Positions 1 through 64,000 of a stretch of DNA of 64,000 nucleotides are shown here, piece after piece. The stretch is from Candidatus Woesearchaeota archaeon (GTDB taxonomy: Archaea; Nanobdellota; Nanobdellia; Woesearchaeales; UBA10216). The notes under the pieces are model-generated. The model was not told where the DNA came from, made no database searches, and worked only from the letters and a program-made list of their open reading frames with translations. The translations under genes were made by a program, and so were the position numbers. Numbering within the stretch: position 1 is the stretch's first letter; each line of letters opens with the position of its first letter. Location of the stretch: the NCBI GenBank assembly GCA_016185705.1, contig JACPMZ010000003.1, positions 74,900 to 138,899 of the forward strand, read 5' to 3'.

Positions 1-3000
1 TGCAAAGCCGGTGCAGACGTCAAGGAAGGTGACGTTGATGCCTGTCGTATCATTAAGAGTAATGTGCTTGGTTCCATTGACAGCATGGAAGGTGCTGCTC
101 TTCTGCGCTGACTGGTTGGCAATGTCTGTAATGTTTGCCTCTATGGTGAAGTTGCCAGTCTCGGCAATGTAATAGGTGTAGTTGTGGTAGTAAGTAAGCC
201 CTGTGCTGCCGTTCTGTATGTGCAGGGGCAAGTCAACAGAAGTGTTTGGCATCATGATGCTGACGTTGATTGCTGAAAGCAGCGTGTCAGGGTTGCTGAC
301 CACTTCAACAGTAATGTTTGTGTTGTTCAGGGCATAGGTGTGGTTGGAGCACAGCAGCGTGATAACAGGCAGAGCAGGGCTGGCATCCAGAACCTGAACA
401 GTGACTCTGCTGGCAGCAGTGCTGTTTGTCGTATCGTTGAAAGCGTAAGCAGTAATGTCAAGGTTCTGGGCAGTGATGTTCTCAACAGTGTAGTTGTATT
501 CCCACGTGTTTGAGCCAACGTCAGCGGCAGTGTAGTTTGTGCTGCGTATTGTTATGTTGACCTCATTAATCCAGCCGGTTCCATTAAGCTCAGAAACATT
601 AACCCTGACAACGTCTCCGGGGAATACCTGCGTCAGGTTGTCAATTGTGATGTTTATGGCAGCGATTACAACTTCCATCACATGGATTCCGGAAAAGTTG
701 GAAACGTTCTGCGCATCATTGCTTCTGACTGCATAGAACATCTGCCCTGACGTAAGGTTCTCAGTAACGGTTCTGGTTGTGCCGGAGATTCCGGTAATGT
801 TTACATGAGGAGTGGCAAGGTCGGCATTGTCATCTATGAGCAGGTCGTAAGTTATTGTGTCGCCGTCGTCATCTGAGGATGCGGTCCACGCGATTATAAC
901 GCTGCTGTGCAGCTGCACAGACCCATTCGCCGGAAGGAGCAGAGTGGTGTTTCCGGGAACCGTGTTTGATACTGTAAAGGTCTGCAGAGTTCCCTCGGCA
1001 GTGTTGCCGCCTGTGTCATTTGCATAGTATTTCCACTGCACAACTTCATTGCCTTCCAGCTCAGAAGAGCCTATCACATATGAGTAAAGGCCGCCTGAGT
1101 TATTCGTAACAGTGGTGTTTGCAAGCGAGCCAGTCCAGTTGCCTTCAACCACCACAACTGATACGCGGGCATCGCTGACGCTGGCATTGACTGTAACGTC
1201 AGAGCTTGCAAGCACAGCAGCAGGAATTCTTGTTTCTCCGCCGATAGTCGGAGAGGCGTTGTCATGCAGGTATCTGAAAGCGTCTGTTGATGTTCTTTGG
1301 TTGCCTGCTGTGTCAAAGGCCTTGACGCGCCAATACCATGTGATATCGGAAATCAGCACATCTGTTGAATCGTAATGCTCAGTCGTTGCATTGTTGGAGA
1401 AGTTCACCCACGCAAAGCTTGAGCTGTTCGTTACTTCAATTGTGTAGTTTGCAAGCTTGGCTTCAGCAGCCGCCTCCCAGGTAAATGTCGGGGTAAAGTT
1501 GTTTTCAACAGCGTTGTCAGCAGGCGTAAGAAGCGTGAAGACGCCCGGAGGCGTGGTGTCCTGCGTGGTTGCATTCTGGACAGTCGTGTTGGTGTTAGAG
1601 GCGTTGTCAATGGCATACAGCCTGATTGAATAGTTTGCCACGAGCAGGCCGGAGGTGTTGAAAGTGCTGTTTTCAGTCAACTGCCGTATGAATGTTCCGT
1701 TGTCAGCATAGGAAATGTTGACATAGCTCTCATTAAGGTGTATGTCGCGGGCAGTCCAGTTAATGCTGATGTTTTCTTCGGCGAGCTCTGCTGTTGCCGG
1801 ATTTACAACAAGCTCTATCAACGGCGCAGAATTGTCTGTTATGTACACGAAAGGCTGCGAAGTAAAGCTGTTGGATGCAAGGTCATAAGCAGTTACGCGC
1901 CAGTACCAGTATATGTCATTTGCCAGCGCAACTCCCGGAACCAGGCTTGTATTTGATGAAGCTGCCAATGCATAATAAGTTGCATTGATTGCAGCAAAGG
2001 TGCTTATGTTTGCTATCTGCAGCGTGTAGTTTGCAAAGTTTGACTCGGTTGCTGCTGCCCAGACAAAGGTCGGGCTGGTGTTGGTAGTAATGGTGTCATT
2101 AACAGGCGTGGTCAGGGTGAACGATGCAGGAGCGGTTGTGTCAAACGTGGCTGTATAGTTGACAGTAATTCCGACGTTTGCGTCAGGAACAACCGCGTCT
2201 GCGCATTCAACAGCCCAGACAAGCTGCACGCCGTCATTTACCCCGCTTATGGAGAATTCAGTATTTGAATTCCGCGTAACGCTTTCATTAGTTGCGTTTC
2301 TCAGATAAGCGCCTGTTGCGTTGTGGAACACGCTGCAGTTTGCAATGCCTGTTGCGTCACTGGCTGTAAACGAAATGTTCAGGACTGTGTTCGTGTAGGT
2401 GTCGTTCAAAGGAGAGGTGACTGTAACGTCAGGCGCATTAACGTCAATGCTGAATGTGAAGGTTGCAGATGTGTTAACGTTCTCTGCCCTGTCCGAGCAG
2501 TTGATGCTCCAGTTGTAAGTGCCCTGGTTCATCCTTAAGGTATAGTTGGTCAAAGTGTTGTTGGCAGTGCTGACATCTGAAATGTTGGTTGTATCGTTAA
2601 TCACGAGACTGCATGTCAGGGGCGGGCTTAATTCATCTATGGCTATCCATGTGAAGTTTACGGTCTGCGGCGATACATTCATGTCCAGCGGCTCAGTGAG
2701 GTTTACGAAGCTTGGCACCCTGTTGTCCAATCTGATGGTGCGGGTTTCGGTGGTGTTTTCAGCCGTATTGTTGCTGATGACAGTAACATTGTAGTAATAG
2801 AGCTCGTGCGGGTTGAGGTCAGTGAAGTTCATCAGGCGCAGTGCTGTGTCGTTTGTGCTTGTGATGTTTGTAACATTTGTTGAGGCATTGTAAAGGGCAA
2901 AGGTTATGTTTGAGATGTTTGTTTCTACAATAGTTACGTTAATGAGGATGAACGACTGGTTCAGGGCTGAATCGTTTGCAGCAGTGTTTGCGATGTAGTC

Positions 3001-6000
3001 AATGAACGGAACATTCCTGAGCTGAGTGAAATTTTCAATGTACTGGTTGTTGGCAAAGTCAGTTGCATTAATGGTGATGTTGTAGTGCGAAGCATTAATC
3101 TGATTGGCGTCAAAGCTGATGTTCCAGTAACCATTTGCACGGTCGCCAACATACAGGTCCGGCTTGAGCCATTCTGTCGCCGAGTGAGGCGTCATTATTC
3201 TCACTGAAACGTTCACAAGATTGGTCTGCGTGTCATTTGCGGAGATGTTAATCAGGAAAAAGTCTGTGTGGTGGACAGAGTCGTTAACGAGGTTTATTAT
3301 GGAAATGTTTGGAATGGTGTTGTCAAAAACAACCGATACATTGCCGGTTACAGTCGGGAAGAGGTTGCTGTTGGATGCATTGACCGTGATGTTGTAGCTG
3401 CCTTCCGGAAATGCAGTGGTGTCAATCGTGGCGTTCCAGTAACCAGAAGTTGTGGTTCCTGAGCTTAAGCTCAACGGGATAAGCCCTGTCTGGTTGCCTG
3501 AGGAATTAAGAAGGGTTGCATTCACCGCGCTGACAGTAACAGTTCCGGTTTCATTCACCGATACGTTAATCAGGAGGTTTCCGGATATGTTTGCCCTGTT
3601 GACAGGAACTGTTATGGATACATTTGCAGGGTCATTGTCAATTGTAATTGTGGAAGCGTTTGTTACATTCTGGTTGCCTGCAACGTCAGTGGCGTTAATC
3701 GTAATGTTGTACTCGTCATCGCCAGTGTTTGTTGTTATGAGCGTTGCGTTCCATGAGCCCACGAACAGAGTGCCATCAGACAGGTTGGCATCAAGCCAGT
3801 CAAGCACTGTGTCGCCGTCTGCGGTCTGAAGCCTGTAAGTTACATTCAGGACTCCGCTCGTGGTTTCATTCACAGAGCCGTTTATCTGTATGGTGCCGCG
3901 CTGCACTGTTCCCGAAGCCGGTGTTATTACAGATATGTTGGGAGGCGTGTTGTCAATGGTAACTGTTGTTGCGTTGGTTACATTCTGGTTCTTTACGAAG
4001 TCAGTGGCGTTGATTGTGATGTTGTACTCGCCGTCTGCAATAGCCGTGCTGTCAAACGTCATGTTCCAGTGGCCGTTATCGGCGTTGCCATCGTAGAGCT
4101 TCACGTCCAGCCAAGCAGAGGTTGTGCCGCCTGCTGAATGCAGCCGGAACGTAACATTCATCACTCCTGTGCCAGAATCATTCACTGAGGAGTTAATCAG
4201 GAAACTGCCTAACTGTGTTGAGCCGCTGACAGGAACCATTATTGACACGTTAGGCACGTTATTGTCAATGGTTATGGACACATTCTCAGATATGTTTGTG
4301 TTTCTGCTCTTCTCATCAGTCCACGGAATGCTTCCTGAGTCAGTGGCATTAGAGCTCAAATTGTATACGCCGTCAGCAATGCCCAAGGCAACAGTGTCAA
4401 TGGTTACGTTCCGGTAGCCGGATTTGAGCGAGCCAACGCTTAAATTAGTGGCGATGGGCGAAACTGAATGCACAGAGCCGGGCCGAAGCAAGCTGATATT
4501 AACGTCAGGCACATCGCTTTCAGTGTCATTTACAGAAACGTTTATCGTAAAGGAGCCGGAAATGTTTTCCATTGCAGCAGGCAGCTGGATGCTGTTGTTC
4601 GGGGGAGTGGTGTCGAGCTCAATCTGCAGGTGGGTGTGGTTTACGATAACAAAGTCGTAGGGATTTGTTCCCTCTGACCAGCCGACTGCGATGTCTGTGT
4701 TGTTGGACACCTCCGGGGCAGTAAGCCCCTGCTTGACAGTTGAGGTGTTGACAAGCGTAAACTCCCCAGACCATGAGGTGTTGTCCCAAATCCTGTAAAG
4801 AACGGATTCATTGCCCTCAGGCGTGACATTAATGTAATACAGGAACAGGTGAGTGTCGTTCCTGCTGAGAACAGGGCCTGTCAGCTTTGGCAGGTTAGAG
4901 TCAGGTGCGGTAAACTGCTGAACCAGCGTCCAATCTGTCCTGTCGCCGCCGTCGCTTCTGAAATGACTGAGGGAGGTGTCGTTTGCAAAAACCACGTGGA
5001 TGTCAATATCGCCGCTGTTGTTGAACGAAATACCGCTCCATTGAGACGCGGAGCCTGTACCTCTGCCAAAAGTGGTGGATGCGGTCTGGGCTACGGCAAC
5101 CCCGCCATTCCAGGTGACATTCGATGCTTGGGCACCATCGCCTGCTGACACTGAAATCCTCATCATGTTGCCATTCTGAAGCGGGAAGAACTTGGACGAA
5201 GGGAAATTGGAGCCGGTGCTAGGCAGAGTCACATTCCAGTCGCCATCCCAGCTGTCGCCGTTGTCCGGATTAAGACTGTAATTATTCGGGAAAGTACTTG
5301 AGTGGCAGTTATTGCCTTCCTGGCCCGCAAAATAATAGTTCTCAGTGCTGATTCCAACTGTGGCGCCTGTGCCAGCGCACGCATCAGCCTGCTGTTTCAG
5401 CGAATAATTTATGGTAAAGTTGACGCTGCCGTCTGGAAAGGTGTTGCCGCGGGTGAAATTCATATATTTCTTAGTGCCATCATCACGAAGGCCAATAAAC
5501 AGGAAAGTGTCAAAGCCGTTTATTTCCTTGTAAACAACGTCGCCCCTGCTGGTGGTCCCGCCAGGCTGCTGCTCAGGGCTGCCCTTATTCCACACCACAA
5601 GGTCTGAACTGAAGTTGTGCTTGTATACATTGCTGTCAATATACCACGCAAACCAGTTGTTCCCGTCCCAGAAAATCTTTCTTTCGTAAGGAAAGTTGGA
5701 GATGATTGCTGAGTCAGTGAAAACAGTCGGGTCTATTGTTATGTTGCCTGCGTCCTTAATGCCATTAATCCGCACGACACTGCCGTCGCCTGATAAAGCA
5801 AAGCTGGATGCGATGTCAGAAAAGTCATACGTCAGGCTGCCGAGGTTTATCTGCATGGCATCGTGGTCAATGTTGAGCAGCCCGATGTTTGAGCTGCTGA
5901 AGTCCATGCCCAGGTATTCCATGCTATTCTTCAGGTTCTGGCAGTCCTGCGTGGCGTTCGCCAAAGTTAATCCAAAGTCCTGCTTCCAGCTGTTCAGGTC

Positions 6001-8712
6001 AATGTCTGACTTATCCCAGCTGAGTGCGTAGCAGCCGGCAGTATCCTCGGGAACGTAATGCCTGTTTCCGTTTGCGGACATGAAAACCCTGTAGCTCAGC
6101 TCGTTCCGGCTGCCGGAGTCTGTCCAGTTAAGGACAAAATGGGAGCTGTTCCAGGCAAACTGCGTCTGGAAGTCGCTGATGCTCTTGCGTGCCACGCGCA
6201 CAACTGTATCAGGCGAAAGCACGTCGTAAAATGCTTCAGCAACCGCTCCTGAGTAGTTGAAGTGCTGCACGTGCCTGCCATTGGTTTTTACAGTTGCCGT
6301 ATGGAACATTGTCTGGTTGCATTCCAGATTCCTTACTGAGTATCCGACGATATGGCTGCCGTCAGTCAACACTTCAGGGGCAATTACTGTTTCGCCGCAG
6401 CTGAACTGCACGAATTCAAGGTCCGGCTGCCGCTGCACGCCGTCCTTAAAGCCGGAGTAGCTCGTGCCGTTTGCAGCGGTTATTGTCAGGTTGCCGATGC
6501 CGGTTGCGTTAAATTCAACAGTCCAGTTCCTCTCAATGAAATCCTTTGTGTAAACATTAAAGATGAATATCTCAACCTCGTACAGAATGCTGCTTAAGCT
6601 TGGAACTATCCACTCAACCCTGTCAATCAGCCCGTTACTGTTGGTGTCAATTTTCTTAATGCCAGTGATTTCCACTTTTGTTCCGTTGACCAACGCGAAA
6701 AGCTTAACGAAATTCTCAGGGGTTTCCCTTATGTCAGTGTAGGCAGTGATGTTTTCGTAATGGGTTTCTGAAGAGATGTTAATCTGCTTCCTCGTTGAAT
6801 CTGTTTCATTTTCCATGGCTATTGGCGCAGGCGTCTGGTATTCCACTTCCAGCTCGGTGGCGTTTTCCTCAATAACCAGCGTTATGTTTTCGTCCACAGT
6901 GTCCTTCAGCAGTTTTTCCCTGGATGCTGCGACTGTTTTCAGGTGGCTGTCAAGCGTCTCAACTTTTTTGCCGATGCGCTCCTCCCTCTCAACCTTTACG
7001 CTGCCTGCAATGCTTTCGTTGTTTTCCCTGACTGTGATGTTAATTGCTTCCTTGGGAATCTCTGTTGTTGTGCTGGACTCATTCACCAGCGTGATTATTT
7101 TCTTCCACGACACTGGCTCGTTGATAACTGCCCGGCCCTGCACCAGTGTTTCGTCCTTGTCAGTAATGTTGCTGCGCGTTATGTTGAATGTGTTGGAGAC
7201 AGCAGAGTAGTCCAGGTCGGATGCTGTGATGAAGGCAAAGGCAGTTCCTTTGAATCCATTTTCAGCCAGTATGGACGCTGTGCCATCTGCAATATCTATC
7301 TTAACATCTCCTATGACTGTCGCATTGTAAGTAAGCTCATCACTGTCAGGGTCTTTGAAATGCTCGGGCAGCAGGATTCTTGCGCCAGTTGTCATGTTGC
7401 CAATGTCTGCGAAGAAATATGGCGGCCTGTTATCAAGATAGACTGTCAGTTCAGCAGTGTTCCCGGTTGTGGAGTTTAAGTCAGACGCTGTAAAAGTTAT
7501 TAAAGCTGTTCCTGCAAAGTTTTTTGCATGCGTTATCGCTGCAATGCTTCCGTTGATTGAAACATCTGCTATGTCAGCCAGCGTATATGTTGCTGCAAAC
7601 ATCAGCTCATCCCCTTCAGCGTCGTAGAAGTACCTGCTCAGGTTCAGCGTAAGCGTAGCATTCTGCTTTATGCTTTGGGCAGGTATTGGAAGCGCTTTCG
7701 GAGCGGCATTTTCCGAGAATGCAGCTTTGTAAGTCAGCGAATCTATGACAAGGACTGCATCCTGGACTGAAACAATCAGCTTTGCAGACCTGCTCGTTCC
7801 GCTTAATGCGCAGGTTTCAACACATTTGTTGCTGAATCTTGTTACCGGCAGGAACACTGCCTGCAGCGAGCTCCACCCGCTCGAGACAACATCCACAGCA
7901 GGTTCAGTAATTTCAAGGGTGTAATTCGCATAGATGACCTGCGCGCTCACAGTGTTGTTAAAGCCAGTTCCATAAGCTCCGTAAGGAATGTTGAGGGTCT
8001 GCCAATTGTTGGAAACAGGAGCAAGCTCTGCCAGGCTGCAGCATGCGGCATTGCCATTGCAGATAACAGTGGAAGTGTCTTTGTTTGCAGGGGCAATCTG
8101 CCAGCGCGTGCACAGATTTTCTTCAGGAACAGGCCAGCTGAATGCGGTGTTGTGCACTGTGTAGTCAATCGAGCCCTCACTTGTGTCAATGCCGTCATCA
8201 TCAGGGTCAAAGGCTGTTCCTGAATTGTACTCAAGCACGACTTCAATTGACTTATCAGCACTTTCAACCTGCCTGCCTGCTGCGGCATCTGACTCATCGG
8301 TTGCATTGGGAACAAAGTCAAATATCGGAACAGTGGTGTGCAGCTCCCTTATGTCCCTGACAAGCTGGCCTGATATTGACAGGAAGTTGCCGTTGCCATT
8401 GCCGGAAGCGGATTGGTTAAGGACAACATAACGCTTCCCCTCAATTTCAAGCAAAACAGCTACAGGGCCTGTTCCAACAATCACGCCGCTTACCGAAACT
8501 GAAGATGGAGGGGCATCCAGAGCCAGAGGAATTTCAGCATATGTGGCATTTGCAGACGATATGTGCAGGTCAAGCGTCTGTGTAATGGTTTTCTCAGCCA
8601 CCAAAAAGCCGGTAAGAGAAAGCTGGTCTGCGATTGCCAGCAGTGTAAGCATCAGAACTACAGCGAACACTGCTGCTCCGAATCCCTGCGCGGCTCTTTC
8701 AGAGCGGGTCAT
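1..8712 (-). CDS. giant secreted/surface adhesin-like protein (>2,900 aa; C-terminus beyond window start) with N-terminal hydrophobic signal/anchor, many Ig-like repeat domains and dense N-x-S/T sequons
   Basis: ATG at 8712-8710 preceded by GGAGGT; one continuous minus-strand frame to position 1 (all listed small minus ORFs in 1-8700 lie in a different frame and plus ORFs are antisense shadows); N-terminus MTRSERAAQGFGAAVFAVVLMLTLLAIA; ~105-aa tandem repeats (TIDNxxPNxS...YNITINATD...NQNVTNA) encoded by ~318-bp DNA periodicity around 3370-4650. Confidence 0.8.
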   Translation of the reverse strand, partial: MTRSERAAQGFGAAVFAVVLMLTLLAIADQLSLTGFLVAEKTITQTLDLHISSANATYAEIPLALDAPPSSVSVSGVIVGTGPVAVLLEIEGKRYVVLNQSASGNGNGNFLSISGQLVRDIRELHTTVPIFDFVPNATDESDAAAGRQVESADKSIEVVLEYNSGTAFDPDDDGIDTSEGSIDYTVHNTAFSWPVPEENLCTRWQIAPANKDTSTVICNGNAACCSLAELAPVSNNWQTLNIPYGAYGTGFNNTVSAQVIYANYTLEITEPAVDVVSSGWSSLQAVFLPVTRFSNKCVETCALSGTSRSAKLIVSVQDAVLVIDSLTYKAAFSENAAPKALPIPAQSIKQNATLTLNLSRYFYDAEGDELMFAATYTLADIADVSINGSIAAITHAKNFAGTALITFTASDLNSTTGNTAELTVYLDNRPPYFFADIGNMTTGARILLPEHFKDPDSDELTYNATVIGDVKIDIADGTASILAENGFKGTAFAFITASDLDYSAVSNTFNITRSNITDKDETLVQGRAVINEPVSWKKIITLVNESSTTTEIPKEAINITVRENNESIAGSVKVEREERIGKKVETLDSHLKTVAASREKLLKDTVDENITLVIEENATELEVEYQTPAPIAMENETDSTRKQINISSETHYENITAYTDIRETPENFVKLFALVNGTKVEITGIKKIDTNSNGLIDRVEWIVPSLSSILYEVEIFIFNVYTKDFIERNWTVEFNATGIGNLTITAANGTSYSGFKDGVQRQPDLEFVQFSCGETVIAPEVLTDGSHIVGYSVRNLECNQTMFHTATVKTNGRHVQHFNYSGAVAEAFYDVLSPDTVVRVARKSISDFQTQFAWNSSHFVLNWTDSGSRNELSYRVFMSANGNRHYVPEDTAGCYALSWDKSDIDLNSWKQDFGLTLANATQDCQNLKNSMEYLGMDFSSSNIGLLNIDHDAMQINLGSLTYDFSDIASSFALSGDGSVVRINGIKDAGNITIDPTVFTDSAIISNFPYERKIFWDGNNWFAWYIDSNVYKHNFSSDLVVWNKGSPEQQPGGTTSRGDVVYKEINGFDTFLFIGLRDDGTKKYMNFTRGNTFPDGSVNFTINYSLKQQADACAGTGATVGISTENYYFAGQEGNNCHSSTFPNNYSLNPDNGDSWDGDWNVTLPSTGSNFPSSKFFPLQNGNMMRISVSAGDGAQASNVTWNGGVAVAQTASTTFGRGTGSASQWSGISFNNSGDIDIHVVFANDTSLSHFRSDGGDRTDWTLVQQFTAPDSNLPKLTGPVLSRNDTHLFLYYINVTPEGNESVLYRIWDNTSWSGEFTLVNTSTVKQGLTAPEVSNNTDIAVGWSEGTNPYDFVIVNHTHLQIELDTTPPNNSIQLPAAMENISGSFTINVSVNDTESDVPDVNISLLRPGSVHSVSPIATNLSVGSLKSGYRNVTIDTVALGIADGVYNLSSNATDSGSIPWTDEKSRNTNISENVSITIDNNVPNVSIMVPVSGSTQLGSFLINSSVNDSGTGVMNVTFRLHSAGGTTSAWLDVKLYDGNADNGHWNMTFDSTAIADGEYNITINATDFVKNQNVTNATTVTIDNTPPNISVITPASGTVQRGTIQINGSVNETTSGVLNVTYRLQTADGDTVLDWLDANLSDGTLFVGSWNATLITTNTGDDEYNITINATDVAGNQNVTNASTITIDNDPANVSITVPVNRANISGNLLINVSVNETGTVTVSAVNATLLNSSGNQTGLIPLSLSSGTTTSGYWNATIDTTAFPEGSYNITVNASNSNLFPTVTGNVSVVFDNTIPNISIINLVNDSVHHTDFFLINISANDTQTNLVNVSVRIMTPHSATEWLKPDLYVGDRANGYWNISFDANQINASHYNITINATDFANNQYIENFTQLRNVPFIDYIANTAANDSALNQSFILINVTIVETNISNITFALYNASTNVTNITSTNDTALRLMNFTDLNPHELYYYNVTVISNNTAENTTETRTIRLDNRVPSFVNLTEPLDMNVSPQTVNFTWIAIDELSPPLTCSLVINDTTNISDVSTANNTLTNYTLRMNQGTYNWSINCSDRAENVNTSATFTFSIDVNAPDVTVTSPLNDTYTNTVLNISFTASDATGIANCSVFHNATGAYLRNATNESVTRNSNTEFSISGVNDGVQLVWAVECADAVVPDANVGITVNYTATFDTTAPASFTLTTPVNDTITTNTSPTFVWAAATESNFANYTLQIANISTFAAINATYYALAASSNTSLVPGVALANDIYWYWRVTAYDLASNSFTSQPFVYITDNSAPLIELVVNPATAELAEENISINWTARDIHLNESYVNISYADNGTFIRQLTENSTFNTSGLLVANYSIRLYAIDNASNTNTTVQNATTQDTTPPGVFTLLTPADNAVENNFTPTFTWEAAAEAKLANYTIEVTNSSSFAWVNFSNNATTEHYDSTDVLISDITWYWRVKAFDTAGNQRTSTDAFRYLHDNASPTIGGETRIPAAVLASSDVTVNASVSDARVSVVVVEGNWTGSLANTTVTNNSGGLYSYVIGSSELEGNEVVQWKYYANDTGGNTAEGTLQTFTVSNTVPGNTTLLLPANGSVQLHSSVIIAWTASSDDDGDTITYDLLIDDNADLATPHVNITGISGTTRTVTENLTSGQMFYAVRSNDAQNVSNFSGIHVMEVVIAAINITIDNLTQVFPGDVVRVNVSELNGTGWINEVNITIRSTNYTAADVGSNTWEYNYTVENITAQNLDITAYAFNDTTNSTAASRVTVQVLDASPALPVITLLCSNHTYALNNTNITVEVVSNPDTLLSAINVSIMMPNTSVDLPLHIQNGSTGLTYYHNYTYYIAETGNFTIEANITDIANQSAQKSSTFHAVNGTKHITLNDTTGINVTFLDVCTGFA

Positions 8713-8963
8713 GCCCTACCTCCAAAAACATTGTCCTCAAACACCCAGACAGCACCTTTCGTGCTAATCACGATTTTTTTGCTGAGCTGCAGGTAGTCAA
8801 GAACCTGAAGCAAAGTGCCGTGCATCACCTTTTTCGGAAGCTGCCTTTTGATGTCAGCAACGCTCAGCGGCTGCGCAGAAGACTTGAGAACGCCCTCAAC
8901 CATGAGAATGGTGTTCAAAGTAGGAGAATGCATGCTCCGGGATGTACGCCCCTTTTTCCTCAT
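8709..8963 (-). CDS. small (84 aa) basic winged-helix-like DNA-binding protein, translationally coupled (ATGA overlap) to the giant surface-protein gene
   Basis: ORF MRKKGRTSRS...; stop TGA 8711-8709 overlaps ATG 8712-8710 of downstream gene; helix-rich basic sequence. Confidence 0.5.
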   Translation of the reverse strand: MRKKGRTSRSMHSPTLNTILMVEGVLKSSAQPLSVADIKRQLPKKVMHGTLLQVLDYLQLSKKIVISTKGAVWVFEDNVFGGRA

Positions 8964-9209
8964 GACTTAACCTTCAACACTTAACACTTCAGTATATTTA
9001 TATATCAATTATGTATGAAAATGATTTTATTTAAAATTGAAATATTACGATTTAATATTAATTTAAATAAATCCGATATTTTTTTAATATTTATAATCAT
9101 TAACTTAATCTAATATTATATTTTTTTAAAGTAATTAGATATTCTTATACCTCTTTTTCTTATTAATTTAATTTTTTTTTGTATTGATTTAATACTAACT
9201 GATATACAT
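8964..9209 (-). promoter_or_regulatory. extremely AT-rich upstream region (putative promoter/regulatory region of the wHTH + giant surface protein operon)
   Basis: ~250 bp of >85% A+T with many TATA-like and TTTAAA/ATTTAAAT motifs directly upstream of 8963. Confidence 0.4.
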
Positions 9210-9425
9210 TTATATATATTCTTTTCGGTTTTTGGGAGAATGCGTTGATCTTAAATCCAGAACTTTTATAGCCTGTTCATTCACTGTGCTCTTGACTTTT
9301 ATGCCAGCGACAGCAGGATGATTCTTCTTGATGAAGTTTTCTCCGGGCTTTATTCCCTGCTTGAATTTCTTCTTTGAGTAGAGAAAAACTGCTGTAACAA
9401 GATCATCTCGCTCAGGAGCAAGCAT
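9210..9425 (-). CDS. hypothetical small protein (71 aa)
   Basis: ORF only; no recognisable motif. Confidence 0.25.
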   Translation of the reverse strand: MLAPERDDLVTAVFLYSKKKFKQGIKPGENFIKKNHPAVAGIKVKSTVNEQAIKVLDLRSTHSPKNRKEYI

Positions 9426-9514
9426 TTCAGAATCAATGAGAATGTCTTCGGATGCAAGAGCATGTTCTGGCTCAAATTCGTGGTTTTCAGGTTTTTTGAC
9501 TCCTTAGTGGCTTT

Positions 9515-9569
9515 ATGACGCTTTTTAGAAAATCCGTCATAACTACTTTCAAATGATGAAACATTTATA
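9515..9569. repeat. left copy of perfect 55-bp direct repeat flanking the RM/EVE cassette; contains palindrome TTATGACG-N16-CGTCATAA and a decoy start ATGATGAAACATTTATAA (MMKHL*)
   Basis: identical 55 nt at 9515-9569 and 13121-13175 (atgacgctttttagaaaatccgtcataactactttcaaatgatgaaacatttata). Confidence 0.9.
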
Positions 9570-9644
9570 ATCCGTCCTATCTATTACCACGTCGTGAATA
9601 CGGATAATTTCTCATTTTTAAGGATTTGACCATTTTACGACGCT

Positions 9645-9671
9645 ATGACGCTTTCCTCAAATCCGTCATAA
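9645..9671. repeat. degenerate third copy of the repeat core (atgacgctttcctcaaatccgtcataa)
   Basis: shares atgacgcttt..aaatccgtcataa with the 55-bp repeats. Confidence 0.6.
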
Positions 9672-9779
9672 GCAGATGAGTTTTTCTGAAAACCCAGATG
9701 AAAGTAAGCGGAAACTTCAGAAATCGACGGAAATTTGAATTTCTTTGCTCTGATCTTGAATATAAAGTTAGAAAGTCTC

Positions 9780-11282
9780 TCAAAGAAATGCATTCAACAC
9801 TACTTGCTGTCTGGATAAATAATACTGCTCAACAAGATGATCAGGTAGAGGTAGCCTTTCTAAATTTCTAGGTTCAACCTTTACAGCTCCAGAACCATAA
9901 CTCTTACCAACCAATTTTAGATTCTCAATGGTTTCTGGGTGATTCAAAATCTCCCATAATGCATTAATGTACTTCTCATCATTTCTCTTAGGGTATACGC
10001 ATAAAAACCCAGTCAGGGGAACAACCCCCGCTTCATTTTTGATAAATCTTGAATTTCTACGACCTAAATACGCAAATAGCAATGCAGGAGTCTCTCTTCT
10101 CTCCATATAGTACCATTTCTTTCTTTGCTTAATCAATGCTCTGTTAGGTAAATCTAACTTAACTCCTTTTTTTATATAGTTAGCTAATGTTTCAGGAAGG
10201 TTCTCACACTGTTGATTTATTGATAATAAATATGTTGGTCGCCCTTTATCTTCAAGTTCTCGTATATCTTCTTTGCTCAGCAGATTACCTGTTGCATCTC
10301 TCGTTCTACCGATTGCTAATTTTAAAAAATTTTTTGGTATTTGCAGTTCCTCCACTTGTTCTTTTGTAAGAAAAAAAAATTCGTTTGCTCCTGTAGCAAT
10401 CCCTCTCATCACATTAGCAAAATCGCTTAGATGATACTTGAATCCATTATTTAGTTGTTGAGGTCGTGATAGTCCAGTCTCTAAAGCCTCTTTTAATGTT
10501 CTTGTTGTTATTTCAAGATTGTTTAATGACCTATCCTGGAAATCAGACTCTGCAAAATTGTAAAGGTCATCTGTATCAGCTTTATTTACTCTTACCCATT
10601 TAATTTCTTTTTTTTGCATCTCTTTTTTTATGAAAAATATAACTGCATTTGTATCTATTGACGGAAAGGGTGTTGCTTTTTCATCAAAGGTAATTACACA
10701 CTCTAAAGAAAAATTTCTGGTTATCCAATTCCATAATCGTTTAGCAAAAGTTCCCTCGCATGTATCTGCCGGCATAATAAATGCTAATCTTCCTTTATTC
10801 TCCAATAAGCTTAAAGCCTGAATAAGAAAATAGATATGATAACCGGCACGCCCATCGATTATTACTCCTGTCTTCTTTTTAGATAATTGTTTTAAAAATA
10901 GTTTTGTTTCTTTATCTATTCTGTGATGTCTAATATAAGGGGGATTAGCAACAACTGCCTTAAATCTTTCATTTGGTGGATTCTTTAAGAAATCTCTCTG
11001 TTCGACATGGCAATTTACTTCCTTGTAGATATCTTCTTTAAGAACTTCTATATCAATGTCTATTCCGTAGAAATTAGTATTTTTACTTCTATCAATTTCA
11101 TTCAATGCTTTCAGGAATGCACCGCTTCCGGTCCCGGGGTCGAATATCTTGCTTGAATTTTTCTTTACGTAAGAAACCATAGCTTTAGCTACCCAATTTG
11201 GTGTCCAGAATTGACCCTTATTCCTCAATTTTTCTCTTTCTTCGTGTTTTGTCGGTATCTTCTGACTTGCCATTTGAATCAT
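9780..11282 (-). CDS. type II N6-adenine DNA methyltransferase, gamma class (TaqI/Eco57I-like) with C-terminal target-recognition domain
   Basis: motifs FWTPNWVA (motif X), DPGTGSGAFL (motif I, SAM), NPPY (motif IV) in gamma order; 500 aa. Confidence 0.85.
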   Translation of the reverse strand: MIQMASQKIPTKHEEREKLRNKGQFWTPNWVAKAMVSYVKKNSSKIFDPGTGSGAFLKALNEIDRSKNTNFYGIDIDIEVLKEDIYKEVNCHVEQRDFLKNPPNERFKAVVANPPYIRHHRIDKETKLFLKQLSKKKTGVIIDGRAGYHIYFLIQALSLLENKGRLAFIMPADTCEGTFAKRLWNWITRNFSLECVITFDEKATPFPSIDTNAVIFFIKKEMQKKEIKWVRVNKADTDDLYNFAESDFQDRSLNNLEITTRTLKEALETGLSRPQQLNNGFKYHLSDFANVMRGIATGANEFFFLTKEQVEELQIPKNFLKLAIGRTRDATGNLLSKEDIRELEDKGRPTYLLSINQQCENLPETLANYIKKGVKLDLPNRALIKQRKKWYYMERRETPALLFAYLGRRNSRFIKNEAGVVPLTGFLCVYPKRNDEKYINALWEILNHPETIENLKLVGKSYGSGAVKVEPRNLERLPLPDHLVEQYYLSRQQVVLNAFL

Positions 11283-12214
11283 GCTTTTTCCAAAACATCC
11301 AATGCTTCCTGAGTAATGTCCATTAAGCCTCCATTAAAAGTAACATAAGGCAATATGTGGCCATTTTTATCTTCAATATACTGAGGCACTAACTCCGGTT
11401 TACTTTTTGAGATGCCCAGTTGATAAGCATAAAGATAATATATTTTGTATATGGCTTTACTTGTAGTTGCTCCACCTGGAGCTTGGAAAACTTGGATAGT
11501 TTGCTGAATTAATCCTTCGTCGAACAATCTTTCAGCTTCATCCAGAGCTATACCGTATGCTCTGTCAAAGAATACATGCCAGATATGTATGGGGATCTTA
11601 TTCTGGCTCTGCCATTTTTTTAATGGGGCTCTATCTTCCTCTTTTATAATTACTGTTGGAACAACTGCAGTTTTCTTCAGACCCATTTTTCCTTCCAATC
11701 GCTTCCGGGGAGTAAGTTCACTTCCATAGTCTGGCATTTTCTCAGCCACCCAAAGAGAATTTTCACATTCAACAGCAATTATTGCTTTTTGGATAAGTTC
11801 TTTCATCTCATCTTCTTTAATGAACGGAAGTTCGCTTGCCCCACCAACTTTACCAAGAAATTTGTCAACAAAAGCTTTATCTCCTATTTTGAAAACAAGT
11901 ATATCTGGTCTCTTAATATCTCCTAAACCTGCTTTTTCAAGTCTCTCGAAATATAATTCAAAGGCTCTAACATCATCAGTTGGCGCTGTTCCACTTGGCC
12001 CATAAGGGATTGCATAGAATTTTCTAGTTTTATTAACTGCTTCTATTACTCGTTTCTCACTCCACACTCCTTGCGACCAACGCATCAAAAAATCACTACC
12101 TCTTAATCTTCTCGGATTAAGCAAGAAATTTGACCAACCCACCTCCTTTAAACCTCTAAGTTCTAGTTCAATATCCTCGAGCATTACACTCAGTATCTTC
12201 TCAAACGGATGCAT
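11279..12214 (-). CDS. putative cognate type II restriction endonuclease (311 aa); identity not provable from sequence
   Basis: 4-bp overlap (ATGA) with downstream methyltransferase gene, same strand; possible PD...(D/E)xK-like segment RPDILVFKIGDK / AIIAVECE; no match to housekeeping families. Confidence 0.45.
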   Translation of the reverse strand: MHPFEKILSVMLEDIELELRGLKEVGWSNFLLNPRRLRGSDFLMRWSQGVWSEKRVIEAVNKTRKFYAIPYGPSGTAPTDDVRAFELYFERLEKAGLGDIKRPDILVFKIGDKAFVDKFLGKVGGASELPFIKEDEMKELIQKAIIAVECENSLWVAEKMPDYGSELTPRKRLEGKMGLKKTAVVPTVIIKEEDRAPLKKWQSQNKIPIHIWHVFFDRAYGIALDEAERLFDEGLIQQTIQVFQAPGGATTSKAIYKIYYLYAYQLGISKSKPELVPQYIEDKNGHILPYVTFNGGLMDITQEALDVLEKA

Positions 12215-12224
12215 TTTTTATCAT

Positions 12225-12626
12225 CTACTTTTCCAAATATATATAATCAGAGGGGGTAATGTTAATTATAGACCTCCCCATTAATACTGTTCCCCATCTC
12301 AAAGTATTCTTGAATATAGATAAATTAGCAGGAATATTTTTCCCGCTTGACCAATTGTTTATTTCAATGGGGTTTTTTAAGATTAATTTAGGTTCGATAT
12401 CAATATAATATTTAAATTGCTTATTCCTAAATCTTACTTTTTTCTGAGAAGGTATTGACTTTATTTCAAACGTGGCACAAATTCTTTTAGGTATAAGATA
12501 GATGACTAAACGATCCCCTTTTTTGATTAAATTGTATTGATTTTCAGATTTTACTGCATAAATATTATTGGATTGAATTTTTTCCCAATTCTCCTCATCA
12601 GTTAGAGCTAACCAATACTTAGTCAT
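12225..12626 (-). CDS. EVE domain (PUA-like, PH1033 family) protein, predicted modified-base-binding reader
   Basis: MTKYWLALTDEENWEKI...GDRLVIY...FEI...LRWG...DYIYLEK closely parallels the Pyrococcus PH1033 EVE-domain pattern (YWIxxTxENWExI...GDxLVIY...RW). Confidence 0.8.
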   Translation of the reverse strand: MTKYWLALTDEENWEKIQSNNIYAVKSENQYNLIKKGDRLVIYLIPKRICATFEIKSIPSQKKVRFRNKQFKYYIDIEPKLILKNPIEINNWSSGKNIPANLSIFKNTLRWGTVLMGRSIINITPSDYIYLEK

Positions 12627-12777
12627 TTATTATCACTTTTTTGTTAGATTTATCTAATTCATTTCTCATGAAATTTTCAAATTGCCGTGAAAGTATCCAT
12701 CCTTTTCTTTCGCAGATACTTTTGTAATCATCATAAACCTGCTCATCAACACTTAATGATATTACTTTTTTTGCCAT
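12619..12777 (-). CDS. ribbon-helix-helix (CopG/Arc-like) DNA-binding protein; candidate controller of the cassette (likely start MAKKV at 12777; longer ORF to 12810 exists)
   Basis: KKVISLSVDEQVYDDYKSICERKGWILSRQFENFMRNEL is a typical RHH beta-strand + two helices; overlaps EVE gene start by 8 bp. Confidence 0.65.
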   Translation of the reverse strand: MAKKVISLSVDEQVYDDYKSICERKGWILSRQFENFMRNELDKSNKKVIIND

Positions 12778-12779
12778 TT

Positions 12780-12944
12780 TTATCCCTTTGAAAACCTTAA
12801 ACCAAGCCACGTGAATAAACAGCCTATAAGAAAAATTACAACTTTAGTTCCGAAAGGATCTTTTCCAAAAAATGAATACAAAACAGCTCCAAATCCAATG
12901 ATTACAGCCGCTGCGGTTCCACTTATAAGTTTTGTATCTCCCAC
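12780..12944 (-). CDS. possible tiny hydrophobic membrane peptide (~54 aa, GTG start) immediately upstream of the RHH gene
   Basis: VGDTKLISGTAAAVIIGFGAVLYSFFGKDPFGTKVVIFLIGCLFTWLGLRFSKG; AAGGTGA upstream; stop TAA 4 nt before RHH ATG. Confidence 0.25.
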   Translation of the reverse strand: MGDTKLISGTAAAVIIGFGAVLYSFFGKDPFGTKVVIFLIGCLFTWLGLRFSKG

Positions 12945-13120
12945 CCAATCACCTTATTTATGTTTATATAAGCGTAAATATCCAGGTATATAAAGTTTTC
13001 TCTGACCTGTCCAGTGACCAGTGGAAAAAATAAAATAAGCGAGTCGTTACTTCGCTCCATTTTGCCTGCAACACCCTAAGTTTACGCCTGAGGATGCTTT
13101 CCTGTTCTGAAGGTGGCAAA

Positions 13121-13175
13121 ATGACGCTTTTTAGAAAATCCGTCATAACTACTTTCAAATGATGAAACATTTATA
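13121..13175. repeat. right copy of perfect 55-bp direct repeat; here it supplies the 5' end of the downstream methyltransferase ORF
   Basis: identical to 9515-9569. Confidence 0.9.
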
Positions 13176-14112
13176 TATTCATATAAAATATCAGAGTGAG
13201 CATGCAAACATTTCCTGTCAGCAATGCTTCGGAAAACGTGCAGCAGAGGGTATAACTCCAATGGCTTTGCCTGACATATTGACGCGCACACTGAGACAAA
13301 TAGCGCCGCGTAAAGCCAAGAAGCATTATATAGATCCCTGGCGTTTTTTAATTCCTCTTGTTAAAGGACAGGTATCTACGGATTATCAGCGTTTCTGGCA
13401 GAAGTACTATGCAGATTTACCCAGCCCTTCAGACAAGGATACCATTAAGCCTGGAGAGGAACCGCAATCAGCGGCATACCATTATACTGCAGTAAAGCTG
13501 TCCATACTTCAGAGTTTGAATTTAAACCCAGACCTTTATCCTAAGCGTCCCAGCGTGCTTGACATAGGCACCGGGACCGGGCATTGGATTGATTTCTATC
13601 TTGGCGAAGTGTTTAATGCTTCCCGCGTTACCGGCGTGGAAATTGCACCGTCTGCAGCAGAGTTTCTCAGAGAAAAATACAGTTCAAGAAGTGACGTTAC
13701 TATAATGGAAGCTGACATTTCAAAACCGGGTTTTTCCCTGGAAGACAAGGTCGGCATAGTTAACGCAATCGGTGTCATGTTCCATATAGTGCCTGATGAG
13801 GGATGGAAAAGAGCAATTGCGAATATTGCAAATGCTTTGGATTATAACGGGGTTATTTTGGTTGGAGGTCAGTTCAGAAGAATTCCTCCTCCTTTGGGCG
13901 GGCTTGTCCAATTTGAAAAAATACCTCCTGGGATGAATGATGAAGTTAAATACGTTGCTACCAAGAGACTTCGCTCCCTTGGCTATTGGAAAAAAATTTT
14001 AGGCGAGCATGGCCTTGAGGTTGTAGACATGATAAAAACCAAGGCACACCCCCTTATCTCAACCCCTGAGAACAACATACTGGTAGCCAGGCACAGCCGC
14101 AGCAAATTTTAA
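13159..14112 (+). CDS. class I SAM-dependent methyltransferase (probable true start at ATG 13261, MALPDIL...)
   Basis: VLDIGTGTGHW motif I; first 34 codons of the long ORF are AT-rich repeat-derived sequence. Confidence 0.75.
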   Translation: MMKHLYIHIKYQSEHANISCQQCFGKRAAEGITPMALPDILTRTLRQIAPRKAKKHYIDPWRFLIPLVKGQVSTDYQRFWQKYYADLPSPSDKDTIKPGEEPQSAAYHYTAVKLSILQSLNLNPDLYPKRPSVLDIGTGTGHWIDFYLGEVFNASRVTGVEIAPSAAEFLREKYSSRSDVTIMEADISKPGFSLEDKVGIVNAIGVMFHIVPDEGWKRAIANIANALDYNGVILVGGQFRRIPPPLGGLVQFEKIPPGMNDEVKYVATKRLRSLGYWKKILGEHGLEVVDMIKTKAHPLISTPENNILVARHSRSKF

Positions 14113-14237
14113 AGATAGAATGTGCTGAGTGATGCCTCTTACCAGGGCGTGGCTGTTCAGGAAGCTGTTATCGGCTATTTCTGTCCCACGCCCAAGACAA
14201 ACATTTATATACAATCTGTTACAAAAAGCAAGCTTAC

Positions 14238-17200
14238 TTGAGAAAAGAGGCCATATTAATGGAAGCCAGGGAAATCGCTATTATTTCGGCAGCATTTTTT
14301 CTGCTTATAGTGCTTGTATTTGCAGCCACGCCCGAGGCAGAGATGATTGTGTTTGATGACGTCCTGCAGAACGGGTTCAAGACAAACGAGTGGGAAGCGC
14401 CTGACGGGGCAACGTGCATCCTGAGCACAGCTTATACAGCAGAGAAGGCATCCGGAACTGCTTCAATACAGACAAACCTCAACAACTACTGCACAGTTTT
14501 CCTTTACAGGGATATAACCTTTGACATAGCTGATTACACGCAGGTGGAGTTTGACATATACGGCAGCAGCCCGTCGCTTACAGAATTTAACGTCAAATTG
14601 GCGACCAACTCCTACCAAACGACTGGAAGCATTGTGCCGATATCCGATTACGTCACAGTCTCAAACAAGTGGCAGCACGTAACAATACCCCTGAAAGACT
14701 TCAGCGTGGAATCCGGAACAAAAATTGCCGGAATACAATACAGGGATGCAGGAATCACAGGGCGGGGAAACGTGCTGCTTGATAACGTGAGGTTCGTCAA
14801 GATGAAGGACACCACAGGGCCTGTTCTGCAATCAGCTTCCATAACAACACAGGACTCAGTGAGGATAGACTTTGACGAGGGGCTTGATGCCACAGCCGCG
14901 AATCCAGGCAATTACCTAATCTCATCACTGACTGACTCTGCATTCGTCTTGCCCCTGGCGCCGGCGTCAGCAGAGCTGCTGAACCAAAAAGGCGTATCGC
15001 TCAAACTAAGCAAAGAGCTCAAGAACGGACACACATACATCATAGTTGTCAACAATGTAAAAGACCTGGCTGGCAACGCCATTACAGCAGGCTCATCCAT
15101 CAGCCTGCCTGTAACAATATCAGGCGTTGCGCTGAATGTGGACGCATCCAGAACCATAAGGCCCTTCAACAGCAAGATGAGGGGCGTCCAGCTGGCATGC
15201 TGGATGCACGAGCAGGGAAACAAGCCAAGCCCTGAAAATGCAGCGAACCTTGCCGAACTGACCAAACCGCTGAAGCCGGGCATAATAAGATACTGCGGCG
15301 GCTTGTGGGCTAACAACGTCGGCTGGGACAGAACCGGGCAGGCCCCCAAGGACGGGATGTGGAACTGGGTGAATCCGGACACAGCAGCAAAGCTTCCATA
15401 CAGCTACACCCACGCATACAAAGCAGCGTGGATTGACAGCCTGGGAAGGTTCCTTAAGGAAGTAGGAGCAGAGGCAATGATACAGGCAAACCTCTGCGAC
15501 AACAATCCACAAATGTGGGCAGACATGGTGAAGTATGCGAATGTTGAGAAGGGCTATGGCTTCAAATACTGGGAGCTAAGCAACGAAATTGACCTTGAAG
15601 ATGCCATAAGGGAAAAATGCTTCGGAACAACAGACAAGACTGCCTCAGCCAGGAACTATTCCAAGAGGTTTGCAGCATATACCAAAGCAATGAAGGCAGT
15701 TGACCCAAACATAAAAACAATGGGCCCTGTTACTGCAAACTACTACAGCGCACCTACTTGGTTCCCGCCGCTGGCAAATGAAATGAAAAGCCAGGGACTG
15801 AACCTTGACGTGATGTCATGGCACTGGTACCAAATATTTGATTTTTCAACAGACCCAAGCACAGAAGTGTACGATTATGGTTCACTGGCAGCGCTTCTGA
15901 ACTACAACACAGCGCTGACAAGCCAAAACAGCCCTTACAACAAAGGAGATGTCATACAGCCGCCCAGCCACGGAACAGCAGAGCACTGGGTGTACAGGTC
16001 AAGACGGGCATTCGCAGAGCACACAGCCAAAGATGCACGCTTATATGCAGCTGACTTTCCCAACGCAGAATTAGCGGTAACAGAAGCAAACTCCCACGGC
16101 TCTGATTTCACCACCTCGCTGAACGGCAACCATCTCGGGGCTGTGCGAATGGCAGACTACCTCGGAAGAGCTGCATACAACGGGCTGGACATAAACATCT
16201 GGTATGAGCTGTACGACGGCGGGGCAACCGGAATTTCTTACGGGCTGATTTATCCGGACAATGATGCCAACCCGACAAAGCTCTTCATCAGGCCAACATA
16301 TTACCCTATGCTGATGTACGCCCAGTGGTTCGGCGACACAATGGTGCAGTCTTCAACTGCTGACCCGGCACAAAATGTAGTGGTGTGGGCAAGCACCGAC
16401 ACCTTAGATTCAGGCAAACTAAAACTAATGCTCATAAACTTCAACTCAACAGTTGTAACCGCAACCGTAAACATAGCAGGGTTTACGCCCAAGAGCGGCA
16501 AATACTACCAGATGGCAAGCGCAAACCCAGCCAACCTGGACCGCTCCATGGCCAACAGCGGCGGAGAAACAACCATCAACGGATACAAACTGGATACAAC
16601 AGCAAGCAAAATCCAGCAGTCAATTGACGCCATAGCCCCAATCGCGCCATCAATAAGCGGAAACACGATAACGCAAACCCTTCAGCCGTATTCTGTAACT
16701 GCAATAGTGCTGAGTTCCACAGAATCCGTATCGCCGCAACCCCAGCAGCCAGCGCCACAGCTGCCGGATACCGCTGCGCCAATAATTTCAGCCTACTCAC
16801 CGGCAAAAGGAGAGTCCAATGTCAACAACAACAAGGCAATCAGCATGCTCATCCAGGACACAGGCGCCGGAGTGGATAAAAATTCAATAGAGCTGTTTGT
16901 CAAGGGCGTGAAGAAAACACCAGCAATAACAGGAACCAGCGCAGCATACACAGTAACATACACGCCAGAAATGCCATACCTGAACGCCGAGATAATCAAT
17001 GTACTGGTTAAAGCAAGCGACCTCTCAGGCAATCCGGCAATTGACAGCTACTACTTCACCATAGGAGGGGCTGCAATATGCTCGGACGGCATCTGCTCCT
17101 ACAGCGAAAGGGAAAGCTGCCCGCAGGACTGCGCATACGTAAAAGGAAACTTCAGCGACAGCAGCCACAACTTTGAAAACTTCAAGATGCGGATAAACAG

Positions 17201-18467
17201 CAGCGAAGACATCTACAAATACTTTGACCGCGAATTGCCCGTAGAATTCCTTGAAGAAATAAGCGGCTCAACAATTCCAAGAATAAAGTTTGACTTCAAA
17301 TTTGACATGGGCAAATTCCTTAATTTCAATGAGCTTCATTACTTCAAGCAGAAAGCAGCGGACAGAAGAGGATACCTTTACATGTCAGGGCTCAACGTTT
17401 CAGGCGAACTGAAGAGCTTCCTCATAGACCGGGTTAATGGAAGCAGCAATGCTGTCTGCATAAAGGATGCGGAAATCACAAACATAAGCGAAGTGAGCGA
17501 AGCATGCAGCCAGGCATCAGAGCAGCTTCTGATATGCGACGGGAAGCAGCGAAACGGCTACAAATGCGTGACGCAAGGCAACTACTTCAACGTGTCCGGA
17601 TTAACGCACTCAGCTGTGGTGGAATACGTGGCAGCATGCGGAAACAGCAGATGCGATGAGAGCGAATCATGCTCAAGCTGCAGCGCGGACTGCGGGGCAT
17701 GCGCTGCTGCAAGCACACCAAGCAGCTCATCCGGCGGAGGCGGAGGCGGGGGAGGCGGCGGTGGCGGTGGCGGCGGAGGCAGCAGCCAAAAGCTTTCAGA
17801 AAAAGTAACGCTGGACGGCACTCTTGAAGCAGGAAGCAGCGGAAGCTTTGCATTCAGCAAGCACATAGATGCCCTTTCAGTATACCAAGTCGATGTTGTA
17901 ACAAACTTCCAGGCAACAACACCGTCATTAACGCTGCAGGAAGTTTCGCTGTCAAAAGAAGTGCCAAGCGCCACTGACGCAGGCGAGAAGCTGTATTCAA
18001 TTGTCCAGCTTTCCCGCATCGGGCTAAGCGATGACGTTAAATCAGACATCAGGTTTAAGATAAAAAGCGAGTGGTTTATAAAAGAAGAGGTGGACGCCTC
18101 AACCATAGTGCTGAAAAAGCTGTCAGGAGACAAATGGATAAAGCTGCCAACCATTCATGCAGCCGAAGAACCGGGATACCATGCTTACAGCGCAAGCCTC
18201 ACAGGACTGTCAATATTTGCAGTGGTCGGAGGGCAGACAAAGCCAGCGCCGCAGCAGCAAACCATACAGCAGGAAAAAAGAGCTGACAAGTACGCCAATG
18301 AAATCAATGAGATTAAAGCTGAACCAATAGTCAGCAAGAAAAGGTCGTTCTTTGCGCTGAAGCAGGTATTCTCAATAATCGTGATTATGGCAGCCCTGCT
18401 CTTAGTATACGAGGTTGTGCATAAGATAAGGAAACGCAACCGGTCAGCAGAGTCCTACATTAACTGA
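14238..18467 (+). CDS. large surface protein (1409 aa): signal peptide, glycoside-hydrolase-like TIM-barrel region (YWELSNE), Ig-like domains, PQ-rich linker, Cys-rich module, (Gly)16 linker, C-terminal TM anchor with basic tail
   Basis: N-term MEAREIAIISAAFFLLIVLVFAA; WELSNEID resembles GH clan-A acid/base NE(P) motif; ICSDGICSYSERESCPQDCAY; C-term FFALKQVFSIIVIMAALLLVYEVVHKIRKRNR. Confidence 0.8.
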   Translation: MRKEAILMEAREIAIISAAFFLLIVLVFAATPEAEMIVFDDVLQNGFKTNEWEAPDGATCILSTAYTAEKASGTASIQTNLNNYCTVFLYRDITFDIADYTQVEFDIYGSSPSLTEFNVKLATNSYQTTGSIVPISDYVTVSNKWQHVTIPLKDFSVESGTKIAGIQYRDAGITGRGNVLLDNVRFVKMKDTTGPVLQSASITTQDSVRIDFDEGLDATAANPGNYLISSLTDSAFVLPLAPASAELLNQKGVSLKLSKELKNGHTYIIVVNNVKDLAGNAITAGSSISLPVTISGVALNVDASRTIRPFNSKMRGVQLACWMHEQGNKPSPENAANLAELTKPLKPGIIRYCGGLWANNVGWDRTGQAPKDGMWNWVNPDTAAKLPYSYTHAYKAAWIDSLGRFLKEVGAEAMIQANLCDNNPQMWADMVKYANVEKGYGFKYWELSNEIDLEDAIREKCFGTTDKTASARNYSKRFAAYTKAMKAVDPNIKTMGPVTANYYSAPTWFPPLANEMKSQGLNLDVMSWHWYQIFDFSTDPSTEVYDYGSLAALLNYNTALTSQNSPYNKGDVIQPPSHGTAEHWVYRSRRAFAEHTAKDARLYAADFPNAELAVTEANSHGSDFTTSLNGNHLGAVRMADYLGRAAYNGLDINIWYELYDGGATGISYGLIYPDNDANPTKLFIRPTYYPMLMYAQWFGDTMVQSSTADPAQNVVVWASTDTLDSGKLKLMLINFNSTVVTATVNIAGFTPKSGKYYQMASANPANLDRSMANSGGETTINGYKLDTTASKIQQSIDAIAPIAPSISGNTITQTLQPYSVTAIVLSSTESVSPQPQQPAPQLPDTAAPIISAYSPAKGESNVNNNKAISMLIQDTGAGVDKNSIELFVKGVKKTPAITGTSAAYTVTYTPEMPYLNAEIINVLVKASDLSGNPAIDSYYFTIGGAAICSDGICSYSERESCPQDCAYVKGNFSDSSHNFENFKMRINSSEDIYKYFDRELPVEFLEEISGSTIPRIKFDFKFDMGKFLNFNELHYFKQKAADRRGYLYMSGLNVSGELKSFLIDRVNGSSNAVCIKDAEITNISEVSEACSQASEQLLICDGKQRNGYKCVTQGNYFNVSGLTHSAVVEYVAACGNSRCDESESCSSCSADCGACAAASTPSSSSGGGGGGGGGGGGGGGGSSQKLSEKVTLDGTLEAGSSGSFAFSKHIDALSVYQVDVVTNFQATTPSLTLQEVSLSKEVPSATDAGEKLYSIVQLSRIGLSDDVKSDIRFKIKSEWFIKEEVDASTIVLKKLSGDKWIKLPTIHAAEEPGYHAYSASLTGLSIFAVVGGQTKPAPQQQTIQQEKRADKYANEINEIKAEPIVSKKRSFFALKQVFSIIVIMAALLLVYEVVHKIRKRNRSAESYIN
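17733..17780 (+). repeat. (GGN)16 trinucleotide tract encoding 16 consecutive Gly (poly-Pro on antisense)
   Basis: ggcggaggcggaggcgggggaggcggcggtggcggtggcggcggaggc. Confidence 0.9.
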
Positions 18468-18477
18468 CGGAGGGCAA

Positions 18478-19926
18478 ATGGCATTTGAAATCGTATTCGC
18501 AACTGTTGGCATAATAATACTGCTCGGCTTCCTGAGCGACCTTATCTTTTCCAAAACCAACATTCCTGACGTTCTCTGGCTGATACTCATCGGCGTTCTG
18601 ATAGGGCCAGTGCTGAATTTTGTCAGGCCGGAATCATTGGGGCAGGCAGCAAGCATATTCACCTCATTTGCGCTGCTATTCATCCTGTTTGAAGGAGGGT
18701 TGCACATCCGCATCAAGGATTTGATGAAAAGCATGTACGGAGCAACAACACTTACAGCAATAAACTTCATGCTGACAGTAACAGCAGTAACAATAATCGC
18801 CAAATTCTTCGGGTGGAGCCTGACCAACTCGCTCCTCCTCGGCACAATCCTCGGCGGAACAAGCTCAGCAGTGGTCGTGCCAATCGTAAAGAAGCTCAAA
18901 ATGGGCAAGGACAACGCTCTCAAGCTGATACTGGAATCAGCATTTACTGACGTGCTGTGCATTGTAGCGACTTTGACAATAGTCCAAATAGTAACACTCG
19001 ATAAAGTTGACCCCGGGGCAGTTCTGAATGCGCTGTTCGGGAGCTTTGCAATAGCAATCTTCGTAGGCCTGATAGCAGGATTTCTGTGGATACTGCTGCT
19101 GGACAGATTTCAGCAACTCTCAAAATCATACATATCCACCATCGGAATCCTGCTGATAGTTTCAGGCATATCAGAATTCGCCCACTCAAGCGGCGCAATA
19201 GCAGCCCTGTCATTCGGAATAGTCATGGGCAACTCGAGGAAAATACTGTCGCTGGCAGAAGGCGTAGAAGAGGAAGCAGACCCGCTGTCATCCTCCGCAA
19301 GGGCATTCTTCTCCCAGATATCATTTTTCGTAAAAACATTCTTCTTTGTATACATAGGAATACTCGTCAGCATGACAGAATACTACCTCATATGGCTCGG
19401 ATTCCTGATTGCGGCAGCAGTATTCCTCATGAGGCCAATATCGGTGAAGTTCTCATACAAGCCGGAGCAGCCGCTTGACCGGCCGATAATGGAATCAATG
19501 ATACCAAAAGGGCTTGCAGCAGCAGTGCTTGCGCAAATACCGATGCAGATGGGCATACTCAACGCAGAGCAGCTGCTGACGCCCGTAATATCAGCCATAT
19601 TCTTCACCATAGCAATAACAACAATCATGGTATTCCTGACAGAAAAAGGAAAATACAGAGGAACAACAGCATTATACCTGAAGCTTATTGGCAAAAAATA
19701 CGGCGAGAAAAGCGGCAAAACAAACGCAGCTGCGCCCAAAAAAACTGCTGCTGCCAAAAAATCAGCCACAAAAAATACAGCTTCCGGCACCGGAAAACCA
19801 GCTTCCAAACAACAGCGAAAAAAGCAAGCCAAAGCGCCAAAGCCAGCAGCACCAAGCTCAAAGCAAGCAGGCACAGCAACAAAAGCAAGATTGCCCTCTC
19901 CCAATTCCAAGGGCAGCGGCAAATAA
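18478..19926 (+). CDS. nhaP: Na+/H+ (cation:proton) antiporter, CPA1/NhaP family, with ~90-aa Lys/Ala/Pro-rich low-complexity C-terminal tail
   Basis: multi-TM profile and NhaP-like sequence (FEGGLHIRIKDL, LLGTILGGTSSAVVVPIV); tail KKTAAAKKSATKNTASGTGKPASKQQRKKQAKAPKPAAPSSK. Confidence 0.8.
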   Translation: MAFEIVFATVGIIILLGFLSDLIFSKTNIPDVLWLILIGVLIGPVLNFVRPESLGQAASIFTSFALLFILFEGGLHIRIKDLMKSMYGATTLTAINFMLTVTAVTIIAKFFGWSLTNSLLLGTILGGTSSAVVVPIVKKLKMGKDNALKLILESAFTDVLCIVATLTIVQIVTLDKVDPGAVLNALFGSFAIAIFVGLIAGFLWILLLDRFQQLSKSYISTIGILLIVSGISEFAHSSGAIAALSFGIVMGNSRKILSLAEGVEEEADPLSSSARAFFSQISFFVKTFFFVYIGILVSMTEYYLIWLGFLIAAAVFLMRPISVKFSYKPEQPLDRPIMESMIPKGLAAAVLAQIPMQMGILNAEQLLTPVISAIFFTIAITTIMVFLTEKGKYRGTTALYLKLIGKKYGEKSGKTNAAAPKKTAAAKKSATKNTASGTGKPASKQQRKKQAKAPKPAAPSSKQAGTATKARLPSPNSKGSGK

Positions 19927-20016
19927 GCGGCGCACAGCGCAAGGAAGCAGTTCAGCGATTAAAATGGAGCAGGGCGCAGCATATGCCTGGAAAGCGGACT
20001 TAACAAATCCGCAAAC

Positions 20017-20026
20017 TTTAAAATAA
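20017..20026 (+). promoter_or_regulatory. TATA box (tttaaaataa) ~25-30 nt upstream of tRNA
   Basis: archaeal TATA-like element at appropriate distance from 20050. Confidence 0.4.
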
Positions 20027-20049
20027 GGCAGCAAGCACTATATCCTAAC

Positions 20050-20182
20050 AGCCCCGTAGTGTAGCGGCCAACCACACCAGCCTTTGGACGCAGAGGAAAG
20101 CTGGGGACGGCGGTTCGAACGAGAAATCGGAGATTTCTGGTGTCCCAGAACCTCCGGTTCTGCGACAATCCGCCCGGGGCTA
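20050..20182 (+). tRNA. tRNA-Gln(TTG) with two introns: 11-nt intron at canonical 37/38 (20088-20098) and 49-nt intron in the T-loop near 59/60 (20120-20168); mature length 73 nt, no encoded CCA
   Basis: acceptor AGCCCCG/CGGGGCT + discriminator A; D-arm GTGT-AGCGGCCAA-CCAC; anticodon stem CCAGC/GCTGG with loop CTTTGG[intron]A; T-stem GGCGG/CCGCC with TTCGAA[intron]T; T-loop intron forms two hairpins (AGAAATC/GATTTCT and CAGAACC/GGTTCTG). Confidence 0.75.
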
Positions 20183-20183
20183 T
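20167..20183 (+). repeat. att-like core (aatccgcccggggctat) = 3' end of tRNA-Gln; first of three direct copies
   Basis: tccgcccggggctat repeated at 20755-20769 and 21094-21108. Confidence 0.85.
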
Positions 20184-20199
20184 GCTCTAATCCACAAAA

Positions 20200-20207
20200 T
20201 TTATATA
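20200..20207 (+). promoter_or_regulatory. TATA box (tttatata) 23 nt upstream of leaderless toxin gene
   Basis: position relative to ATG 20230. Confidence 0.4.
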
Positions 20208-20229
20208 CTGGTTCTAACATGTTATAACA

Positions 20230-20427
20230 ATGGAGCTTGTTTTTACCCTTCACGCCAAACGGCAAATGGTTGAGCGGGGTATCAGTAAGCAACAAGTCAT
20301 TGATACAATCAAAAAAGGAGGGAAAGTCAGGCAAACAGATGGTTTGCTTGCATCTTACGCTTACATTAAGGTCGCATTTAAAATCAGGGGAGAAAAATAT
20401 ATCATTAAAACGGTCATGATAACATGA
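20230..20427 (+). CDS. DUF4258-family putative toxin (65 aa)
   Basis: HAKRQMVERGISKQQVIDTI matches DUF4258 signature (HAxERMxERGIS..ev); 4-bp overlap with downstream zinc-finger/AbrB gene. Confidence 0.55.
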   Translation: MELVFTLHAKRQMVERGISKQQVIDTIKKGGKVRQTDGLLASYAYIKVAFKIRGEKYIIKTVMIT

Positions 20428-20753
20428 GCATATGCTATGTCTGTGACAAAGGAAAATTGTTGAAGAAGAAAGTTGATTTCAAAGTATACGGCGTAAGTCT
20501 GGGCAAATTCAACGCTGAAGTTTGCGGTAATTGCGGTGAAACATACTTTAGCGAGAGGGTGTCTGATGAAATGGACACTATTGCCAAGAAAAAGGGGCTG
20601 TGGGGATTGGAAGCAACGACAAAAGTCGGCAAAGTTGGCAATTCCATCGATATTAAAATTAATAAACGCATTGCAGATTTTGCCGGATTAAGGAAAGGGG
20701 AGGAAGTAAGGATATACCCTGAGGGCAGAAATAAACTCATCATATCTGTTTAG
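20424..20753 (+). CDS. putative antitoxin: YgiT/MqsA-type zinc finger fused to AbrB/SpoVT swapped-hairpin DNA-binding domain
   Basis: CYVCDKG...CGNCGETYFS zinc ribbon; C-term IDIKINKRIADFAGLRKGEEVRIYPEGRNKLIIS AbrB-like; paralog at 63406-63735. Confidence 0.6.
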   Translation: MSICYVCDKGKLLKKKVDFKVYGVSLGKFNAEVCGNCGETYFSERVSDEMDTIAKKKGLWGLEATTKVGKVGNSIDIKINKRIADFAGLRKGEEVRIYPEGRNKLIISV

Positions 20754-20754
20754 C

Positions 20755-20769
20755 GTCCGCCCGGGGCTA
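20755..20769 (+). repeat. second copy of tRNA-3'-end att-like core, followed by TATA box 20784-20792
   Basis: tccgcccggggctat. Confidence 0.85.
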
Positions 20770-20798
20770 TTTCTGTAGCAAATTTTATATACGGCAAT

Positions 20799-21023
20799 AT
20801 GTTGAATACTCCTATGGGCAAGAAATATACCATAATAGTGGAAAAAGACGAAGCTGGTTGGCTGGTCTCTGAAGTAGTTGAACTTCCCGGTTGCCATACC
20901 CAAGCAAAGGATATGAATCAGCTTATAGAGAGGACTAAGGAAGCCATACAAGCTTATCTGGAAAACGGGGAGCAACCCGAAATTTCTGAGGAATTCGTTG
21001 GCGTTCAGCAGATAGAGGTGTAG
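20799..21023 (+). CDS. hicB: HicB-family antitoxin (probable leaderless start at ATG 20814)
   Basis: YTIIVEKDEAGWLVSEVVELPGCHTQAKDMNQLIERTKEAIQAYLE matches HicB/UPF0150 consensus. Confidence 0.8.
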   Translation: MLNTPMGKKYTIIVEKDEAGWLVSEVVELPGCHTQAKDMNQLIERTKEAIQAYLENGEQPEISEEFVGVQQIEV

Positions 21024-21027
21024 TTCT

Positions 21028-21135
21028 TTGGCTAAATTGCCAAGACTGACTGGGAAGGAACTTGCTAAAGTTGCAGAGAAATTTGGATTTGAATCCGCCC
21101 GGGGCTATTTTATCAGTATGCAAACACTTATATAA
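21028..21135 (+). pseudogene. hicA: HicA toxin remnant: first ~22 codons (LAKLPRLTGKELAKVAEKFGFE) then truncated/replaced at the att-like repeat
   Basis: TTG start 21028; HicA N-terminal signature KLPRLTGKEL..K.LEKLGF; homology ends exactly where repeat 21092-21108 begins. Confidence 0.6.
21092..21108 (+). repeat. third copy of tRNA-3'-end att-like core (aatccgcccggggctat), followed by TATA box 21128-21136
   Basis: 17/17 identical to 20167-20183. Confidence 0.85.
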
Positions 21136-21144
21136 CTAAATCCT

Positions 21145-21993
21145 ATGCCTAAAAGCATGAGCAAGGTCATCCTAATCACCGGCTGCTCCTCAGGAATAGG
21201 ATTGGCAACAGCAATATTTCTCGCAAAGCAGGGCAACAAAGTGTATGCTTCCATGAGGGATTTGAACAGGAAAGGGAGTTTAATGGCTGAAGCAGCGAAT
21301 GCAGGCGTTTCTGTCGAATTACTGCAGCTGGATGTTACTGACGACAACAGCGTAAAAAAAGCAGCAGCCCAAATCATTGAAAAAGAAGGCAGAATTGACG
21401 TTCTGATTAACAACTCAGGCTACGGATTAATGGGCGCTGCCGAGAGCGTTACAATTGAAGAAGCCAAGGCAGAGTTTGAAGTAAATTTTTTCGGTCTGCT
21501 GAGAGTCACCCAAGCTGTGCTTCCGCATATGCGCAAGCAGAAGTCAGGGCACATCATCAACATAAGCAGCATAGCAGGAATAAAGGCAATGCCGGCCTCT
21601 GACTTGTACAACGCCTCAAAGTTTGCTGTCGAGGGGCTGACAGAGGCGATGGCTCCAACTCTGCGTCTGCTTGGCATAAAAACGAGCCTGATAGAGCCGG
21701 GCCCTGTTGCAACAAAATTCGTGCCTTCAATAAGATTTGGAAGCAGGCAGGCAGGAAAAGCAGAATACGCTGGCGCAATGGAAAAAATGAGCGCTTCCCG
21801 CAGAGAACGCTTCAGCTCTGCCCAGAAGCCTGAAGAAATCGCTGCAATAATCAATGAAGCAATCACTGCCAAAAAGCCGCATCTTCGCTACCAGACAAGC
21901 GACTGGGTGAAAAATGCTGCGAAGGACAAGCTTGCTGAACTTACGGGCGACAGCATAGTTGACAGCTACATGGATACGCTAAAAAGAGAATAG
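21145..21993 (+). CDS. short-chain dehydrogenase/reductase (SDR) family oxidoreductase (probable leaderless start at 21157)
   Basis: TGCSSGIG cofactor motif, NNSG, YNASK (YxxxK) catalytic motif. Confidence 0.85.
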   Translation: MPKSMSKVILITGCSSGIGLATAIFLAKQGNKVYASMRDLNRKGSLMAEAANAGVSVELLQLDVTDDNSVKKAAAQIIEKEGRIDVLINNSGYGLMGAAESVTIEEAKAEFEVNFFGLLRVTQAVLPHMRKQKSGHIINISSIAGIKAMPASDLYNASKFAVEGLTEAMAPTLRLLGIKTSLIEPGPVATKFVPSIRFGSRQAGKAEYAGAMEKMSASRRERFSSAQKPEEIAAIINEAITAKKPHLRYQTSDWVKNAAKDKLAELTGDSIVDSYMDTLKRE

Positions 21994-22022
21994 GCCCTGG
22001 CGCCGGGAAGCACCACACCAAA

Positions 22023-22322
22023 ATGAGAGCATCATACAAACAGAAATGCATAGTCTGCAGAAAGAACCATGCCTTAGTTACATGGAAAAACCGCGTCCCT
22101 GTCTGCACGGAATGCAGGATGCGGGAGATTAACAGGCCCATAACAGAGCCAAAATTCAGGAAGCTGTTTGATGTTGACAAATCCCTGTATGAAAAATCCG
22201 GGTTTTTAAGAAACATAAAGGCGAGCTACCTGCGCTTTGGAAACCTCAGCGAGAAGCAGATAGAAACGTTCAAAAAAGTCGTTGAGGAAGTCAAGAAAAA
22301 ATCTAATAGTAAATCTCATTAA
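22023..22322 (+). CDS. zinc-ribbon hypothetical protein (CxxC...CxxC) with basic C-terminus
   Basis: CIVCRKN...CTECR. Confidence 0.45.
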   Translation: MRASYKQKCIVCRKNHALVTWKNRVPVCTECRMREINRPITEPKFRKLFDVDKSLYEKSGFLRNIKASYLRFGNLSEKQIETFKKVVEEVKKKSNSKSH

Positions 22323-22352
22323 TTTATGAATAAAGAGTGAGATTTACCAAAT

Positions 22353-22395
22353 AGCAAATCGCAATTTAAAAGTTCAAGTATTTATGCGATTTGCT
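22353..22395. terminator. 10-bp perfect inverted repeat (AGCAAATCGCA...TGCGATTTGCT) between convergent genes; possible bidirectional terminator hairpin
   Basis: stem arms 22353-22363 / 22385-22395. Confidence 0.3.
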
Positions 22396-23076
22396 ATAAC
22401 GATACCGGAAAATAAGGTTCTTTTCTGAGAACATATTGCCTAGATTGAATTTTTTGGCAACAACCTCTGGAACTGTCATGTAAGCAACCAAAATTCTGCC
22501 AGCGTGCTTCTTCGCTTTTTCAGCGAGCAAACCTTTTTTCACCGCAGACAGAGCAACAGTTGTTTTTGCCCTTATGCACGGGTCGTAAGCTTTTCCAGTA
22601 GTTGCGTCAAGCCCGGAGGGAAGGTCAATTGAGAGTATTTGAACCTTTGAATTATTTGCTGCCCGAATCATTTCAGCATATCTGCTGCGGGGATTTCCGC
22701 TGATGTTGTAGCCGAGCAGCCCGTCAATAATCAAGCCGTATTTGCTGTAATCAACTTTTTTTGCCTCCTTTACACCCATGCGCTGCAGTATTTTCCACTG
22801 ATGCAGCGGAACCGGCTTTAATTTACTGCCTGCAAAGCAAACGTCAACCCTGTAACCCCAATTAATCAGATGACGGGCAGCAACCAAAGAGTCGCCGCCG
22901 TTATTCCCAGTGCCTGACAATACAAGTATTTTCTTTCTTTTATCATTCTTAACAATGGAAGTAGCTGCAGCCGCAACAAAAAAGCCAGCAAGCTCCATCA
23001 TTCTCGGAACGTCAATGCCGAGCTTAATCATGGCTTTATCCAGCGCAGTCATTTGAGTTTTTGTTAATGGTTTCAT
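22366..23076 (-). CDS. nnrE: NAD(P)H-hydrate epimerase (YjeF N-terminal domain)
   Basis: LVLSGTGNNGGDSLVAARHL signature of YjeF-N. Confidence 0.8.
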   Translation of the reverse strand: MKPLTKTQMTALDKAMIKLGIDVPRMMELAGFFVAAAATSIVKNDKRKKILVLSGTGNNGGDSLVAARHLINWGYRVDVCFAGSKLKPVPLHQWKILQRMGVKEAKKVDYSKYGLIIDGLLGYNISGNPRSRYAEMIRAANNSKVQILSIDLPSGLDATTGKAYDPCIRAKTTVALSAVKKGLLAEKAKKHAGRILVAYMTVPEVVAKKFNLGNMFSEKNLIFRYRYSKSHKYLNF

Positions 23077-23678
23077 TTTTTTACCGCAATAACCATGAAG
23101 TATTTAATCAAGCCAAGGTGATTGTATTTTTTGTGAATCCTTATCTTAAATCCCAAATATTTCAAGTAATCAATAAACTCTGCTTCATTATACATTTGGT
23201 CGTATGGATGTGCTAGCAGCTTTTTGCCAATCCTGCCGATGAATGTGTTAAACGTGTCTGATGATAAATCTATTAATATAAATTCACCCCTGGGTTTTAA
23301 TATACGCTTTATCTCTTTCAGGCAGTCTTTCCAGTTAGGTATGTGGTGTATAACAGCGAAATCAAAAACAGCATCAAAGCTGGCATTTTTATATTTAAGA
23401 TTTGCTGCATCACGAACCTCAAACATTATAGAAGCGTCTTTGCTCTTTTTCTTAGCTAACTTTATCATTCTGGCGTCCAGATCAATTGCATAAATTTTTT
23501 TTGGAGAAAAATACCTCTTTATTTGCCGAGTTGCAGCACCGTTCCCGCACCCAATCTCTAAAACAACCTTGTTCTTAGGCAGCTGTGATAGCTGTTTTAC
23601 TTTTTTAACTTCAATCCTTTTGATGCTGTCGCTTATGGGATTATTTACAAGTATAAATTCCAACCTGTTCAATAGCAT
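23073..23678 (-). CDS. class I SAM-dependent methyltransferase (type 11-like)
   Basis: VLEIGCGNGAATRQ motif I; 4-bp overlap with yjeF-N gene. Confidence 0.75.
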   Translation of the reverse strand: MLLNRLEFILVNNPISDSIKRIEVKKVKQLSQLPKNKVVLEIGCGNGAATRQIKRYFSPKKIYAIDLDARMIKLAKKKSKDASIMFEVRDAANLKYKNASFDAVFDFAVIHHIPNWKDCLKEIKRILKPRGEFILIDLSSDTFNTFIGRIGKKLLAHPYDQMYNEAEFIDYLKYLGFKIRIHKKYNHLGLIKYFMVIAVKK

Positions 23679-24311
23679 TTAATGTTGGTTGTTCGCTTTC
23701 CTTAATAAATTTATCACTTCCTCATCCTCCACCTGCTGGAAATCCCGGTAAAACTCGCCAACAGCCATGAAGTATGCAGGGTGCTCCAGCACTATGAGCT
23801 TATCCACCTTGTCCTTTACAAGCTGCAGGCTTTCAGGAGGCCCCACTGGAATTGCAGCAACAATTTTTTTTGGATTCTGAGATTTAACGCAGCTAACGGC
23901 AGCCAAAAAAGTATGGCCTGTGGCTATCCCGTCATCTGCAATAACCACTGTCCTGTCCTTCATATCCGGCAAACCGGCTTTTCCTGTTAATTCCATGTAA
24001 CGGCGCTTGATAGATGATTTAAGGTTTTTCACTTCTGCATCAATATACTGCCTGCTGATGCCGTGGAGAGCAATCAACTGGCTGTCCAGCAAAACAACAT
24101 CATTGCATACAGCGCCTACAGCAAGCTCCGGCTGACCAGGGTAAGGAATCTTTTTTGAAATCAAAATGCCCAAATTGCTTTTGAGCTGTTTGGCAATGGC
24201 ATAGCCAACCTCAACGCCGCCGCGGGGAATGGCAAGCACCAGCGCACCCTTACAGCTGCCGAGCCTGTCAGCCAGCAGCCTGCCTGCCTCAAACCTGTCA
24301 GCAAACACCAT
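23679..24311 (-). CDS. type I phosphoribosyltransferase domain protein (true start probably MVFADRF at 24311; longer ORF to 24446)
   Basis: VVIADDGIATGHT PRPP-binding motif. Confidence 0.7.
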   Translation of the reverse strand: MVFADRFEAGRLLADRLGSCKGALVLAIPRGGVEVGYAIAKQLKSNLGILISKKIPYPGQPELAVGAVCNDVVLLDSQLIALHGISRQYIDAEVKNLKSSIKRRYMELTGKAGLPDMKDRTVVIADDGIATGHTFLAAVSCVKSQNPKKIVAAIPVGPPESLQLVKDKVDKLIVLEHPAYFMAVGEFYRDFQQVEDEEVINLLRKANNQH

Positions 24312-24349
24312 GCAACTGTGCAGGCAGGAAAGGTTTAAAAAGCTAATTA

Positions 24350-24565
24350 ATGCAAAACGTATCAATGGCCAAGAAAAAGCGCAAAATAACAATGTGCAGG
24401 GACTACTTCGGATTCGGCGCAGTTTCCATATTAGCAGGTTTAGCATTTCTTACAATAACCTTGCTGACAACCGCCACTGTTCTGAGATTTTTCATAACCG
24501 GGTTCTTTATTGCGCTGGGAGTTATTGATCTGGCGTTGTATGCGATATTCAGGGAGAAGGGGTAA
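24350..24565 (+). CDS. possible small 2-TM membrane protein
   Basis: basic N-term MAKKKRK then two hydrophobic helices. Confidence 0.3.
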   Translation: MQNVSMAKKKRKITMCRDYFGFGAVSILAGLAFLTITLLTTATVLRFFITGFFIALGVIDLALYAIFREKG

Positions 24566-24634
24566 GCTACGTTTTCCGGCTCGGCACCGAACAGTCAGTA
24601 AACTTTATAAACCACTCCGAACCTGCGCTGTGCT

Positions 24635-25090
24635 ATGGCACGGATGTATTCAAAGAAGCGCGGAAGAGCAGGATCAAAAAAGCCCCTGCGAACAGATAAG
24701 CCAACATGGGTTAGGTATAAAGCAAAGGAAATAGAACTGCTTATCTCAAAAATCGCCAAAGAAGGAAAAGCGCCCTCCCAGATTGGACTGGTATTGCGGG
24801 ACCTCTACGGCGTGCCAAGCACAAAATTAATTACAAAAAAAAGGGTAACACAGATAATGCGGGAAAAAAGCGTCGCACCAGCTGTTCCTGAAGACCTGAT
24901 GGCTCTTATAAGAAAAAATATAATGATCAAAAAGCACCTTGAGCGCAATAAGCATGACATGACGGCAGTGCACGGCCTTGAGCTCACTGAATCGCACATC
25001 AAAAGGGTAGTTGACTATTACAAACGAACCAAGAAGCTGGCAGCTGACTGGAAGTATGACCCGGCCAAGATAAAGCTGATGATTGAATAG
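24635..25090 (+). CDS. rps15: 30S ribosomal protein S15P/S13e (uS15)
   Basis: MARMYSKKRGRAGSKKP... archaeal uS15 N-terminus and length. Confidence 0.9.
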   Translation: MARMYSKKRGRAGSKKPLRTDKPTWVRYKAKEIELLISKIAKEGKAPSQIGLVLRDLYGVPSTKLITKKRVTQIMREKSVAPAVPEDLMALIRKNIMIKKHLERNKHDMTAVHGLELTESHIKRVVDYYKRTKKLAADWKYDPAKIKLMIE

Positions 25091-25223
25091 TTAATATCCC
25101 TGATTCGCACCGCTTCCAATGGCGATACTGGAAAAATTTACTTCACACTTTCTGCAAAGTCAGCTTCTTAACTGTCCGCCCCGACCTATTTGATGATGCT
25201 CCCTTCTCCCTACAATTCAATCA

Positions 25224-25274
25224 CCGCTGCTTTTTCCCTCCCCTTAATTTTTAAGGGAGGGAAAAAAGCAGCGG
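25224..25274. repeat. palindromic hairpin of the CCCTCCC...GGGAGGG family (ccgctgctttttccctcccc TTAATTTTTA agggagggaaaaaagcagcgg); followed by MITE-like right-end motif cttggaaagcttac
   Basis: perfect 20-bp stem; family recurs >10 times in window. Confidence 0.8.
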
Positions 25275-25392
25275 CAATACCGAAAGAGGCAGCAGGGCGC
25301 CCTGTACACTTGGAAAGCTTACTTTATACTTTCACAAACTTTAAATAAGACACGGCTACAGCCAATCATCGTAATTTTCTGCAAGTGATACG

Positions 25393-26799
25393 ATGGACAA
25401 ATACGCAAGATTTCAAGAGCTGGTCAATTCAGCTGCTCAAGACTTCTCAAAGACAAGCAAAAACGAAATCATAAGGGTAGTTTCCCATCTCGATGCAGAC
25501 GGGCTGAGCAGCGCAGCAGTCCTGATAAAGGCGTTAAGCAGCGACAACAGAAAATACTCGCTGTCCACCGTGCACCAGCTGGATGAAGACGAAGTCAGGC
25601 AATTATCCTTTGAGCCGTACGCCTGCGTGTTCTTTACAGACATAGGCTCCGGCCAGCTCAGCCTGATAAAAAAGCATCTGAAGGGCAAAAAAGTTTTCAT
25701 ACTGGACCACCACCAGCTCGAAGAAACGGACGGAGGCAGCAACATTGTCCACGTAAATCCGCACCTGGCCGGGGTGAATGGCAGCCGAGAGGTGAGCGGC
25801 TCAGGCGTAACGTACCTGTTTGCAAAAGCGCTGAACGCTGCAAACGTCAACCTTGCTCACATTGCATTGCTCGGAGCAATGGGCGATATGCAGGAAAACA
25901 GCGGCTTTGAAAAGCTGAATGCGCAGATACTTGAAGATGCCAAAGAATCCGGAAAGATAAAAGTCATAACCGGGCTGAGGGTATTCGGAGCTCACACAAG
26001 GCCTCTGCACAAGGTCATAGAGCGCAGCAGCGAACACCCAATACCGGGAATAACAGGCAGCGAAAGCGCTTCCCTGATGTTTTTGCAGCACCTCGGCATA
26101 AATCCGCGGAACGGCGAAGGGTGGAAGAAGCTGACAGACCTCACAGACGAAGAACTCCAGAAACTGGCGACAGCCATAATAGTAAGACGGCTTGACCAGG
26201 AAAAGCCCGAAGCAATACTTGGCCCGGTGTACATCCTGCAAAACGAAAAAAAAGACTCTCCACTGAAAGATGCGAAGGAATTCTCATCAGTATTAAATGC
26301 GTGCGGCAGGCTGGGCAAAGCCTCAGCAGGAATAGGAGCGCTGCTCGGACACAGCGGGAGCAAGGAGCAGGCGATAAAAACGCTGCGAAGCTACAAGCGC
26401 CACATCGCAAATGCATTAACCTGGTATAAAACAGCAAAAAAAGGCATAATCAAGGGAAAAGGATACATAATAATAAACGCCGAGGAAAACATAATGCCCA
26501 CAATAATAGGAACGCTTGCCTCCATGCTCTCCAAATCAGGAGAAATAGAAGAAGGCAGCATAATCCTGTCAATGGCGCAGACAGACAAAGACAAAACCAA
26601 AGTCAGCATAAGGATAAGCGGCAACAAAGATGTTAATTTAAAAGAAATAATAAATAAAATAACAATAACAGTAAACGGCATGGCAGGCGGCCACCACCAG
26701 GCGGCAGGAGCACTAATAGATACTGCCAGAGAAACAGAGTTCATTGAGGCAGCCAAAAGAATCCTTGAAATGCAGGCGATGGAGGAGAAGGTGGCTTAG
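25393..26799 (+). CDS. archaeal RecJ-like DHH-family phosphoesterase/exonuclease (DHH + DHHA1)
   Basis: SHLDADGLSSAAV (DHH region) and NGMAGGHHQAAGA (DHHA1 GGGH motif). Confidence 0.85.
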   Translation: MDKYARFQELVNSAAQDFSKTSKNEIIRVVSHLDADGLSSAAVLIKALSSDNRKYSLSTVHQLDEDEVRQLSFEPYACVFFTDIGSGQLSLIKKHLKGKKVFILDHHQLEETDGGSNIVHVNPHLAGVNGSREVSGSGVTYLFAKALNAANVNLAHIALLGAMGDMQENSGFEKLNAQILEDAKESGKIKVITGLRVFGAHTRPLHKVIERSSEHPIPGITGSESASLMFLQHLGINPRNGEGWKKLTDLTDEELQKLATAIIVRRLDQEKPEAILGPVYILQNEKKDSPLKDAKEFSSVLNACGRLGKASAGIGALLGHSGSKEQAIKTLRSYKRHIANALTWYKTAKKGIIKGKGYIIINAEENIMPTIIGTLASMLSKSGEIEEGSIILSMAQTDKDKTKVSIRISGNKDVNLKEIINKITITVNGMAGGHHQAAGALIDTARETEFIEAAKRILEMQAMEEKVA

Positions 26800-27470
26800 T
26801 AAACGTAGCTGTCCCTTCTTGCGTGTTTGTAGATGAGCAGTCCAACTGCAGCTATGACTGCCACGCTGACCAAGATTATCGCGTATGTGATTAGATTGTT
26901 GCGGTCATCCCTGCCCTCCTGACTTGACATTTCAACTTTTTCAATAAAGCAATCTGCATCCACTGAAGAATCACAATCAGGGTCACATACGTTATCCTGA
27001 AGCTCCACGCAGTAACCATCCGCCGTACCTGCAGGGCAGTCTTCACTACACGATCCATAGTTCTCCTGATCCTGGCAAATGTTGTCGCCACAAACGTTTG
27101 CAAATCTTAAGACGTCTATTTCTGCTAACGTTGCTCCATCGGGCGCTGACAGACGTATCAGCGCCCCATCCCGAAAGTAAGCAGCGGAAACAAGATTAGA
27201 TTCAATAGCCATACTGTGATGATCTGTGATAACTACTTCCGGATCGTTCGTTGGACTATGTGTGTGATAGTCAAACCCCTCCTCCAATCCAAACGTAAAT
27301 GTATCTAATACTTCGTTATCCTGCGATATAAGAAAATACCGGTAGTCACCTGGCAAGTTTGATATAAATCCTTCACCAATACTGACATCAGCGACCACAT
27401 CCCCGCTATCGCCTGAAAGTTCAATCCGATAAATTTTATCAGTTGCACTTACGAACGTACTTAACGCCAA
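26796..27470 (-). CDS. secreted Cys-rich protein with C-terminal TM anchor (signal peptide likely extends upstream with non-ATG start, ...KKIFAVACIFLALSTFVSA)
   Basis: Cys-rich module CGDNICQDQENYGSCSEDCPAG...CDPDCDSSVDADC then ITYAIILVSVAVIAAVGLLIYKHARR; module resembles the one in 14238-18467 protein. Confidence 0.65.
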   Translation of the reverse strand: MALSTFVSATDKIYRIELSGDSGDVVADVSIGEGFISNLPGDYRYFLISQDNEVLDTFTFGLEEGFDYHTHSPTNDPEVVITDHHSMAIESNLVSAAYFRDGALIRLSAPDGATLAEIDVLRFANVCGDNICQDQENYGSCSEDCPAGTADGYCVELQDNVCDPDCDSSVDADCFIEKVEMSSQEGRDDRNNLITYAIILVSVAVIAAVGLLIYKHARRDSYVY

Positions 27471-27505
27471 AAATATGCATGCAACTGCAAAAATTTTTTT
27501 GTTAA

Positions 27506-30500
27506 TTATCCTACACCACCTGTTGCCAATTTATCACTCAATACCTTTTTTTCTATTGGACTGTAACCATTTACCAAATAACGATCCGAACACATCACAT
27601 TTACCGATGTTGGCCATGGCTTGAAGCGGTCTGAATGAGCACCGCCTTTTCTAACGGTAACCCCCCCTACTACTTTAACTCCCGCATCTCCGCACCCGGG
27701 GTAGCAACCCATATCTCCCCACTTAAGATATTCTGGATTATTCCATTCTGCGCACGGCTGGTCTGCTGATACCTGAATTTCACCGCAAGCCGGATTGTGG
27801 AATCCAGGATCTGCCGGAACTAGTAGTTCAGGGTTACCACCACAAGTATGTGGGAAATTCCCAAGCGCATGACCCAATTCGTGCAGCATTACCGGCTTTA
27901 CAACATCATCGGCGCTTCCATGCCAGTCCGGACATCTGCCGTCTGAAGCGCATGGCGGAATCCCACTTGGAACAACTACCATATTGTATCCACCGCTGGC
28001 CTCTCCGCTGTCCTTTGCGACCACAATAATCTGGTCGACCGGACAAGTCATAGCAATCTCACGGATTTTGGCAGTGTGAGCTCTACAGTCTTCCGTGTAA
28101 TCGTCAAAAATCAGTTCAGGATCATACCGGCCCACCTTGTAAACACTAAATAGATCTAAGCTGGTACTGAATGGCTCAATTTCTCTGAAAGTATCGGCAA
28201 TTTCATCTGCATAATAATCAAACCGAGCACTTTCACTCTCTTTAAACAAGCAGGGCACAACAACAAAATTAACATTATTGCCGCTACCAAGTATGCGTTC
28301 ACATTGCGCTGAGGAAACAATCAACTCTGCAGTGTCCAGCACATGGTAATTATCATCCGAATTCCTACCTAACACGCTAAACTCATGAACACCCGAACCA
28401 TAAGATGAGGTATCAAATGAAACGGCAAAGACTTCATCCCCCGCATCCCCGTCACCATGCCCGCCATCATCGTACAGATCTAAGTATTTACCCTCTGTAT
28501 TACTTCTCAGCAAAATATCCTTGCCACCAAAACCTTTAGCCAGAACGACTGCCGTGACATACCCTCCCCCGACAACATTCTCAGGGTCTAAGGCTAAGAT
28601 AACAGTTGGCTGGATAGTTTTCACTGAAAAGTCTGTAACCTTTTGATTTTGATTAAAGCCTTTTCCAACGACTCCGGCAAAACCATTTATCAACTCAATA
28701 TCGTCCACTACTATGTCCCACTCATCTGGTTCAATCTCGTTTATACCCCACACTTTTGCCCTCATCGTATCACCTTCGAACATGATTATTACATATACTT
28801 CGTCGCCACCATTAAACTTCTTGGTGACAATAGGTGCTATATAAGTAAACTGTGCTATATCAGTAACCGGGTAGTTCTTTTTTTCGTTAATAGTGAACCC
28901 CAGCAGCTTCTGGTTGGTCCGAAGTTCGACATTTAGGCAATAACCTGTTATTGCATCTATGCTCATCCTACCACACAGCATTAACAGTTCAAAAGATTCA
29001 TCCGGCAAATCTATTCGCCCAGATATTATGCCATCTGAAAATTTGTGATTCAAGTTGATTATTGCAGCATAATTATTATCCTTAAGAGTTATTGTATCTT
29101 TCTCAATTGCCCATTCCCCTTCTATACTCCGCCACCCACCTAAGCACAATCCTCCAGCAGCGCAAGCGCTTCCGTCACCACACAAACACTGCTTTTCTAC
29201 TACCCCCCTGCAACTCCCATCCGGCATAGCAGTATCGCCTAAAGGACAGCCGCACTGTCTATTATCACTCATTAATCTTCCGTTATTGCAGAAGTATGGC
29301 TTTGTGGAGGAGCATTCTCCGTTTGCCGTCCCGTCACCGCATTTGCTCTCATGTTCAAGAGAAGCAAATTCATTTTTACCGTAACTATAGAAGCCAACAT
29401 ATCCCGTGGAATACTCCCTGTCCTTTCCAAAAAGAGTCCAACCAAAAGGTTCAGGCAATCCTTTTTCCCAGACTTTTCCCAGAAACAGGTCGCCTTCTGA
29501 TTTAAATCTCATTGAACTGCCTTTCACGCCACTAAAGCCCGCACTTAGATCGATGGTGGAGCTCCCAAGCTTCTTAATCTCAACCCAGTTGTCGTCGGTT
29601 TGCCTTAAACAGTATGCTTCACCATTGTCCCTGATTCTGCCGCAAATACCCCTATAATTCCCAGTTGCAAGAGCATCTTCAAATGTGGTGGTTATGTCAA
29701 AATCACGCACAATCCCTATATCCTGAACAGCAAGAATTCCTGAGATGCCGGTACCAGTATGCAGAGGATTGGCACTGCTGCAATCCCATATGCCAGCTAT
29801 GCTTTTAAATCCCCATAATTTACATGAAGCCAGTGGGCATTCTGCACTCCCAGAGAATGCTCCCGGTGTTTTGCATGAATCGGCTTTCTCAACACGCACT
29901 TGTATCTTTTCGCCTTCAGGAAACGGAGAAAGCGCATCAAAATTTCTGATAGAGTTCTGTGCCACCACAAGTGTCCTGCATTCATCACTTCCATAATTCG
30001 CGCCTGCCGGGCATTCCAATACCAAATATTCCTTGGCACCCTCTACTTCACTCCATGAGGATTCCAAAGTGTAACGTTCACCATCATAGGATATTTCGCA
30101 TTGACTAATTTCAGGAACCTCACATTCAGGCAGCTCAATGCATTCCCCAACACAAAGATACCCCTGCGGGCATGTCTTTGGAAACTGATTGCCAGTAACA
30201 CTCACGCAGTCAGCATAACCACTGCACGGCTTTGGTCTGACATTATATGAGTATTTCTGAGCAAAGTCCTCACAAACAGCGCCGCATCCGGTGTCAAGAA
30301 GGCAACTGTAAATTTCAGTGTCTATTCCCGGCACTCCTAACTGACCTAAATCCTCAACTGTGCACACTTCATTTGCAGCGCAACTGGTATCACCACATTC
30401 AACGCCGCATTTGCCTGCATTTTGTCGGCCAGTATCAGTATCTCCAGGCAGGCTTGGCGGGGCATCTGCCCTGCAGGCACCTTCCCTGCACTTGCTATCG

Positions 30501-31687
30501 CTATCGCAGTTGTATGTCGCTACCTTTATTTCGTTGTTATCGCAATAAACTTCTTGCAGCACTTTGCCTGCTATGCAAAAATCAGGGACAACAATGCAGG
30601 CGCCGCCAGAATCATCAGAATAACATTCTGTCGCCTCTCCCTTAACCTCAATCTTGAAGCCGCTGTCAGAATCAACGCAGATCTGATTTGACTTGGCTGC
30701 AGGGCAGCTACAATCATTATTGCAATTCGTGCAAGACTCAGAGGATTCACATACGTTGTTTCCACACTGGTTACAGTCCTTGGTGAGAAGTTTATTGCTA
30801 TCATCGCAGTCATTTCCCTTAGCGCAGTTTACTCCGAAGCCGTCACCATCGTTGTCAACGCACTTTTTTCGATTTAAGCATTTTGCCGGGTTGCCAAGTA
30901 CTGGCGCCCCGCCGATAGTTGTTGTAACGCAAAGAAATCCCTCATTGCACTGGTTATTTGGTTCACAACAATTTTGATTAGGGCCGCCACATTCTGTCTT
31001 AACCGGGCAGCTGCCACATGTGCTGGTTTCCTGGCAGCAGATTCCAGACTGGCAGTCCACATTCCCCTTACATGACACGCCGTCAGGAGCCTGGCACTGG
31101 CTGTTAGGACAGGTGTTAAAACACCCACCGCAGTAAGAGCACTCTGTCAGCCCAGAACAGCAGCCGAGGGTCTTTGGCTGCTGCCCCCACTCACCGCAGG
31201 AGCAGTCCTTAGTGCCGGTAACGGTTCTCGTATTTCCGCAGTTGCTTTCCTGACTGAACTTTTCACCCTTGCAAACGCTGGAACGATCGGGCGACCATGA
31301 CGAATCAACGCAACACGGCGCATTGCCGCATTCTCCGCAACTGCTCTGCAGAGAAGAGCCGCAGTGCCTGTTGCAGTCATCAAATCCGCCGCAGCCACCG
31401 CCATAAGCGCAGCCATCCTTAAGACTGGTAATAGGGCAAGTGCCGCCGCAGCCGTCACTGAAGCCACAGAAGGGATAAGAGCAGGAAGGTGTGCACGGCT
31501 CTTGTTCAATTGGCTTAACAGATTCGTGCTTACACTGGCCAATGCAGTCAACATAATTGTCCAGTTCCGGCTCGCAGCCGCAATGGTCAGCCTCGGTAGT
31601 AGAGGAATTCGCCAAGAAAAAAACAGATGTAGCTACCAACAATACGCCAAATACAAATAATTTCCCAACTACCTGTGTTAGGTGCAT
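27506..31687 (-). CDS. giant (1393 aa) secreted cysteine-rich protein with C-terminal metzincin-type zinc-metalloprotease motif
   Basis: signal peptide MHLTQVVGKLFVFGVLLVATSVFF; >120 Cys in repeated CxxC/CGxC modules; HELGHALGNFPH = HExxHxxGxxH zinc-binding consensus. Confidence 0.8.
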   Translation of the reverse strand: MHLTQVVGKLFVFGVLLVATSVFFLANSSTTEADHCGCEPELDNYVDCIGQCKHESVKPIEQEPCTPSCSYPFCGFSDGCGGTCPITSLKDGCAYGGGCGGFDDCNRHCGSSLQSSCGECGNAPCCVDSSWSPDRSSVCKGEKFSQESNCGNTRTVTGTKDCSCGEWGQQPKTLGCCSGLTECSYCGGCFNTCPNSQCQAPDGVSCKGNVDCQSGICCQETSTCGSCPVKTECGGPNQNCCEPNNQCNEGFLCVTTTIGGAPVLGNPAKCLNRKKCVDNDGDGFGVNCAKGNDCDDSNKLLTKDCNQCGNNVCESSESCTNCNNDCSCPAAKSNQICVDSDSGFKIEVKGEATECYSDDSGGACIVVPDFCIAGKVLQEVYCDNNEIKVATYNCDSDSKCREGACRADAPPSLPGDTDTGRQNAGKCGVECGDTSCAANEVCTVEDLGQLGVPGIDTEIYSCLLDTGCGAVCEDFAQKYSYNVRPKPCSGYADCVSVTGNQFPKTCPQGYLCVGECIELPECEVPEISQCEISYDGERYTLESSWSEVEGAKEYLVLECPAGANYGSDECRTLVVAQNSIRNFDALSPFPEGEKIQVRVEKADSCKTPGAFSGSAECPLASCKLWGFKSIAGIWDCSSANPLHTGTGISGILAVQDIGIVRDFDITTTFEDALATGNYRGICGRIRDNGEAYCLRQTDDNWVEIKKLGSSTIDLSAGFSGVKGSSMRFKSEGDLFLGKVWEKGLPEPFGWTLFGKDREYSTGYVGFYSYGKNEFASLEHESKCGDGTANGECSSTKPYFCNNGRLMSDNRQCGCPLGDTAMPDGSCRGVVEKQCLCGDGSACAAGGLCLGGWRSIEGEWAIEKDTITLKDNNYAAIINLNHKFSDGIISGRIDLPDESFELLMLCGRMSIDAITGYCLNVELRTNQKLLGFTINEKKNYPVTDIAQFTYIAPIVTKKFNGGDEVYVIIMFEGDTMRAKVWGINEIEPDEWDIVVDDIELINGFAGVVGKGFNQNQKVTDFSVKTIQPTVILALDPENVVGGGYVTAVVLAKGFGGKDILLRSNTEGKYLDLYDDGGHGDGDAGDEVFAVSFDTSSYGSGVHEFSVLGRNSDDNYHVLDTAELIVSSAQCERILGSGNNVNFVVVPCLFKESESARFDYYADEIADTFREIEPFSTSLDLFSVYKVGRYDPELIFDDYTEDCRAHTAKIREIAMTCPVDQIIVVAKDSGEASGGYNMVVVPSGIPPCASDGRCPDWHGSADDVVKPVMLHELGHALGNFPHTCGGNPELLVPADPGFHNPACGEIQVSADQPCAEWNNPEYLKWGDMGCYPGCGDAGVKVVGGVTVRKGGAHSDRFKPWPTSVNVMCSDRYLVNGYSPIEKKVLSDKLATGGVG

Positions 31688-31692
31688 TAACC

Positions 31693-32052
31693 TTAGTCCT
31701 TCTCCAAACTGTAGGCAGCTTTGATAGCCACTATGATTGAAGCAGGCACAACAAAAGTAAGTATTGCCAGATAAATCCCTTCAAGATAAGCGCCGATGTT
31801 CGGAACCTGGCCGAGAACTGAGCCGCCGAGCGAAGTTACTATAATCAATGCGAGCGTAGCAATGAGAAACTCCCTCGTTTCCTTCAAGGTAATGTTAAGC
31901 AAGCCAACGATTATGCCCAAAGCAATCAGCGCAGAACTGAGAGTAACTTCCAGCTCATTCGGATAAATAATGCCTCCAACAACAGCCAGCGAAACACCCA
32001 TAAGGAACAGAACGCTGCCAATCTTCAGAGGGTGAGGTTTCGCCATATGCAA
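31693..32052 (-). CDS. small polytopic membrane protein (3-4 TM), first gene of the Cys-rich secretome operon
   Basis: hydrophobic helices; 5-nt spacing to downstream giant gene. Confidence 0.55.
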   Translation of the reverse strand: MHMAKPHPLKIGSVLFLMGVSLAVVGGIIYPNELEVTLSSALIALGIIVGLLNITLKETREFLIATLALIIVTSLGGSVLGQVPNIGAYLEGIYLAILTFVVPASIIVAIKAAYSLEKD

Positions 32053-32090
32053 CTTATTGGCAGGACTGTTTTTAAAGGTTTCGGAAACGG

Positions 32091-32234
32091 GGTGAAGTCA
32101 AGTTAAGTGGCAAAACCGTCGCATCCTTCCCTGATTTTTTTCTCCCCCCCTTAAAAAATAAGGGGGGGAGAAAAAAATCAGCCAAGCAGGCATCGGCAAG
32201 CTCAGGATTGCAGGACACATAACTTGGCATTACC
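32091..32234. mobile_element. MITE-like element copy A (144 bp): TIRs ggtgaagtcaagtt / aacttggcattacc, central (C)7/(G)7 palindromic hairpin 32131-32182, flanked by 9-bp TSD cggaaacgg (32082-32090 and 32235-32243)
   Basis: direct observation of TIR, TSD and near-identity to copy at 52841-52982. Confidence 0.75.
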
Positions 32235-32351
32235 CGGAAACGGACTCTGCCGGAACTAAGAAACTTTCGCCATTCAGAAGTCCCGTAGAATAGGCAGAGC
32301 CCGAAAATTTACTGCCTGTGCAGCTGGGCTGGTATCCTGCCTTCCCTCTGC

Positions 32352-33362
32352 TCATGTAAAGATTTTTGATACCGCCAATGTCTGCTCAAGTTTTGGCAGC
32401 ACAATTCTTTGGGAAGCAGCAACCGCAGCGAAACACCCCACATGAAAGAGGTTGCTGCCGCCGATGCCCCTTTTGCCGTTGAAACGCACCGGGCGCCCGA
32501 TATTTGCATCAAAGCCAACATACCCGATTCTGTGGTGGCTTTCAATTTTTGGTTTGATGCCAAACATCTTAGCCAATGCTTCAATTGGAGTCCAGCCCTT
32601 ACTGGCGAAGAACATTTCAGCCAAAGCTTCCCTGAGTTCAGGAGAGCCTGCAACCATAAGCACGCGGTCATCCTCCATGAAATCAGGAAGCGTTAATTCT
32701 CCGCTTGGATTGATATTGTATTCGTCTCTGTCTAACGGCACAAAACTCGTATAAGGCGTTCCTGGCGCAGGCACGTTGCCTTTTCTAACGTCTTCAATAT
32801 GCAATCTGGGAACCTCCAGGCCATTGTATCTGCCTTTTCCAACAGCATCCCATTCATCGTCATCATCAATCGGCGCGAATCCATAATGGTGAGCACGCCG
32901 TTCAGCATCAGGAATCCAACAGAGCGCATTGTCGTAAGATTCACTAACTGCTTTTTCAAGCCCCTTCGGAGTTACCAGAGAACCAGCTGAATGCCATACC
33001 TCATAAAACCTGCCATAGGGATAGCGCTGTCCATGACATTCCACAGTATTTGTATCAATCCCTGCTCGCATAATCGCCTCACGAACCTCAGGATTAGCCA
33101 TTGCCTGTATTGCCATCGGCATGTCAGCTACTCTCAAGCCGTGTTCTGCAGCTAATATATCTGCCTTTTTTCGGGCCTTGGCATAGCCAGTCCTGCCTGT
33201 AACCGCTGCGAGCACACGGGATTCCCCTTGAACAATTATTTGCGGCATTTTGAAGCGAACTCCATTATCCTGTATTCTTACAGGCAAAGTGCAGGCAGTA
33301 TTTAAGGATTGCGGTTTTATAATCACCGCATAGTAGTGGAATAAAAACAGACTGCGGCGCAC
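32352..33362 (-). CDS. conserved hypothetical protein (possible true start MPQIIV at 33248)
   Basis: long ORF with protein-like composition; no confident family assignment. Confidence 0.5.
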   Translation of the reverse strand: MRRSLFLFHYYAVIIKPQSLNTACTLPVRIQDNGVRFKMPQIIVQGESRVLAAVTGRTGYAKARKKADILAAEHGLRVADMPMAIQAMANPEVREAIMRAGIDTNTVECHGQRYPYGRFYEVWHSAGSLVTPKGLEKAVSESYDNALCWIPDAERRAHHYGFAPIDDDDEWDAVGKGRYNGLEVPRLHIEDVRKGNVPAPGTPYTSFVPLDRDEYNINPSGELTLPDFMEDDRVLMVAGSPELREALAEMFFASKGWTPIEALAKMFGIKPKIESHHRIGYVGFDANIGRPVRFNGKRGIGGSNLFHVGCFAAVAASQRIVLPKLEQTLAVSKIFT

Positions 33363-33508
33363 AACCCCTCCATGTCTTAATGCGTTCTCCGGAACAGAAA
33401 AATCTTCATGTGGATTATAAAAACCTTCTTGAAACTCAGTAACGCTCTGCTGTTAACGAATGAATGGCCACATGCAATCGTATGAACATACTTAATATAT
33501 AAAATTTG

Positions 33509-34456
33509 TCACTCCCTAACCTCAGCGTCATCAATAATTCCGTCTGAGTCAAGGTCAACGCCTTCAACAACCTTTGCAGCTATTTTTTTGTTTCTTACGT
33601 TGCCTGCGCTAATCTCCTTAAAATGCTTTAAGAAAGCAACGATGGCAGCCCTTGTTCCTGAGTAGCGCTTGCCTGCAACAACCAAAACGCTTTTTTCGCT
33701 GTTGAACGGAGATTTTGCCTTAACAATGATGCCTGACTCATCGCTTGGGTAAACTGAATCTGATACAGTGCTTCTGATGCTCCAGTTCTCTGCCTTATCA
33801 AACCTTATTGGAAGCTTCTGGTTAACCGCGCCTGTAACTTTGTTGACAATCGGGCCGCCTATCAGAATTAAATGATTGCCTTTCAATTCCTGCTCCTGCA
33901 CTTCAGTATCAAGCTTAACGTAAAGCTTCGGAACATAATTAAGGAATGTGCCCAGAAACAACGCAAGGTCCATGCCGTAATAGCCGTCGCGGGAACGCGC
34001 TTTGTCAGGCCCGTGCGGGTCAGGGCTGCCAACTATAATTAATGCGCTGAGCTTTCCGTTATCTATGAAAGGATGCAGAAACTCAGAGTCTGACTTCAGC
34101 TGAATCTGCGTGGGCTCAAGCTCCCTGAACTTAATAACTACTGCGGGCTTCTCAACAGCGTAAAACTTAGCAACAGCGCCCTGCCGCGTTTCCTGCCTGA
34201 CAACCTTAACGATGCCTGCGCTATGCAAGTTGCGGATGTGATAATAAATTTTCTGCTCATGAACCTTAAGGGCTTTAGCTATTTCTACCGGATACATCGG
34301 CTTTGAAGAAAGCAGCTTGATTATTTTTATGGCCAGCTCAGAGCTGACGCTGCCTGCATTCTTCGCATCCACCTCGCATGCAGGAAGCGAATACACCCCA
34401 TCTGCCCTTTTGTCAACCGCAAACATAGCAACCACTTGTCTAAACTGCCTGAGCAT
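33509..34456 (-). CDS. ArsR-type winged-helix transcriptional regulator fused to uncharacterised C-terminal alpha/beta domain
   Basis: MYPVEIAKALKVHEQKIYYHIRNLHSAGIVKVV wHTH; C-terminal LIIVGSPDPHG...LILIGGPIVN. Confidence 0.6.
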   Translation of the reverse strand: MLRQFRQVVAMFAVDKRADGVYSLPACEVDAKNAGSVSSELAIKIIKLLSSKPMYPVEIAKALKVHEQKIYYHIRNLHSAGIVKVVRQETRQGAVAKFYAVEKPAVVIKFRELEPTQIQLKSDSEFLHPFIDNGKLSALIIVGSPDPHGPDKARSRDGYYGMDLALFLGTFLNYVPKLYVKLDTEVQEQELKGNHLILIGGPIVNKVTGAVNQKLPIRFDKAENWSIRSTVSDSVYPSDESGIIVKAKSPFNSEKSVLVVAGKRYSGTRAAIVAFLKHFKEISAGNVRNKKIAAKVVEGVDLDSDGIIDDAEVRE

Positions 34457-34505
34457 TCACTCAAAGCGCTGTTACCCTTTTCACCAGCCAACTTCCCCAC
34501 TAAAC

Positions 34506-34552
34506 TGCTTTTTTCCCTCCCCTAAAATTTAAGGGGGAGGGAAAAAAGCAGC
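34506..34552. repeat. palindromic hairpin of CCCTCCC...GGGAGGG family (ctgcttttttccctcccc TAAAATTTAA gggggagggaaaaaagcag) followed by MITE right-end-like motif gcttggaaacttacc
   Basis: perfect stem; shared flanking motif with 25224 copy. Confidence 0.8.
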
Positions 34553-34673
34553 AATCCAAAAAGCAAGCACGGCGCTTGGAAACTTACCACTTTAAATAAA
34601 TTTTTATCTACGTTAAAAAATAATTATAAGTACATATTTAATTCTTTCCATTTTAAAACAGGAAAGTTTTTAT

Positions 34674-36080
34674 ATGGCTGCATTCATAAACAAAGCCATG
34701 ATCAAAAAATTTCTGGCAGTTTCAGCAGTAGTGGCCATGCTGCTGCTAATCCCTTATGCAATCGCCCAGTCGGATGACGATTCAAATAAACCCCGGGAAA
34801 GATTAAATGCAGTGAAAGACAGGCAGGACAGTCCAAACGCAGCAGCCGCCCCTGCCAGGGAACGGCTTGCAGAAGCGCTGAACAAGAGAAACGAAGCGCT
34901 GCAGAAGGAAGCGTTTGCAAAGCTCAACGATGCAGACAAAACCAGATTCAGGAATCTGGACAGCAGACGGCTGGAGAAAATCTCGGCATTAGATGCGGAC
35001 AAAGTCAGCAAATTAAAAGCTGTCAGCAAAGACAGGCTGAGAGTTGTCGCTGCACACGCTGACAGACTGGCAGGGCTTGAACAGGCAGACCTTGCAAAAG
35101 CAGCACAGCTTGACAGAAGCAGGATAAAAGAGCTTGCTGCGCTGAGCCCTGAAAACGCAGCAGGCAGATTAAAAAATATACGCATAGTAAAAGCAAATGA
35201 GGATTTCAAAATCAGGCCTCTTGCAACAGGCAGGATTACAGCTGCTGCTGCTGCGCACAAAAGAATTCAGGACAAAAAAGAGGAACTGCGCGCTGCATAC
35301 GCTCAGAGAATTGACAAAGTCAAGGCAGCCAAGGAAAAACTCAGAAACTGCGAAGGGGATTGCGATACTGTCAGGCAGGAAGCAATTGACAGAGCCAGGG
35401 AAGCAGCGCTGAATGTTATAGAAAGACTAACCAATCACATAGAAAAAATCAAGGAAAGAGTCAGCACTTCGCAGGACCTGAGCGAGGAAGAGATAGCTGA
35501 CAGAATTGCAAAGCTCGACAGCTTGCTTGAAGAAGTGTCATCTGTTCAGGCAGCAGTTGAAGCTGCAGCAACAAAGGAAGAATTGAATGCCGCTGTAAAA
35601 GAGCTGCGACAGATAGTTGCGAAAATAAAGATAAAAACAAATGCTCACGCGCAGGGGCTCGTAAGGGCAAGGGTAATCGGAATAGTTCATTCAGGAAATG
35701 TAATTGAAAAGAAACTTGACTGCTCGCTCGCAGCTTTGGAGGAAGAAGGCGCAGACACAAGCGAAATAGATGTATTGATGGACGAATACAGCAGACTGAT
35801 GGCAGCAGCAAGGGAAAAAGCCAAAGAGGCAAAAGACGTATTTGAAAAGGAAGATGAAGCTGCGGTGGAAGCAGCCAGGCAACTAATCATTGAAGCAAGA
35901 GAATCAGCAAAGCAGGCGCACAACCTGCTGCCTGAAATCAGGGCAGCCATAGCAAAGCTTGGCGGTGGCGGAGCTGCATGCGAGGAAGCGCAGGAAATAG
36001 CAATTGAGGCGGAAGCTGACGCGGAGACTGAGCAGGAAATAGAAGCGGGAGACGAAAAAAATGAAACTGATACTGATTAG
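34674..36080 (+). CDS. secreted coiled-coil protein rich in A/E/K/R/L repeats with acidic C-terminal tail
   Basis: signal peptide MIKKFLAVSAVVAMLLLIPYAIA; heptad-like low-complexity helical sequence. Confidence 0.65.
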   Translation: MAAFINKAMIKKFLAVSAVVAMLLLIPYAIAQSDDDSNKPRERLNAVKDRQDSPNAAAAPARERLAEALNKRNEALQKEAFAKLNDADKTRFRNLDSRRLEKISALDADKVSKLKAVSKDRLRVVAAHADRLAGLEQADLAKAAQLDRSRIKELAALSPENAAGRLKNIRIVKANEDFKIRPLATGRITAAAAAHKRIQDKKEELRAAYAQRIDKVKAAKEKLRNCEGDCDTVRQEAIDRAREAALNVIERLTNHIEKIKERVSTSQDLSEEEIADRIAKLDSLLEEVSSVQAAVEAAATKEELNAAVKELRQIVAKIKIKTNAHAQGLVRARVIGIVHSGNVIEKKLDCSLAALEEEGADTSEIDVLMDEYSRLMAAAREKAKEAKDVFEKEDEAAVEAARQLIIEARESAKQAHNLLPEIRAAIAKLGGGGAACEEAQEIAIEAEADAETEQEIEAGDEKNETDTD

Positions 36081-36288
36081 CTTATTTGCTGTAATGCTGG
36101 CTGCGGCATGCACGCCCTCTGGGCCAGCAGAAGCGCCTGTATCAGAAATCACACCCCCTGAGACAACTGCCACAGAAGCTGACATACAGTCAGTGAGCGA
36201 ACCAACTGCAGAACAAATAGAATCAGAGCTTGACACTTCTGAACTGGATGCCATAAACGATGATTTGGACCTGATGATTGTGGAGTAG
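36061..36288 (+). CDS. small secreted/lipobox-like acidic protein (75 aa), overlapping preceding gene by 20 nt
   Basis: MKLILISLFAVMLAAAC then P/T/E-rich acidic sequence. Confidence 0.4.
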   Translation: MKLILISLFAVMLAAACTPSGPAEAPVSEITPPETTATEADIQSVSEPTAEQIESELDTSELDAINDDLDLMIVE

Positions 36289-36451
36289 CAAACTGTCTGA
36301 ATCTTCACCCATCCCTATTCTAAGCTGCCCGCATATTCGTGCAGCACTCTATTTCCGCTCCCTTCAAAAGTTAAGGAGGCGGAAACAGAGCGCAGAAGGA
36401 AAATGTTATGGAGATGCGCAAGGGAGCTCGCAGAATAATAACAAGCACAAA

Positions 36452-36724
36452 TCAAAGCAGCGTCCTGATATTATCAAGATGGTCTGCCATGTCAGAGCCC
36501 TTCTTTGTCAGCGCAAGGAGCTTTAGTCTGCCCTGCTTCTCAAAATTCACCAACCCGGCTTTTTCCATCTCCTGCAGAATCTTTACGACATGGGAATAAG
36601 TGCAGTCAATAGTTTTTGCGAGCGATGAAGCATAAACCCCGCTCTTGGCGTTACGCAGCTCAACGAGCATCATCGCCGGCTTCTCGCGAAAAAATACGTT
36701 AAAAATCTCCGGATTCTCCATCAA
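36452..36724 (-). CDS. small winged-helix transcriptional regulator (ArsR/MarR-like)
   Basis: YASSLAKTIDCTYSHVVKILQEMEKAGLVNFEKQGR HTH + wing. Confidence 0.6.
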   Translation of the reverse strand: MMENPEIFNVFFREKPAMMLVELRNAKSGVYASSLAKTIDCTYSHVVKILQEMEKAGLVNFEKQGRLKLLALTKKGSDMADHLDNIRTLL

Positions 36725-36841
36725 TGTTTACCCCCTCAACTCCAACCATTATTTTTTAGCATATATATAAATGTTTCTGTGCAAAAAATTTCTCCGACGG
36801 CAACACAGCCTGATTCAACAAAGCAAAACTCCGCGTTCCAA

Positions 36842-37615
36842 CTACTCCCAACTCTTTAATGCATCCTGCTCTACAAAATGCAGCTCTCCCGGAACAACGA
36901 GGCTGTGCGGCTGCCTGCCAAAATTTAAGCGCCTTAATTCAGCAGCAGTGCCTGACTTAATTGCGAAATCATCGCTGCCAACCCTCGCAACGCCAACGCA
37001 AAAGGTTTTTTCAGTAAAAACGCTCTGCTGCCGCCTTGACTCTATTTCAAGCAGAATGTCAATGGCTTCCTTCACAGTCATAAACTTATCCTGCTCCGGC
37101 TTAAGGTCAAGCATTAAAAGAGTGTGAAGCCCAAGGATTTTGTTCTGCCTAATGACTTCGTAAGAAGTCTCAGGCCGAAAGCTTTTATCCGGATAAGGAA
37201 TGGAAGTTGTTTTACCGAACTTGTAAATCTGCAAGCCGGTAATGCCGACAGCAGTCAAGATTGAAGCGTTGTGAATCACCTTAAATTTAACGTTATTTTT
37301 TTTGCAGCGAAGCATGATGTCAATATGAGTGGTTGCTCCGAACGGATCTCCAATAACGAGCAGGGCAACGTCCTTAACTTTAGCAGCCTCAATGAGCTCA
37401 TCATCCTGCTCAACAAATCTGCGGCCAACAACCTTAATTTCCCTGCCATAAAACTTTTCCAATGAAGAAACGCTGCAGTCAATCAAGCTGGTATAGTTTT
37501 CCAGATAAACCTCATCGCAGCTCTTAATTGCTTCCAGCCCCTTAGCCGTAATGTCTTTCTCGTCATTCAGCCCGATGCCGATTAAGTAAAGTGTCATTAC
37601 AGCAGGCAACATCAA
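36842..37615 (-). CDS. dphB: diphthine synthase (diphthamide biosynthesis methyltransferase; likely start MTLYLIGIGL at 37603)
   Basis: tetrapyrrole-methylase-fold signature LYLIGIGL...GDPFGATTH typical of Dph5/DphB. Confidence 0.85.
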   Translation of the reverse strand: MMLPAVMTLYLIGIGLNDEKDITAKGLEAIKSCDEVYLENYTSLIDCSVSSLEKFYGREIKVVGRRFVEQDDELIEAAKVKDVALLVIGDPFGATTHIDIMLRCKKNNVKFKVIHNASILTAVGITGLQIYKFGKTTSIPYPDKSFRPETSYEVIRQNKILGLHTLLMLDLKPEQDKFMTVKEAIDILLEIESRRQQSVFTEKTFCVGVARVGSDDFAIKSGTAAELRRLNFGRQPHSLVVPGELHFVEQDALKSWE

Positions 37616-37644
37616 ACCATTTATAAAAGCTTTTGAATTACGGC

Positions 37645-37782
37645 CTTATTGAAAAGTTCACGCAGCCTCGCTCTGTTGCTGGCTTCCCTTCCTACTTTTT
37701 CCCTCCCTTAAATATTCAAGGGAGGGAAAAAGCAGGAAGAACGGCGGGATAAACGCAGCGGTAAAGTGAACTTTTTTCAATA
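37645..37782. mobile_element. MITE-like element, subfamily 2: TIRs ccttattgaaaagttcac / gtgaacttttttcaatag with central hairpin 37688-37738 (cttcctacttttttccctccc TTAAATATTCAA gggagggaaaaagcaggaag)
   Basis: 17-bp inverted termini; interior homologous to 53029-53110 copy. Confidence 0.6.
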
Positions 37783-37849
37783 GCACCGGAATTACAAATG
37801 TATTTTAGACCAAGGAAAAGGAAAGAGCAGCGTTTATTTGATTGAACTG

Positions 37850-38284
37850 CTATCTGCTCGCTTCTGCCAATGAAACGCGCTTTAACTCTTTTACCCTGTC
37901 AAAATCAGCGTCGTCTGTGATTATTTCCTTTTCGCCGTGCAGGATTGCTGTTGCGGCGTGAAGGGCGTCGCGGGGGCGCAGCGCACATTTGATTGCAAGT
38001 TCTGCCGCTTTTTTTGCAATAGGAACAGTAACATCCTGTGCACTTAAATTTGGCAAGCTTAAAACAATCCCGCCTTTCTCAACAGCCTCCTTTAAGGGCA
38101 TTGATGCCCTGCAAATCCAAGTTACTTCATCCCATGTTAAAATTGACGTGGAAGCTGCAATGCGCATATCAGCAATTTCTTGGAGAATATGCTTTGATTG
38201 AACGGCTTTTGCGTCACTTAAATCGCCTATTGCCGCCGCGTAAATAAATACATTAGCGTCTAAGTAAACCATATTCTTCCTCAT
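37850..38284 (-). CDS. vapC: PIN-domain toxin VapC
   Basis: MVYLDANVFIYA PIN signature; downstream of AbrB-type antitoxin. Confidence 0.85.
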   Translation of the reverse strand: MRKNMVYLDANVFIYAAAIGDLSDAKAVQSKHILQEIADMRIAASTSILTWDEVTWICRASMPLKEAVEKGGIVLSLPNLSAQDVTVPIAKKAAELAIKCALRPRDALHAATAILHGEKEIITDDADFDRVKELKRVSLAEASR

Positions 38285-38522
38285 ACTGTTCGTTGAGCCT
38301 CTTCTTAATCCATTTAACAGGATCGCCTTTTATTTTTATCCTGCGGCTTGAACTGCAGAATTCTTCAACAATCTGCTGTGGTGTTTTTGCAGGCTTCACA
38401 ACCATCTCATCGCCTTTTACTTCAACAGTCACTTCACTCCCTGCACGAAGCCCAAGCTGTTCCCGAATGTCCTTTGGCACAACAAACTGGCCGCGTTCGC
38501 CAATTGCCCTTTTAACCAGCAT
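38253..38522 (-). CDS. vapB: AbrB/SpoVT/MazE-family antitoxin VapB
   Basis: RGQFVVPKDIREQLGLRAGSEVTVEV swapped-hairpin motif. Confidence 0.75.
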   Translation of the reverse strand: MLVKRAIGERGQFVVPKDIREQLGLRAGSEVTVEVKGDEMVVKPAKTPQQIVEEFCSSSRRIKIKGDPVKWIKKRLNEQYEEEYGLLRR

Positions 38523-38703
38523 CTTAAACCACCTTTCCAGCAGCCACAGCCGTTAAAATTCATACCTGCTAATCAGAAAAAGTATGAATTTATATATAAA
38601 GTTTTCTGATTTGATTGGCTTTAATTTTTACTATCAGTTAGTAGTTAAAATAGAAAGATTTATAAAGGGGCGGCGCAGCATGAAACAAAGAGGGGGTATC
38701 AGA

Positions 38704-39081
38704 ATGGCAAACATTGTAGTAGCGGATGATGAACCTGCGATAAGCGGATTTTACAGAGACGCGCTTGAAATGCTTGGGCACACTGTTTATGCGGCAGGAA
38801 ATGGAAGGGAAGCAGCATCGTTACTTGAAGAACTTACTGGTGCCGGTACTGATGTTGGGCTTGTAATCACTGATTATAATATGCCAGGCATGAGTGGAAT
38901 TGAGCTGCTCCAATTTATGAGTGAGGGGCAATATGGAATGCAGGCCATAATGATATCATCTGATTCAGATAATGCAGTGGCTGAGAAAGCGGAGAGTGCA
39001 GGGGCAGCCTTTTACAAAAAGCCAATAAGGCTGCAGGATCTAATTGAAGCAGTAGAATCAGCGCTTGCGGGAAAAAAATGA
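38704..39081 (+). CDS. stand-alone CheY-like response-regulator receiver domain (longer ORF from 38584 probably not translated)
   Basis: IVVADDEP...D(Y)NMPGMSG...K receiver motifs; ATGA overlap with downstream GH15 gene. Confidence 0.75.
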   Translation: MANIVVADDEPAISGFYRDALEMLGHTVYAAGNGREAASLLEELTGAGTDVGLVITDYNMPGMSGIELLQFMSEGQYGMQAIMISSDSDNAVAEKAESAGAAFYKKPIRLQDLIEAVESALAGKK

Positions 39082-40076
39082 TAGCCAGAAGCATACAGAT
39101 ACTTGAAAAGCTGCAGCATCCGACAGGGCTGTTCAGCGCGAGCAGCGCTGCCGGAACAGGGTATAACAAGTCATGGATAAGGGATAATGTTTATGCTGCT
39201 CTCGGCTTTGAAGCTGTGAAGGATAATGCTGCGGTGAGGAAAGCTTACCGGGCGATGCTGGACATACTTCTGAAGCACGAATACAAAATAGACTGGATGA
39301 TAAGGCAGCCAACTCCCAAAGAAGCATTCAGGTACATACATGCACGCTACAACCCGCGAACAATGGAAGAGATATATGAGCCGTGGGGCAACAAGCAGAA
39401 CGACGCAGTAGGAGCAGTGCTGTTCAAAATTGGAGAGCTTGAAAGCAAAGGCATCAGAATCATACGCAACAGCAGCGATGTCAGGATTCTGCAAAAGCTT
39501 GTAAATTATCTTGCAGCTATTGAATACTGGCACGACCGCGACAACGGAATGTGGGAGGAAAGCGAGGAGGTGCATGCTTCAAGCGTTGGAGCGTGCGTTG
39601 CCGGATTAAAAATGATTCAGAAAATTGACGGAATTGAGGTTGAGCAGCAGCTGATAAAAAAAGGGGAAGAAACACTGAATGGACTGCTGCCGGCAGAGTC
39701 AGAAACAAAGGAAGCTGATTTGGCATTGCTGTCGCTGATTTATCCGTATAATGTTGTTAATGCAATGCAGCGGGATGCGATTTTAAACAATGTTGAACAG
39801 CAACTTGCCAGGAACAGAGGAGTGATAAGGTACAAAGGCGACAAGTATTACAGCAACGGCTCAGAGGCAGAATGGTGCTTCGGATTCCCGTGGCTCGCAA
39901 TAATTTATAAAAACCTTAACAGGGCTGACAAATACGCATATTACCTTAGAAAAACCCTTGAAATCGCAAACCCGGAGGGAGAGATTCCTGAACTTTACTA
40001 CGGCAACACCGCAGAATGCAATGAGAACTCGCCGCTTGCGTGGGCTCAGTCGCTTAGCGTGGTGGCGAGCGCATAA
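39078..40076 (+). CDS. glycoside hydrolase family 15-like (glucoamylase/glucodextranase-type alpha/alpha6 barrel) protein
   Basis: SWIRDN and GMWEE motifs characteristic of GH15. Confidence 0.65.
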   Translation: MIARSIQILEKLQHPTGLFSASSAAGTGYNKSWIRDNVYAALGFEAVKDNAAVRKAYRAMLDILLKHEYKIDWMIRQPTPKEAFRYIHARYNPRTMEEIYEPWGNKQNDAVGAVLFKIGELESKGIRIIRNSSDVRILQKLVNYLAAIEYWHDRDNGMWEESEEVHASSVGACVAGLKMIQKIDGIEVEQQLIKKGEETLNGLLPAESETKEADLALLSLIYPYNVVNAMQRDAILNNVEQQLARNRGVIRYKGDKYYSNGSEAEWCFGFPWLAIIYKNLNRADKYAYYLRKTLEIANPEGEIPELYYGNTAECNENSPLAWAQSLSVVASA

Positions 40077-40191
40077 ATACGGATGCAAGCTCGCACATTC
40101 TGTTCTTCTGCAATCTTTACTGATTCTTGTTCTGCTGAAAACAGAACATTTTCACAGTTATACCATTGTGGCGGCGATGATTAAAACAGAG

Positions 40192-41901
40192 TCAGCCGGA
40201 TTTCAGCTCCTGCAGCAGCTCAATCAGCGTAGAGCAGCTCCACGCCTGACTGAGGCAGCCCTCTGCTTTTTGCTGCGACGCAGAACTCAGCTCAGAGCAG
40301 CACCCAACAGCGCCAAGCCACAGCAAATCATTGACTGAAGCATCTTTTATTTTCTTAATGTAATAGCCGTATTTTTTCCTGTTGAGCCGGGCCATAACCA
40401 CTGCTGCCAAGTTGTTTATCCAATACCAGGAATCCCCGCGATGATATGATTTGCTGTTCTCTCCAGTGTAATTTTCCTGGAAAAGCGGATGCGCCTTGTC
40501 AATGCTGGCTAAGCCGCCCCAGTCAAGCCACAAATGCGGGAGCACATTGTCAAAGCATGTTTCCCATTCTTTCTTGCTTAAAAGCTTAGGATAAGCGTAA
40601 GCTGCTATGAACACGTTCGGCCTGATGGTGAAATCAAAGGCCAAATCTGCCAGGTATTTCCTGTTCCAGAAGCCAGCCCTGGCCTTATCTGCCATCGCTG
40701 ATTCCTGATTCCTGACAGACTGTTTTTTTGACAGCAGCCAGAGAAAGTTAAGCGAAGCCAATGTCAGGGCCTGGACTTCCACCGGGAAGCCCTCCCTTCC
40801 GTTATCGCCAAAATCCGTGTCCATCCACGACTCGTTTTTGCTGCTAAAAATCAATCCGCTCCTGCCGTAAAACTCCTGCTGCCGCCCAAGCGAGTTTTTC
40901 AGAGCTGCTTTCACTTCCAAAATCTCTGAGCCGGTCAATGCCTTCGCTTCGTAAAGCTGCCTCAGCCTGAAAAAAAGCCAGCCAACTGAATCCGATGAGC
41001 CGATGCCTATGCTGGCAATCCTCCCATCCCTGCCGATCCTGCCAAGATACCTAAAAAGCAGCCTTTTGCGCAGGAGCATGCCTGCTGCAGATGAAGAAAT
41101 GACAGAGTCCCTGCTCCAATACTGATAAAACCAGGGCAGGCCTGCATAAACATCCTCAGCTGTAACAAGAGCGTCATATGAGGACTTTGCCAGCTCCAGG
41201 ACGCTGCTTTTCCTGCTCTTCTCCTGCAGGCCATGCATATGGCTGAAAACGTATTCTGACTCTGAAAGAGCAGCATCCTCGCTTAAAGCAGCTGAAAAAA
41301 CCATTTTTGAGGCATGCACAGAGAACGCCCTGTAAACATACCGTTCAGAAAGCGAGCCCCGCTGCCTGTCAAGCCTGTAATCGCGCTTCACCCAGTGGCC
41401 CAGCTTATTACAAGCGCCATCAGACCTGACGGCAAGATACAGCTTAAACTCATCCAAACCGGCTGCGGAGTCCCTGCCGTCTGTTTTTTTCACAAACTCC
41501 ACAACAAGGGCGTTGTCTTTGAAGTGTGCATTGTAGTACCTTCCCCATTCCCTGAAGTCAGAAGCAAGCATGCAGTCAAGAAAAACATCCACATCCGCAC
41601 TTTTGGAGAGGACATAGCAAAGCGAGTTGTAGTAATGCGGCAGGAAAACGCTTTCACTACGGCTGCCCCTGATTATGGCTACCCTGCCCGGATAATAATC
41701 GAACTGCTGCGGCACATCTGCTGCCTGCAGGGATTCAATGACTTTGTAAAGCCTGTTTCCAAGCGATGCAAAGTATCCGTGGTACTTGCTTTCCGGATTA
41801 GACGAGAAACTAAAAAAAGAACCTGCTCTGTTTGTAAGAATAAAGCCGGGATTGTCAATGTCCTTTGAAAGCCCCAAACATTTGTTGTTTACCGTTGCCA
41901 T
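40192..41901 (-). CDS. amylo-alpha-1,6-glucosidase / glycogen-debranching-enzyme-like (GDE_C-type) protein
   Basis: 569 aa alpha/alpha-barrel-like sequence (DSWYWINN...), in alpha-glucan gene neighbourhood; family call by context + weak motif. Confidence 0.5.
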   Translation of the reverse strand: MATVNNKCLGLSKDIDNPGFILTNRAGSFFSFSSNPESKYHGYFASLGNRLYKVIESLQAADVPQQFDYYPGRVAIIRGSRSESVFLPHYYNSLCYVLSKSADVDVFLDCMLASDFREWGRYYNAHFKDNALVVEFVKKTDGRDSAAGLDEFKLYLAVRSDGACNKLGHWVKRDYRLDRQRGSLSERYVYRAFSVHASKMVFSAALSEDAALSESEYVFSHMHGLQEKSRKSSVLELAKSSYDALVTAEDVYAGLPWFYQYWSRDSVISSSAAGMLLRKRLLFRYLGRIGRDGRIASIGIGSSDSVGWLFFRLRQLYEAKALTGSEILEVKAALKNSLGRQQEFYGRSGLIFSSKNESWMDTDFGDNGREGFPVEVQALTLASLNFLWLLSKKQSVRNQESAMADKARAGFWNRKYLADLAFDFTIRPNVFIAAYAYPKLLSKKEWETCFDNVLPHLWLDWGGLASIDKAHPLFQENYTGENSKSYHRGDSWYWINNLAAVVMARLNRKKYGYYIKKIKDASVNDLLWLGAVGCCSELSSASQQKAEGCLSQAWSCSTLIELLQELKSG

Positions 41902-41903
41902 TG

Positions 41904-42881
41904 CTAAAATTCGGACTCCCCGCGATAAAACCTGGCAGCATCCTCGGGCGAGACTGTGTTGATGGTTATGCCGCTTGACAGCTCAAAGCCAGCCCAGTTG
42001 GCTATTCTTGGAGTTACTTCAACATGAAAATGCAGGTCGCTGCCAGCAGGAGAGTAATGCAAAAAATAATTATAAGCAGCGTTCAGCTTTTTCAGCTTCC
42101 TCAAGATGCTTAAAAGGATTTTTGCAAGGGAAGAAAGCTCCTCTTTGGTTAAGTCAGCGAGCGAAGTTACATGCCTTTTCGGAAAAAGCCAGACCTCATA
42201 ATTGAACCGGGAAGCATAAGGCGCAAAGGCAACTGCATCCGCGTTTTCAAAACACCTCCTGAAGCTGCCTTTCTCAATATCAATGATTTTGCAGTACCTG
42301 CACGGCTTTCCGGAAGCATCAGCTTCCTGCTGAACAATCTGCGGAATGAATGCTGTTGCAATAATCTGCGTGTGGCTGTGCTGCAAAGAAGCGCCGCCTT
42401 TGCTGCCGTGATTCTTGAAAATGGCAACGTAATTTATGCTGCGCCTGCCGCTTAACTCAGCAATTCTGCCTTTGTATATGGAAAAAAGCTCAGCTAATTC
42501 AGCGCTGCCCAAATCCCAGAGCTGCTTTTTTTTTGAAGGGGTCTCAACAATAATCTCATGCATGCCAAAAGCATCAGCAAAGGTAAAAAAAGTGTTGTCA
42601 GTCCTTACATCAGGATTGCCGAGAATGTCAACTGCAGGAAACTTGTTTGCAAACCACCTGAAGCGCCATTTCCTGTTTCCAATGCGGCCAATTTCAGCCG
42701 GAGTAAGGTGCTCATTGCCGGGGCAGAAAAAGCACAAGTCCTTCCCGGAGCTGTCAGGTTCACGCAGCTCCTGAGGCCGCCTGCCCCTGCCAGAAGCTAT
42801 AATCACCCAGCGGTCCAGGATGTAGTCTTTTCTCAGCTCCATATTATGCCCTCTCCAAAGCAAGATTGTAGGCGTTTTCAT
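41904..42881 (-). CDS. GalT-like HIT-family nucleotidyltransferase (galactose-1-phosphate uridylyltransferase / ADP-glucose phosphorylase type); likely start MELRKDYI at 42842
   Basis: CFFCPGNE (CxxCxGxE zinc site) and HSHTQ (HxHxQ) active-site motifs. Confidence 0.75.
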   Translation of the reverse strand: MKTPTILLWRGHNMELRKDYILDRWVIIASGRGRRPQELREPDSSGKDLCFFCPGNEHLTPAEIGRIGNRKWRFRWFANKFPAVDILGNPDVRTDNTFFTFADAFGMHEIIVETPSKKKQLWDLGSAELAELFSIYKGRIAELSGRRSINYVAIFKNHGSKGGASLQHSHTQIIATAFIPQIVQQEADASGKPCRYCKIIDIEKGSFRRCFENADAVAFAPYASRFNYEVWLFPKRHVTSLADLTKEELSSLAKILLSILRKLKKLNAAYNYFLHYSPAGSDLHFHVEVTPRIANWAGFELSSGITINTVSPEDAARFYRGESEF

Positions 42882-44613
42882 AATTCTTAATCATGCGCTT
42901 CCAATCAGTCAATGATGCAAGGTGCTTCGCATCTATCTTGTTCTTAATGCGCTCCTGCACGCCAAGCGAGCCATAATCATCCAGGATTTTTGCCAGCGCT
43001 TTCACAACCTCATCATCACCGACTCCAAAGCGCCTGACGACAAAAATGCCGGGAGATTCCTTATCCCGGCTTTGGTCGCATATATACCTCCCGTAGCCCG
43101 AAAGGTCAGTGGTTACCGAAGCCACCCCCAATGCAGCAGCTTCAACCGGAGTATAGCCCCACGGCTCATAGAAGCTCGGGAACACCCCCAAATGCGCGCC
43201 CTGCATTGCCTCGTAATAGGACAGGTCCAGCAAGCCATCCGAGCCAGTCAGATAAATAGGATAGAATACCACCTTAACCCGGTCAGCCTTCCTGTTCAGC
43301 AGGCCGGAAGCCTTAAAAGCATTAAATATCTGGTCAGAATCCTCGCTATGAACAGTATGCGTGGACAAAGGAGGAACCCCTGCCCGCTTAAACCTCAACA
43401 GCTTCTTCCTAACCTCATCAAGCAGCGAAGGACCAAGAAGATAGCTTTCATCGCAGGTTGACTTTGACGCAATCATGGACGTCAAAAGCCGCTCCATTAA
43501 AACTTCGTGCTCGTCTGTAATTGAATCCTTCACATCCTTAAAAAAAGACTTGTTTTCAGTCAACTCCGGCCTAATCTCCCCAACATTTCCCGGAACCCAG
43601 AAAAAAGCAACAATGGTTTTGCTGGACTTCCGCGCCTTCAGCTTCCGGTTCAGGTCGCCCAAAGCCCTTATGAAGATGTCAATGCCCTTTGCCCTGAACT
43701 CATACCTGGAAGCAAGGAAGTAAATCAGCGTGTCGTCAATGTCAAAGTCATAATACGGGAAAAAGTAGTAAAGCAAAAACTCCTTAATCTTGCTTTTGTA
43801 CAAGCGGTGCTTTATTGAGGCCTCCTCAAATGTCGGAAATTTGCCTGTATTAAGCCCGTTTGGCAGCACAACATCAACTTTTCTGCCCAAAAATTTTTCC
43901 GCCTCAATTGCCGTAATAGGGCTTACTGTCGTAAAGACATCAGCATTCTTTGCCGCCTGCTCCTCAATCTGGTGCTTGGGCAACATGCTCGTGCGGTACT
44001 CGGGCTTGCCGAGGTCAGCAGAAAACTTTGCATCATAAATGTCAAGCCCTGCGCCGGCAAAGCTCCTGCCCAAAACAGTTGCGTGGGTAGTGAAAACAGA
44101 GGCAACATTCGCCTTTCTGCCTTTCAAGTAAAGCAAAGCAGCGCCAGCCAGCCACTCATGGCAGTGCGCAATGGCCTTTTTGCCTTTTGAAAATTCTTCC
44201 ACAGCCATGCCTGCAGCATAAGAAAAAATAACAGGCTCGTCAAAATCAAAGTAAGAGGTGTACAGGGAATCTATCTTAAACATGTCCCATAACTCGGCCT
44301 TTACAAAGTCCTTTCTTGCAGTAAAACCGCTGAAGTCCAGGAGAATTGCACTGATTTCCGTGTCTGTAAGCCACTTGCCAAAATGGCAGACAATACCCTG
44401 CTCCTTCAGCCTGTTAAATGCGGCGTTAAACTCGTGGGGAACCGGCTCCTCAATAAACTCTGACCTGTGCTTATCGGGAAAATAAGGACCTATGGCAAAG
44501 TATTTCTCATAGCGGTCCCTGACATCAGCGGATTTGCTCTTAATAACAGTGTAAATGCCGCCTACCTTGTTGCAAACTTCCCAAGAAATCTCAAACAAGT
44601 ACGTGCTGCTCAC
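42844..44613 (-). CDS. glycogen synthase, GT3 (eukaryotic-type) family
   Basis: N-terminus FEISWEVCNKVGGIYTVIKSKS matches GT3 glycogen synthase signature (EVSWEVANKVGGIYTV). Confidence 0.8.
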   Translation of the reverse strand: MSSTYLFEISWEVCNKVGGIYTVIKSKSADVRDRYEKYFAIGPYFPDKHRSEFIEEPVPHEFNAAFNRLKEQGIVCHFGKWLTDTEISAILLDFSGFTARKDFVKAELWDMFKIDSLYTSYFDFDEPVIFSYAAGMAVEEFSKGKKAIAHCHEWLAGAALLYLKGRKANVASVFTTHATVLGRSFAGAGLDIYDAKFSADLGKPEYRTSMLPKHQIEEQAAKNADVFTTVSPITAIEAEKFLGRKVDVVLPNGLNTGKFPTFEEASIKHRLYKSKIKEFLLYYFFPYYDFDIDDTLIYFLASRYEFRAKGIDIFIRALGDLNRKLKARKSSKTIVAFFWVPGNVGEIRPELTENKSFFKDVKDSITDEHEVLMERLLTSMIASKSTCDESYLLGPSLLDEVRKKLLRFKRAGVPPLSTHTVHSEDSDQIFNAFKASGLLNRKADRVKVVFYPIYLTGSDGLLDLSYYEAMQGAHLGVFPSFYEPWGYTPVEAAALGVASVTTDLSGYGRYICDQSRDKESPGIFVVRRFGVGDDEVVKALAKILDDYGSLGVQERIKNKIDAKHLASLTDWKRMIKNYENAYNLALERA

Positions 44614-44690
44614 TCATCTCAACCCCTTTTCCCAGAATAATTGGCAGATTAGTATAAAATTCTATTGTTTTTTGGTAAAGCCAGGTTAAG

Positions 44691-44940
44691 TGCCAAAACC
44701 GTGCGCACACTGCGCAGATTTTTTTCTCTTTTCAGAAATTCAGCTCTGTTCTTTACTCCGCGCTTCATCTCCACCTCCCTTAATTTTTGAAGGGAGGTGG
44801 AGATGAAGCGCAATGGCAGCTTAAGCATGCGGTTTTTCGGAGATACCCAGCTTAGAAAGGAAAAAAACAGCCAAGCAGGCATCGGCAAGCTGAGGATTGC
44901 AGGGCATGCAAAACTTTACATTACTGCCTGCCCTGATTAT
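44691..44940. mobile_element. degenerate/composite MITE-like copy C (left arm ggtaaagccaggttaagtgccaaaaccgtgcgcacactgcgcag; right arm cagccaagcaggcatcggcaagctgaggattgcagg...acattact) interrupted by a different hairpin (44757-44810, cgcttcatctccacctccc TTAATTTTTGAA gggaggtggagatgaagcg)
   Basis: arms homologous to copies A/B; central segment replaced/inserted. Confidence 0.5.
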
Positions 44941-45021
44941 AGTCAGAACATAGTGCTAAAAGAAAAAGTTTAAATACAATCAGTGCAATAAAGCTGGCGG
45001 GGTTCTAAAGAGGAAGGCGAA

Positions 45022-45330
45022 TTGAGAAGAACATTTTTGCAATTAAGGGAGCACATCCTGAGGGCATTGCTTGAAGGCCCTCTGACAATAAACCAGGTTG
45101 CCTGCAGGACAGGCATCAACTGGCGCACTGCAAAGCACCATCTCGAATTCCTTAAGTATAGAGGCATGGCAGCCGAGGTAGTAAGCTCATCCTATGTTAA
45201 GATATACAGGATAACAGAACAAGGCGGAAGCAGTTTCCCTGTGAAGCAGGCAGTAAAACGCGAGGCATTAGAAGTTGAGATTACACTTAATGGGAAGTCC
45301 CGCGAACTTGAAAAGGTGGAAATAAGATGA
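45022..45330 (+). CDS. winged-helix transcriptional regulator (ArsR/TrmB-like), 4-bp overlap with GT4 gene
   Basis: LTINQVACRTGINWRTAKHHLEFLKYRGMA HTH + wing. Confidence 0.55.
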   Translation: MRRTFLQLREHILRALLEGPLTINQVACRTGINWRTAKHHLEFLKYRGMAAEVVSSSYVKIYRITEQGGSSFPVKQAVKREALEVEITLNGKSRELEKVEIR

Positions 45331-46523
45331 GGGTGCTGATGTTTGGCTGGGAGTTCCCGCCTTTCAGCTCAGGCGGCCTGGGGTCAGCGTGCTATGGCCT
45401 TGCAAGAGCATTGAGCAGGGAGAATGTTGACATAACATTTGTGCTCCCGCAGGCAAACCCCATTGAATATGATTTCATGAAGGTAATAGCTGCCAACATA
45501 CCAAGACTCAAGCTGCGCGGCATAAAGTCCATGATAAGCGGATATGCAACTTCGCATGAATATGAGCAAAAAATTTTTCAGATGAAAATGAAAGCAGACC
45601 CTTCACTGGAAATTTACGGCCAGAACCTTATTGAAGAAGTTGAGAGGTATGCGAACAAAGCGGCGGAAATTGCCAGGGAGGAGGCGCACGACTTAATTCA
45701 CGCGCACGACTGGCTTACATTCAAAGCAGGCATAGCAGCAAAAAAAGCGTCAGGAAAACCGCTGGTTGTGCACGTGCACGCAACCGAATTTGACAGGACA
45801 GGAGGGCATGGAGTGAACCAGTACGTGTATGACGCGGAAAGGGAAGGCATGCATGCTGCAGACGCAATAATCGCTGTCAGCAACTACACCAAATCAAAGA
45901 TAATCCGCTACTATGCTGTAAGCCCTGAAAAAGTGCACGTTGTGCACAACGCCATTGACATTGACAGCACAGCAGCAAACCCGCAGCACAAAACAGGCAA
46001 GGTGGTGCTGTACCTTGGAAGGGTAACGCTGCAGAAAGGCCCGGACTATTTTGTTGACGCTGCGAAAAAAGTGCTGGAAAAAGAGCCTGATGCAAGGTTC
46101 ATTATCGCAGGAAAAGGCGACATGGAAACACGCCTTATCAACAAGGCAGCCAGCCTCGGCATATCTGACCGGGTGCTGTTCACAGGATTTTTGCGGGACA
46201 GCGACATAGCAAAGGCATACAGCATGGCAAGCTTGTATGTAATGCCCTCAGTTTCAGAGCCATTCGGAATAACTCCGCTGGAAGCAGCAGGCAACTGCAC
46301 GCCTGTTATGATATCAAAGCAGTCAGGCGTTTCAGAAGTATTAAACCACTGCCTTCGCGTTGACTTCTGGGACGTCAATGAAATGGCAAACAAAATACTG
46401 GCAGTGCTGCATCACAGGGAGCTGCAGGAAGCTCTTACAGAAAACAGCTTCCGGGAAGTCAGCCGAATGAGCTGGGCAAGCTCAGCCAAAAAATGCATGC
46501 AGGTATATGAGGCAGTGAAATGA
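45327..46523 (+). CDS. glycosyltransferase family 4 (retaining GT-B)
   Basis: EPFGITPLEAAGNCTPV (E-x7-E) motif; GT-B two-domain architecture. Confidence 0.8.
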   Translation: MRVLMFGWEFPPFSSGGLGSACYGLARALSRENVDITFVLPQANPIEYDFMKVIAANIPRLKLRGIKSMISGYATSHEYEQKIFQMKMKADPSLEIYGQNLIEEVERYANKAAEIAREEAHDLIHAHDWLTFKAGIAAKKASGKPLVVHVHATEFDRTGGHGVNQYVYDAEREGMHAADAIIAVSNYTKSKIIRYYAVSPEKVHVVHNAIDIDSTAANPQHKTGKVVLYLGRVTLQKGPDYFVDAAKKVLEKEPDARFIIAGKGDMETRLINKAASLGISDRVLFTGFLRDSDIAKAYSMASLYVMPSVSEPFGITPLEAAGNCTPVMISKQSGVSEVLNHCLRVDFWDVNEMANKILAVLHHRELQEALTENSFREVSRMSWASSAKKCMQVYEAVK

Positions 46524-46572
46524 GGCAGAGGAGCCAGCCAGGGCACAAAAGCTGACGACACCCAAAAATGAG

Positions 46573-46689
46573 GCTATGCCAGCTTTTGCGTGTTTCGCTG
46601 CCCGCTTTTTATTCCCTCCCTCGCAAATTAAGGGAGGGAATAAAAAGCGGGCGAGGCAGCGGAAAAAACACACTTAACTTGAAATTACC
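46573..46689. mobile_element. MITE-like copy D (reverse orientation) with CCCTCCC hairpin 46597-46653, flanked by 13-bp direct repeat acccaaaaatgag (46560-46572 / 46687-46699)
   Basis: right end cacacttaacttgaaattacc = reverse complement of family left TIR; exact flanking duplication. Confidence 0.65.
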
Positions 46690-46750
46690 CAAAAATGAGA
46701 AGATTTAAAAATTGCGGAATACACATTAAAGCACTTAAAGAGGGCGGGGT

Positions 46751-47953
46751 ATGGTAAGCGTATGCTTTTATTTCCAGGTGCATCAGCCAGAGCGGATAAG
46801 AAAGTACTCTGTCTTTGAGGTCGGGAAGAGCGCTGACTATTTCTTCCATCAGAAGAACAGGGAAATAATAGAACGGGTTGCAAAGAAATGCTACCTGCCG
46901 GCAAACGCGATAATTCTGGAACAGCTGAAAAAGCATGGCAGGCTTAAAGTTGCCTATTCTTTCAGCGGCGTCGTGCTTGAGCAGCTGGAGAAATACGTTC
47001 CCGAAGCAATCAGCTCTTTCCAGAAGCTTGCAGACACAGGAAAGGTTGAAATACTCGACGAGACCTACTACCACTCGCTGGCATTCCTTTATTCAAAAAA
47101 AGAGTTTTTTGAGCAGGTGAGAATGCACAGGCGCAAAATAAGCGAGCTGTTCGGGCAAAAGCCAAAAGTGTTCAGGAATACTGAACTGACGTACAACAAT
47201 GAGCTGGCAGCGACAGCAGCAGAGATGGGATACAAGGCAGTGCTGGCAGAGGGAGCAGACCACATACTCGGCTGGAGAAGCCCGAATTTCGTCTATAAGC
47301 CGGTAACTGCAGACATAAAGCTGCTGCTCAAGAACTACCGGCTCTCAGACGACATAGCATTCAGGTTCAGCAACCATGACTGGAAGCACTGGCCCCTTAC
47401 CGCAGAAAAATTCGCGTCCTGGGTGAACAGCATAAACGGGAACGGAAACTGCGTAAACCTGTTCATGGACTATGAAACATTCGGCGAGCACCAGTGGCCT
47501 TCAACAGGCATATTCAATTTCCTGAGAGCAGTGCCAGGCGAAATACTAAAGCATCCGGACAACGATTTCAGGACGCCAACTGAGATTGCAGAATTCAAGC
47601 CAGTCGGAGAGCTTGACGTGCCATTCACAGTCTCGTGGGCTGACGTGGAGAGAGACCTGAGCGCGTGGACTGGAAACAAGATGCAGCAGGCCGCACTGCA
47701 GAAAATATATGAAATGGAAGCCGCAATAAGGGGAAGCGGCAGCAAAAAGCTTATTGAAAACTGGAGGAAGCTCCAGACATCAGACCACTTCTACTACATG
47801 TGCACCAAGTGGTTCAATGACGGAGACGTGCATAAGTATTTTAACCCCTACGACTCGCCGTATGATGCGTTCATAGCATACATGAACATAATAAGCGACA
47901 TCAAGCAAAAGCTTAAACCAATTGAGGAAGCAATACCAACAATAATGAGGTGA
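46751..47953 (+). CDS. glycoside hydrolase family 57 (alpha-amylase/alpha-glucan-processing)
   Basis: FQVHQPER (HQP motif) and GH57 N-terminal barrel signature. Confidence 0.8.
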   Translation: MVSVCFYFQVHQPERIRKYSVFEVGKSADYFFHQKNREIIERVAKKCYLPANAIILEQLKKHGRLKVAYSFSGVVLEQLEKYVPEAISSFQKLADTGKVEILDETYYHSLAFLYSKKEFFEQVRMHRRKISELFGQKPKVFRNTELTYNNELAATAAEMGYKAVLAEGADHILGWRSPNFVYKPVTADIKLLLKNYRLSDDIAFRFSNHDWKHWPLTAEKFASWVNSINGNGNCVNLFMDYETFGEHQWPSTGIFNFLRAVPGEILKHPDNDFRTPTEIAEFKPVGELDVPFTVSWADVERDLSAWTGNKMQQAALQKIYEMEAAIRGSGSKKLIENWRKLQTSDHFYYMCTKWFNDGDVHKYFNPYDSPYDAFIAYMNIISDIKQKLKPIEEAIPTIMR

Positions 47954-47957
47954 TTTT

Positions 47958-48281
47958 ATGGGAAATAGAAAGAATGAGGAGCCGGTCAGCAAAAACATTA
48001 CTGAACTGGCAATACTGAGGTTCATGGAAGCGCCGAGCGGCAAGCAGTTTGTGCTGAATGACGGACGTCTGCTGAAAAATATCAAGGAACTGGCTGATGC
48101 GCTTGAGCACATGAGCGATGACGTATTCAAGCATCATGTTGCTCCCGGAAAAAACGATTTCAGCATCTGGGTGAGCGAAGTGCTGCAGGAAAATGACTTG
48201 GCAGACGACTTGACTGCTGTTGACAATCAGTTAAAGGCGCAATTGGCGGTGCTGAAGCACATAGCCAAGAAAGCATTTTGA
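47958..48281 (+). CDS. paralog 1 of a three-member tandem family of small proteins with conserved F..HH(V/A)..G(K)NDF..WV core; function unknown
   Basis: FKHHVAPGKNDFSIWVSEV; 5-nt gap after GH57 gene. Confidence 0.55.
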   Translation: MGNRKNEEPVSKNITELAILRFMEAPSGKQFVLNDGRLLKNIKELADALEHMSDDVFKHHVAPGKNDFSIWVSEVLQENDLADDLTAVDNQLKAQLAVLKHIAKKAF

Positions 48282-48282
48282 G

Positions 48283-48597
48283 GTGAAAAAAATGAAAAAA
48301 GACAAAGCGAATGAAGCCAGAAAGCTTCTGAGCAACGTAGAGCACTGGAAGGCATTCTGGGTGAACAAGGGACCCATATACAGGAATATTGCGGAGTTTG
48401 GGGCCAAGGTGGGAAACCTGAAGCCAGCCCAATTTGCGCACCACGTAAACAAAAGCAAGAACGACTTTGCAAAATGGGTGGATGAGGCAATCGGAGACAA
48501 GGTGCTTGCGAAAAGGCTGCGCAGCCTGAAAACAAAGCAGGCAATAGCCAGAGTGGTATCAGAGCGGGTAAGCGCGCTGAAAAAGCTTGCAAAATGA
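48283..48597 (+). CDS. paralog 2 of tandem small-protein family
   Basis: FAHHVNKSKNDFAKWVDEAIGDKVLAKRL; starts 2 nt after paralog 1. Confidence 0.55.
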   Translation: MKKMKKDKANEARKLLSNVEHWKAFWVNKGPIYRNIAEFGAKVGNLKPAQFAHHVNKSKNDFAKWVDEAIGDKVLAKRLRSLKTKQAIARVVSERVSALKKLAK

Positions 48598-48950
48598 ACC
48601 TGAGGAACAACGTAAGCCCTGAACACAGGTTTTACTGCGCTGACGGCAGCACCTTCCAAAACCTGAACGAGCTTGCATCCGGGCTGAGAAAAATGCGGCC
48701 CGAAGTATTCCAGCACCACGCAAACGCAGGCAACAATGATTTCCGCAACTGGGTGCGGGATGTGTATGGCAACAAACAGCTTGCAGACCAGATTGCCCGG
48801 GCAAAACTCAGCCTGGAAGCATCGCAGATAATAGCCAGGAAGCTGAATACAACCGGGAAGCGGGCAAAGCGCGCAATGAAAAATGAAAGACTGCATAAAA
48901 AAATCCACAAACACATAATGCGGCTTATGAGCAAATACAGGAAAAAATAA
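48594..48950 (+). CDS. paralog 3 of tandem small-protein family with extra basic tail
   Basis: FQHHANAGNNDFRNWVRDVYGNKQLADQI; ATGA overlap with paralog 2. Confidence 0.55.
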   Translation: MNLRNNVSPEHRFYCADGSTFQNLNELASGLRKMRPEVFQHHANAGNNDFRNWVRDVYGNKQLADQIARAKLSLEASQIIARKLNTTGKRAKRAMKNERLHKKIHKHIMRLMSKYRKK

Positions 48951-50885
48951 TTACTCTTTCAGTTCCCGAATTACTTCTACAACACCCGCAGAACACGGAT
49001 TTTTGGTTACATGGTCTGCCACTGCCTTAAGCTCCTTATGCGCATTTGCCACCGCAATCCTGTAACCAGGAACATTAAAAAGATCCACGTCATTCTGCGC
49101 GTCACCCATTATGATAGTTTTCTCAGGGTCAATATTCAAGTGGTTTAAAGCCATCTTTGTTCCAGCACCCTTATCAACACCACTCGGCAAAATCATGAAT
49201 TCACCAACATTATATTTGTAAGCAAGATGCTTGCTCAAAGGCCTGAGAATCTTCCTGACCTTTGCACTCTCCTTCCGGGGAACGCTGATGATGTTGAGGC
49301 CTGAGGTATGCTTTATCCTGGCGCCGGCAATCAGCCTTGCAGCGCGCCTAACCGTATTTGAAGAAAAAGTAATGAGCTGGTCTTTGGCAGGAATGTAAAT
49401 AACTGCGCCATTCTCTGCAACAATGCACTTCCACACGGGATATTTCCTGTACAGCTTGTGGACATACCTGAAAGGCCTTCCTGTCACGAGCACCAAAGGA
49501 ACTTTGAGCGATTTCAACTCCGCAATGACCTTGGCATTGACTTTCCCGGGAGCGTCTGTAATTGTCCGGTCAAAATCGGTTATAAAAGCATTGACATCCT
49601 TCAGATTCATCATCCTGGGCCCCCAATCGCTTTTGCTGCCGAGAATCCTGTGGTAAAGCATAATGTGCTCCTCAACTATCCTGCTCATTGAGAATTTTTC
49701 CTGCACAATCCTCAAGCTTTCCTGCCCCATCCTCTCATTGAGAGAGCTGTTGGTGAGAAGCTTTACAATAGCGCCAGCAGTCTCCCTGATGTTATCCACG
49801 CCCACCAAAAACCCATTAACCCTGTCCTGTATCTGCAAAGGAATTCCGCCTGCATCAGTCCCGACAACCGGCTTTCCGCAAGCCATAGCCTCAGTAACCG
49901 CAAGCCCAAAGCCCTCAATCTTTGACGTCAAAGCAGCAACATCAGCACACGCATATACAGAAGGCAGCTCATCATATGGAATTGTTCCTGTAAAAACAAT
50001 ATGCTGCTGCAGCTTCAACTGCCTGATGAGAGTGTGCACAGCATCCTCATACTTCTTGCGGATATCGGACATCTTGCTTGTCAATGACCTGCCGCCAACA
50101 AAAACCAGCTTTGCATCCGGAACTTTCCTCAGGATATAGGGCATTGCCCTGATAAGCTGCTCATGGCCGCTTTTGATGTCAATCCGCTGCGCAGACAATA
50201 TTATTTTGCACCTTTCCAAACCAAATTTTCTCTTAAACTCCGGATTTGGCCTTGTGGGAACAAACAATTTTGTGTTGGCAAGAGGGTAAAGAAGAGCTGT
50301 CTTTTCCCTTGGAAGCCCTGCCTTAACAGCATTCCTGACATATTCCGGCGATGAAAAGACAACACAGTCGTATTCAACCATCTGGTTTATCAGGAATTCC
50401 TTCAAATGCCTGGGCATAGCGCTGATGAAAGGAATGTGCCACCTGAGAAACAACGGAGTTCCGCGGGGAATGCCCTTGTACAAATACAGCAACTGGAAGT
50501 CATGAATGTCAACAATCTCAGCAGGCTCCTTCTGCAAAAGCTCATCCAGCTGCTCGGCAATAGCTTCATTAATCTCCATGTATTCCCTGAAGCCGGGCAT
50601 GTCGATTGCTTCCCTGTCAAAGCCGCCAAAGCCGTGGCACGCATTCCAGACGCTTTCCTTGAATTTCACAAAGCCCTCTATAAGCTCATCCTTTAAAGGC
50701 TCTTTCGGAACCCGGTAAACATTTATGCCCTTAACCTCCTCAAACGCCTCAGCACCGGAAGGCCGCAGGTGAATCTCAGCAACCTCGTGGCCGCGCTTCT
50801 GCAGCTCCCGGCCAAGATTCAGAAGATAAGTGGAAACGCCCCCGATGTTCGGATAAAAAGACTGCGAAGCAAAAAATATTTTCAT
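48951..50885 (-). CDS. bifunctional-type GT4 glycosyltransferase fused to C-terminal HAD-IIB phosphatase domain (sucrose-phosphate-synthase-like / glycoside-compatible-solute synthase-phosphatase architecture)
   Basis: GT4 EGFGLAVTEAMACGKPVV; HAD motif I ITDFDRTITD and motif IV GDAQND in C-terminal 230 aa. Confidence 0.75.
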   Translation of the reverse strand: MKIFFASQSFYPNIGGVSTYLLNLGRELQKRGHEVAEIHLRPSGAEAFEEVKGINVYRVPKEPLKDELIEGFVKFKESVWNACHGFGGFDREAIDMPGFREYMEINEAIAEQLDELLQKEPAEIVDIHDFQLLYLYKGIPRGTPLFLRWHIPFISAMPRHLKEFLINQMVEYDCVVFSSPEYVRNAVKAGLPREKTALLYPLANTKLFVPTRPNPEFKRKFGLERCKIILSAQRIDIKSGHEQLIRAMPYILRKVPDAKLVFVGGRSLTSKMSDIRKKYEDAVHTLIRQLKLQQHIVFTGTIPYDELPSVYACADVAALTSKIEGFGLAVTEAMACGKPVVGTDAGGIPLQIQDRVNGFLVGVDNIRETAGAIVKLLTNSSLNERMGQESLRIVQEKFSMSRIVEEHIMLYHRILGSKSDWGPRMMNLKDVNAFITDFDRTITDAPGKVNAKVIAELKSLKVPLVLVTGRPFRYVHKLYRKYPVWKCIVAENGAVIYIPAKDQLITFSSNTVRRAARLIAGARIKHTSGLNIISVPRKESAKVRKILRPLSKHLAYKYNVGEFMILPSGVDKGAGTKMALNHLNIDPEKTIIMGDAQNDVDLFNVPGYRIAVANAHKELKAVADHVTKNPCSAGVVEVIRELKE

Positions 50886-51040
50886 GCTACCAGCTCAGAA
50901 AGACCCCGCTATCATTTACATCAATGATATTGATTAGCATGTTTTAAAGAAAAACTAAAGTTATAAATACTTTTCTGTTCAGCGAGCGCAGTAGAAATTC
51001 CTGCTCTTTATTCCTTCTGTCTTCGCAACAAAACCATTTC

Positions 51041-51176
51041 TCTCTGCGCCCTCCCCCTTCGAAAGTTAAGGGGGAGGAAATAGGGCGCAGTTGCAATCAA
51101 ACAGCAAACTATATGCGGGGGCAGATATGCGGCGTGCGCAGGCAGCGGGAACAAACACACTTAACTTAAAATTACC
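51041..51176. mobile_element. MITE-like copy E (reverse orientation): imperfect CCCTCCCCC hairpin 51044-51090 and right end gcgcaggcagcgggaacaaacacacttaacttaaaattacc
   Basis: homologous to copy D over hairpin-to-terminus segment. Confidence 0.5.
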
Positions 51177-51360
51177 ACAAAAAAGTGAGCTGTAAGGTTA
51201 GCGTCACCTGGCATCTGTTTAATTTGTAACTCTGAGCGTTTAGGACAAAACAGGTGGTTAGGTATGATTAGATTATCTGGTGGAAACTCACCACAGATTT
51301 AGTGCTTTCCCAACAAAGTAGAGTATCAAAATGATAATCAAGATACCAACCAAATCCGTT

Positions 51361-51615
51361 CTACCGTTTTTTGCCTTTGCCAAGCTTAAGCTCATCCAAT
51401 TCCCTCCAAATCTTCTTAAGTTCATTTTGCGTATTTATCTGCGCCTTTAATACTTTTATGTCATTCTCGTGTTCTTCTAAGTTAAGCCATAATGCTAAAA
51501 TTAAGGTCAAAATACCAATTACAAAAAAGGTTTGATTAGATATTTGCCCACCAAAAAAACTTACAGCGAATCCAATGACACCAAGAGCAATATCTCTCGA
51601 ATCCATACTTCCCAT
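51361..51615 (-). CDS. small 2-TM membrane protein with C-terminal coiled-coil
   Basis: IALGVIGFAVSFFGG...FFVIGILTLILALWL then charged helix. Confidence 0.4.
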   Translation of the reverse strand: MGSMDSRDIALGVIGFAVSFFGGQISNQTFFVIGILTLILALWLNLEEHENDIKVLKAQINTQNELKKIWRELDELKLGKGKKR

Positions 51616-51713
51616 AGGTTAAATAGCATTTTTATAGGTTTTCATTAGGTGACGTTTATTTTACAGCTCACAAAAAAGAAAAGTATAAAAACAGATAAAC
51701 CAGCAATTATGCC

Positions 51714-51884
51714 ATGACAAAGCCACCAAAAGGAGCTGTAACAGCACAGCAGTTTTTAAAAGCGTACCTGGCTATGGAACGGCCAACCACAACGCACCTG
51801 TTCTACACCAAAGGGGTGCTTGACTTTCTGGTGGGAATGATAATAGGAGTTGTTATAGGGATAATTGTTGCTAACTTTGTCTGA
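51714..51884 (+). CDS. possible 56-aa tail-anchored small membrane protein (below 60-aa ORF cutoff)
   Basis: MTKPPKGAVTAQQFLKAYLAMERP...GVLDFLVGMIIGVVIGIIVANFV. Confidence 0.3.
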   Translation: MTKPPKGAVTAQQFLKAYLAMERPTTTHLFYTKGVLDFLVGMIIGVVIGIIVANFV

Positions 51885-51914
51885 TTACAGAAATCTCTGA
51901 TGCGCTTGGTTCGG

Positions 51915-51965
51915 CTTCCTGCTTTCCCCCTTCCTGACAAATTAAGGGAGTGAGAAAGCAGGAAG
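51915..51965. repeat. hairpin of the family (cttcctgctttccccc TTCCTGACAAATTAA gggagtgagaaagcaggaag)
   Basis: 12-bp outer stem + degenerate core. Confidence 0.6.
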
Positions 51966-52031
51966 CAGCAATAAAAAGATTCAAATGCATGCGCAGACGC
52001 GAGGCAAGCCCCGCCGCACAGAGGGATACGC

Positions 52032-52328
52032 TCAAACCAGCACCAACAGCCCGGAACTACCGCAATAAAAATAAAATTTGTTTATGTTGCTAAAATACTT
52101 TCCCAGGCGCCTGAGCTGCTTCCTTGCCTTGATTATGCGGTGCGAGCACTTGACTTCATACACGTCAACGCTGCTGCCTTTTCTTGCTATAATGTCTGCT
52201 TCTCCAATCAGGCGCTTGTCGGAACGCACAGGGACATTTAGAGAAACCGAATCGTAATCTTCCTTAATGCGCTCGCACAATTCAATGACGTAGCGGTCGT
52301 GTTTGCTCAGTTTATTGGCAATCACCAA
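52032..52328 (-). CDS. small PD-(D/E)xK nuclease-fold-like protein (98 aa)
   Basis: GEADIIARKGSSVDVYEVK fits D-x(n)-E-x-K restriction-endonuclease-like core. Confidence 0.45.
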   Translation of the reverse strand: MVIANKLSKHDRYVIELCERIKEDYDSVSLNVPVRSDKRLIGEADIIARKGSSVDVYEVKCSHRIIKARKQLRRLGKYFSNINKFYFYCGSSGLLVLV

Positions 52329-52358
52329 AAAGCTTTATGGATGTCTGAATATTTAAAT

Positions 52359-52793
52359 TTAACTGAGCGGCGGTGTTGCGTTTACAACCCCATCAAGCTT
52401 GCTGATAAAAATATCGCTGGCTGGATTGATATTGCCTTTAAGGTTAGCCGGTAATATTCTGACTGCCTGATACTCCCCACCCGTAACATTTACGCCAATG
52501 ACCAGCTGCGTGAAATCTGCGCCTGTACTGGAAGTGTTGTAAAAAACAATATAGTACTGCCTTCCGTCAATAGCGCCTGGCGTTGAAAATATGCGGCTGT
52601 AGCCGTCCTGCGCATTAGCTGCCAGAACCAATTCCGCCTCAACAGCATCTGCCAAGTCCTCAGCAGACTGCCTGGTGCGGCCATCACTGACAATAATAAA
52701 GCGGTCTGACATAACTGAGAGGAAAGCGATAAGAAAAAGCGTCATAACAGCAATAATCATGGCTGTTTCATTGGCGCTCTGGGCATTCCTCAT
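52359..52793 (-). CDS. possible class III signal peptide (archaeal type IV pilin-like) protein
   Basis: N-terminus MRNAQSANETAMIIAVMTLFLIAFLSV resembles archaeal prepilin signal (charged residues, A/Q, then hydrophobic helix with early E). Confidence 0.45.
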   Translation of the reverse strand: MRNAQSANETAMIIAVMTLFLIAFLSVMSDRFIIVSDGRTRQSAEDLADAVEAELVLAANAQDGYSRIFSTPGAIDGRQYYIVFYNTSSTGADFTQLVIGVNVTGGEYQAVRILPANLKGNINPASDIFISKLDGVVNATPPLS

Positions 52794-52840
52794 AGCAGTT
52801 ATTCTGCTGTTATGGGTTTATAAAATTATGGAAGCGGGGG

Positions 52841-52982
52841 TAATTTCAAGTTAAGTGGCAAAACTGTCGCACACTGCTCTGATTTTTTTCTCCCCCCCCT
52901 TAAAAAATAAGGGGGGAGAAAAAAATCAGCCAGGCAGGCATCGGCAAGCTCAGGATTGCAGGACACACAACTTGACATTACC
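52841..52982. mobile_element. MITE-like element copy B (142 bp): TIRs (gg)taatttcaagtt / aacttgacattacc, central (C)8/(G)6 hairpin 52880-52929, flanked by 10-bp TSD ggaagcgggg (52831-52840 / 52983-52992)
   Basis: direct observation; ~90% identical to copy A. Confidence 0.8.
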
Positions 52983-53028
52983 GGAAGCGGGGCGCCATTG
53001 GAATGCTCATGCAAATTCGTGCCTTCAG

Positions 53029-53110
53029 CTTTCCTGATTTTCACCTCCCTAAATATTAAGGGAGGGGAAAACCAGGAAGAGCGGCGAGATAAAGGCAGCG
53101 TCTGAAACGC
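53029..53110. repeat. subfamily-2 hairpin copy (ttcctgattttcacctccc TAAATATTAA gggaggggaaaaccaggaagagcggcgagataaaggcagcg) immediately downstream of MITE copy B
   Basis: homologous to interior of 37645-37782 element. Confidence 0.6.
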
Positions 53111-53429
53111 GAAAATCAGGGCAGCGAAACGGCAGCGCCGAGACAGGGTTTAACAGTCAGAAGCATCAACCCCCCGAAAACCTATACTGGCAGCTTTTGA
53201 TATATATTCTGGCGTGCAGAAATATTTAAATAGTAGGGTAGTTTAAAAGTATAGAAGTTGTGTGTTTTGTTGGCGCAAAACACTTAATGAACATTGGCAC
53301 ATGCTTTTTGGCGAAAGCACGAATTCTAGAAGTAGCTATAACATAACTACTTTATAAAGATTTGGGTAGTGCAGTAGTTGTGTTCCGGCTTAAAAAAATA
53401 AAACAACAAAACCGCGGGGTGGCAATAAA

Positions 53430-54500
53430 ATGGAATTTATCGTGCAAGACGCTTTAAAAACAGCTGAGGAACAAGAACTAAAGTCATTTGTAGGGCAGGC
53501 CAACATAAAAGTGGCTGGTGTCGGAGGAGCAGGCAACAACATGGTAAGCTGGCTCCACAGAAAGGGCATTAAAGGAGCTGAGATAATAGCATGCAATACA
53601 GACAAGCAGCATCTTGACATCTGTCACGCTGACAAAAAATTCATAATCGGCAGGGAGCTGACACGAGGCCTGGGCTGCGGCGGCTTCCCTGAAAAAGGGG
53701 CAGAAGCAGCCAAGGAAACCATCCAGGAGATAAAGACAGCATTGGCAGGCGCTGACATGGTATTTGTATGCGCCGGCATGGGCGGAGGCACAGGAACAGG
53801 GGCAGCCCCTGTAGTTGCCAAGGTAGCAAAGGAAAATGACGCAATAGTGATAGGAACTGTTACCATGCCGTTCAAGATAGAGCGGGCGCGAATTGACAAA
53901 GCAGAATTCGGGCTGCAGCAGCTAAGGCAAGTTTCTGACACTGTCATTGTGATAGACAACAATCGCCTGGTGCAGATAGCAGGAAACCTGCCAATAGAGC
54001 AGGCTTTTGCAGTAGCCAATGAGCTTATTGCGACAATGATTAAAGGCATAGTGGAAACTATTGCGGTTCCATCGCTTGTCAACCTGGACTTCGCGGATGT
54101 CAAAGCAATAATGACAAACGGAGGCGTTGCAGCAATCGGAGTAGGAGCTTCTGACACCAACAACAAAGTTGAGGAAGCAGTGCAGGGAGCCCTAAGCAAC
54201 CCGCTGCTGGACATAAGCTACAAAGGGGCGGGCGGAGCGCTGATACATGTAAGCGGAGGACCTGACCTGACACTTGACGAAATCAACAGGATAGGAGAGC
54301 TGGTAACTGAAAGCCTGGATGATGATGCAAACGTCATCTGGGGAGCGAGAATAGTGGAGGAGATGAAGGGCAAAATAACCGTGATGACAATCATCACCGG
54401 AGTAACAAGCCCCTGGATACTCGGAAACCCAGCACGAGCAAAAAAAGTGCCGCAAAGAACAACAATCGACAACGACCTGGGCATAGAAATAGTATCATAA
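53430..54500 (+). CDS. ftsZ: cell division GTPase FtsZ
   Basis: GVGGAGNN, GLGCGG, tubulin signature GGGTGTGAAPVVA. Confidence 0.9.
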   Translation: MEFIVQDALKTAEEQELKSFVGQANIKVAGVGGAGNNMVSWLHRKGIKGAEIIACNTDKQHLDICHADKKFIIGRELTRGLGCGGFPEKGAEAAKETIQEIKTALAGADMVFVCAGMGGGTGTGAAPVVAKVAKENDAIVIGTVTMPFKIERARIDKAEFGLQQLRQVSDTVIVIDNNRLVQIAGNLPIEQAFAVANELIATMIKGIVETIAVPSLVNLDFADVKAIMTNGGVAAIGVGASDTNNKVEEAVQGALSNPLLDISYKGAGGALIHVSGGPDLTLDEINRIGELVTESLDDDANVIWGARIVEEMKGKITVMTIITGVTSPWILGNPARAKKVPQRTTIDNDLGIEIVS

Positions 54501-54602
54501 TCACCGATAAGGTGAATTTCTTTGCCTTCATTTTACCACCCCCAACAAGCAAAGTGAAGGCAAAAGTTGCCCTGCCTTCAAAAAGCGGGGCATTTTTTTA
54601 TT

Positions 54603-55094
54603 TTAATCAGAAAGAATTTCCTCTCTGGAAATTATGATAAGGTTATCCTTCAACTCCATCTCATCAATAAGCTGCTCAACCTGTGACTTACTAAGAATTT
54701 TACCTGCCCATAAATGCCTGAGAACTGAATTCAGAGAAATAACTGCAATGCCCTCCCTCTGACAAAAATTGATAATCTTTTTTTCATTAGTAACAACAGC
54801 AGCTTTTCTGCATTTGGCTATTGAAGCAGTATCTCGCTCACCACTACCGAAACTTTTTGGGAGAGTGCCCGCATATGCTGATTCGTTATCCGACATCTGC
54901 ACAACCCTGATTTTGCCTTTCGCAAATATAGAATATACAATTTTGGCATGGTCGTAACCCAACTCTTTTGCTTTCTTCACTTCACTTAGTACATTTGGAG
55001 AAACAACCAGATTGTCGCCCAGAGCTTCAAATAACAACCCCAATCTTCCGATTTTACCAAAAGTGGAAAGAATGTTAGTGTCAAGAAGAATCAT
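54603..55094 (-). CDS. PIN-domain protein (VapC-like toxin)
   Basis: MILLDTNIL start; acidic residues in PIN positions. Confidence 0.8.
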   Translation of the reverse strand: MILLDTNILSTFGKIGRLGLLFEALGDNLVVSPNVLSEVKKAKELGYDHAKIVYSIFAKGKIRVVQMSDNESAYAGTLPKSFGSGERDTASIAKCRKAAVVTNEKKIINFCQREGIAVISLNSVLRHLWAGKILSKSQVEQLIDEMELKDNLIIISREEILSD

Positions 55095-55432
55095 CCGCTC
55101 CTTCTCCTAATACGTAAAAGAGTTGCTCCTCTATTAATTTCCTCTTTGGATTGGGGAGAAACTTTTATACGAATCTTTCTGTCAACCAACACATCCTTAA
55201 ACTCCTCAAAATTCATACAAGCAATCTCAGCGGCCTTGCTCAGAGTAACTTCCCCCTTCTTATACATTTCAACAGCTGCCGCCAGCCTCAGGTGAGTGTT
55301 ACCTTCAAAAAGCGATCTCAATGCATCCCTAACAACCTCGGACTTATTGGAGTAATAACCCGCATCAATAACTGCCTCAATCTCATCGTCGTACATTTTT
55401 GGAATACTAAACGCACTTGGCATATTCATCAC
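55091..55432 (-). CDS. UPF0175-family putative antitoxin partner of the PIN protein
   Basis: AAAVEMYKKGEVTLSKAAEIACMNFEEF matches UPF0175 core; ATGA overlap with PIN gene. Confidence 0.6.
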   Translation of the reverse strand: MMNMPSAFSIPKMYDDEIEAVIDAGYYSNKSEVVRDALRSLFEGNTHLRLAAAVEMYKKGEVTLSKAAEIACMNFEEFKDVLVDRKIRIKVSPQSKEEINRGATLLRIRRRSG

Positions 55433-55543
55433 CTGCTATTGATAATAGTTGATAATATGTAATAACTCCTATAAATACTTTTCGCCCGCCTGCCTTCAAA
55501 AGCGGGGCATTTTTTATTTAATCTTCAAAAGAAATAACACCTA

Positions 55544-55780
55544 TCAGTTAAGCGCGATACTGAATGCTATACTCATATAAACACCATCTCCGGCTAGATA
55601 TCCTACGTCAAAAATAACCTGTAGTTGACTATCATCACCCGCTTTTATAGCTTTTCTATGTTCAATTACCGCGCCTCGAATTTCAGGGCTTTTGTGGGCA
55701 GCAAGCCCCTCTACTAATTCTTCGATAGCCGTTTGCAGCGAATAATTTTCCCTTTTCTTTATCTGCTTTTGCAAGTTCAA
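55544..55780 (-). CDS. hypothetical small protein (78 aa), possible minimal HEPN-like (R-x5-H) fold
   Basis: ORF; IRGAVIEHRKAI. Confidence 0.3.
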   Translation of the reverse strand: MNLQKQIKKRENYSLQTAIEELVEGLAAHKSPEIRGAVIEHRKAIKAGDDSQLQVIFDVGYLAGDGVYMSIAFSIALN

Positions 55781-55921
55781 CTAATATTGCTTCGCTTAAA
55801 TTTTCATATGAAGACATATTTACAGTTTAATGATTAAGTATAAATTTTTTTTCTGTTTTACCATTAGCAGATACGAAATTACGATAGATTTTTATATTCC
55901 AGACTATCTAATACTATTACG

Positions 55922-56119
55922 ATGGTAGAAGCAACTTTTGAAAAACAAGTAATAGATAAATTAGAGCATATGGAAAAAAATATCAACTACATAAAGGAAC
56001 ATATTGAAGATTCAAGATTGAGTAATGAAGAAAAACAACTATTAGAAGAAAGTTATGAGAGCGAGAAAGAAGGAAAACTAGTTTCTAGTAAAGATTTAAG
56101 GAAGAGCTTGGCACAATGA
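55922..56119 (+). CDS. hypothetical small acidic coiled-coil protein (65 aa)
   Basis: ORF only. Confidence 0.3.
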   Translation: MVEATFEKQVIDKLEHMEKNINYIKEHIEDSRLSNEEKQLLEESYESEKEGKLVSSKDLRKSLAQ

Positions 56120-56175
56120 GTTTTAACATTGGTTATGATAATCAACCAGAAAAATTCCAAATTAAACAGCTTATA

Positions 56176-56889
56176 TCAATTTTTTGCAGCAGTGATTTTT
56201 TTAAACAGCTTTTCCTCATCCACCCTAACACCCAATTTACTGAAGAACTCGCCGACATTGTGAATGTCGCGCTTCAGCATCGCAGCTGAGTTTGGCGAAC
56301 GCAGGGGGGATGCCTGAGAGAAATCAATGAAAACAGGCGCTTCGTTGCGGTTGAGGATGTTGAACTTTGACAAATCACCATGAACGTAACCGCTCCTGTA
56401 GAATTTCTTCATGTTGAGGATTATGCCATCAAAGAACTCCTGCGGTCTCTCCGGAATGGCATCCTTTATTTTTTGGGCTGGCTGCGCGTCTCCGACCGAA
56501 CTCATTACCATAATGTTTTTCATAAACGCAATGGGAACAGGCGCTGCTACATTTGCTCTTTGCGCAGCCATCAGATTGCGGTACTCCCTCTGGGCCCAGG
56601 CGAAAATGATAGCGCGCTTCCGCTTGGCAAGCCCCTCATACCTTGGATCAGACCTGATGTAGTCAAACATCTTCTTGAAGTCTGCTGTTTCAAGGCGGTA
56701 AATCTTCACGATGACTTTTGTGCTTCCCCTTGAAGCTGAGAAAACATTGGCCTCCTTGCCTATTGACAGCGGGCTCAATGAGCCATCCTCAAAAATGTCC
56801 TTGCTGCTGAGGACAAAAAGGTTTCTGATTGTAAACTGGTCAAACACGTCCTCCTCAGTCTTAAACCGCTCGCGGAATTTTTTGGCCAT
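56176..56889 (-). CDS. rio1: RIO-type serine/threonine protein kinase (Rio1-like, no N-terminal wHTH)
   Basis: VKIYRL (VAIK-like), YVHGDLSKFNIL catalytic loop, IDFSQA (DFG-like). Confidence 0.85.
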   Translation of the reverse strand: MAKKFRERFKTEEDVFDQFTIRNLFVLSSKDIFEDGSLSPLSIGKEANVFSASRGSTKVIVKIYRLETADFKKMFDYIRSDPRYEGLAKRKRAIIFAWAQREYRNLMAAQRANVAAPVPIAFMKNIMVMSSVGDAQPAQKIKDAIPERPQEFFDGIILNMKKFYRSGYVHGDLSKFNILNRNEAPVFIDFSQASPLRSPNSAAMLKRDIHNVGEFFSKLGVRVDEEKLFKKITAAKN

Positions 56890-57018
56890 GACTTTATCCT
56901 GCCTGCATTATTTTTCCTATCCTGCTGCCTCCTCAACTCAGCAGATGGGAATGAATCCAGTTGCGGGAGCACTGACAGTTTATAAAACTTTATAAAACGG
57001 GCAAAAACAGCATTTGAT

Positions 57019-57747
57019 ATGGATGATATTAAGCTGGTGCTGGTAAGCGGCGAAGGAAAACACCTGCATGTCAGGGACGTTCAGCACGATTACCACTGCC
57101 AGTACGGCATTGTCAAAAAAGGCGATTTGAAATCAGGAATTGTTAAGACAAACACCGGAAATACGTTATTTGCATTTCAACCAAGCTTCATTGACAAGTA
57201 CAAAAAAATAAGGCGCGCTCCCCAGATAATACCATCCAAGGACATTGGCAGCATCATAGCAGAAACAGGCGTCAACAAAGAAAGTTTTGTAGTTGATGCA
57301 TGAAGCGGGAGCGGCGCATTAGCCGTATTTTTGGCCAACATAGCAAAAAAGGTCGTGAGCTATGAAGTCAGAAAGGATTTTGCAGCGGTAGCTGCGGAAA
57401 ACGTAAAGCTTCTTCAGCTGAAAAACATCTCAATCAAAATCAAGAATGTTTATGACGGCATTGAGGAGGAAAACGCGGACCTGATAACTTTTGACCTGCC
57501 AGAGCCGTGGAAGGCGCTTAAAGCTGCCGAAAAGGCGCTGAAAGTCGGAGGATTTATTGTTTCGTACTCGCCCACAACATCGCAGGTTTCAGATTTCGTC
57601 AAAGCAGCCAAAAACACCAGCCTGCTGCACATGAAAACCATAGAAATCATACAGCGCGAATGGGAGTTTGACGAGCGCATTGTAAGGCCAAAGTCGCAGC
57701 CGATAGGGCATTCAGGGTTTATAACGTTTTTGCGCAAAATAAGTTAA
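57019..57747 (+). pseudogene. trmI: tRNA (adenine57/58-N1)-methyltransferase TrmI/Gcd14 homolog interrupted by in-frame TGA (57301-57303) at the conserved Gly of SAM motif I; annotated by ORF caller as two ORFs (57019-57303 and TTG-started 57331-57747)
   Basis: ...SFVVDA-TGA-SGSGALAVFLAN... versus TrmI consensus VvEaGtGSGaL; both parts in same frame. Confidence 0.7.
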
Positions 57748-57799
57748 AGCAATGAATAATGCCAGTGCAGCAGCAGGAGCGATAACATTGTAAGCGGCT

Positions 57800-58984
57800 T
57801 CATATTATGTCCTCCTTAACAACTTCTCCGGGCAGGGTTGTTTTGTCCGGCCATATCTTCCTGCCGGGATAAACTGACGTGCGGATGCCTGTCTTAACGT
57901 TATCGCCTATGGCTGTGCCAAACTTTCTGGTTGCAGTGCCTGTTAATTGACCGCTTACCCTTGACCTAACCTCTTCATTGTCATGGCGGAGATTTGCAAC
58001 AATAAAACCAGCTCCGAGATTAACATTCTCCCCAATGACAGAATCGCCGACATAGCTTAAGTGCGCAACGTGCGAGTTATCCATAACTATGGAATTTTTA
58101 ATTTCAACAGCATTTCCAATCCTGCAGTTGTCGCCAATGGACGTTGAAGCGCGGATGTAGCAGTTAGGGCCTATGTCGCAGTTCTCCCCAATTATCACAG
58201 GGCCTTCAATGTATGTGCCGCTCCTTAACAGCGTGTTTTTGCCCACAACAACTTTTCCCTTAATTGTAACGTTTTCCTCAACAGCTGAGGCAACATCCCC
58301 TTCAATATTGTTAAGCAGTTCCTCGTTTGCTTCCAGCAGAGACCACGGATAAGTTATGGGAATCCAGCTATCAGCTGTTTCCACAACTATTTTTTCCTGC
58401 TTTGCCAGAGATTTTACTGCATCTGTCAATTCGTACTCGCCGCGGGAGCTTTTATCAAGCTTTTCAATAACAGGAAATATTTTTCTGTCAAGAACGTAAA
58501 GCCCGGTATTGGCAATGCCCGTTGTCGGAGCTGCCGGCTTTTCCTTCAAGTCAATGAGTCTGCTGCCATCAGCAACTATTTCGCCGAACATGGCAATGTC
58601 CTTTACCTTCCTGCCGCTAATGCACAAATCATGCTTGACAGCTGCGGCAATAGCATCCCTGCTGTAAATGTCATCACCCATCAAAACAATGAATTTATCA
58701 TCCAAAAGCTTCTCAGCAGCAAGCAAAGCATGGGCCGTGCCTGTTTGCTGCGACTGCTCAATGAACGTCAGCTGAATATCAGCGAAGGCACTGCCAAGGT
58801 AATCGCTTATCCTGCTGCCTTCATGGCCGATGACGATGATAGCTTCATCCACAATGCCCCGCAGCTGGGAAAGCGTGTGCTCAATCACCGTTTTATTGGC
58901 TACTTTGAGCAAAGGCTTTGGCCTGTTAACTGTCAACGGAAAAGTCCTTGTGGATCTGCCAGCAGCCAGAATGACAGCTTTCAT
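57800..58984 (-). CDS. glmU: bifunctional sugar-1-phosphate nucleotidyltransferase / hexapeptide-repeat acetyltransferase (archaeal GlmU-like)
   Basis: N-term MKAVILAAGRSTR (G-x-G-x-R nucleotidyltransferase P-loop); C-terminal left-handed beta-helix hexapeptide repeats (IGENCDIGPNCYI...). Confidence 0.8.
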   Translation of the reverse strand: MKAVILAAGRSTRTFPLTVNRPKPLLKVANKTVIEHTLSQLRGIVDEAIIVIGHEGSRISDYLGSAFADIQLTFIEQSQQTGTAHALLAAEKLLDDKFIVLMGDDIYSRDAIAAAVKHDLCISGRKVKDIAMFGEIVADGSRLIDLKEKPAAPTTGIANTGLYVLDRKIFPVIEKLDKSSRGEYELTDAVKSLAKQEKIVVETADSWIPITYPWSLLEANEELLNNIEGDVASAVEENVTIKGKVVVGKNTLLRSGTYIEGPVIIGENCDIGPNCYIRASTSIGDNCRIGNAVEIKNSIVMDNSHVAHLSYVGDSVIGENVNLGAGFIVANLRHDNEEVRSRVSGQLTGTATRKFGTAIGDNVKTGIRTSVYPGRKIWPDKTTLPGEVVKEDII

Positions 58985-60264
58985 TTTCCAACCTCTGCCT
59001 TAACAGCGTCTGCTATCCTTCCAGCCAATTCATTTATGCTGCCTTTGCCTTCCACCATGATGCGAAGCACGTTTTCAGTGCCCGAATAGCGAACAAAGAC
59101 CCTGCCCTGTTCCCCAGCTTCCTTAATTTTTTCCATAACATCAGGTATTGATTCCAGCGGCTTCTTTTCCTTAACAGCAACGTTAACAAAAACTTGCGGG
59201 TATTTTGCAATAATCCCTGAAAATTCAGAAAGCTTTTTGCCGAAACCAAGGATTTGGATAGCAGCCAACAGCGCATCAGCAGACCTTGCAAACTCAGAAA
59301 AAATGTAATGGCCTGAGCTTTCGCCGCCAAAACTGTAATTGTTGGCGAACATTTCTTCAGCCACCAATTTATCGCCGGTATTAACCCTTACGACTTTAAT
59401 ATCGTGTTTGCCTAAAGAATCGTCAAGCCCGGAATTGCTGTAATCAGTAACCACGATGGCGTTATTGCTGAGCCTGCCTTTTTCCTCCAGATTAACAGCG
59501 ATTGCAGCCATTACAGCATCAGAATCAACAACATTGCCCTGCTCATCAATCACTACAAGCCGGTCAGCGTCGCCGTCAAAGGCAATTCCTGCATCCAGCT
59601 TATTTTCTTTCACTATTTTTTGCAGCTGCTCAGGATGCATGGCACCGCTCTCATTTATGTTGCTGCCGTCAGGATGGTTGCCGATGACAGTAACGGATGC
59701 ATCCAGCTTTTCAAAAACTTCTGCTGCAATGAAAGAGGCAGAGCCATTGCCGCAGTCAATGCCGACTTTCAATCCCTGCAGGTTTCCGCTGCTTACCAAA
59801 AATTCCTTGTAAGCCCCGTAGCTTTCCAGACTGCGCTCTTTAGGCCCTGCGCCAGCCGCTCTGAAAGATTTTGATGCAAGTATGGCTTCAAGCTTTTCCT
59901 GCTCATCGTCAGAAAACTTAAATCCGCTGCTGCCAAAAAATTTAAAGCCGTTCTCATCCGGAGGATTGTGCGAAGCAGAAATCATAATGCCGCAAGCAGC
60001 TTTCTCATTCATTACCGCGAAAGAAACAGCATTGCTTGGAACGACTCCGAGCAGCAGCGCTTCGCCTCCGGAATCAATTATGCCTTTCGCCAAAGCAGTT
60101 TGCAGAGCTTTTCCTGATGACCTCGTGTCCCTGCCGATAATAATTTTCGGAGTTTCAGAATCAGCAAGCGCAACGACTGCTTTTCCCAATTCAAATGCAA
60201 AGCCCTCAGTAACCGGATGCTGATTTGCCTTTCCACGGATTCCGTCGGTGCCGAAAAGAGTCAT
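58981..60264 (-). CDS. glmM: phosphoglucosamine mutase / phosphohexomutase
   Basis: GIMISASHNP active-site serine loop; MTLFGTDGIRG N-terminus. Confidence 0.85.
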   Translation of the reverse strand: MTLFGTDGIRGKANQHPVTEGFAFELGKAVVALADSETPKIIIGRDTRSSGKALQTALAKGIIDSGGEALLLGVVPSNAVSFAVMNEKAACGIMISASHNPPDENGFKFFGSSGFKFSDDEQEKLEAILASKSFRAAGAGPKERSLESYGAYKEFLVSSGNLQGLKVGIDCGNGSASFIAAEVFEKLDASVTVIGNHPDGSNINESGAMHPEQLQKIVKENKLDAGIAFDGDADRLVVIDEQGNVVDSDAVMAAIAVNLEEKGRLSNNAIVVTDYSNSGLDDSLGKHDIKVVRVNTGDKLVAEEMFANNYSFGGESSGHYIFSEFARSADALLAAIQILGFGKKLSEFSGIIAKYPQVFVNVAVKEKKPLESIPDVMEKIKEAGEQGRVFVRYSGTENVLRIMVEGKGSINELAGRIADAVKAEVGK

Positions 60265-61994
60265 TTCACTGTCACCGCTTTTGCCAAGTTACGCGGATAA
60301 TCCGGATTCAGCCCTTTAAGCAAAGCCAAATGATAAGCCAGCATCTGCACAGGAATAATGTTTACAATAGGAGATGCGTTGCCTGCATCAGGCACTTTCA
60401 GCCAGTAATCAAACGCCTCGTTGTTTTCCGGAGCTATTCCAATAATGAAGCCGCCTCTTGCTTTTATTTCCATGGCGTTGCTAATCATCTCTGCCTTAAC
60501 GCTGTCATTGGCGACCAAAGCAATGCACGGCGTTCCCTCATCAATCAGTGCAAGCGGGCCGTGCTTAAGCTCGCCGGCGGCAAAGCCCTGGGCGTTTATG
60601 CAAGCTGTTTCCTGCAGCTTAATGGCTGCTTCCAGAGCCATTGGATAATTGATGCCCCTTCCAATAATGTACATGTCGCTTCTTTCTTTCAGCATCTCAG
60701 CCAATTTTTTTATGTGTTCCTCGTAGCGCGGGTTAAGCATATCATTAACCTGCTCAGCCACATTCAAAAGCAGCAGCTTGCCTTCCTGAAGCTTTCCGAT
60801 GGAAGCGTAAGCCAAAAGAGTAACGACTGCGAGCTGCGCTGTTGTTGCCTTTGTTGACACAACAGCGCGTTCAGCGCCTGCATTAACCATGAAGTACTGG
60901 TCAGAAGCGCGCATCATGGTGCTGCCGAAAACATTGAGCAGCGAGATGACTTTGGAGCCGCTTTTTTTGGCTGCGTCAATCGCCTCAAGAACATCTGCTG
61001 TTTCCCCGCTCTGCGAAACAGCAATTATCAAAGACTTTGGCGTCAGGTAATGGCTGTAGTTGGGGAATTCCGAGGCAACGTAGGAATTCACGTGCTTTCT
61101 GGCAACTTTAGAAAAAAGGTACTCGGCAGCCATGCATACTTTTCCTGCGGTGCCGCAGCCAACAAGGAAAGTGCCGTACGCGTTATTAATATCAGCTGCC
61201 ACTGACATGATTTTTGACTCATCCTGATTAATGGCTTTGTAAAGTGTTTCTTTCTGGTCCATAATCTCCTTAATCAGGTAATGCTCATAGCTGCCCTTCT
61301 CTGCTGATTCAGGCTGCCAGTCAATTTCCACAACTCTTTTGCTTACTTTTTCACCGCTGTCAATGCTGTAAAAATGAGCCGCTTCATCAATTATTACCAG
61401 CTCGTTATCGTCAAGGTACTGAACATTCTTTGTGTGATTGAAAAACGCGCTTATGTCGGAGGCAATGAAAAACTCATCCCTGCCGATGCCTACTATGAGC
61501 GGAGCTCCTTTTCTTGCAGCAGCCAGCCTGTTTTCATACTTCGCAACAAAAGCTGAGCGGCCCTTCAGCAGCTTAGCAGCTTCCTTAATTGCCTGCTCAA
61601 AGCCAATGGAAAGCTTCTCCTCAATAAGGTGGGAAACCGTTTCAGAATCAGTGTCAGACGCAAAGCGGTGCGAGCTTAAGGAAGCTTTAAGCTCCTGATA
61701 ATTCTCAACAATGCCGTTGTGAACAACAGCAACCCTTCCTGAGCAGTCAAGATGGGGATGCGCATTCTGCCAGGTAACAGGGCCGTGGGTGCTCCAGCGG
61801 GTATGGCCAATCGCAATGCTGCTCGGGCTTATGACAACGTTGCCGCTTTCGCCAATCCTGCCAACCCTCTTAACAACCTCAGAGCCAGTTGCTATTCCCC
61901 ACGAATCATAGCCGCGGTACTCAAGCGCCTTCAAGCCATCCAAAACGACCTTAGAAGCGTCTTTCCATCCCTTATAAGCAATTATGCCGCACAT
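60261..61994 (-). CDS. glmS: glutamine--fructose-6-phosphate aminotransferase (isomerising)
   Basis: MCGIIAY N-terminal Cys nucleophile; two SIS domains; 577 aa. Confidence 0.9.
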   Translation of the reverse strand: MCGIIAYKGWKDASKVVLDGLKALEYRGYDSWGIATGSEVVKRVGRIGESGNVVISPSSIAIGHTRWSTHGPVTWQNAHPHLDCSGRVAVVHNGIVENYQELKASLSSHRFASDTDSETVSHLIEEKLSIGFEQAIKEAAKLLKGRSAFVAKYENRLAAARKGAPLIVGIGRDEFFIASDISAFFNHTKNVQYLDDNELVIIDEAAHFYSIDSGEKVSKRVVEIDWQPESAEKGSYEHYLIKEIMDQKETLYKAINQDESKIMSVAADINNAYGTFLVGCGTAGKVCMAAEYLFSKVARKHVNSYVASEFPNYSHYLTPKSLIIAVSQSGETADVLEAIDAAKKSGSKVISLLNVFGSTMMRASDQYFMVNAGAERAVVSTKATTAQLAVVTLLAYASIGKLQEGKLLLLNVAEQVNDMLNPRYEEHIKKLAEMLKERSDMYIIGRGINYPMALEAAIKLQETACINAQGFAAGELKHGPLALIDEGTPCIALVANDSVKAEMISNAMEIKARGGFIIGIAPENNEAFDYWLKVPDAGNASPIVNIIPVQMLAYHLALLKGLNPDYPRNLAKAVTVK

Positions 61995-62314
61995 AAAGAC
62001 TCACTGAAACAACCATGGCAGCCGCTTATTAAAGGCAGCTGCCACAGAGGTGTTCATGCTGCTTAAGGTAGGCATGCATATATAAAAGCATTATTAAAAC
62101 AATGTTATTACTATTATAAATAAAATTATAGTTTTTGGTTGCGAAAGTTTTATTAAGCCCATTCACATACCGCATGCATGCGCTACATCCACCAAATAGT
62201 GAGCAATGACATAATGCTGATGCTTCTCCTCATCATGCTGACGGTTATTATCATTGTGAACAGCAGCTCTGTTCCGTAGGGTCAATGCTATCCGCTGCCC
62301 CTTTCCCACAACAG

Positions 62315-62364
62315 CGCTTTATTTTCTCCGCCCTTAACTTTAGGGGAGGGGAGAAAATAAAGCG
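62315..62364. repeat. hairpin of family (cgctttattttctccgccc TTAACTTTAG gggaggggagaaaataaagcg)
   Basis: perfect ~19-bp stem with GGGAGGG core. Confidence 0.7.
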
Positions 62365-62397
62365 CGGAACAAGATATTAGCATTCGAAGGAACTTGC

Positions 62398-62958
62398 ATG
62401 AAAAAAGAAATAAGACTTCTTGGAATCGACGATGCGCCTTTTGACAAGTTCAAGGACAAAAAAACACTGATAGTCGGCGTTTTTTTCCGGGGCGGAGGCA
62501 GCGTGGATGGAATACTTTCGGAAACTGTTGACATAGACGGAAGCGATGCGAGCGAGAAAATCATTGAGATGGTGAACCGCAGCAAGTTCAGGACGCAGCT
62601 GAGGGCTATAATGCTGAAAGGAATAGCATTCGCAGGCTTTAACCTCATAGACATTGAAAAAGTCAGCAAAAAAACAGGAATACCTGTAATAGTGGTAATG
62701 CGGCGGCTGCCCGACAAAGAAAGAATCGGACGCATACTTGCAAAGCTGCGCAAAGAGAGCAGCATAAAGCTGATGGAAAAAGCAGGGCAGATAAGCAAAG
62801 CAGGCGCCATCTACATTCAGTTCAGCGGAACAACGCCTGAGCAGGCAAAGGAAATAATCAGGATAAGCAGCAGCCGCGGAAACATTCCTGAGCCAATCAG
62901 AGTAGCGCACCTGATTGCAGGCGGGGTTAAGCTCGGGCAGAGCAGGGGGAAGGCGTGA
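62398..62958 (+). CDS. DUF99/UPF0215-family archaeal protein
   Basis: MKKEIRLLGIDDAPF... typical N-terminus of the DUF99 family. Confidence 0.6.
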   Translation: MKKEIRLLGIDDAPFDKFKDKKTLIVGVFFRGGGSVDGILSETVDIDGSDASEKIIEMVNRSKFRTQLRAIMLKGIAFAGFNLIDIEKVSKKTGIPVIVVMRRLPDKERIGRILAKLRKESSIKLMEKAGQISKAGAIYIQFSGTTPEQAKEIIRISSSRGNIPEPIRVAHLIAGGVKLGQSRGKA

Positions 62959-63238
62959 ACTTCTCTGGAAAAACAAAAAAATATATAAATATCTTTTTAT
63001 ATCAATAGATATCTTTTAGATGATAAAGATATTCGCTGAAGATTGCACTGGAAAGGCAAGCTGCTGGTGTTCACGTGGCATGTCAAGAACTGCGGACTGA
63101 AGTCCACAGCGTGCAGTTCTTGAGCATGCTCAGAAACGCTGAATGCTTACTCCGCACTGAAGTAAGGAGATTGCGCATCAGCGTTTCTGACATTTCAAGA
63201 AAGAGTTTGAGGATATTAGGAAGCCAATAGAATTTGTT

Positions 63239-63409
63239 TTGGACATACTGGACGGTGGAGAACGTGTGCGAGTATCAAAGCGGCAGAACAAATACAATGT
63301 GTTTTATCCATTTGGAAGAAAATACTTGTGCCTTTCATATGTTGAGCACGAACAAATAATCTTGATACATATCAAACCTATTTGGAGAAAACCGGAGGCA
63401 AGAAAATGA
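63239..63409 (+). CDS. possible RelE/ParE-superfamily toxin (approx. 56 aa, non-ATG start; open frame begins 63191)
   Basis: ...KYNVFYPFGRKYLCLSYVEHEQIILIHIKPIWRK resembles RelE C-terminal region; stop TGA overlaps ATG of downstream zinc-finger/AbrB gene (ATGA). Confidence 0.35.
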   Translation: MDILDGGERVRVSKRQNKYNVFYPFGRKYLCLSYVEHEQIILIHIKPIWRKPEARK

Positions 63410-63735
63410 AAAAATTCATGAAAACCTGTTACAAATGCGGAAGCAGCGTTCATGCAGCCAAAATTATGAAAGAAGGAGTTAAGCTGAACGGCTTGAAGTG
63501 CCCCAAATGCGGAGAAGAATATTTTACGTCAAGCGAATTGGTCAAGTTTGACATTCTTAAAGGGAAAAGAAAGCTGATAAGAAAATTCGGAGTCCTCGGA
63601 GATTCCACCATTATGCGATTCCCAAATGACGTGCTTGAAGATTATGGAATAAAGCCCGGCGATTACGGCGCATTTGAAAAAAGGCCAGAAGGCATACTAA
63701 TCAAGCCAGTTCATTCCAAAGAACTGGAAATGTAG
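63406..63735 (+). CDS. putative antitoxin: YgiT-type zinc finger + AbrB-like swapped-hairpin domain (paralog of 20424-20753); ORF caller extends to TTG 63382
   Basis: CYKCGSS...CPKCGEEYFTS; C-term TIMRFPNDVLEDYGIKPGDYGAFEKRPEGILIKPV. Confidence 0.6.
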   Translation: MKKFMKTCYKCGSSVHAAKIMKEGVKLNGLKCPKCGEEYFTSSELVKFDILKGKRKLIRKFGVLGDSTIMRFPNDVLEDYGIKPGDYGAFEKRPEGILIKPVHSKELEM

Positions 63736-63828
63736 ATACGCCCAACTCTGCAGAACAGGGTACGGAAAAAGCGCAAACACGACTTTTTAACAATTTATTC
63801 TGCAAAACCTCATTTTTGCCCCAAAAAA

Positions 63829-63945
63829 GCCGGAAACTTTCCGGGCTTTCCGGAAAAACGATTCTTAGTTTTTAAAGCAGCCAGCAAAATTTCCGGACGA
63901 TTTGAATGAATATCCGGCTTTTCCGGAAACTTTCCGGAAAATCCT
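63829..63945. repeat. cluster of five TTCCGGAA-type palindromic octamers (ccggaaactttccgg, ctttccggaaaaa, atttccggacg, ttttccggaaactttccggaaaat)
   Basis: direct observation; candidate transcription-factor operator array. Confidence 0.6.
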
Positions 63946-64000
63946 GGGCAAGGCATATTAACCTGGAAAATAAAAAAGAAAACGTGCAGGCGCAAACAGG

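Follow-up and report, generated by a model that had tools for sequence, protein, structure and literature searches.

Stand-alone EVE genes beside classical type I restriction-modification (R-M) genes are already known in archaea: Bell, Wolf and Koonin (2020; PMC7641849) described them next to type I R-M and next to COG1743-DUF499-SWI2/SNF2 systems. There, mostly in archaea, a small unfused PH1033-type EVE protein, predicted to read a modified base, is encoded in a methylase-plus-nuclease operon, as it is at the locus described here. In our case, however, the partner is a type II AccI-family pair, an RHH-like gene precedes the EVE gene, and the nuclease gene directly follows the EVE gene, the two overlapping in relatives; the term "AccI" had no match in the text of PMC7641849. 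Type IV fusion nucleases (VcaM4I, EVE- or YTH-McrB) share the reader fold, but here the reader and the nuclease are separate proteins accompanied by a cognate methylase, and the defining feature of type IV, modification-dependent cleavage without a partner methylase, does not describe this operon. Type II R-M operons controlled by C-proteins likewise begin, ahead of the nuclease gene, with a small gene for a putative DNA-binding protein; in contrast, the protein found here is not an HTH C-protein, its RHH fold is only putative, and a reader gene separates it from the nuclease. No C-box was identified at the cassette. AccI-family type II R-M systems (PF09545 plus an Eco57I/TaqI-like gamma N6-adenine methylase) share with our locus the two core genes, their order and their overlapping ends, and many bacterial and metagenomic members are 72-76% (endonuclease) and 61-78% (methylase) identical to it; the locus differs in having an RHH-like and an EVE gene added upstream, in its DPANN host and in a flanking repeat unit.

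The locus was found in the chromosome of a DPANN archaeon (Woesearchaeota according to NCBI), in the 64-kb stretch of DNA that was analysed (the window). We consider it, with slightly more confidence than doubt, a horizontally acquired, self-contained type II R-M operon with the gene order RHH-like, EVE, AccI-family endonuclease, N6-adenine methyltransferase, this estimate including the EVE role and the mobility proposed below. The four co-directional genes seen between the repeats in the initial annotation are indeed present, tightly packed and all on the minus strand, with overlaps of 4 nt (methyltransferase/endonuclease) and 8 nt (small protein/EVE). A 54-aa putative ORF (12780..12944, minus strand), with two apparent membrane-spanning segments recognized by eye from the sequence alone and a sub-threshold best profile match to DUF7555, lies outside the region common to other R-M modules.

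The product of the 9780..11282 gene (minus strand, 500 aa) carries an NPPY motif and, at its C-terminus, a recognition domain of the Eco57I type. Matches to N6_Mtase (1e-17), Eco57I (2e-16) and M_Eco57I_C (3e-8) in Pfam and to MTase_II in PADLOC (2.5e-66) uphold its earlier assignment as a gamma-class N6-adenine DNA methyltransferase; its PDB relatives include CamA and M.TaqI. The 311-aa protein (11279..12214, minus strand) had been taken correctly for the nuclease partner of an R-M pair but left unassigned, and is an ordinary AccI-family type II restriction endonuclease. It matched RE_AccI (PF09545, 4e-14) above the cut-off, the match spanning the N-terminal part only. The residues RPD...ECEN...K are conserved, and the NCBI name of the protein is "AccI family restriction endonuclease". 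GTMKAC sites were not clearly depleted. The endonuclease has 2549 homologue clusters, the best being 72-76% identical, versus only 11 for EVE, and the R-M pair occurs without EVE in three unrelated bacterial contexts. Methylases of EVE-positive loci are 68-78% identical to each other and 61-64% identical to two of the three EVE-less ones, while the third EVE-less methylase (L024) is 67-73% identical to them, overlapping their range. As judged by these comparisons, the endonuclease and methylase are a complete, widely transferred two-gene defence unit, from which EVE is absent in the great majority of occurrences.

The 133-aa stand-alone EVE protein (PH1033/UPF0310-type, PUA-like; 12225..12626, minus strand) scored 26.9 bits against PF01878 (cut-off 23) and was matched over its full length by NCBIfam PRK00809 (3.5e-14, below that model's cut-off). 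The best Foldseek matches of its AlphaFold model (pLDDT 84.7) were PH1033 and MJECL36 (2p5d/2hd9/1wmm; TM 0.83, E 2e-10), and VcaM4I and YTH domains were also among the structural matches. The original EVE call is therefore confirmed by both profile and fold. EVE was found in five other metagenomic contexts. In four of these (L004/5, L006-8, L009 and L027) the EVE-R-M order is intact and EVE overlaps or abuts the start of the endonuclease gene (homologues 55-78% identical); the methyltransferase is not seen in L006-8, because the contigs end inside the endonuclease gene. In the fifth (L028/29), EVE lies next to a TBP gene and the R-M pair is gone. More distant relatives of EVE are encoded behind other adenine-methylase systems, one an Eco57I/TaqI_C methylase and another a type III Mod/Res pair. 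The arrangement, which had been called unusual, is genuine and rare but not unique: several metagenomic contigs also have the order RHH-EVE-R-M or EVE-R-M. EVE is a rare accessory of a small sub-lineage, often accompanied by an RHH-like gene and located directly upstream of the nuclease gene.

The small protein encoded at 12619..12777 (minus strand; 52 aa if counted from the ATG, with the reading frame extending upstream to a GTG at 12810) was originally described as an RHH DNA-binding protein. No HMM or fold match was obtained; what speaks for the name is a 50%-identical homologue that occupies this position in L009, and a predicted model with an extended N-terminus followed by helices 12-25 and 31-44. 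Its overlap with the next gene (ca. 135 aa) follows the layout of type II toxin-antitoxin systems, and toxin-antitoxin contexts have been reported for EVE domains (PMC7641849). The RHH-like and EVE genes could accordingly be an independent two-gene module, similar to a toxin-antitoxin or regulatory pair, that rides upstream of the R-M pair without functional coupling; the autonomy of the R-M pair elsewhere and the EVE homologue that adjoins a TBP gene fit such a module. We nevertheless consider it improbable, given the constant position of EVE at the endonuclease start in four of the five contexts, among them L004, where EVE adjoins the endonuclease although the RHH gene is missing. Moreover, the lone EVE gene in L028 retains the first 30 nt of the endonuclease gene, and so derives from a three-gene EVE-R-M module.

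The GC content of the 3.5-kb block is 0.31-0.39, versus ca. 0.48 in the host, and GATC, CTAG and TCGA sites, all three avoided by the host, are enriched in it. By composition, the block is foreign DNA in the host chromosome. The low-GC island does not end at the left repeat: its left edge lies near 8970, ca. 540 nt further left, which makes the history more complex than a single insertion. The AT-rich part outside the repeats (8970..9470, no strand assigned, GC 0.28) contains two of the GATC sites that the host avoids and a 71-aa ORF (9210-9425, minus strand); no family matches were obtained for this segment or its ORF, and it may be a remnant of an earlier element.

The cassette is bracketed by 63-nt direct repeats with three mismatches (9507-9569 and 13113-13175). 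Inside them lies the perfect 55-nt core reported previously (9515-9569 and 13121-13175), whose two copies are 3606 nt apart and exceed chance expectation by far; the left copy reads ATGATGAAACATTTATAA, as had been stated. The right copy had been thought to supply the first five codons of the host gene for a class I SAM-dependent methyltransferase (13261..14112, plus strand; Methyltransf_25, 1.6e-12), which is probably wrong. Although the 317-aa ORF extends back to 13159, NCBI annotates a product of 283 aa (P0012) that begins at M35 (13261); seven homologues have N-termini that align to the same residue, and M35 is the probable true start. The right repeat therefore lies ca. 86 nt upstream of the likely start, and the insertion is positioned in the intergenic region upstream of the gene. 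Of the proposal that the cassette inserted into or duplicated the 5' region of this gene, the foreign, repeat-bounded block stands, but there is no duplicated gene 5' end, and the repeat is part of a unit of ca. 100 nt. No empty site for comparison was found, because the nearest homologue of the SAM-methyltransferase is only 41% identical.

The unit consists of an arm, a palindrome (ATGACG-N13/14-CGTCAT) and a BRE/TATA-like end, and its three copies in the 64-kb window are all located around the cassette. A full copy (9471..9570, plus strand; nhmmer 1.2e-24), comprising the arm, ATGACG-N14-CGTCAT and GAAACATTTATAA, contains the left repeat (9507/9515-9569) and is 85% identical over 100 nt to L011/L013/L016. 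A third, partial copy just within the left end of the cassette (9602..9703, plus strand; nhmmer 1.7e-17) keeps the arm and the palindrome ATGACG-N13-CGTCAT (9645-9669), while its BRE/TATA tail is not conserved. The conserved right end (12985..13176, plus strand; nhmmer 1.3e-22) is made up of an upstream segment common with L015, followed by the copy that contains the right repeat (13113/13121-13175); the right 190 nt of the cassette are homologous to L015. A 68-aa ORF that overlaps this end (12964-13170, minus strand) is probably non-coding, as suggested by a stop at codon 5 of the homologous L015 sequence. The same unit was found in Woesearchaeota B72_G16, Pacearchaeota J156 and a Guaymas contig. 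L011 and L013 are identical for 140 nt on one side of it and diverge on the other just after the TATA-like motif, at TTTATAAAG, while in L016 the unit stands at a GC boundary. The unit thus appears to mark compositional junctions between foreign and host DNA, including those in other DPANN contigs. No tRNA or RNA target was found, and the 13-14 nt spacer of the unit's palindrome is unlike the core sites of tyrosine recombinases.

We infer that the cassette, as a 3.6-kb circle, entered by Campbell-style recombination with a unit copy already resident; the crossover would have left the identical 55-nt core on either side, and the recombinase would have been supplied in trans. Against this, neither the cassette nor the ORFs of the window that were checked include a recombinase gene. 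Discrete defence cargo and palindrome-containing direct repeats are also features of integrative elements with att repeats and of archaeal integron cassettes, the typical cargo of which includes R-M genes and genes of signal-peptide proteins (PMC9668308). The cassette differs from them in the absence of an integrase and of a tRNA or RNA target, and the unit carries a BRE/TATA-like promoter motif at its end instead of the attC core motifs RYYYAAC and GTTRRRY. Related palindromes in the same orientation lie near both cassette ends (at 9645-9669 and 13121-13146, which are 75 nt from the left and 29 nt from the right boundary, respectively), with an additional copy just outside, as would be expected if the repeats were the ends of a non-autonomous IS200/IS605- or PATE-type element with subterminal direct-orientation hairpins, mobilized by a single-strand transposase encoded elsewhere. 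This is very unlikely in our view: the stems are only 6-8 bp long and enclose conserved, AT-rich loops of 13-14 nt, the fold is weak (-7 kcal/mol) and covariation is absent from the main palindrome, neither a TnpA nor a TnpB gene was seen, and an identical 55-nt block that includes the tail suits a crossover better than independently kept ends.

The length of the perfect identity also bears on assembly. The default largest k of metaSPAdes, a common metagenome assembler, is 55. Since 55 nt would then be the minimum shared length that joins two graph paths, a single chromosomal unit and a separate 3,606-bp circle with the same 55-mer could have been threaded into one contig as a loop. Independent Logan unitigs (k=31) match the cassette exactly, and those of the cassette and of the host flank end 30 nt into the repeat on all sides, which is compatible with either topology. 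However, the cassette contains no replication gene, making a stable free replicon unlikely, similarity, though imperfect, reaches past the 55 nt to a length of 63 nt and on into the arms, and the third unit copy adjoins the left repeat. We conclude that an assembly effect has a low probability; even if it were true, the cassette would remain a discrete element, one that undergoes recombination at the unit.

By binding a modified DNA base, EVE would couple nuclease activity to methylation state, and the locus could be a modification-sensing defence module, as first suggested. The reading that we put first, though tentatively, is that EVE recognizes N6-methyladenine written by the partner methylase. 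It might, for example, act as a buffer or timer, with the co-translated nuclease restrained until the genome is methylated. A separate reader cannot simply re-aim a sequence-specific type II enzyme at modified DNA. To our knowledge, all characterised defence-related PUA-like readers take part in modification-dependent restriction, which favours a type IV-like role, in which EVE would recognize foreign modified bases that escape the type II enzyme and direct a nuclease (the AccI-family one or one encoded elsewhere) to them. Such a role has been proposed for stand-alone EVE proteins beside type I R-M and COG1743/DUF499/SWI2-SNF2 systems in archaea (PMC7641849). The readers of VcaM4I and related enzymes are EVE and PUA-like domains, in L006-8 the EVE gene overlaps the Cas4-like PDDEXK_1 nuclease gene that precedes it, and in L031 the operon also includes a UvrD_C-PDDEXK_1 gene. 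We regard this second reading as rather doubtful: the window contains no extra nuclease, a separate reader is not an obvious rescue for a type II enzyme blocked by base modification, and a reader that accepts N6-methyladenine would be confronted with potential self-targets made by the cognate methylase. If EVE does serve as a type IV-like arm, the operon would attack both unmodified and hypermodified DNA.

Two co-oriented genes of the cassette, both on the minus strand and overlapping by 4 nt, encode an endonuclease and a methyltransferase. The 311-aa product of the gene at 11279-12214 matched the RE_AccI profile (PF09545) with 52.8 bits (cut-off 22, E 4e-14) and PADLOC REase_II (4e-12), and the NCBI name for a protein identical to it is AccI family restriction endonuclease. 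The 500-aa product of the gene at 9780-11282 matched N6_Mtase, Eco57I and M_Eco57I_C, as well as PADLOC MTase_II (2.5e-66), and its translation contains the catalytic NPPY motif (VVANPPYIRHH); among solved structures, CamA and M.TaqI are related to it. The gamma-class N6-adenine methyltransferase and the type II-like restriction-modification (R-M) pair proposed in the initial annotation are thus borne out, the RE_AccI match lying above the curated cut-off. As is characteristic of type II R-M systems, the endonuclease gene has next to it, in the same orientation, a methyltransferase with a SAM-binding motif, the catalytic NPPY motif and a target-recognition domain. Judged by these matches, the 311-aa and 500-aa proteins are a complete AccI-family type II R-M pair. 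The endonuclease has 2549 homologue clusters, the best 120 of which are 72-76% identical to it and carry the same NCBI name, many of them from Bacteroidota and Ignavibacteria. Over these 120 homologues, RPD (103-105) and ECEN (148-151) with a following K are at least 98% conserved, a motif that has no solved relative as an anchor, none having been found for the AccI-family enzyme. Avoidance of the AccI site, GTMKAC (cut as GT^MKAC and protected by the cognate methylation), was considered as evidence of specificity and rejected: a sevenfold depletion under a mononucleotide model was gone with order-3 and order-4 Markov models. Since eight sites were observed versus 11.5-18 expected under the Markov models, there is no clear avoidance of GTMKAC.

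The gene at 12225-12626 (minus strand) encodes a stand-alone 133-aa protein that matched the EVE profile PF01878 with 26.9 bits (gathering score 23, E 5.6e-6) and, over its full length, the archaeal NCBIfam model PRK00809 (3.5e-14, under the 139-bit cut-off of that model). A structure model built from 11 homologues (pLDDT 84.7) has the PUA-like barrel fold of EVE proteins and superimposed best on MJECL36 and PH1033 (TM 0.83, E 2e-10), with YTH domains and VcaM4I as the next-best structural matches. We conclude that this is a genuine EVE gene, as had been proposed, and that it is linked to the R-M pair.

EVE homologues with 55-78% identity were found in five contexts besides the window. In four of them (contigs L004/L005, L006-L008, L009, and L027), the EVE gene lies directly upstream of an AccI-family endonuclease gene, usually overlapping it, and a methyltransferase gene follows in the contigs that reach that far; contigs L006-L008 end within the endonuclease gene. 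In L028 (142-1323) and L029, what remains of the endonuclease gene downstream of an EVE homologue (60% identical) is its first 30 nt, with a TBP gene next; this copy of the module seems to have decayed, its R-M genes having been lost. The initial annotation was largely right in what it observed and right in outline about an R-M cassette with an EVE gene, but the arrangement is not as unusual as was claimed, since EVE upstream of an AccI-family endonuclease recurs in four other contexts. An identical cassette was present in several metagenome runs, according to exact-protein look-ups.

Three equally similar endonuclease homologues on bacterial chromosomes belong to plain R-M pairs, with the upstream side empty. 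Because these bacterial pairs lack EVE, and because EVE homologues form 11 clusters versus 2549 for the endonuclease, the R-M pair is autonomous, with EVE as a rare, lineage-restricted accessory. Methyltransferases of EVE-positive systems are 68-78% identical to each other. Of the three enzymes from EVE-less systems, two are 61-64% identical to them, and the third, from contig L024, reaches 67-73% and so overlaps the range of the EVE-positive ones. Distant members of the same EVE subfamily fall into 183 representative clusters at E<=1e-3; one is positioned after an Eco57I/TaqI_C methylase, and another (L031) after a type III Mod/Res pair with a UvrD_C-PDDEXK_1 gene.

EVE domains characteristically bind a flipped-out modified base. 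The EVE protein would read a modified base and so tie restriction to methylation state. Our tentative and weakly favoured reading is that the base is the m6A of the partner methyltransferase, and that EVE would buffer or time the activity of the co-translated nuclease; we prefer it because a type II enzyme with its own sequence specificity would not be readily re-targeted by a separate reader. Almost as likely, and itself doubtful, is the published proposal that EVE forms a type IV-like arm directed at modified invaders; the extra nuclease genes of L006-L008 and L031 speak for it. The PDDEXK_1 nuclease of L006-L008 (L006 1679-3295, L007 926-1657, and L008 863-1594) is Cas4-like and has a cluster of cysteines at its C-terminus; its gene overlaps the EVE start by 8 nt. 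The gene order in these contigs is nuclease, EVE, AccI-family endonuclease, with a PemK toxin pair adjoining; in L006, the nuclease is fused to a PEP-utilizers domain. A type IV system with an EVE reader has a nuclease that cuts only modified DNA and no cognate methyltransferase. The cassette differs from such a system, since it has a cognate methyltransferase and a classical type II endonuclease, and its EVE protein is unfused. Bell, Wolf and Koonin described stand-alone EVE genes beside type I R-M and another methylase-nuclease system, mostly in archaea, and predicted that stand-alone EVE proteins aim restriction at modified DNA; the text of their paper does not mention AccI (PMC7641849). 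A stand-alone EVE gene in a classical R-M operon is therefore already known, and here the partner is type II.

Upstream of the EVE gene, a small RHH-like protein is encoded at 12619-12810 (minus strand, ATG at 12777), and two further small ORFs lie on the same strand at 12780-12944 and 12964-13170. No match for the small protein was obtained in Pfam, NCBIfam or PDB-sequence searches, and Foldseek of its model gave no significant match. The RHH reading rests on a homologue in L009, 50% identical and in the same position, which matches DUF6364 weakly (1.5e-3), and on the predicted monomer, in which an extended N-terminus is followed by two helices. Ahead of their RHH/EVE genes, L009 (ca. 300-345) and L004 (ca. 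4690-4730) have in common a promoter-like sequence, GACAAGTG..TAA..TTTATAAACATATG. A short remnant is apparently all that deletion has left of the RHH gene in L004.

A repeat finder identified a 63-nt direct repeat at 9507-9569 and 13113-13175, with three mismatches near its left edge. Its perfect part is 55 nt long (9515-9569 and 13121-13175, spaced by 3606 nt), which agrees with the identical repeats reported to flank the four genes. The minus-strand ORFs between the two copies are closely packed. The right copy had been thought to supply the first five codons of a SAM-methyltransferase gene. This was not borne out: the ORF is open from 13159, within the repeat, but the product in the source-genome database has 283 aa and starts at M35 (13261), where the N-termini of seven homologues also align. 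The right repeat is therefore likely to be intergenic, judging by these annotated starts, and to lie ca. 86 nt upstream of the likely SAM-methyltransferase start.

Between ca. 8970 and ca. 13000, GC content drops from approximately 0.48-0.50 to 0.28-0.39, so that the low-GC island extends ca. 540 nt beyond the left repeat on its outer side. Several 4-mers are strongly avoided by the host, as counted over the window (GATC, 33 sites versus ca. 246 expected; CTAG, 11; TCGA, 38; GTAC, 67), and the 4.2-kb island contains seven GATC, three CTAG and eight TCGA sites. The presence of avoided sites and the drop in GC show that the island was recently acquired. Thirteen of the 33 GATC sites fall in 27052-31285, over ORFs of 224 and 1393 aa without Pfam matches, where the DNA may again be foreign. 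On the left side of the island, a giant minus-strand ORF (1-8715) has at least 2905 codons within the window and continues beyond the window start; called on Logan contigs with 3313 aa, it has faint Big-domain matches and presumably encodes a surface protein. At the start of this giant ORF, an 84-aa winged-helix-like ORF (8709-8963) overlaps with it. The 1409-aa ORF at 14238-18467 (plus strand), with a run of ca. 16 glycines after a serine-rich stretch and a hydrophobic C-terminal segment, looks like another surface protein.

Each copy of the direct repeat contains the palindrome ATGACG-N14-CGTCAT, and a third copy of the palindrome, with N13, lies just within the cassette (9645-9669). At 9570-9600, the cassette opens with ATCCGTC, a repetition of the palindrome's right half-site (AAATCCGTCAT), and ATCCGTC together with ACGGAT at ca. 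9600 makes a 6-bp inverted repeat. When one genome per species and the JGI metagenomes were scanned, the sequence of the repeat was found at three places: in Woesearchaeota MAG B72_G16 from Guaymas (L013/L016), in Pacearchaeota MAG J156 (L011), and on a short Guaymas contig (L015). The unit was absent from viral collections. Bacterial matches to the palindrome (L010, L012, and L014) were set aside as chance matches, since their flanks are unrelated. Alignment of the copies defines a unit of ca. 100 nt, in which the palindrome is preceded by an arm of ca. 44 nt and followed by a tail whose end, GAAACATTTATAA, resembles an archaeal BRE and TATA box. In the window, the unit is complete at 9471-9570 and represented by arm and palindrome at 9602-9703, and the copy at the right repeat spans 13074-13176. 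With nhmmer, no additional copies were seen in the 64-kb window, and the idea of a genome-wide promoter module was rejected on that ground. No tRNA target for the repeat was found by ARAGORN, and Rfam gave nothing at gathering scores and nothing at E<=1 on the unit regions. A C/D-box reading was rejected, as inspection revealed no CUGA box; the RNAalifold energy of the unit is only -7 kcal/mol, the main palindrome being invariant and without covariation.

The right 190 nt of the cassette are homologous to the start of L015. On the arm side, L011 and L013 share 140 nt with 100% identity; their similarity is lost directly behind the TATA-like motif, and the homology of the three copies outside the window stops at most 3 bases after TTTATA. 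In all three (L011 2404-2455, minus; L013 4172-4225, minus; L015 225-259, plus), the distance from the first T of the terminal TTTATAA to the ATG of the adjacent gene is exactly 30 nt, a spacing that would fit a promoter for a leaderless mRNA. The adjacent genes differ, one encoding a metallophosphoesterase and two being of unknown function, and the translated N-termini, judged by eye, resemble a signal peptide or membrane segment. In L016, the unit divides DNA of 0.31-0.35 GC with host-like genes from DNA of 0.42-0.45 GC. The higher-GC side (L016 4874-8962, equivalent to L013 4306-8000) contains several small ORFs without family matches as well as a gene for a Walker-type ATPase of 684 aa, whose AAA match is weak and sub-threshold; this side might be a plasmid- or virus-like element that has integrated. 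Unit copies sit at the cassette boundaries and at other junctions of foreign and host DNA.

The cassette would have entered as a circle, its unit recombining with a resident one under the action of a trans-acting recombinase. Integrase-type integrative elements likewise have direct repeats (attL/attR-like) at both ends but carry a recombinase gene, and none was found among all cassette ORFs or among 10 further window ORFs searched. ORFs read through the repeats, as for an SSV-type split integrase, stop at once and match nothing. In contrast to an integron attC, which has R'' RYYYAAC and R' GTTRRRY, the unit has neither core on either strand by inspection (PMC9668308), and no IntI gene was present among the ORFs searched. 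The palindromes at 9645-9669 and 13121-13146 lie in one orientation and invite comparison with IS200/IS605-type or PATE elements, which have subterminal hairpins at both ends and a Y1 transposase; their fold is weak and the main palindrome without covariation, and no transposase was seen. No empty site was found, the nearest homologue of the flanking SAM-methyltransferase gene being 41% identical.

The cassette (9540-13150) is recovered unchanged in Logan k=31 unitigs, and host-flank unitigs end at 9544, 30 nt within the repeat, as any repeat longer than k predicts. These unitigs, like the perfect repeat of exactly 55 nt, are compatible both with an integrated cassette and with a chromosome having a single unit and a separate 3,606-bp circle that shares the 55-mer. 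The cassette lacks a replication gene, and integration is therefore favoured. Two unitigs (L037 and L038) apparently diverged at the left edge of the island; their ends, positions 1-19 in each, are Nextera adapter (CTGTCTCTTATACACATCT), which can be mistaken for a variant. An unlikely reading of the unit is that it would be the recombination site of an undescribed DPANN cassette system served by a trans recombinase, various blocks of cargo being joined to host DNA precisely at the BRE/TATA box and every insertion rebuilding a correctly spaced leaderless-mRNA promoter for the gene downstream. The cargo so far would be the EVE-bearing R-M operon and, elsewhere, the element encoding the ATPase with the sub-threshold AAA match.

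The importance of stand-alone EVE readers in classical R-M operons is so far a prediction. The cassette offers the simplest possible setting, a compact and well-conserved type II pair that occurs naturally with and without the reader, and thus allows a clean comparison of what the reader contributes to a methylation-blocked nuclease. Mobile elements of DPANN archaea are poorly known. The unit may point to how defence cassettes without a recombinase move among these archaea, and it might show how insertions keep the neighbouring gene expressed.

Follow-up and report, generated by a model that had tools for sequence, protein, structure and literature searches.

A low-G+C AccI-type restriction-modification cassette with an optional standalone EVE gene in a Woesearchaeota archaeon

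A compact four-gene cassette in a 64,000-nt stretch of DNA from a Candidatus Woesearchaeota archaeon (the window) combines an AccI-type restriction-modification (R-M) pair with two small upstream genes, one for a ribbon-helix-helix (RHH)-like protein and one for a standalone EVE protein. We prefer the reading, at a probability of roughly 0.55, that this is a mobile AccI-type R-M cassette in which the RHH protein serves as operon controller and the EVE protein as an added modification-sensing arm for marks that the cassette methyltransferase (MTase) does not make. The EVE gene itself is a real and recurring but optional accessory of the cassette and not the defining partner of the nuclease. The features on which this reading is based are listed in Table 1.

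Table 1. Features of the cassette and its boundaries, in window coordinates
Feature	Position	Strand	Evidence or remark
Left 63-nt direct repeat copy (55 nt identical)	9507..9569	.	Repeat family D1
Third, partial repeat copy, inside the cassette	~9625-9671		Repeat search
Cognate gamma-class N6-adenine DNA MTase, 500 aa	9780..11282	(-)	Pfam, PADLOC, motifs
AccI-family Type II restriction endonuclease, 311 aa	11279..12214	(-)	Pfam RE_AccI, NCBI name, AF2 model, Foldseek
EVE/nuclease junction	12226..12236	(-)	Aligned with L085, L087, L091, L088, L105, L107, L103
Standalone EVE / YTH-like (UPF0310-type) protein, 133 aa, pI 9.7	12225..12626	(-)	Pfam EVE; predicted reader of a flipped-out modified base
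Small ribbon-helix-helix (Arc/CopG-like) gene, 52 aa from ATG at 12777, putative controller	12619..12777	(-)	PHROG, position
Right 63-nt direct repeat copy	13113..13175	.	Overlaps promoter and 5' end of neighbouring host SAM-MTase gene

The restriction endonuclease

Both open reading frames described in the initial annotation, of 311 and 133 aa on the minus strand, were recovered. The longer one had been left unassigned, a status that no longer applies: the protein matches Pfam RE_AccI (PF09545) with 52.8 bits at a gathering cutoff of 22 (E=4.1e-14), the PADLOC model REase_II matches as well (E=4.2e-12), and a database protein of 100% identity carries the NCBI family name AccI family restriction endonuclease. 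NCBIfam models and PDB sequence searches gave no match for the nuclease, and a literature search on RE_AccI/PF09545 found no paper. The Pfam alignment consists of two stretches, the best of which pairs nuclease residues 39–166 with profile positions 35–154 of 366, while the C-terminal half of the protein is divergent from the model. Because only the N-terminal half aligns well, the sequence places the nuclease in a divergent AccI subfamily, whose recognition sequence need not be GTMKAC. Counts of palindrome and GTMKAC avoidance in the 64-kb window are too small to infer the recognition site.

AlphaFold (AF2) reached a pLDDT of 50.8 with 18 close homologues, and a confident model (pLDDT 88.4, pTM 0.82) was obtained only after adding more distant relatives. 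The top Foldseek matches of this model were the PD-(D/E)xK nucleases D212, Hjc and RecU, with probabilities of 0.97–0.99 and E-values of only 0.02–0.1. Such a structural comparison had been proposed along with the original description, a confident match to a non-nuclease fold being the outcome that would speak against a nuclease; since the fold is a nuclease fold, this objection falls away.

In the model an N-terminal PD-(D/E)xK core (E53, P103-D104, E149-x-E151, K191) is combined with a C-terminal all-beta domain. Helix 40–62 bears E53, P103-D104 lies just before strand 105–109, E149-x-E151 is found within strand 146–152, and a helical insertion separates strands 2 and 3 of the core. The superfamily is defined by an alpha-beta-beta-beta-alpha-beta core in which strand 2 begins with an acidic residue and strand 3 carries (D/E)-x-K, and the modelled nuclease agrees with this definition. 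The motif, E53 included, is conserved down to 23% identity. P103-D104 and E149 are invariant or nearly so, down to relatives of 23–41% identity; residue 151 is E in most relatives and K, giving ExK, in two (P0209 and P0272). The protein had been said to have no clean PD-(D/E)xK signature, yet the strings RPD and VECE quoted at that time are the motif itself (P103-D104, E149-x-E151). According to the model, the 311-aa protein is an ordinary AccI-family PD-(D/E)xK restriction enzyme with a predicted catalytic motif of E53, P103-D104 and E149-x-E151.

The methyltransferase and its pairing with the nuclease

The MTase matched the Pfam families N6_Mtase (1e-17), Eco57I (2.1e-16) and M_Eco57I_C (3.3e-8) as well as PADLOC MTase_II (2.5e-66). 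Motif I reads IFDPGTGSG at residue 46 and motif IV NPPY at residue 113; the C-terminal target-recognition domain is of Eco57I type. The nuclease stop and the MTase start share the ATGA at 11279–11282, as the initial annotation had noted. An alternative gene caller starts the MTase at Met4, and with this start the overlap disappears.

The further proposal that the 311-aa protein is the cognate nuclease of the overlapping MTase is well supported by its relatives. In 79 of 80 sampled genomes the nuclease is directly followed by an MTase homologue of 47–66% identity; the sample spans Bacteroidota, Cyanobacteria, CPR (Patescibacteria), Chloroflexota, Nitrospirota and archaea; at the sole exception the contig ends there. 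The upstream neighbours of the nuclease in this sample are unrelated to one another. Nuclease and MTase genes are separate, adjacent and co-conserved, as in Type II R-M systems, and together they make up a conventional R-M unit of two genes that has been transferred very widely. By methylating adenine at N6 the MTase would presumably shield the sites of the host, and unmethylated copies of the same site would presumably be cut by the PD-(D/E)xK nuclease.

Boundaries and mobility of the cassette

Direct repeats of 63 nt bound the segment 9507–13175, a low-G+C cassette that was acquired horizontally. It holds four tightly packed minus-strand genes in the order RHH, EVE, nuclease and MTase within about 3.6 kb, and the G+C fraction of these genes is 0.28–0.38 versus 0.44–0.50 for the flanking genes. 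The repeats are spaced 3606 nt apart, the exact 55-mer has 2 matches where 0 are expected, and the 63-nt repeat holds the palindrome ATGACG-N14-CGTCAT. DNA homology with other cassettes is confined to about 12758–9821. The clade of cassettes bearing the EVE gene is found mostly on low-G+C metagenome contigs.

An empty insertion site was sought by exact match of the flanking SAM-MTase and not found; as no empty site was recovered, a target duplication is something we can only infer. A 3611-bp Logan contig was considered as an excised circle and set aside: its ends simply reflect the edges of the 55-nt repeat at a length of k-1 (30 nt), and the contig is uninformative on excision. A 54-aa ORF with two TM segments upstream of the RHH gene was likewise rejected as a cassette member, not being conserved in other cassettes. 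Scans for sigma-70 promoters and terminators found no more than in shuffled sequence, using models that are ill-suited to an archaeal host.

The EVE and RHH proteins

The identity of the 133-aa protein as an EVE protein was confirmed by Pfam EVE (PF01878; 26.9 bits, cutoff 23, E=5.6e-6), which is matched at E<=0.01 by 7 of 11 members of its family. A profile of the family found the PDB entries 2p5d (MJECL36, 4.8e-14) and 1wmm (PH1033, 2e-13). With NCBIfam NF002008 / PRK00809 the protein scores 52.7 against a cutoff of 139, that is, it is related to the UPF0310 subfamily and not a member of it. PADLOC and PHROGs hold no model matching the EVE protein, and no homologue was found in the phage collection searched. 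The cage residues of MJECL36, W25, F79 and F90 (PMC6112328), align with Y23, F66 and F71, and these positions are aromatic in nearly all of 14 aligned family members. From its sequence the protein is predicted to keep an intact aromatic cage for a flipped-out base. It is under purifying selection, with dN/dS values of 0.07–0.17 compared with 0.06–0.08 for the nuclease.

The RHH gene overlaps the EVE start by 8 nt; its mechanical ORF reaches a GTG at 12810. The PHROG Arc-like repressor profile is matched from end to end by the protein in a single weak match (E=0.007), and a Pfam search gave no match. RHH homologues of 47–53% identity are likewise located upstream of EVE in L087 and L091, and in L105–L107 the RHH homologue is coupled straight to the nuclease gene. 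Upstream of the RHH gene, relatives have a TATA-like box followed by three operator-like CATATG palindromes; the CATATG array is absent at this position in the window. Judged by sequence, the RHH protein is a putative transcriptional controller of the cassette.

Recurrent but optional linkage of EVE and nuclease

The EVE and nuclease genes had been proposed to form a nuclease-reader pair. What stands of this proposal is that the pair is real, conserved and under selection. All EVE homologues of 67–78% identity with readable downstream DNA are followed directly by an AccI-like nuclease. The arrangement is seen in about seven distinct contexts whose upstream genes differ, and because of this recurrence in independent contexts a chance adjacency can be rejected. 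In these relatives the EVE gene extends 8 codons more than in the window and overlaps the nuclease start by 14 nt, an overlap found in all close copies except that of the window. At the window junction GGAG has become GTAG, a G-to-T change that introduces a premature TAG; the EVE tail is lost and the Shine-Dalgarno-like GGAG before the nuclease ATG is altered. The coupling of EVE and nuclease may therefore be decaying in the window.

What does not stand is a defining role of EVE for the nuclease. Tblastn and the family HMM found EVE in none of the 80 sampled nuclease loci, and because the nuclease-MTase pair occurs without it in 79 of 80 genomes, EVE is not needed for the R-M pair. In the nuclease tree cassettes with and without EVE fall into one clade, where L107 (RHH only) is sister to L087 (RHH and EVE); in such sister cassettes EVE was either lost or never present.

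Taken as a whole, the wider EVE family is associated with R-M operons generally and not with the AccI-like nuclease in particular. Relatives of 34–48% identity adjoin beta-class N6_N4 MTases (L096, L098) or are located before or behind Type III Mod-Res operons (L097, L099, L100), and by our tally 11 of 14 metagenomic EVE contexts directly adjoin R-M genes. Two family members (L094, L109) lie beside a TBP gene, on short contigs that show no R-M gene, and another (L095) lies near housekeeping genes. Further nuclease genes are coupled upstream of EVE, namely PDDEXK_1 in L088–L090 and an HNH-like gene in L085.

Comparison with known systems

As in AccI-family Type IIP systems, nuclease and MTase are encoded by separate genes on the same strand, nuclease first and tightly coupled to the MTase; the clade of the window differs by its two extra upstream genes, RHH and EVE. 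A new restriction architecture, as had been suggested for the locus, is not needed: the searched text of Bell, Wolf and Koonin (2020, PMC7641849) already describes standalone EVE genes beside archaeal Type I systems and the COG1743-DUF499-SWI2/SNF2-nuclease system, and predicts for EVE in R-M operons the role of a trans-acting specificity factor for modified bases. The architecture in the window is a Type II/III variant of this archaeal EVE/R-M association and not a new class. In both cases a short EVE gene with a single domain is embedded in an R-M operon whose own MTase is retained, and both share a largely archaeal setting in mobile or defence DNA and the same predicted role. The recurrent embedding in R-M operons that marks the described genes is seen here in about seven AccI-type contexts and in addition beside beta-class MTases and Type III systems. 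The partner, however, is here a two-gene Type II system (in distant members Type III Mod-Res or a beta-class MTase), and associations of EVE with Type II, Type III or beta-class MTase genes are not described in the searched text of that article. Furthermore, EVE is here coupled to the first R-M gene and inserted between the RHH and nuclease genes.

The closest solved relatives, MJECL36 (PDB 2p5d) and PH1033 (PDB 1wmm, 2hd9, 2zbn), have about the same length as the EVE protein and share with it the WL-x-T-x3-NW start, the RW-x3-MG motif and the aromatic cage positions. Like the EVE gene of the window, that of MJECL36 is located among defence genes, in an island on a plasmid where a Type I system lies 3.6 kb away. 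Identity to the EVE protein is only about 28–30%, however, and neither relative shares an operon with a Type II nuclease.

Type IV fusions (VcaM4I with EVE-HNH; EVE/YTH-McrB such as T. gammatolerans McrB) also combine a PUA-like reader with a nuclease in defence, and a base-flipping aromatic pocket is expected in both cases. They are single polypeptides or McrBC machines that lack a cognate MTase and cut modified DNA only, whereas in the cassette the reader is separate and optional and a classical Type II nuclease is accompanied by its protective MTase.

A small gene for a DNA-binding protein upstream of and coupled to the nuclease gene is also found in Type II R-M systems regulated by C proteins. 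Known C proteins are helix-turn-helix controllers and act together with C-box operators; the small protein found here is RHH/Arc-like (a weak match), and CATATG arrays are found in the relatives and not in the window. Insertion with long target duplications has been described for Helicobacter R-M units. The cassette resembles these as a bare R-M unit with long direct repeats (63 nt here) and without an integrase or transposase gene, and differs in that its target duplication is putative, its repeat contains a palindrome and a partial third copy lies within the cassette.

Possible roles of the EVE protein

In one cassette clade nuclease and MTase have gained RHH and EVE upstream, and EVE is translationally coupled to the nuclease gene. 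For the role of EVE we follow what has been predicted in the literature for standalone EVE genes of archaeal Type I systems. EVE, a small, basic, MJECL36/UPF0310 YTH-like protein, would bind a flipped-out modified base in DNA and recognise a modification not made by the cassette MTase, for instance on phage DNA escaping ordinary restriction. It would then concentrate or retain the co-expressed R-M proteins on the modified DNA.

Several observations count against this preferred role. A sequence-specific Type IIP-like nuclease is a non-obvious effector for a recruited reader, and EVE is dispensable, being missing from most cassettes including close sisters. The TBP-adjacent genes L094 and L109, the gene L095, the negative result of MJECL36 with m6A-RNA, the junction mutation in the window and the weak RHH match are counted on the same side.

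Instead of a foreign mark, EVE might read the N6-methyladenine set by the cassette's own MTase and so report or use the methylation state of the host. It could protect sites left hemimethylated by replication, hold back or license the nuclease in a new host, or act together with RHH on expression. The closest fold relatives of the protein are YTH-like, and an archaeal YTH-McrB domain binds m6A DNA (searched text of PMC7641849; PMC8868631, PMC12707154). The MTases beside the EVE family are all amino-MTases, comprising gamma-class N6A (NPPY), beta-class N6_N4 (DPPY) and Type III Mod enzymes, and the insertion point of EVE lies precisely between the nuclease gene and that of the putative controller. 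Across R-M types the aromatic cage and the RWGTVLMG motif are constant, which fits one common ligand better than diverse phage modifications. However, these MTases differ in sequence specificity and would present the mark in differing sequence contexts, MJECL36 is reported not to bind m6A-RNA (PMC6112328), and TBP-adjacent family members have no MTase in view. The prediction in the searched text of PMC7641849 is also the opposite one, namely that EVE recognises a mark other than that of the cognate MTase, and most cassettes of the same R-M family manage without such a checkpoint. We consider reading of the self mark unlikely. Less probable again is its most elaborate form, a three-part write-read-cut system of Type II (and Type III) in which a YTH-like EVE would read the system's own m6A and license or restrain the nuclease, for instance at replication or on arrival of the mobile cassette in a naive host.

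EVE might also be an independent gene that travels in or near R-M cassettes and defence islands and has no functional interaction with nuclease or MTase, either as a minimal defence or anti-phage factor or as an RNA/DNA-binding housekeeping protein. It has been gained and lost without effect on the nuclease-MTase pair, family members are found beside TBP genes and unrelated genes, different nuclease genes are coupled upstream of it (PDDEXK_1 and HNH-like), and defence genes cluster for reasons besides direct interaction. On the other hand, the 14-nt overlap with the nuclease is kept in copies of 67–78% identity despite near-saturated synonymous change, unrelated R-M types share EVE in the position of the first gene, and 11 of 14 metagenomic contexts place it directly beside R-M genes. 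We consider a mere passenger unlikely as well.

Finally, one could see in the 311-aa protein a novel Type IV-like nuclease that depends on modification and needs EVE for targeting. This is suggested by adjacency only and by the existence of EVE-nuclease fusions among Type IV enzymes, and is highly improbable: the family of the nuclease is a Type II one, and in 79 of 80 genomes the enzyme comes with a cognate MTase, a protective partner not expected for a modification-dependent enzyme, while EVE is a separate gene found in 0 of 80 relatives and neither fused to nor obligatorily paired with it.

Implications

The AccI family, whose fold was entered as unknown in the 2008 REase classification (PMC2441816), gains a predicted PD-(D/E)xK assignment and named catalytic residues. 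One small EVE lineage moves among Type II, Type III and beta-class MTase R-M operons. For standalone EVE genes in R-M operons a modification-sensing arm of classical restriction has so far been a prediction; the cassette is a very compact case, with four genes in 3.6 kb and natural sister cassettes with and without EVE. Under the preferred reading EVE would be such an arm. If EVE instead read the system's own m6A, R-M systems would be linked to the origin of m6A writer-reader pairs, and a write-read-cut system would unite the writer and the reader of m6A in DNA in a single prokaryotic operon.

Assignment of the 311-aa protein to the AccI family

The 311-aa protein encoded next to the methyltransferase (MTase) gene had been described as unassigned in the initial annotation. 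It matches the Pfam family RE_AccI (PF09545) with 52.8 bits (E = 4.1e-14, cutoff 22) as well as the PADLOC model for Type II restriction endonucleases (E = 4.2e-12), and a database protein that is 100% identical to it is already named as an AccI family restriction endonuclease. The protein is therefore an annotated member of the known AccI family. This family is large and highly conserved: a database search returned 2549 matches, the best 120 of which are 72–76% identical and come from Bacteroidota, Ignavibacteria and other phyla.

The MTase carries the domains N6_Mtase, Eco57I and M_Eco57I_C. Its motif I (IFDPGTGSG, residue 46) is located N-terminal to NPPY (residue 113), an order that is the gamma-class N6-adenine arrangement. 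Scanning one genome per species yielded 355 nuclease loci. In 79 of the best 80 of these an MTase homologue (47–66% identity) follows directly downstream on the same strand; at the single exception, locus L064, the contig ends. The upstream neighbors of the nuclease in these 80 loci are mutually unrelated. Nuclease and MTase therefore form a two-gene restriction-modification (R-M) unit that suffices by itself and has been transferred widely, a classical Type II pair of the AccI family.

Sequence searches found no relatives of the nuclease in the PDB. A first structure model, drawing on 18 close homologues, reached a pLDDT of just 50.8. The alignment was rebuilt to 144 sequences, using distant representatives to fetch more diverse homologues, and the second model was confident (pLDDT 88.4, pTM 0.82). 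The initial annotation had suggested a fold comparison, in which its proposal would fall if the protein confidently matched an enzyme other than a nuclease. This was not the outcome: compared to the PDB with Foldseek, the best matches were PD-(D/E)xK nucleases, namely the fusellovirus nuclease D212, the archaeal Holliday-junction resolvases Hjc, and RecU, with probabilities of 0.97–0.99 and target TM-scores of 0.55–0.69 at weak E-values of 0.02–0.1.

In the model the near-invariant E53 lies on helix 40–62, P103-D104 directly precedes strand 105–109, E149-x-E151 is located within strand 146–152 and K191 in the next strand. These residues are kept in relatives down to 23–41% identity, two of which show E-x-K in place of E-x-E. 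The strings RPDILVF and VECE, previously dismissed as not giving a clean PD-(D/E)xK signature, are the active-site motif, which is a PD…E-x-E variant. BamHI has a motif variant of the same type. The C-terminal all-beta domain (~residues 238–300) gave structural matches at noise level only. In a 2008 classification of Type II enzymes the AccI family is listed under "unknown superfamily" (PMC2441816).

Organization and boundaries of the cassette

The genes for a putative ribbon-helix-helix (RHH) protein, the EVE protein, the nuclease and the MTase are tightly packed within 9780–12810 on the minus strand. The ATGA described earlier as common to the nuclease stop and the MTase start is indeed present; if the MTase starts at Met4, as proposed by another gene caller, a 5-nt gap replaces this overlap. 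The RHH and EVE ORFs overlap by 8 nt. The RHH call is a weak Arc-like PHROG match (E = 0.007). With a G+C fraction of 0.28–0.38 in its genes compared to 0.44–0.50 in the flanking genes, the cassette region is a compositional island. A 54-aa GTG-start ORF with two hydrophobic segments ends just 5' of the RHH start codon. It is probably not a cassette member, being unconserved in other EVE-nuclease-MTase cassettes.

Positions of features in the window and at loci of homologues (L handles; genome or metagenome contigs)
Feature	Sequence	Positions	Strand	Basis
RHH ORF, 52–63 aa	window	12619–12777/12810	-	ORF read
EVE ORF, 133 aa	window	12225–12626	-	ORF read
Nuclease ORF, 311 aa	window	11279–12214	-	ORF read
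MTase ORF, 500 aa	window	9780–11282	-	ORF read
Direct repeat, 63 nt (55 nt identical), left copy	window	9507–9569		repeat search
Direct repeat, 63 nt (55 nt identical), right copy	window	13113–13175		repeat search
Palindrome ATGACG, 13–14 nt, CGTCAT	window	9515–9540; 9645–9669; 13121–13146
54-aa GTG-start ORF	window	12780–12944	-
SAM-dependent MTase	window	13159–14112	+
1409-aa protein	window	14238–18467	+
Giant ORF, at least 2905 codons	window	1–8715	-
84-aa winged-helix ORF	window	8709–8963
Repeat family D2	window	9057–9150
TATA-like box and CATATG array	L087	~300–343
TATA-like box and CATATG array	L091	~250–291
TATA-like box and CATATG array	L107	~4820–4865
PDDEXK_1 gene	L088	1679–3295
PDDEXK_1 gene	L089	926–1657
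Weak HNH-like gene	L085	4089–4646
EVE family member (60% identity) with TATA-binding protein gene after it	L094	772–1323
EVE family member (55% identity) with TATA-binding protein gene after it	L109	789–1040

The 63-nt direct repeats bracket exactly the four cassette genes, and no exact repeat of 55 nt is expected by chance. DNA homology to other cassettes is limited to ~12758–9821. These data show that all four genes arrived as one foreign cassette. Inside the cassette no integrase or transposase gene was found, and exact-match look-ups of the flanking SAM-dependent MTase gene recovered no empty insertion site. Two of the three palindrome copies, with the form ATGACG-N14-CGTCAT, lie inside the 63-nt repeats and the third in a partial repeat copy just downstream of the MTase gene; they may act in recombination or be bound by a protein. 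The 5' end and likely TATA box of the SAM-dependent MTase gene (Methyltransf_25/11/12) overlap the right repeat copy, and cassette insertion may have duplicated the promoter region of this gene.

Upstream of the RHH gene in the cassettes of L087, L091 and L107 we found a TATA-like box (TTTATAAA/TTTATATA) and, after it, three CATATG palindromes at intervals of ~10 nt that extend to the RHH start codon. The array looks like autoregulatory operators; it is missing upstream of the RHH gene of the window.

Further features were recorded around the cassette. The giant ORF continues past the start of the window, shows weak matches to bacterial Ig-like domains (Big_13, Big_7, Big_3_3; residues ~1500–1780) and probably codes for a very large protein of the cell surface. 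The likely ATG of this ORF (8714–8712) overlaps the stop codon (8711–8709) of the 84-aa winged-helix ORF. The intergenic region between the latter and a 71-aa ORF (8964–9209) is extremely AT-rich (G+C fraction 0.15) and contains the degenerate tandem-like D2 repeats. The 1409-aa protein, with Big_5, CBM30 and weak GH44-like matches, a run of ~16 glycines and a C-terminal hydrophobic anchor, probably acts at the cell surface as a glycoside hydrolase or an adhesin.

Features of the EVE protein

The 133-aa protein matches Pfam EVE with 26.9 bits (threshold 23). Its score against NCBIfam PRK00809/UPF0310 (52.7) is far under the cutoff of 139, the two being related, and the family profile matches the archaeal UPF0310 structures MJECL36 (2p5d, E = 4.8e-14) and PH1033 (1wmm, E = 2e-13). 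MJECL36 has been described as YTH-like, with W25, F79 and F90 forming an aromatic cage, and its binding to m6A-RNA was undetectable (PMC6112328). In the HMMER alignment the EVE protein of the window has Y23, F66 and F71 at the cage positions. Almost all of 14 family members, covering every genomic context sampled, carry aromatic residues there. The protein is basic (pI 9.7). Domain match, UPF0310 relatives, cage and charge make it plausible that the protein reads a flipped-out base.

Genomic contexts of EVE: the nuclease and other R-M genes

Using tblastn and the family HMM we found EVE at none of the best 80 of the 355 nuclease loci, so the nuclease does not need EVE. EVE relatives are few, with 11 in the first search and a few more in further searches. 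All copies of 67–78% identity with readable downstream DNA are located directly upstream of an AccI-like nuclease (L085/L086, L087, L088/L092, L089/L090, L091, L108 and the window), followed by the MTase wherever the contig continues. EVE and nuclease genes overlap by 14 nt in all of them except the window copy, which has a 10-nt gap. Here a G-to-T change (GGAG to GTAG) shortens EVE by 8 residues, leaving the domain intact, and abolishes the overlap as well as the GGAG that precedes the nuclease start. The pairing of nuclease and EVE genes noticed initially is real and recurrent.

The gene upstream of EVE varies among these loci. It can be RHH, a PDDEXK_1 nuclease that in some cases carries a PEP-utilizer domain, or an HNH-like gene that is itself preceded by CARF and metallo-beta-lactamase genes. 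The PDDEXK_1 genes of L088 and L089 overlap EVE by 8 nt, the former being fused to a PEP-utilizer mobile domain, and the weak HNH-like gene of L085 lies just upstream of EVE. EVE may also partner with nucleases other than the AccI-like one.

EVE is under purifying selection comparable to that on the nuclease (dN/dS 0.07–0.17, with synonymous sites near-saturated, and 0.06–0.08, respectively). A neighbor-joining tree of the nuclease places EVE-bearing cassettes in one clade with the EVE-less L103, L105 and L107, the latter two having only RHH and L107 being sister to L087. EVE is therefore a module that has been gained or lost. Where a cassette has RHH only, the end of this gene overlaps the nuclease start by the same 14 nt as EVE does elsewhere, and the C-terminal tails of RHH and EVE are alike (…KKELERVKNVSI against …EKEMIKNASI). 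This points to an insertion of EVE immediately before the end of RHH. EVE and RHH genes occur in one clade, in which EVE is optional, selected and translationally coupled.

More distant EVE relatives (34–48% identity) immediately precede beta-class N6_N4 MTase genes at L096 and L098. At L097 the EVE gene lies in front of a Type III Mod-Res pair, and at L099 and L100, on IMG/VR viral contigs, just behind one. MJECL36, encoded on an M. jannaschii plasmid, has a Type I system 3.6 kb away and an adjoining ATP-dependent endonuclease. By our tally R-M genes are directly adjacent in 11 of 14 metagenomic EVE contexts. Members of the family without an R-M link are L095, near housekeeping genes, and, on short contigs, L094 and L109, where EVE is followed by a TATA-binding protein gene rather than by R-M genes; this branch may serve another purpose, perhaps a chromosomal one. 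What the contexts of the lineage have in common is not the AccI-like nuclease itself but an R-M operon that encodes an amino-MTase.

Possible role of EVE in the cassette

We propose that the putative RHH protein controls cassette expression and that EVE would bind a modified base in DNA and modulate the action of the R-M system. Since standalone EVE proteins of archaeal Type I operons have been argued to sense a mark not made by the cognate MTase (PMC7641849), we favor a role of this kind for EVE here, which would widen the defence to modified invaders. The main alternative, that EVE instead reads the m6A mark of its own system, we consider nearly as plausible, given the YTH-like fold, the exclusive association with amino-MTases and the unchanging cage. 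The idea that EVE merely travels with R-M genes is weakened by the conserved overlap with the nuclease and the repeated first-gene position of EVE. The comparative data contradict the strongest form of the initial proposal, a new modification-dependent architecture in which a Type IV-like nuclease depends on EVE.

Standalone EVE genes in archaeal R-M operons are of a known kind, of which the association with Type II and Type III systems seen here is a variant. The cassette represents a compact, tractable system to test what standalone EVE proteins do, and sister cassettes with and without EVE exist in nature.

Follow-up and report, generated by a model that had tools for sequence, protein, structure and literature searches.

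In streptococci, the formation of cis-mobilizable elements (CIMEs) and accretion at att sites of integrative conjugative elements (ICEs) are bacterial processes tied to a known ICE integrase. Casposon insertions generate a duplication of 14 to 15 bp and target tRNA 3' ends, much like the repeats described below. She and colleagues have reportedly carried out "gene capture" work on archaeal integrative elements. Archaeal elements integrated at tRNA genes include tandem arrays and integrase-less remnants, and the att sites of integrated thaumarchaeal elements have a median length of 17 bp (Krupovic et al. 2019, PMC6563490). Archaea are also reported to carry integron cassette arrays and CALINs (Ghaly et al. 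2022, PMC9668308), and another paper describes partial, non-canonical tRNA gene pieces in prokaryotic genomes (PMC9897764).

Here we describe a tRNA-Gln locus within a 64-kb stretch of woesearchaeal DNA, the whole of which is called the window. We consider it probable that the 3' end of this tRNA gene is an attachment site for integrase-less mini-cassettes, of which the window would hold two, stacked and decayed. The locus comprises the following features.

20050-20182, + strand: pre-tRNA-Gln(UUG) gene with two introns (manual splicing and homology to relatives)
20050-20087, 20099-20119 and 20169-20182, + strand: tRNA-Gln exons
20088-20098, + strand: tRNA-Gln intron 1, 11 nt, at the canonical 37/38 position
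20120-20168, + strand: tRNA-Gln intron 2, 49 nt, in the T-loop (boundary ambiguous by 2 nt)
20167-20183, + strand: repeat R1, attL-type (tRNA 3' exon plus discriminator base)
20201-20207, + strand: cassette 1 TATA box, 23 nt upstream of the ATG at 20230
20230-20427, + strand: DUF4258 toxin gene, 65 aa (Pfam PF14076, E=1.7e-8)
20424-20753, + strand: antitoxin gene, 109 aa (N-terminal YgiT-type zinc finger, C-terminal AbrB/MazE-like domain)
20754-20770, + strand: repeat R2, attR-type junction of cassette 1 (exact core at 20756-20770)
20785-20791, + strand: cassette 2 TATA box, 23 nt upstream of the ATG at 20814
20814-21023, + strand: hicB antitoxin gene, 69 aa (Pfam HicB_lk PF15919, E=1.9e-6; PDB 2yzt, 4.9e-8)
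21028-21135, + strand: truncated hicA with a TTG start (HicA homology in codons 1-21/22 only, 21028-21093)
21092-21108, + strand: repeat R3, distal att copy abutting chromosomal DNA
21128-21134, + strand: TATA box belonging to the chromosomal SDR gene, 23 nt upstream of the ATG at 21157
21157-21993, + strand: short-chain dehydrogenase (SDR) gene (Pfam adh_short, 1.4e-52), chromosomal flank outside the array

The tRNA gene that anchors the array is missed by standard tools because it contains two introns. No tRNA was reported in the unspliced window by ARAGORN, also with its intron option, or by Rfam at the gathering cut-off and at E-values up to 10. After splicing, the 73-mer is a canonical tRNA-Gln(ttg) according to ARAGORN, identical at 68 of 73 positions to the tRNA-Gln of the relatives L014 and L089, from which it differs in the anticodon stem by a compensatory A-U/G-C change. 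Blind enumeration of intron pairs yielded many spurious tRNA calls, and homology was used instead: tRNA-Gln genes of relatives have introns at both positions, and T-loop introns occur at the same site in eight other DPANN tRNA-Gln genes. The splice sites show only relaxed BHB/BHL-like pairings, drawn by hand from the computed fold. The tRNA-Gln(UUG) gene is real and probably functional. The repeat begins exactly at the tRNA 3' exon, which the earlier note on this DNA had missed along with both introns. As the T-loop introns of DPANN tRNA-Gln genes end exactly where the core starts, one might speculate that they are fossils of such insertions. A practical lesson for annotation follows from an anchor that ARAGORN and Rfam do not see: annotations of DPANN genomes probably miss some of these arrays, and some tRNA genes in general.

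The 15-mer TCCGCCCGGGGCTAT, which constitutes the tRNA 3' end, is found exactly at 20169, 20756 and 21094 and nowhere else in the window. These three copies compare with 0.12 expected, a number reached in none of 100 shuffles, and no further copy of the 12-nt core was detected in the 64 kb. The earlier note had counted three copies of a 17-mer, AATCCGCCCGGGGCTAT, which is not a common genomic motif. It is exact at 20167-20183 and 21092-21108, but the copy at 20754-20770 has two mismatches, in its first two bases (CGTCC...), and thus shares the 15-mer only. The left flank of R2, ATATCTGTTTAGCG, is a remnant of the right-end motif described below and here encodes the last antitoxin codons; alignment of this region with relatives indicates a deletion of approximately 20 nt (against L143) or 44 nt (against L012). 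The left flank of R3, GGATTTG followed by AATCC, resembles the tRNA T-loop, GGTTCG followed by AATCC. The full right-end motif was not found in the window, where the copies keep the core and a motif remnant only. The data support the view that foreign DNA is bounded here by att-type duplications of the 3' end of tRNA-Gln, and the repeats together with the intact tRNA-Gln support the proposal of serial integration at the tRNA in two tandem units. As with archaeal tRNA elements, direct repeats of the tRNA 3' end flank foreign DNA and the tRNA is intact; att sites of 14-17 bp come close to the thaumarchaeal median, the site is occupied in tandem, and toxin-antitoxin (TA) genes are common cargo.

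Unit 1 spans 587 bp and carries an intact DUF4258 toxin gene, which overlaps the antitoxin start via ATGA. The earlier identification of this pair as DUF4258 plus zf-YgiT/AbrB was confirmed by PF14076 and by the NCBIfam model TIGR03831 for the YgiT finger (26.6 bits versus a cutoff of 20.2), the AbrB-type "doc_partner" match being weak. The antitoxin has 25 homologues in DPANN, and the adjacent toxin/antitoxin pair is conserved in loci L012, L015 and L016. In L012 the pair (75% and 69% aa identity for toxin and antitoxin, respectively) lies between an exact 17-mer and a copy of motif plus core, and in L143 the antitoxin is 88% identical and a degenerate motif plus core is kept. In L015 another repeat, 43 nt long, borders the same pair on both sides, and therefore more than one insertion route exists. 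A PDB sequence search with the DUF4258 toxin and the antitoxin returned no relatives; the lack of a solved relative by sequence sets this toxin apart from HicAB and MqsRA-like modules. Like HicAB and MqsRA-like type II modules, the operons of the locus consist of two genes, and in unit 1 the toxin and antitoxin genes share 4 nt. The YgiT zinc finger recalls MqsA, except that it is joined to an AbrB-type domain instead of the HTH of MqsA. Judging from its sequence, cassette 1 is probably an active TA pair, which would stabilize the locus.

Unit 2, of 338 bp, contains hicB and a hicA gene cut after codon 21-22 at the third repeat. The most likely start of hicB is at 20814, the mechanical ORF beginning at 20799, and the protein P0026 is 100% identical to the window HicB over 69 aa. 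HicA homology accompanies the Pfam and PDB 2yzt matches of HicB, but unlike in HicAB modules, only 21-22 of 75-77 hicA codons remain. Full-length HicA has 75-77 aa in L139, L142 and L144, and tblastn matches to it cover codons 1-21/22 only, after which the frame runs through R3 to a stop at 21135. This comparison upheld the loss of hicA homology at the third repeat that had been noticed earlier. The rest of hicA is absent from every frame here, so that no full-length HicA is hidden in another frame. As hicA is truncated, the HicAB module is dead. No relative of the hicBA cassette was found in a tRNA-Gln array among the loci examined.

TTATATA boxes lie 18, 15 and 20 nt after R1, R2 and R3 (at 20201, 20785 and 21128), each 23 nt before a start codon; the window has 21 such boxes for 4.15 expected. 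It had been proposed that each att copy brings its own promoter. This is not so, because the boxes are always 23 nt from an ATG and the third is the SDR gene's own promoter: they belong to the downstream genes. The SDR start was corrected to 21157 as the most likely one, giving 278 aa, in agreement with Logan gene calls. A palindrome at 20211-20228, after the TATA box of cassette 1, is likely an operator, and the promoter region of this cassette is homologous in L012. A scan for sigma-70 promoters and intrinsic terminators was uninformative for an archaeon.

In other Woesearchaeota, tRNA-Gln genes are followed by arrays of 0.5-2 kb cassettes that contain TA pairs, Fic or Bro-N genes. The array cargo includes DUF4258/YgiT, VapB-like, ParE/YoeB-like, MazE+PIN, Fic and Bro-N. 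Most cassettes end on the right with a conserved motif of approximately 30 nt followed by the core, and in at least 12 independent loci the secondary core copies are preceded by TTTTTAACA(G/A)AAACA..GAGTG. A core copy with at most one mismatch is present downstream on the same strand in 15 of 75 archaeal tRNA-Gln loci, about three of these copies seeming to be adjacent tRNA genes (a second tRNA-Gln or tRNA clusters) rather than fragments; in equal amounts of sequence, none of the 75 loci has an upstream copy or one on the other strand. Within arrays, the first bases of the core are often not those of the tRNA (TG, CG or AG versus AA). By its sequence, the window array appears to be a decayed member of this small-cassette family, because cassette 1 is homologous to those of L012 and L143.

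The same cassettes are found in different places, and the same site is differently occupied in relatives. Loci L070 and L124 share 92.9% identity over the 1,224 nt that end with the last base of the tRNA, and beyond that base they are unrelated, and L042 and L093 have common flanks (ERCC4, 86% aa identity) with entirely different cassettes. The Bro-N cassette of L070 is 95.2% identical over 1,119 nt to the second-position cassette of L042, which sits behind a different tRNA-Gln, and both ends of the match are at or within approximately 40 nt of core copies. A VapB-like cassette is 89.5% identical between L042, where it occupies the first position, and L162, where it follows a degenerate core.

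These observations bear on the interpretation of the earlier note, according to which integrase and most cargo were lost, implying large elements: two full-size integrative elements (provirus or plasmid, with their own integrases) would have entered tRNA-Gln serially and decayed to addictive TA genes, which persist since cells losing them are killed. Archaeal elements are well documented to integrate at tRNA 3' ends, to have short att sites and to form tandem arrays (PMC6563490), and deletions did occur here, as the truncated hicA and the motif lost at R2 show. In addition, the loci were fetched to no more than 8-10 kb; larger elements at the same site would thus be missed and could be under-sampled, so that the apparent predominance of small units is inflated. 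Decay nevertheless leaves unexplained the many independent small units with an intact motif of approximately 30 nt plus core at the right end. Nor does it fit with a 1.1-kb cassette at 95% identity at different positions and tRNAs, with ends at or close to the cores, or with sister genomes that differ by whole cassettes and nothing else between, and no integrase fragment was present in any unit scanned. We therefore regard such an origin as unlikely: the units exchanged are integrase-less cassettes of 0.5-2 kb with a conserved right end. Unlike archaeal tRNA elements, units here measure 0.3-2 kb and have no integrase or replication genes, and those of relatives are swapped whole and bear an end motif on one side, with no visible sign of being large elements in decay.

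The length of the repeats and their target also suit target-site duplications of 14-15 bp made by a casposon-type (Cas1) transposase, with the cassettes as non-autonomous derivatives, and an inverted copy of TTAACAGAAA is present approximately 10 nt inside each end of the Fic cassette. Casposon-like terminal inverted repeats were considered as a general trait and rejected, since they are limited to the Fic cassette: the DUF4258, VapB-like, Bro-N and ParE-like cassettes have none, and their motif is at one end only. The first bases of the secondary cores differ systematically from the tRNA, as expected if they derive from attP rather than from duplication, and no Cas1 or transposase was found in the ORFs scanned. 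A casposon-type origin is thus very improbable.

Finally, the extra copies could be functional RNA or DNA signals (tRNA-like 3' processing, a terminator or spare copies of the 3' exon for the split T-loop) that follow small operons by chance. The repeat is indeed the 3' exon that follows a T-loop intron, and some motif variants start with AGCCCC, able to pair with GGGGCT in two of five folds. However, the five motif+core sequences folded have no consistent structure (z-score below -2 in one, positive in three), which gives no support to a cassette end folded like an attC site or a tRNA, and no Rfam family matches this end. Neither R2 nor R3 has an upstream partner strand; the former overlaps a stop codon, and the latter falls within a broken ORF. 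The strictly downstream distribution of the copies and the turnover of cassettes fit recombination, and we find it scarcely credible that the copies are signals of this kind.

Searches for the machinery and for other states of the locus gave no candidates. No integrase or recombinase was identified among the 28 window ORFs scanned against Pfam, the units themselves containing TA genes only. The ORFs scanned within and beside the arrays of other loci likewise included no integrase. Patterns of motif plus core and of motif only had no matches in IMG/VR, and the contigs retrieved from it with GTCCGCCCGGGGCTA were all unrelated, with a GC content of 48-69%, and apparently not archaeal. The antitoxin matched no viral contig, plasmid or phage, and collections of viruses, phages and plasmids yielded no circular form or free element. 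The organism is present in samples SRR12113383/384/420/422/424/430/431/433 and SRR4343430. The arrangement is the same in all 11 of its Logan contigs, and exact-protein look-up with the antitoxin and the antiporter returned the same strain only. A GTDB scan with the antiporter yielded no relative and the 140 fetched loci included no syntenic one; thus, these three sources contain no empty or alternatively occupied version of the window locus. An array-free junction, with the tRNA directly joined to the SDR promoter, would read ...GGTTCTGCGACAATCCGCCCGGGGCTATTTTATCAGTATGC, that of the tRNA with cassette 2 ...CCCGGGGCTATTTCTGTAGCAAATT, and the circular junction of cassette 1 ...CTGTTTAGCGTCCGCCCGGGGCTATGCTCTAATCC.

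Counting against mini-cassette attachment at tRNA-Gln are the L015 repeat, the incomplete motif of the window copies, the lack of array relatives for the hicBA cassette among the loci examined, the negative searches for a recombinase, a free element or an empty locus, and the short reach of the fetched loci. Such attachment would operate as follows. The last 14-15 bases of tRNA-Gln, TCCGCCCGGGGCTA[T], would form the chromosomal attachment site. Each cassette would bring its own leaderless promoter with one to three genes, mostly TA pairs, Fic/Doc or Bro-N, and would end, when intact, with a T-run, the conserved motif (TTTTTAACAGAAACAGTGAGTG) and a core copy. Recombination of the cassette motif+core with the tRNA core would insert the cassette, leaving the tRNA intact and a core copy on either side, and repeated insertions would stack cassettes into an array. 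We infer that a trans-acting site-specific recombinase, probably a tyrosine recombinase, catalyzes insertion. In the order of events that we infer for the window, the tRNA-proximal cassette would have retained an apparently intact TA pair and lost most of its right-end motif via a short deletion. The distal cassette would be a decaying hicBA, in which a deletion with its end point at the last core copy, a position probably set by the microhomology GGATT(Y)G / GGTTCG, would have cut hicA after codon 21-22 and left an orphan HicB antitoxin.

The earlier description of the array as integron-like holds as a functional analogy, in that there is an array with a site at one end of each cassette and TA cargo, but not in a stricter sense, since intI, attC-type R''/R' boxes and a consistent hairpin are lacking. 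As in integrons and CALINs, the cassettes are small and mostly of a single operon with a recombination site at one end, TA genes are prominent, arrays have no neighboring integrase, and the same cassette occurs at different positions. Arrays of shuffled cassettes with conserved ends are found in relatives, the window keeping the core and a remnant. Unlike in integrons, insertion takes place at the tRNA-Gln 3' end instead of an attI beside intI, and the site is a motif of approximately 30 nt with a tRNA core, devoid of the R''/R' boxes of attC, whose imperfect inverted repeats (R''/L''...L'/R', GTTRRRY) fold as a hairpin. Every cassette here has its own promoter, and the cassette end has no consistent hairpin. 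CIMEs are similar as non-autonomous att-flanked segments, in tandem at a gene 3' end, that use a recombinase from another element, but no helper element is known for the tRNA-Gln cassettes. Compared with the other prokaryotic tRNA fragments treated in PMC9897764, the fragments here differ in that they organize a multi-cassette array with a family-specific arm.

By itself, the window represents modest biology, with one probably active TA pair and one dead. More tentatively, Woesearchaeota, and perhaps other DPANN, could possess an undescribed gene-cassette platform, of which the window would be a decayed example. Its acceptors would be tRNA-Gln 3' ends and its cassette site approximately 45 nt long (T-run, AACAGAAACAGTGAGTG, tRNA core), with a recombinase encoded elsewhere. 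Integron-like without being an integron, it would shuffle TA, Fic/Doc and Bro-N cassettes among genomes as well as between the two tRNA-Gln isoacceptor loci. Its motif+core signature lends itself to simple sequence searches. The genomes of DPANN archaea are tiny, and these organisms are believed to rely on hosts and on gene exchange, although the ways in which they gain genes are very poorly understood. If the proposal is true, a tRNA-Gln-anchored mini-cassette array would be a concrete gene-capture mechanism for DPANN, and the high numbers of toxin-antitoxin, Fic and Bro-N genes in their genomes would in part be due to it.

Exact copies of the 17-mer AATCCGCCCGGGGCTAT are found at positions 20167-20183 (R1) and 21092-21108 (R3), and a third copy, at 20754-20770 (R2), has CG instead of AA as its first two bases; the exact portion common to all three is the 15-mer TCCGCCCGGGGCTAT. 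Three matches in the window, against 0.12 expected and a count reached in none of 100 shuffles, confirmed the earlier observation of a repeated tRNA 3′ end. A looser search of the whole 64 kb with a 12-nt core gave no additional convincing copy.

ARAGORN and Rfam called no tRNA anywhere in the 64-kb window, despite the presence of a tRNA-Gln gene with two introns. Reading positions 20050-20182 by eye revealed an archaeal tRNA-Gln(UUG), recognizable by its acceptor stem, D-arm, T-stem and anticodon arm (CUUUGGA) and interrupted by two inserts:

20088-20098: tRNA insert 1, 11 nt, after position 37
20120-20168: tRNA insert 2, 49 nt, T-loop, with an uncertainty of 2 nt in its boundary

Without both inserts, the remaining 73 nt were recognized by ARAGORN as tRNA-Gln(ttg) with a perfect cloverleaf. 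They match tRNA-Gln from two relatives at 68 of the 73 positions, and the anticodon stem shows a compensatory change. With the inserts resolved, the 17-mer thus consists exactly of the 3′ exon of this gene, its discriminator base and a single T from the flank. The canonical-site intron is also found in tRNA-Gln of relatives, and T-loop inserts of 13-115 nt occur at the position of the second intron (TTCGAA/.../(A)ATCC) in eight other tRNA-Gln genes (loci L024, L032, L039, L048, L068, L086, L110 and L114). Most of the corresponding MAGs are titled as DPANN (Aenigmatarchaeota, Woesearchaeota, Micrarchaeota, Iainarchaeum), the exceptions being L039, titled Methanosarcinales, and L068, titled just "uncultured archaeon". 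The T-loop inserts of the other MAGs stop exactly at the start of the att core. At the window splice sites a bulge-helix-bulge could be drawn in relaxed form only, and we therefore infer the splice chemistry. More tRNA genes with several introns may have escaped detection in the window.

The three repeat copies delimit two units:

R1 to R2, 587 bp: unit 1, with a TATA box, a palindrome, a DUF4258 gene and a YgiT/AbrB gene
R2 to R3, 338 bp: unit 2, with a TATA box, hicB and a truncated, TTG-started hicA

The TTATATA motif is enriched across the window (21 occurrences against 4.15 expected), and plus-strand boxes lie 18, 15 and 20 nt 3′ of R1, R2 and R3, respectively, the last promoter being followed by a short-chain dehydrogenase gene. 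The proposal that each att copy brings its own promoter is probably wrong, as every one of these boxes precedes a start codon by exactly 23 nt (3/3; starts at 20230, 20814 and 21157).

We then considered tRNA-Gln loci in other archaea. The 16-mer AATCCGCCCGGGGCTA is the usual tRNA-Gln 3′ end in many archaeal phyla; it was used to scan one genome per GTDB species, with unrelated bacterial matches scattered in the output. A second 14-nt core (at most one mismatch) was present downstream on the same strand in 15 of 75 loci with a recognizable tRNA-Gln, and upstream or on the opposite strand in none, equal amounts of sequence (264 kb and 270 kb) having been searched. In about three of the 15, the second copy seems to belong to a neighbouring tRNA gene (a second tRNA-Gln or tRNA clusters); the remainder are fragment copies. 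Core duplications bound foreign DNA at the tRNA end, strictly downstream, so that serial integration at a tRNA, as stated in the earlier note, was right in kind. In L057 (Woesearchaeota MAG nzgw50), two genes with tRNA-Gln-type 3′ ends are each followed by two gene-free, homologous units of ~100 nt (3804-4096 and 5166-5446). Each unit terminates in the 3′-end allele of its own tRNA, CCCGGGG or CCCAGGG, and contains both GATTCGAACCGCC, a piece of the T-arm in inverted orientation, and AACACAAAAGGTGAG, a motif resembling the cassette end.

At most secondary copies in Woesearchaeota, the core is preceded by a conserved arm of ~30 nt, (GAATCCCTC or AGCCCY)TTTTTAACA(G/A)AAACA.TGAGTG, for which folding gave no consistent structure and Rfam no match. 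A metagenome scan with this arm identified six additional loci, several of which hold two or three copies spaced by 0.7-1.6 kb. The array of locus L042 is closed by a third motif copy and that of L093 by a motif copy without core. The cargo comprises a VapB-like antitoxin with its partner, a ParE/YoeB-like toxin, MazE with PIN, DUF4258 with YgiT, Fic/Doc, and Bro-N proteins.

The cassette end is conserved on one side only, and cassettes turn over between close relatives. Loci L070 and L124 are 92.9% identical across 1224 nt ending at the last base of tRNA-Gln, past which they are unrelated except for a 41-nt end motif, and L042 and L093 have in common the tRNA and a downstream ERCC4 gene (86% at the amino acid level) but differ in all that lies between. 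A Bro-N cassette (95.2% identity over 1119 nt) lies directly behind tRNA-Gln(UUG) in L070 and, in another genome (L042), is the second cassette after tRNA-Gln(CUG). In L042 the match begins right after a core copy, in L070 it begins 37 nt past the core, and in both it ends with motif and core. Similarly, the VapB-like cassette in first position in L042 is found behind a degenerate core in L162 (89.5% identity). Discrete cassettes are thus exchanged between loci, as site-specific insertion of small cassettes predicts. The earlier description of the units as remnants of large elements is probably wrong; independent decay of such elements would hardly yield discrete, exchanged units. The fetched loci were capped at ~8 kb, a bias against large elements. 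L012 and L070 belong to GCA_964504135.1, titled "uncultured Methanosarcinales archaeon", whose tRNA-Gln flank is 92.9% identical to that of a Woesearchaeota MAG with which it has cassettes in common; this bin may be mislabelled or mixed.

Unit 1 encodes a 65-residue DUF4258 protein (Pfam, 1.7e-8) and a 109-residue protein with a YgiT zinc finger exceeding the NCBIfam cutoff and a weak AbrB-type "doc_partner" match. The two genes overlap by ATGA and are neighbours in several DPANN genomes, with antitoxin homologues in Nanoarchaeota and Woesearchaeota. The pair is probably an active toxin-antitoxin system. A palindrome at 20211-20228 (GTTCTAACATGT / ACATGTTATAAC), between the TATA box and the DUF4258 start codon and partly conserved in L012 and L015, is likely the operator through which the antitoxin would autoregulate. 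The L012 cassette has the same promoter (toxin 75%, antitoxin 69% amino acid identity) and is bounded by the exact 17-mer on one side and a motif-core copy on the other. Its left att copy (5740-5765) is preceded only by GCCCCG, which matches the acceptor-stem 5′ strand of tRNA-Gln, as though an internal deletion had removed positions 8-57 of the tRNA.

L143 (antitoxin 88%) retains a divergent motif, ATTTTAACATATTTGTTTATCG, and a core. Aligned to it, the final antitoxin codons of the window, together with the left flank of R2 (ATATCTGTTTAGCG), match the distal half of the motif, with a deletion of ~20 nt. This flank is a remnant of a right-end motif, which makes R2 the attR-type junction of cassette 1. 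The 3′ end of hicA in L143 lies directly 5′ of a truncated DUF4258 gene, such that the two cassette types adjoin in reverse order relative to the window, the broken toxin gene being tRNA-distal in both. This pattern, in two cases only, would fit tRNA-proximal insertion of new cassettes. In L015, the DUF4258/YgiT cassette lies between 43-nt direct repeats (5654-5696 and 6356-6398) corresponding to the last 13 codons and stop of a 99-residue Dph2-like ORF. All five differences between the copies are synonymous, which suggests that both evolved as coding sequence. The pair must thus have at least one other insertion route.

The unit 2 HicB (69 residues; Pfam 1.9e-6; PDB 2yzt, 4.9e-8) is 100% identical to a protein on an NCBI "Candidatus Woesearchaeota archaeon" contig. 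Only 21-22 codons of hicA match the 75-77-residue HicA of relatives before R3 begins, and no continuation was found in any frame; complete hicBA relatives are at other loci, without core copies. The R3 left flank, GGATTTG/AATCC, resembles the tRNA T-loop GGTTCG/AATCC, and hicA homologues read GGATTCG at the facing codon. The simplest origin of this junction would therefore be a deletion, guided by microhomology, that joined hicA to a tRNA-type att copy. By eye, the complete hicBA of L139 seems to be bounded (about 3970-3990 and 4442-4460) both by inverted 14-mers, TTGAGAAAGTCGGC / GCCGACTTTCTCAA, and by loosely matching direct repeats, GCATATAACG..GCTGTTATA. Nine sequencing runs yielded 11 Logan contigs with 99.9% identity to the window; all have its arrangement, and none has a variant one. 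Contigs break just 5′ of the tRNA in two samples (L009 and L010 end at 19984, L005 starts at 19955), which could reflect population variation or merely assembly.

A Pfam scan of 28 window ORFs revealed no recombinase, and none was found within any cassette unit or beside the arrays examined at other loci. Viral, phage and plasmid collections yielded no free element. We propose that a site-specific recombinase acting in trans would recombine motif and core with the core of the tRNA, close to its 3′ edge, and that the T-run within the motif would terminate cassette transcripts. Elsewhere in the window, a single open frame of at least 2905 codons (1-8715, - strand) continues past the left edge and presumably encodes a giant protein. 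A low-GC island (9780-12626, - strand; 35-37% versus ~47%) probably represents a restriction-modification system gained by horizontal transfer:

9780-11282, - strand: Eco57I-like N6 DNA methyltransferase
11279-12214, - strand: AccI-like restriction endonuclease

For archaea, integration at the 3′ ends of tRNA genes, att sites of short length and arrays in tandem are well documented (PMC6563490). Integrons and CALINs with many toxin-antitoxin cassettes have also been reported from MAGs of archaea, Nanoarchaeota among them (PMC9668308). The tRNA-Gln arrays are anchored like classical integrated elements but lack an integrase. They behave like integrons and CALINs, making "integron-like" a fair analogy, but do not belong to them, having no intI, attI or attC. 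We found no earlier description of tRNA-Gln-anchored mini-cassette arrays in the literature searched, whose coverage is incomplete. The window array is small and partly decayed, and the greater interest lies in the cassette family to which it belongs rather than in the window itself.
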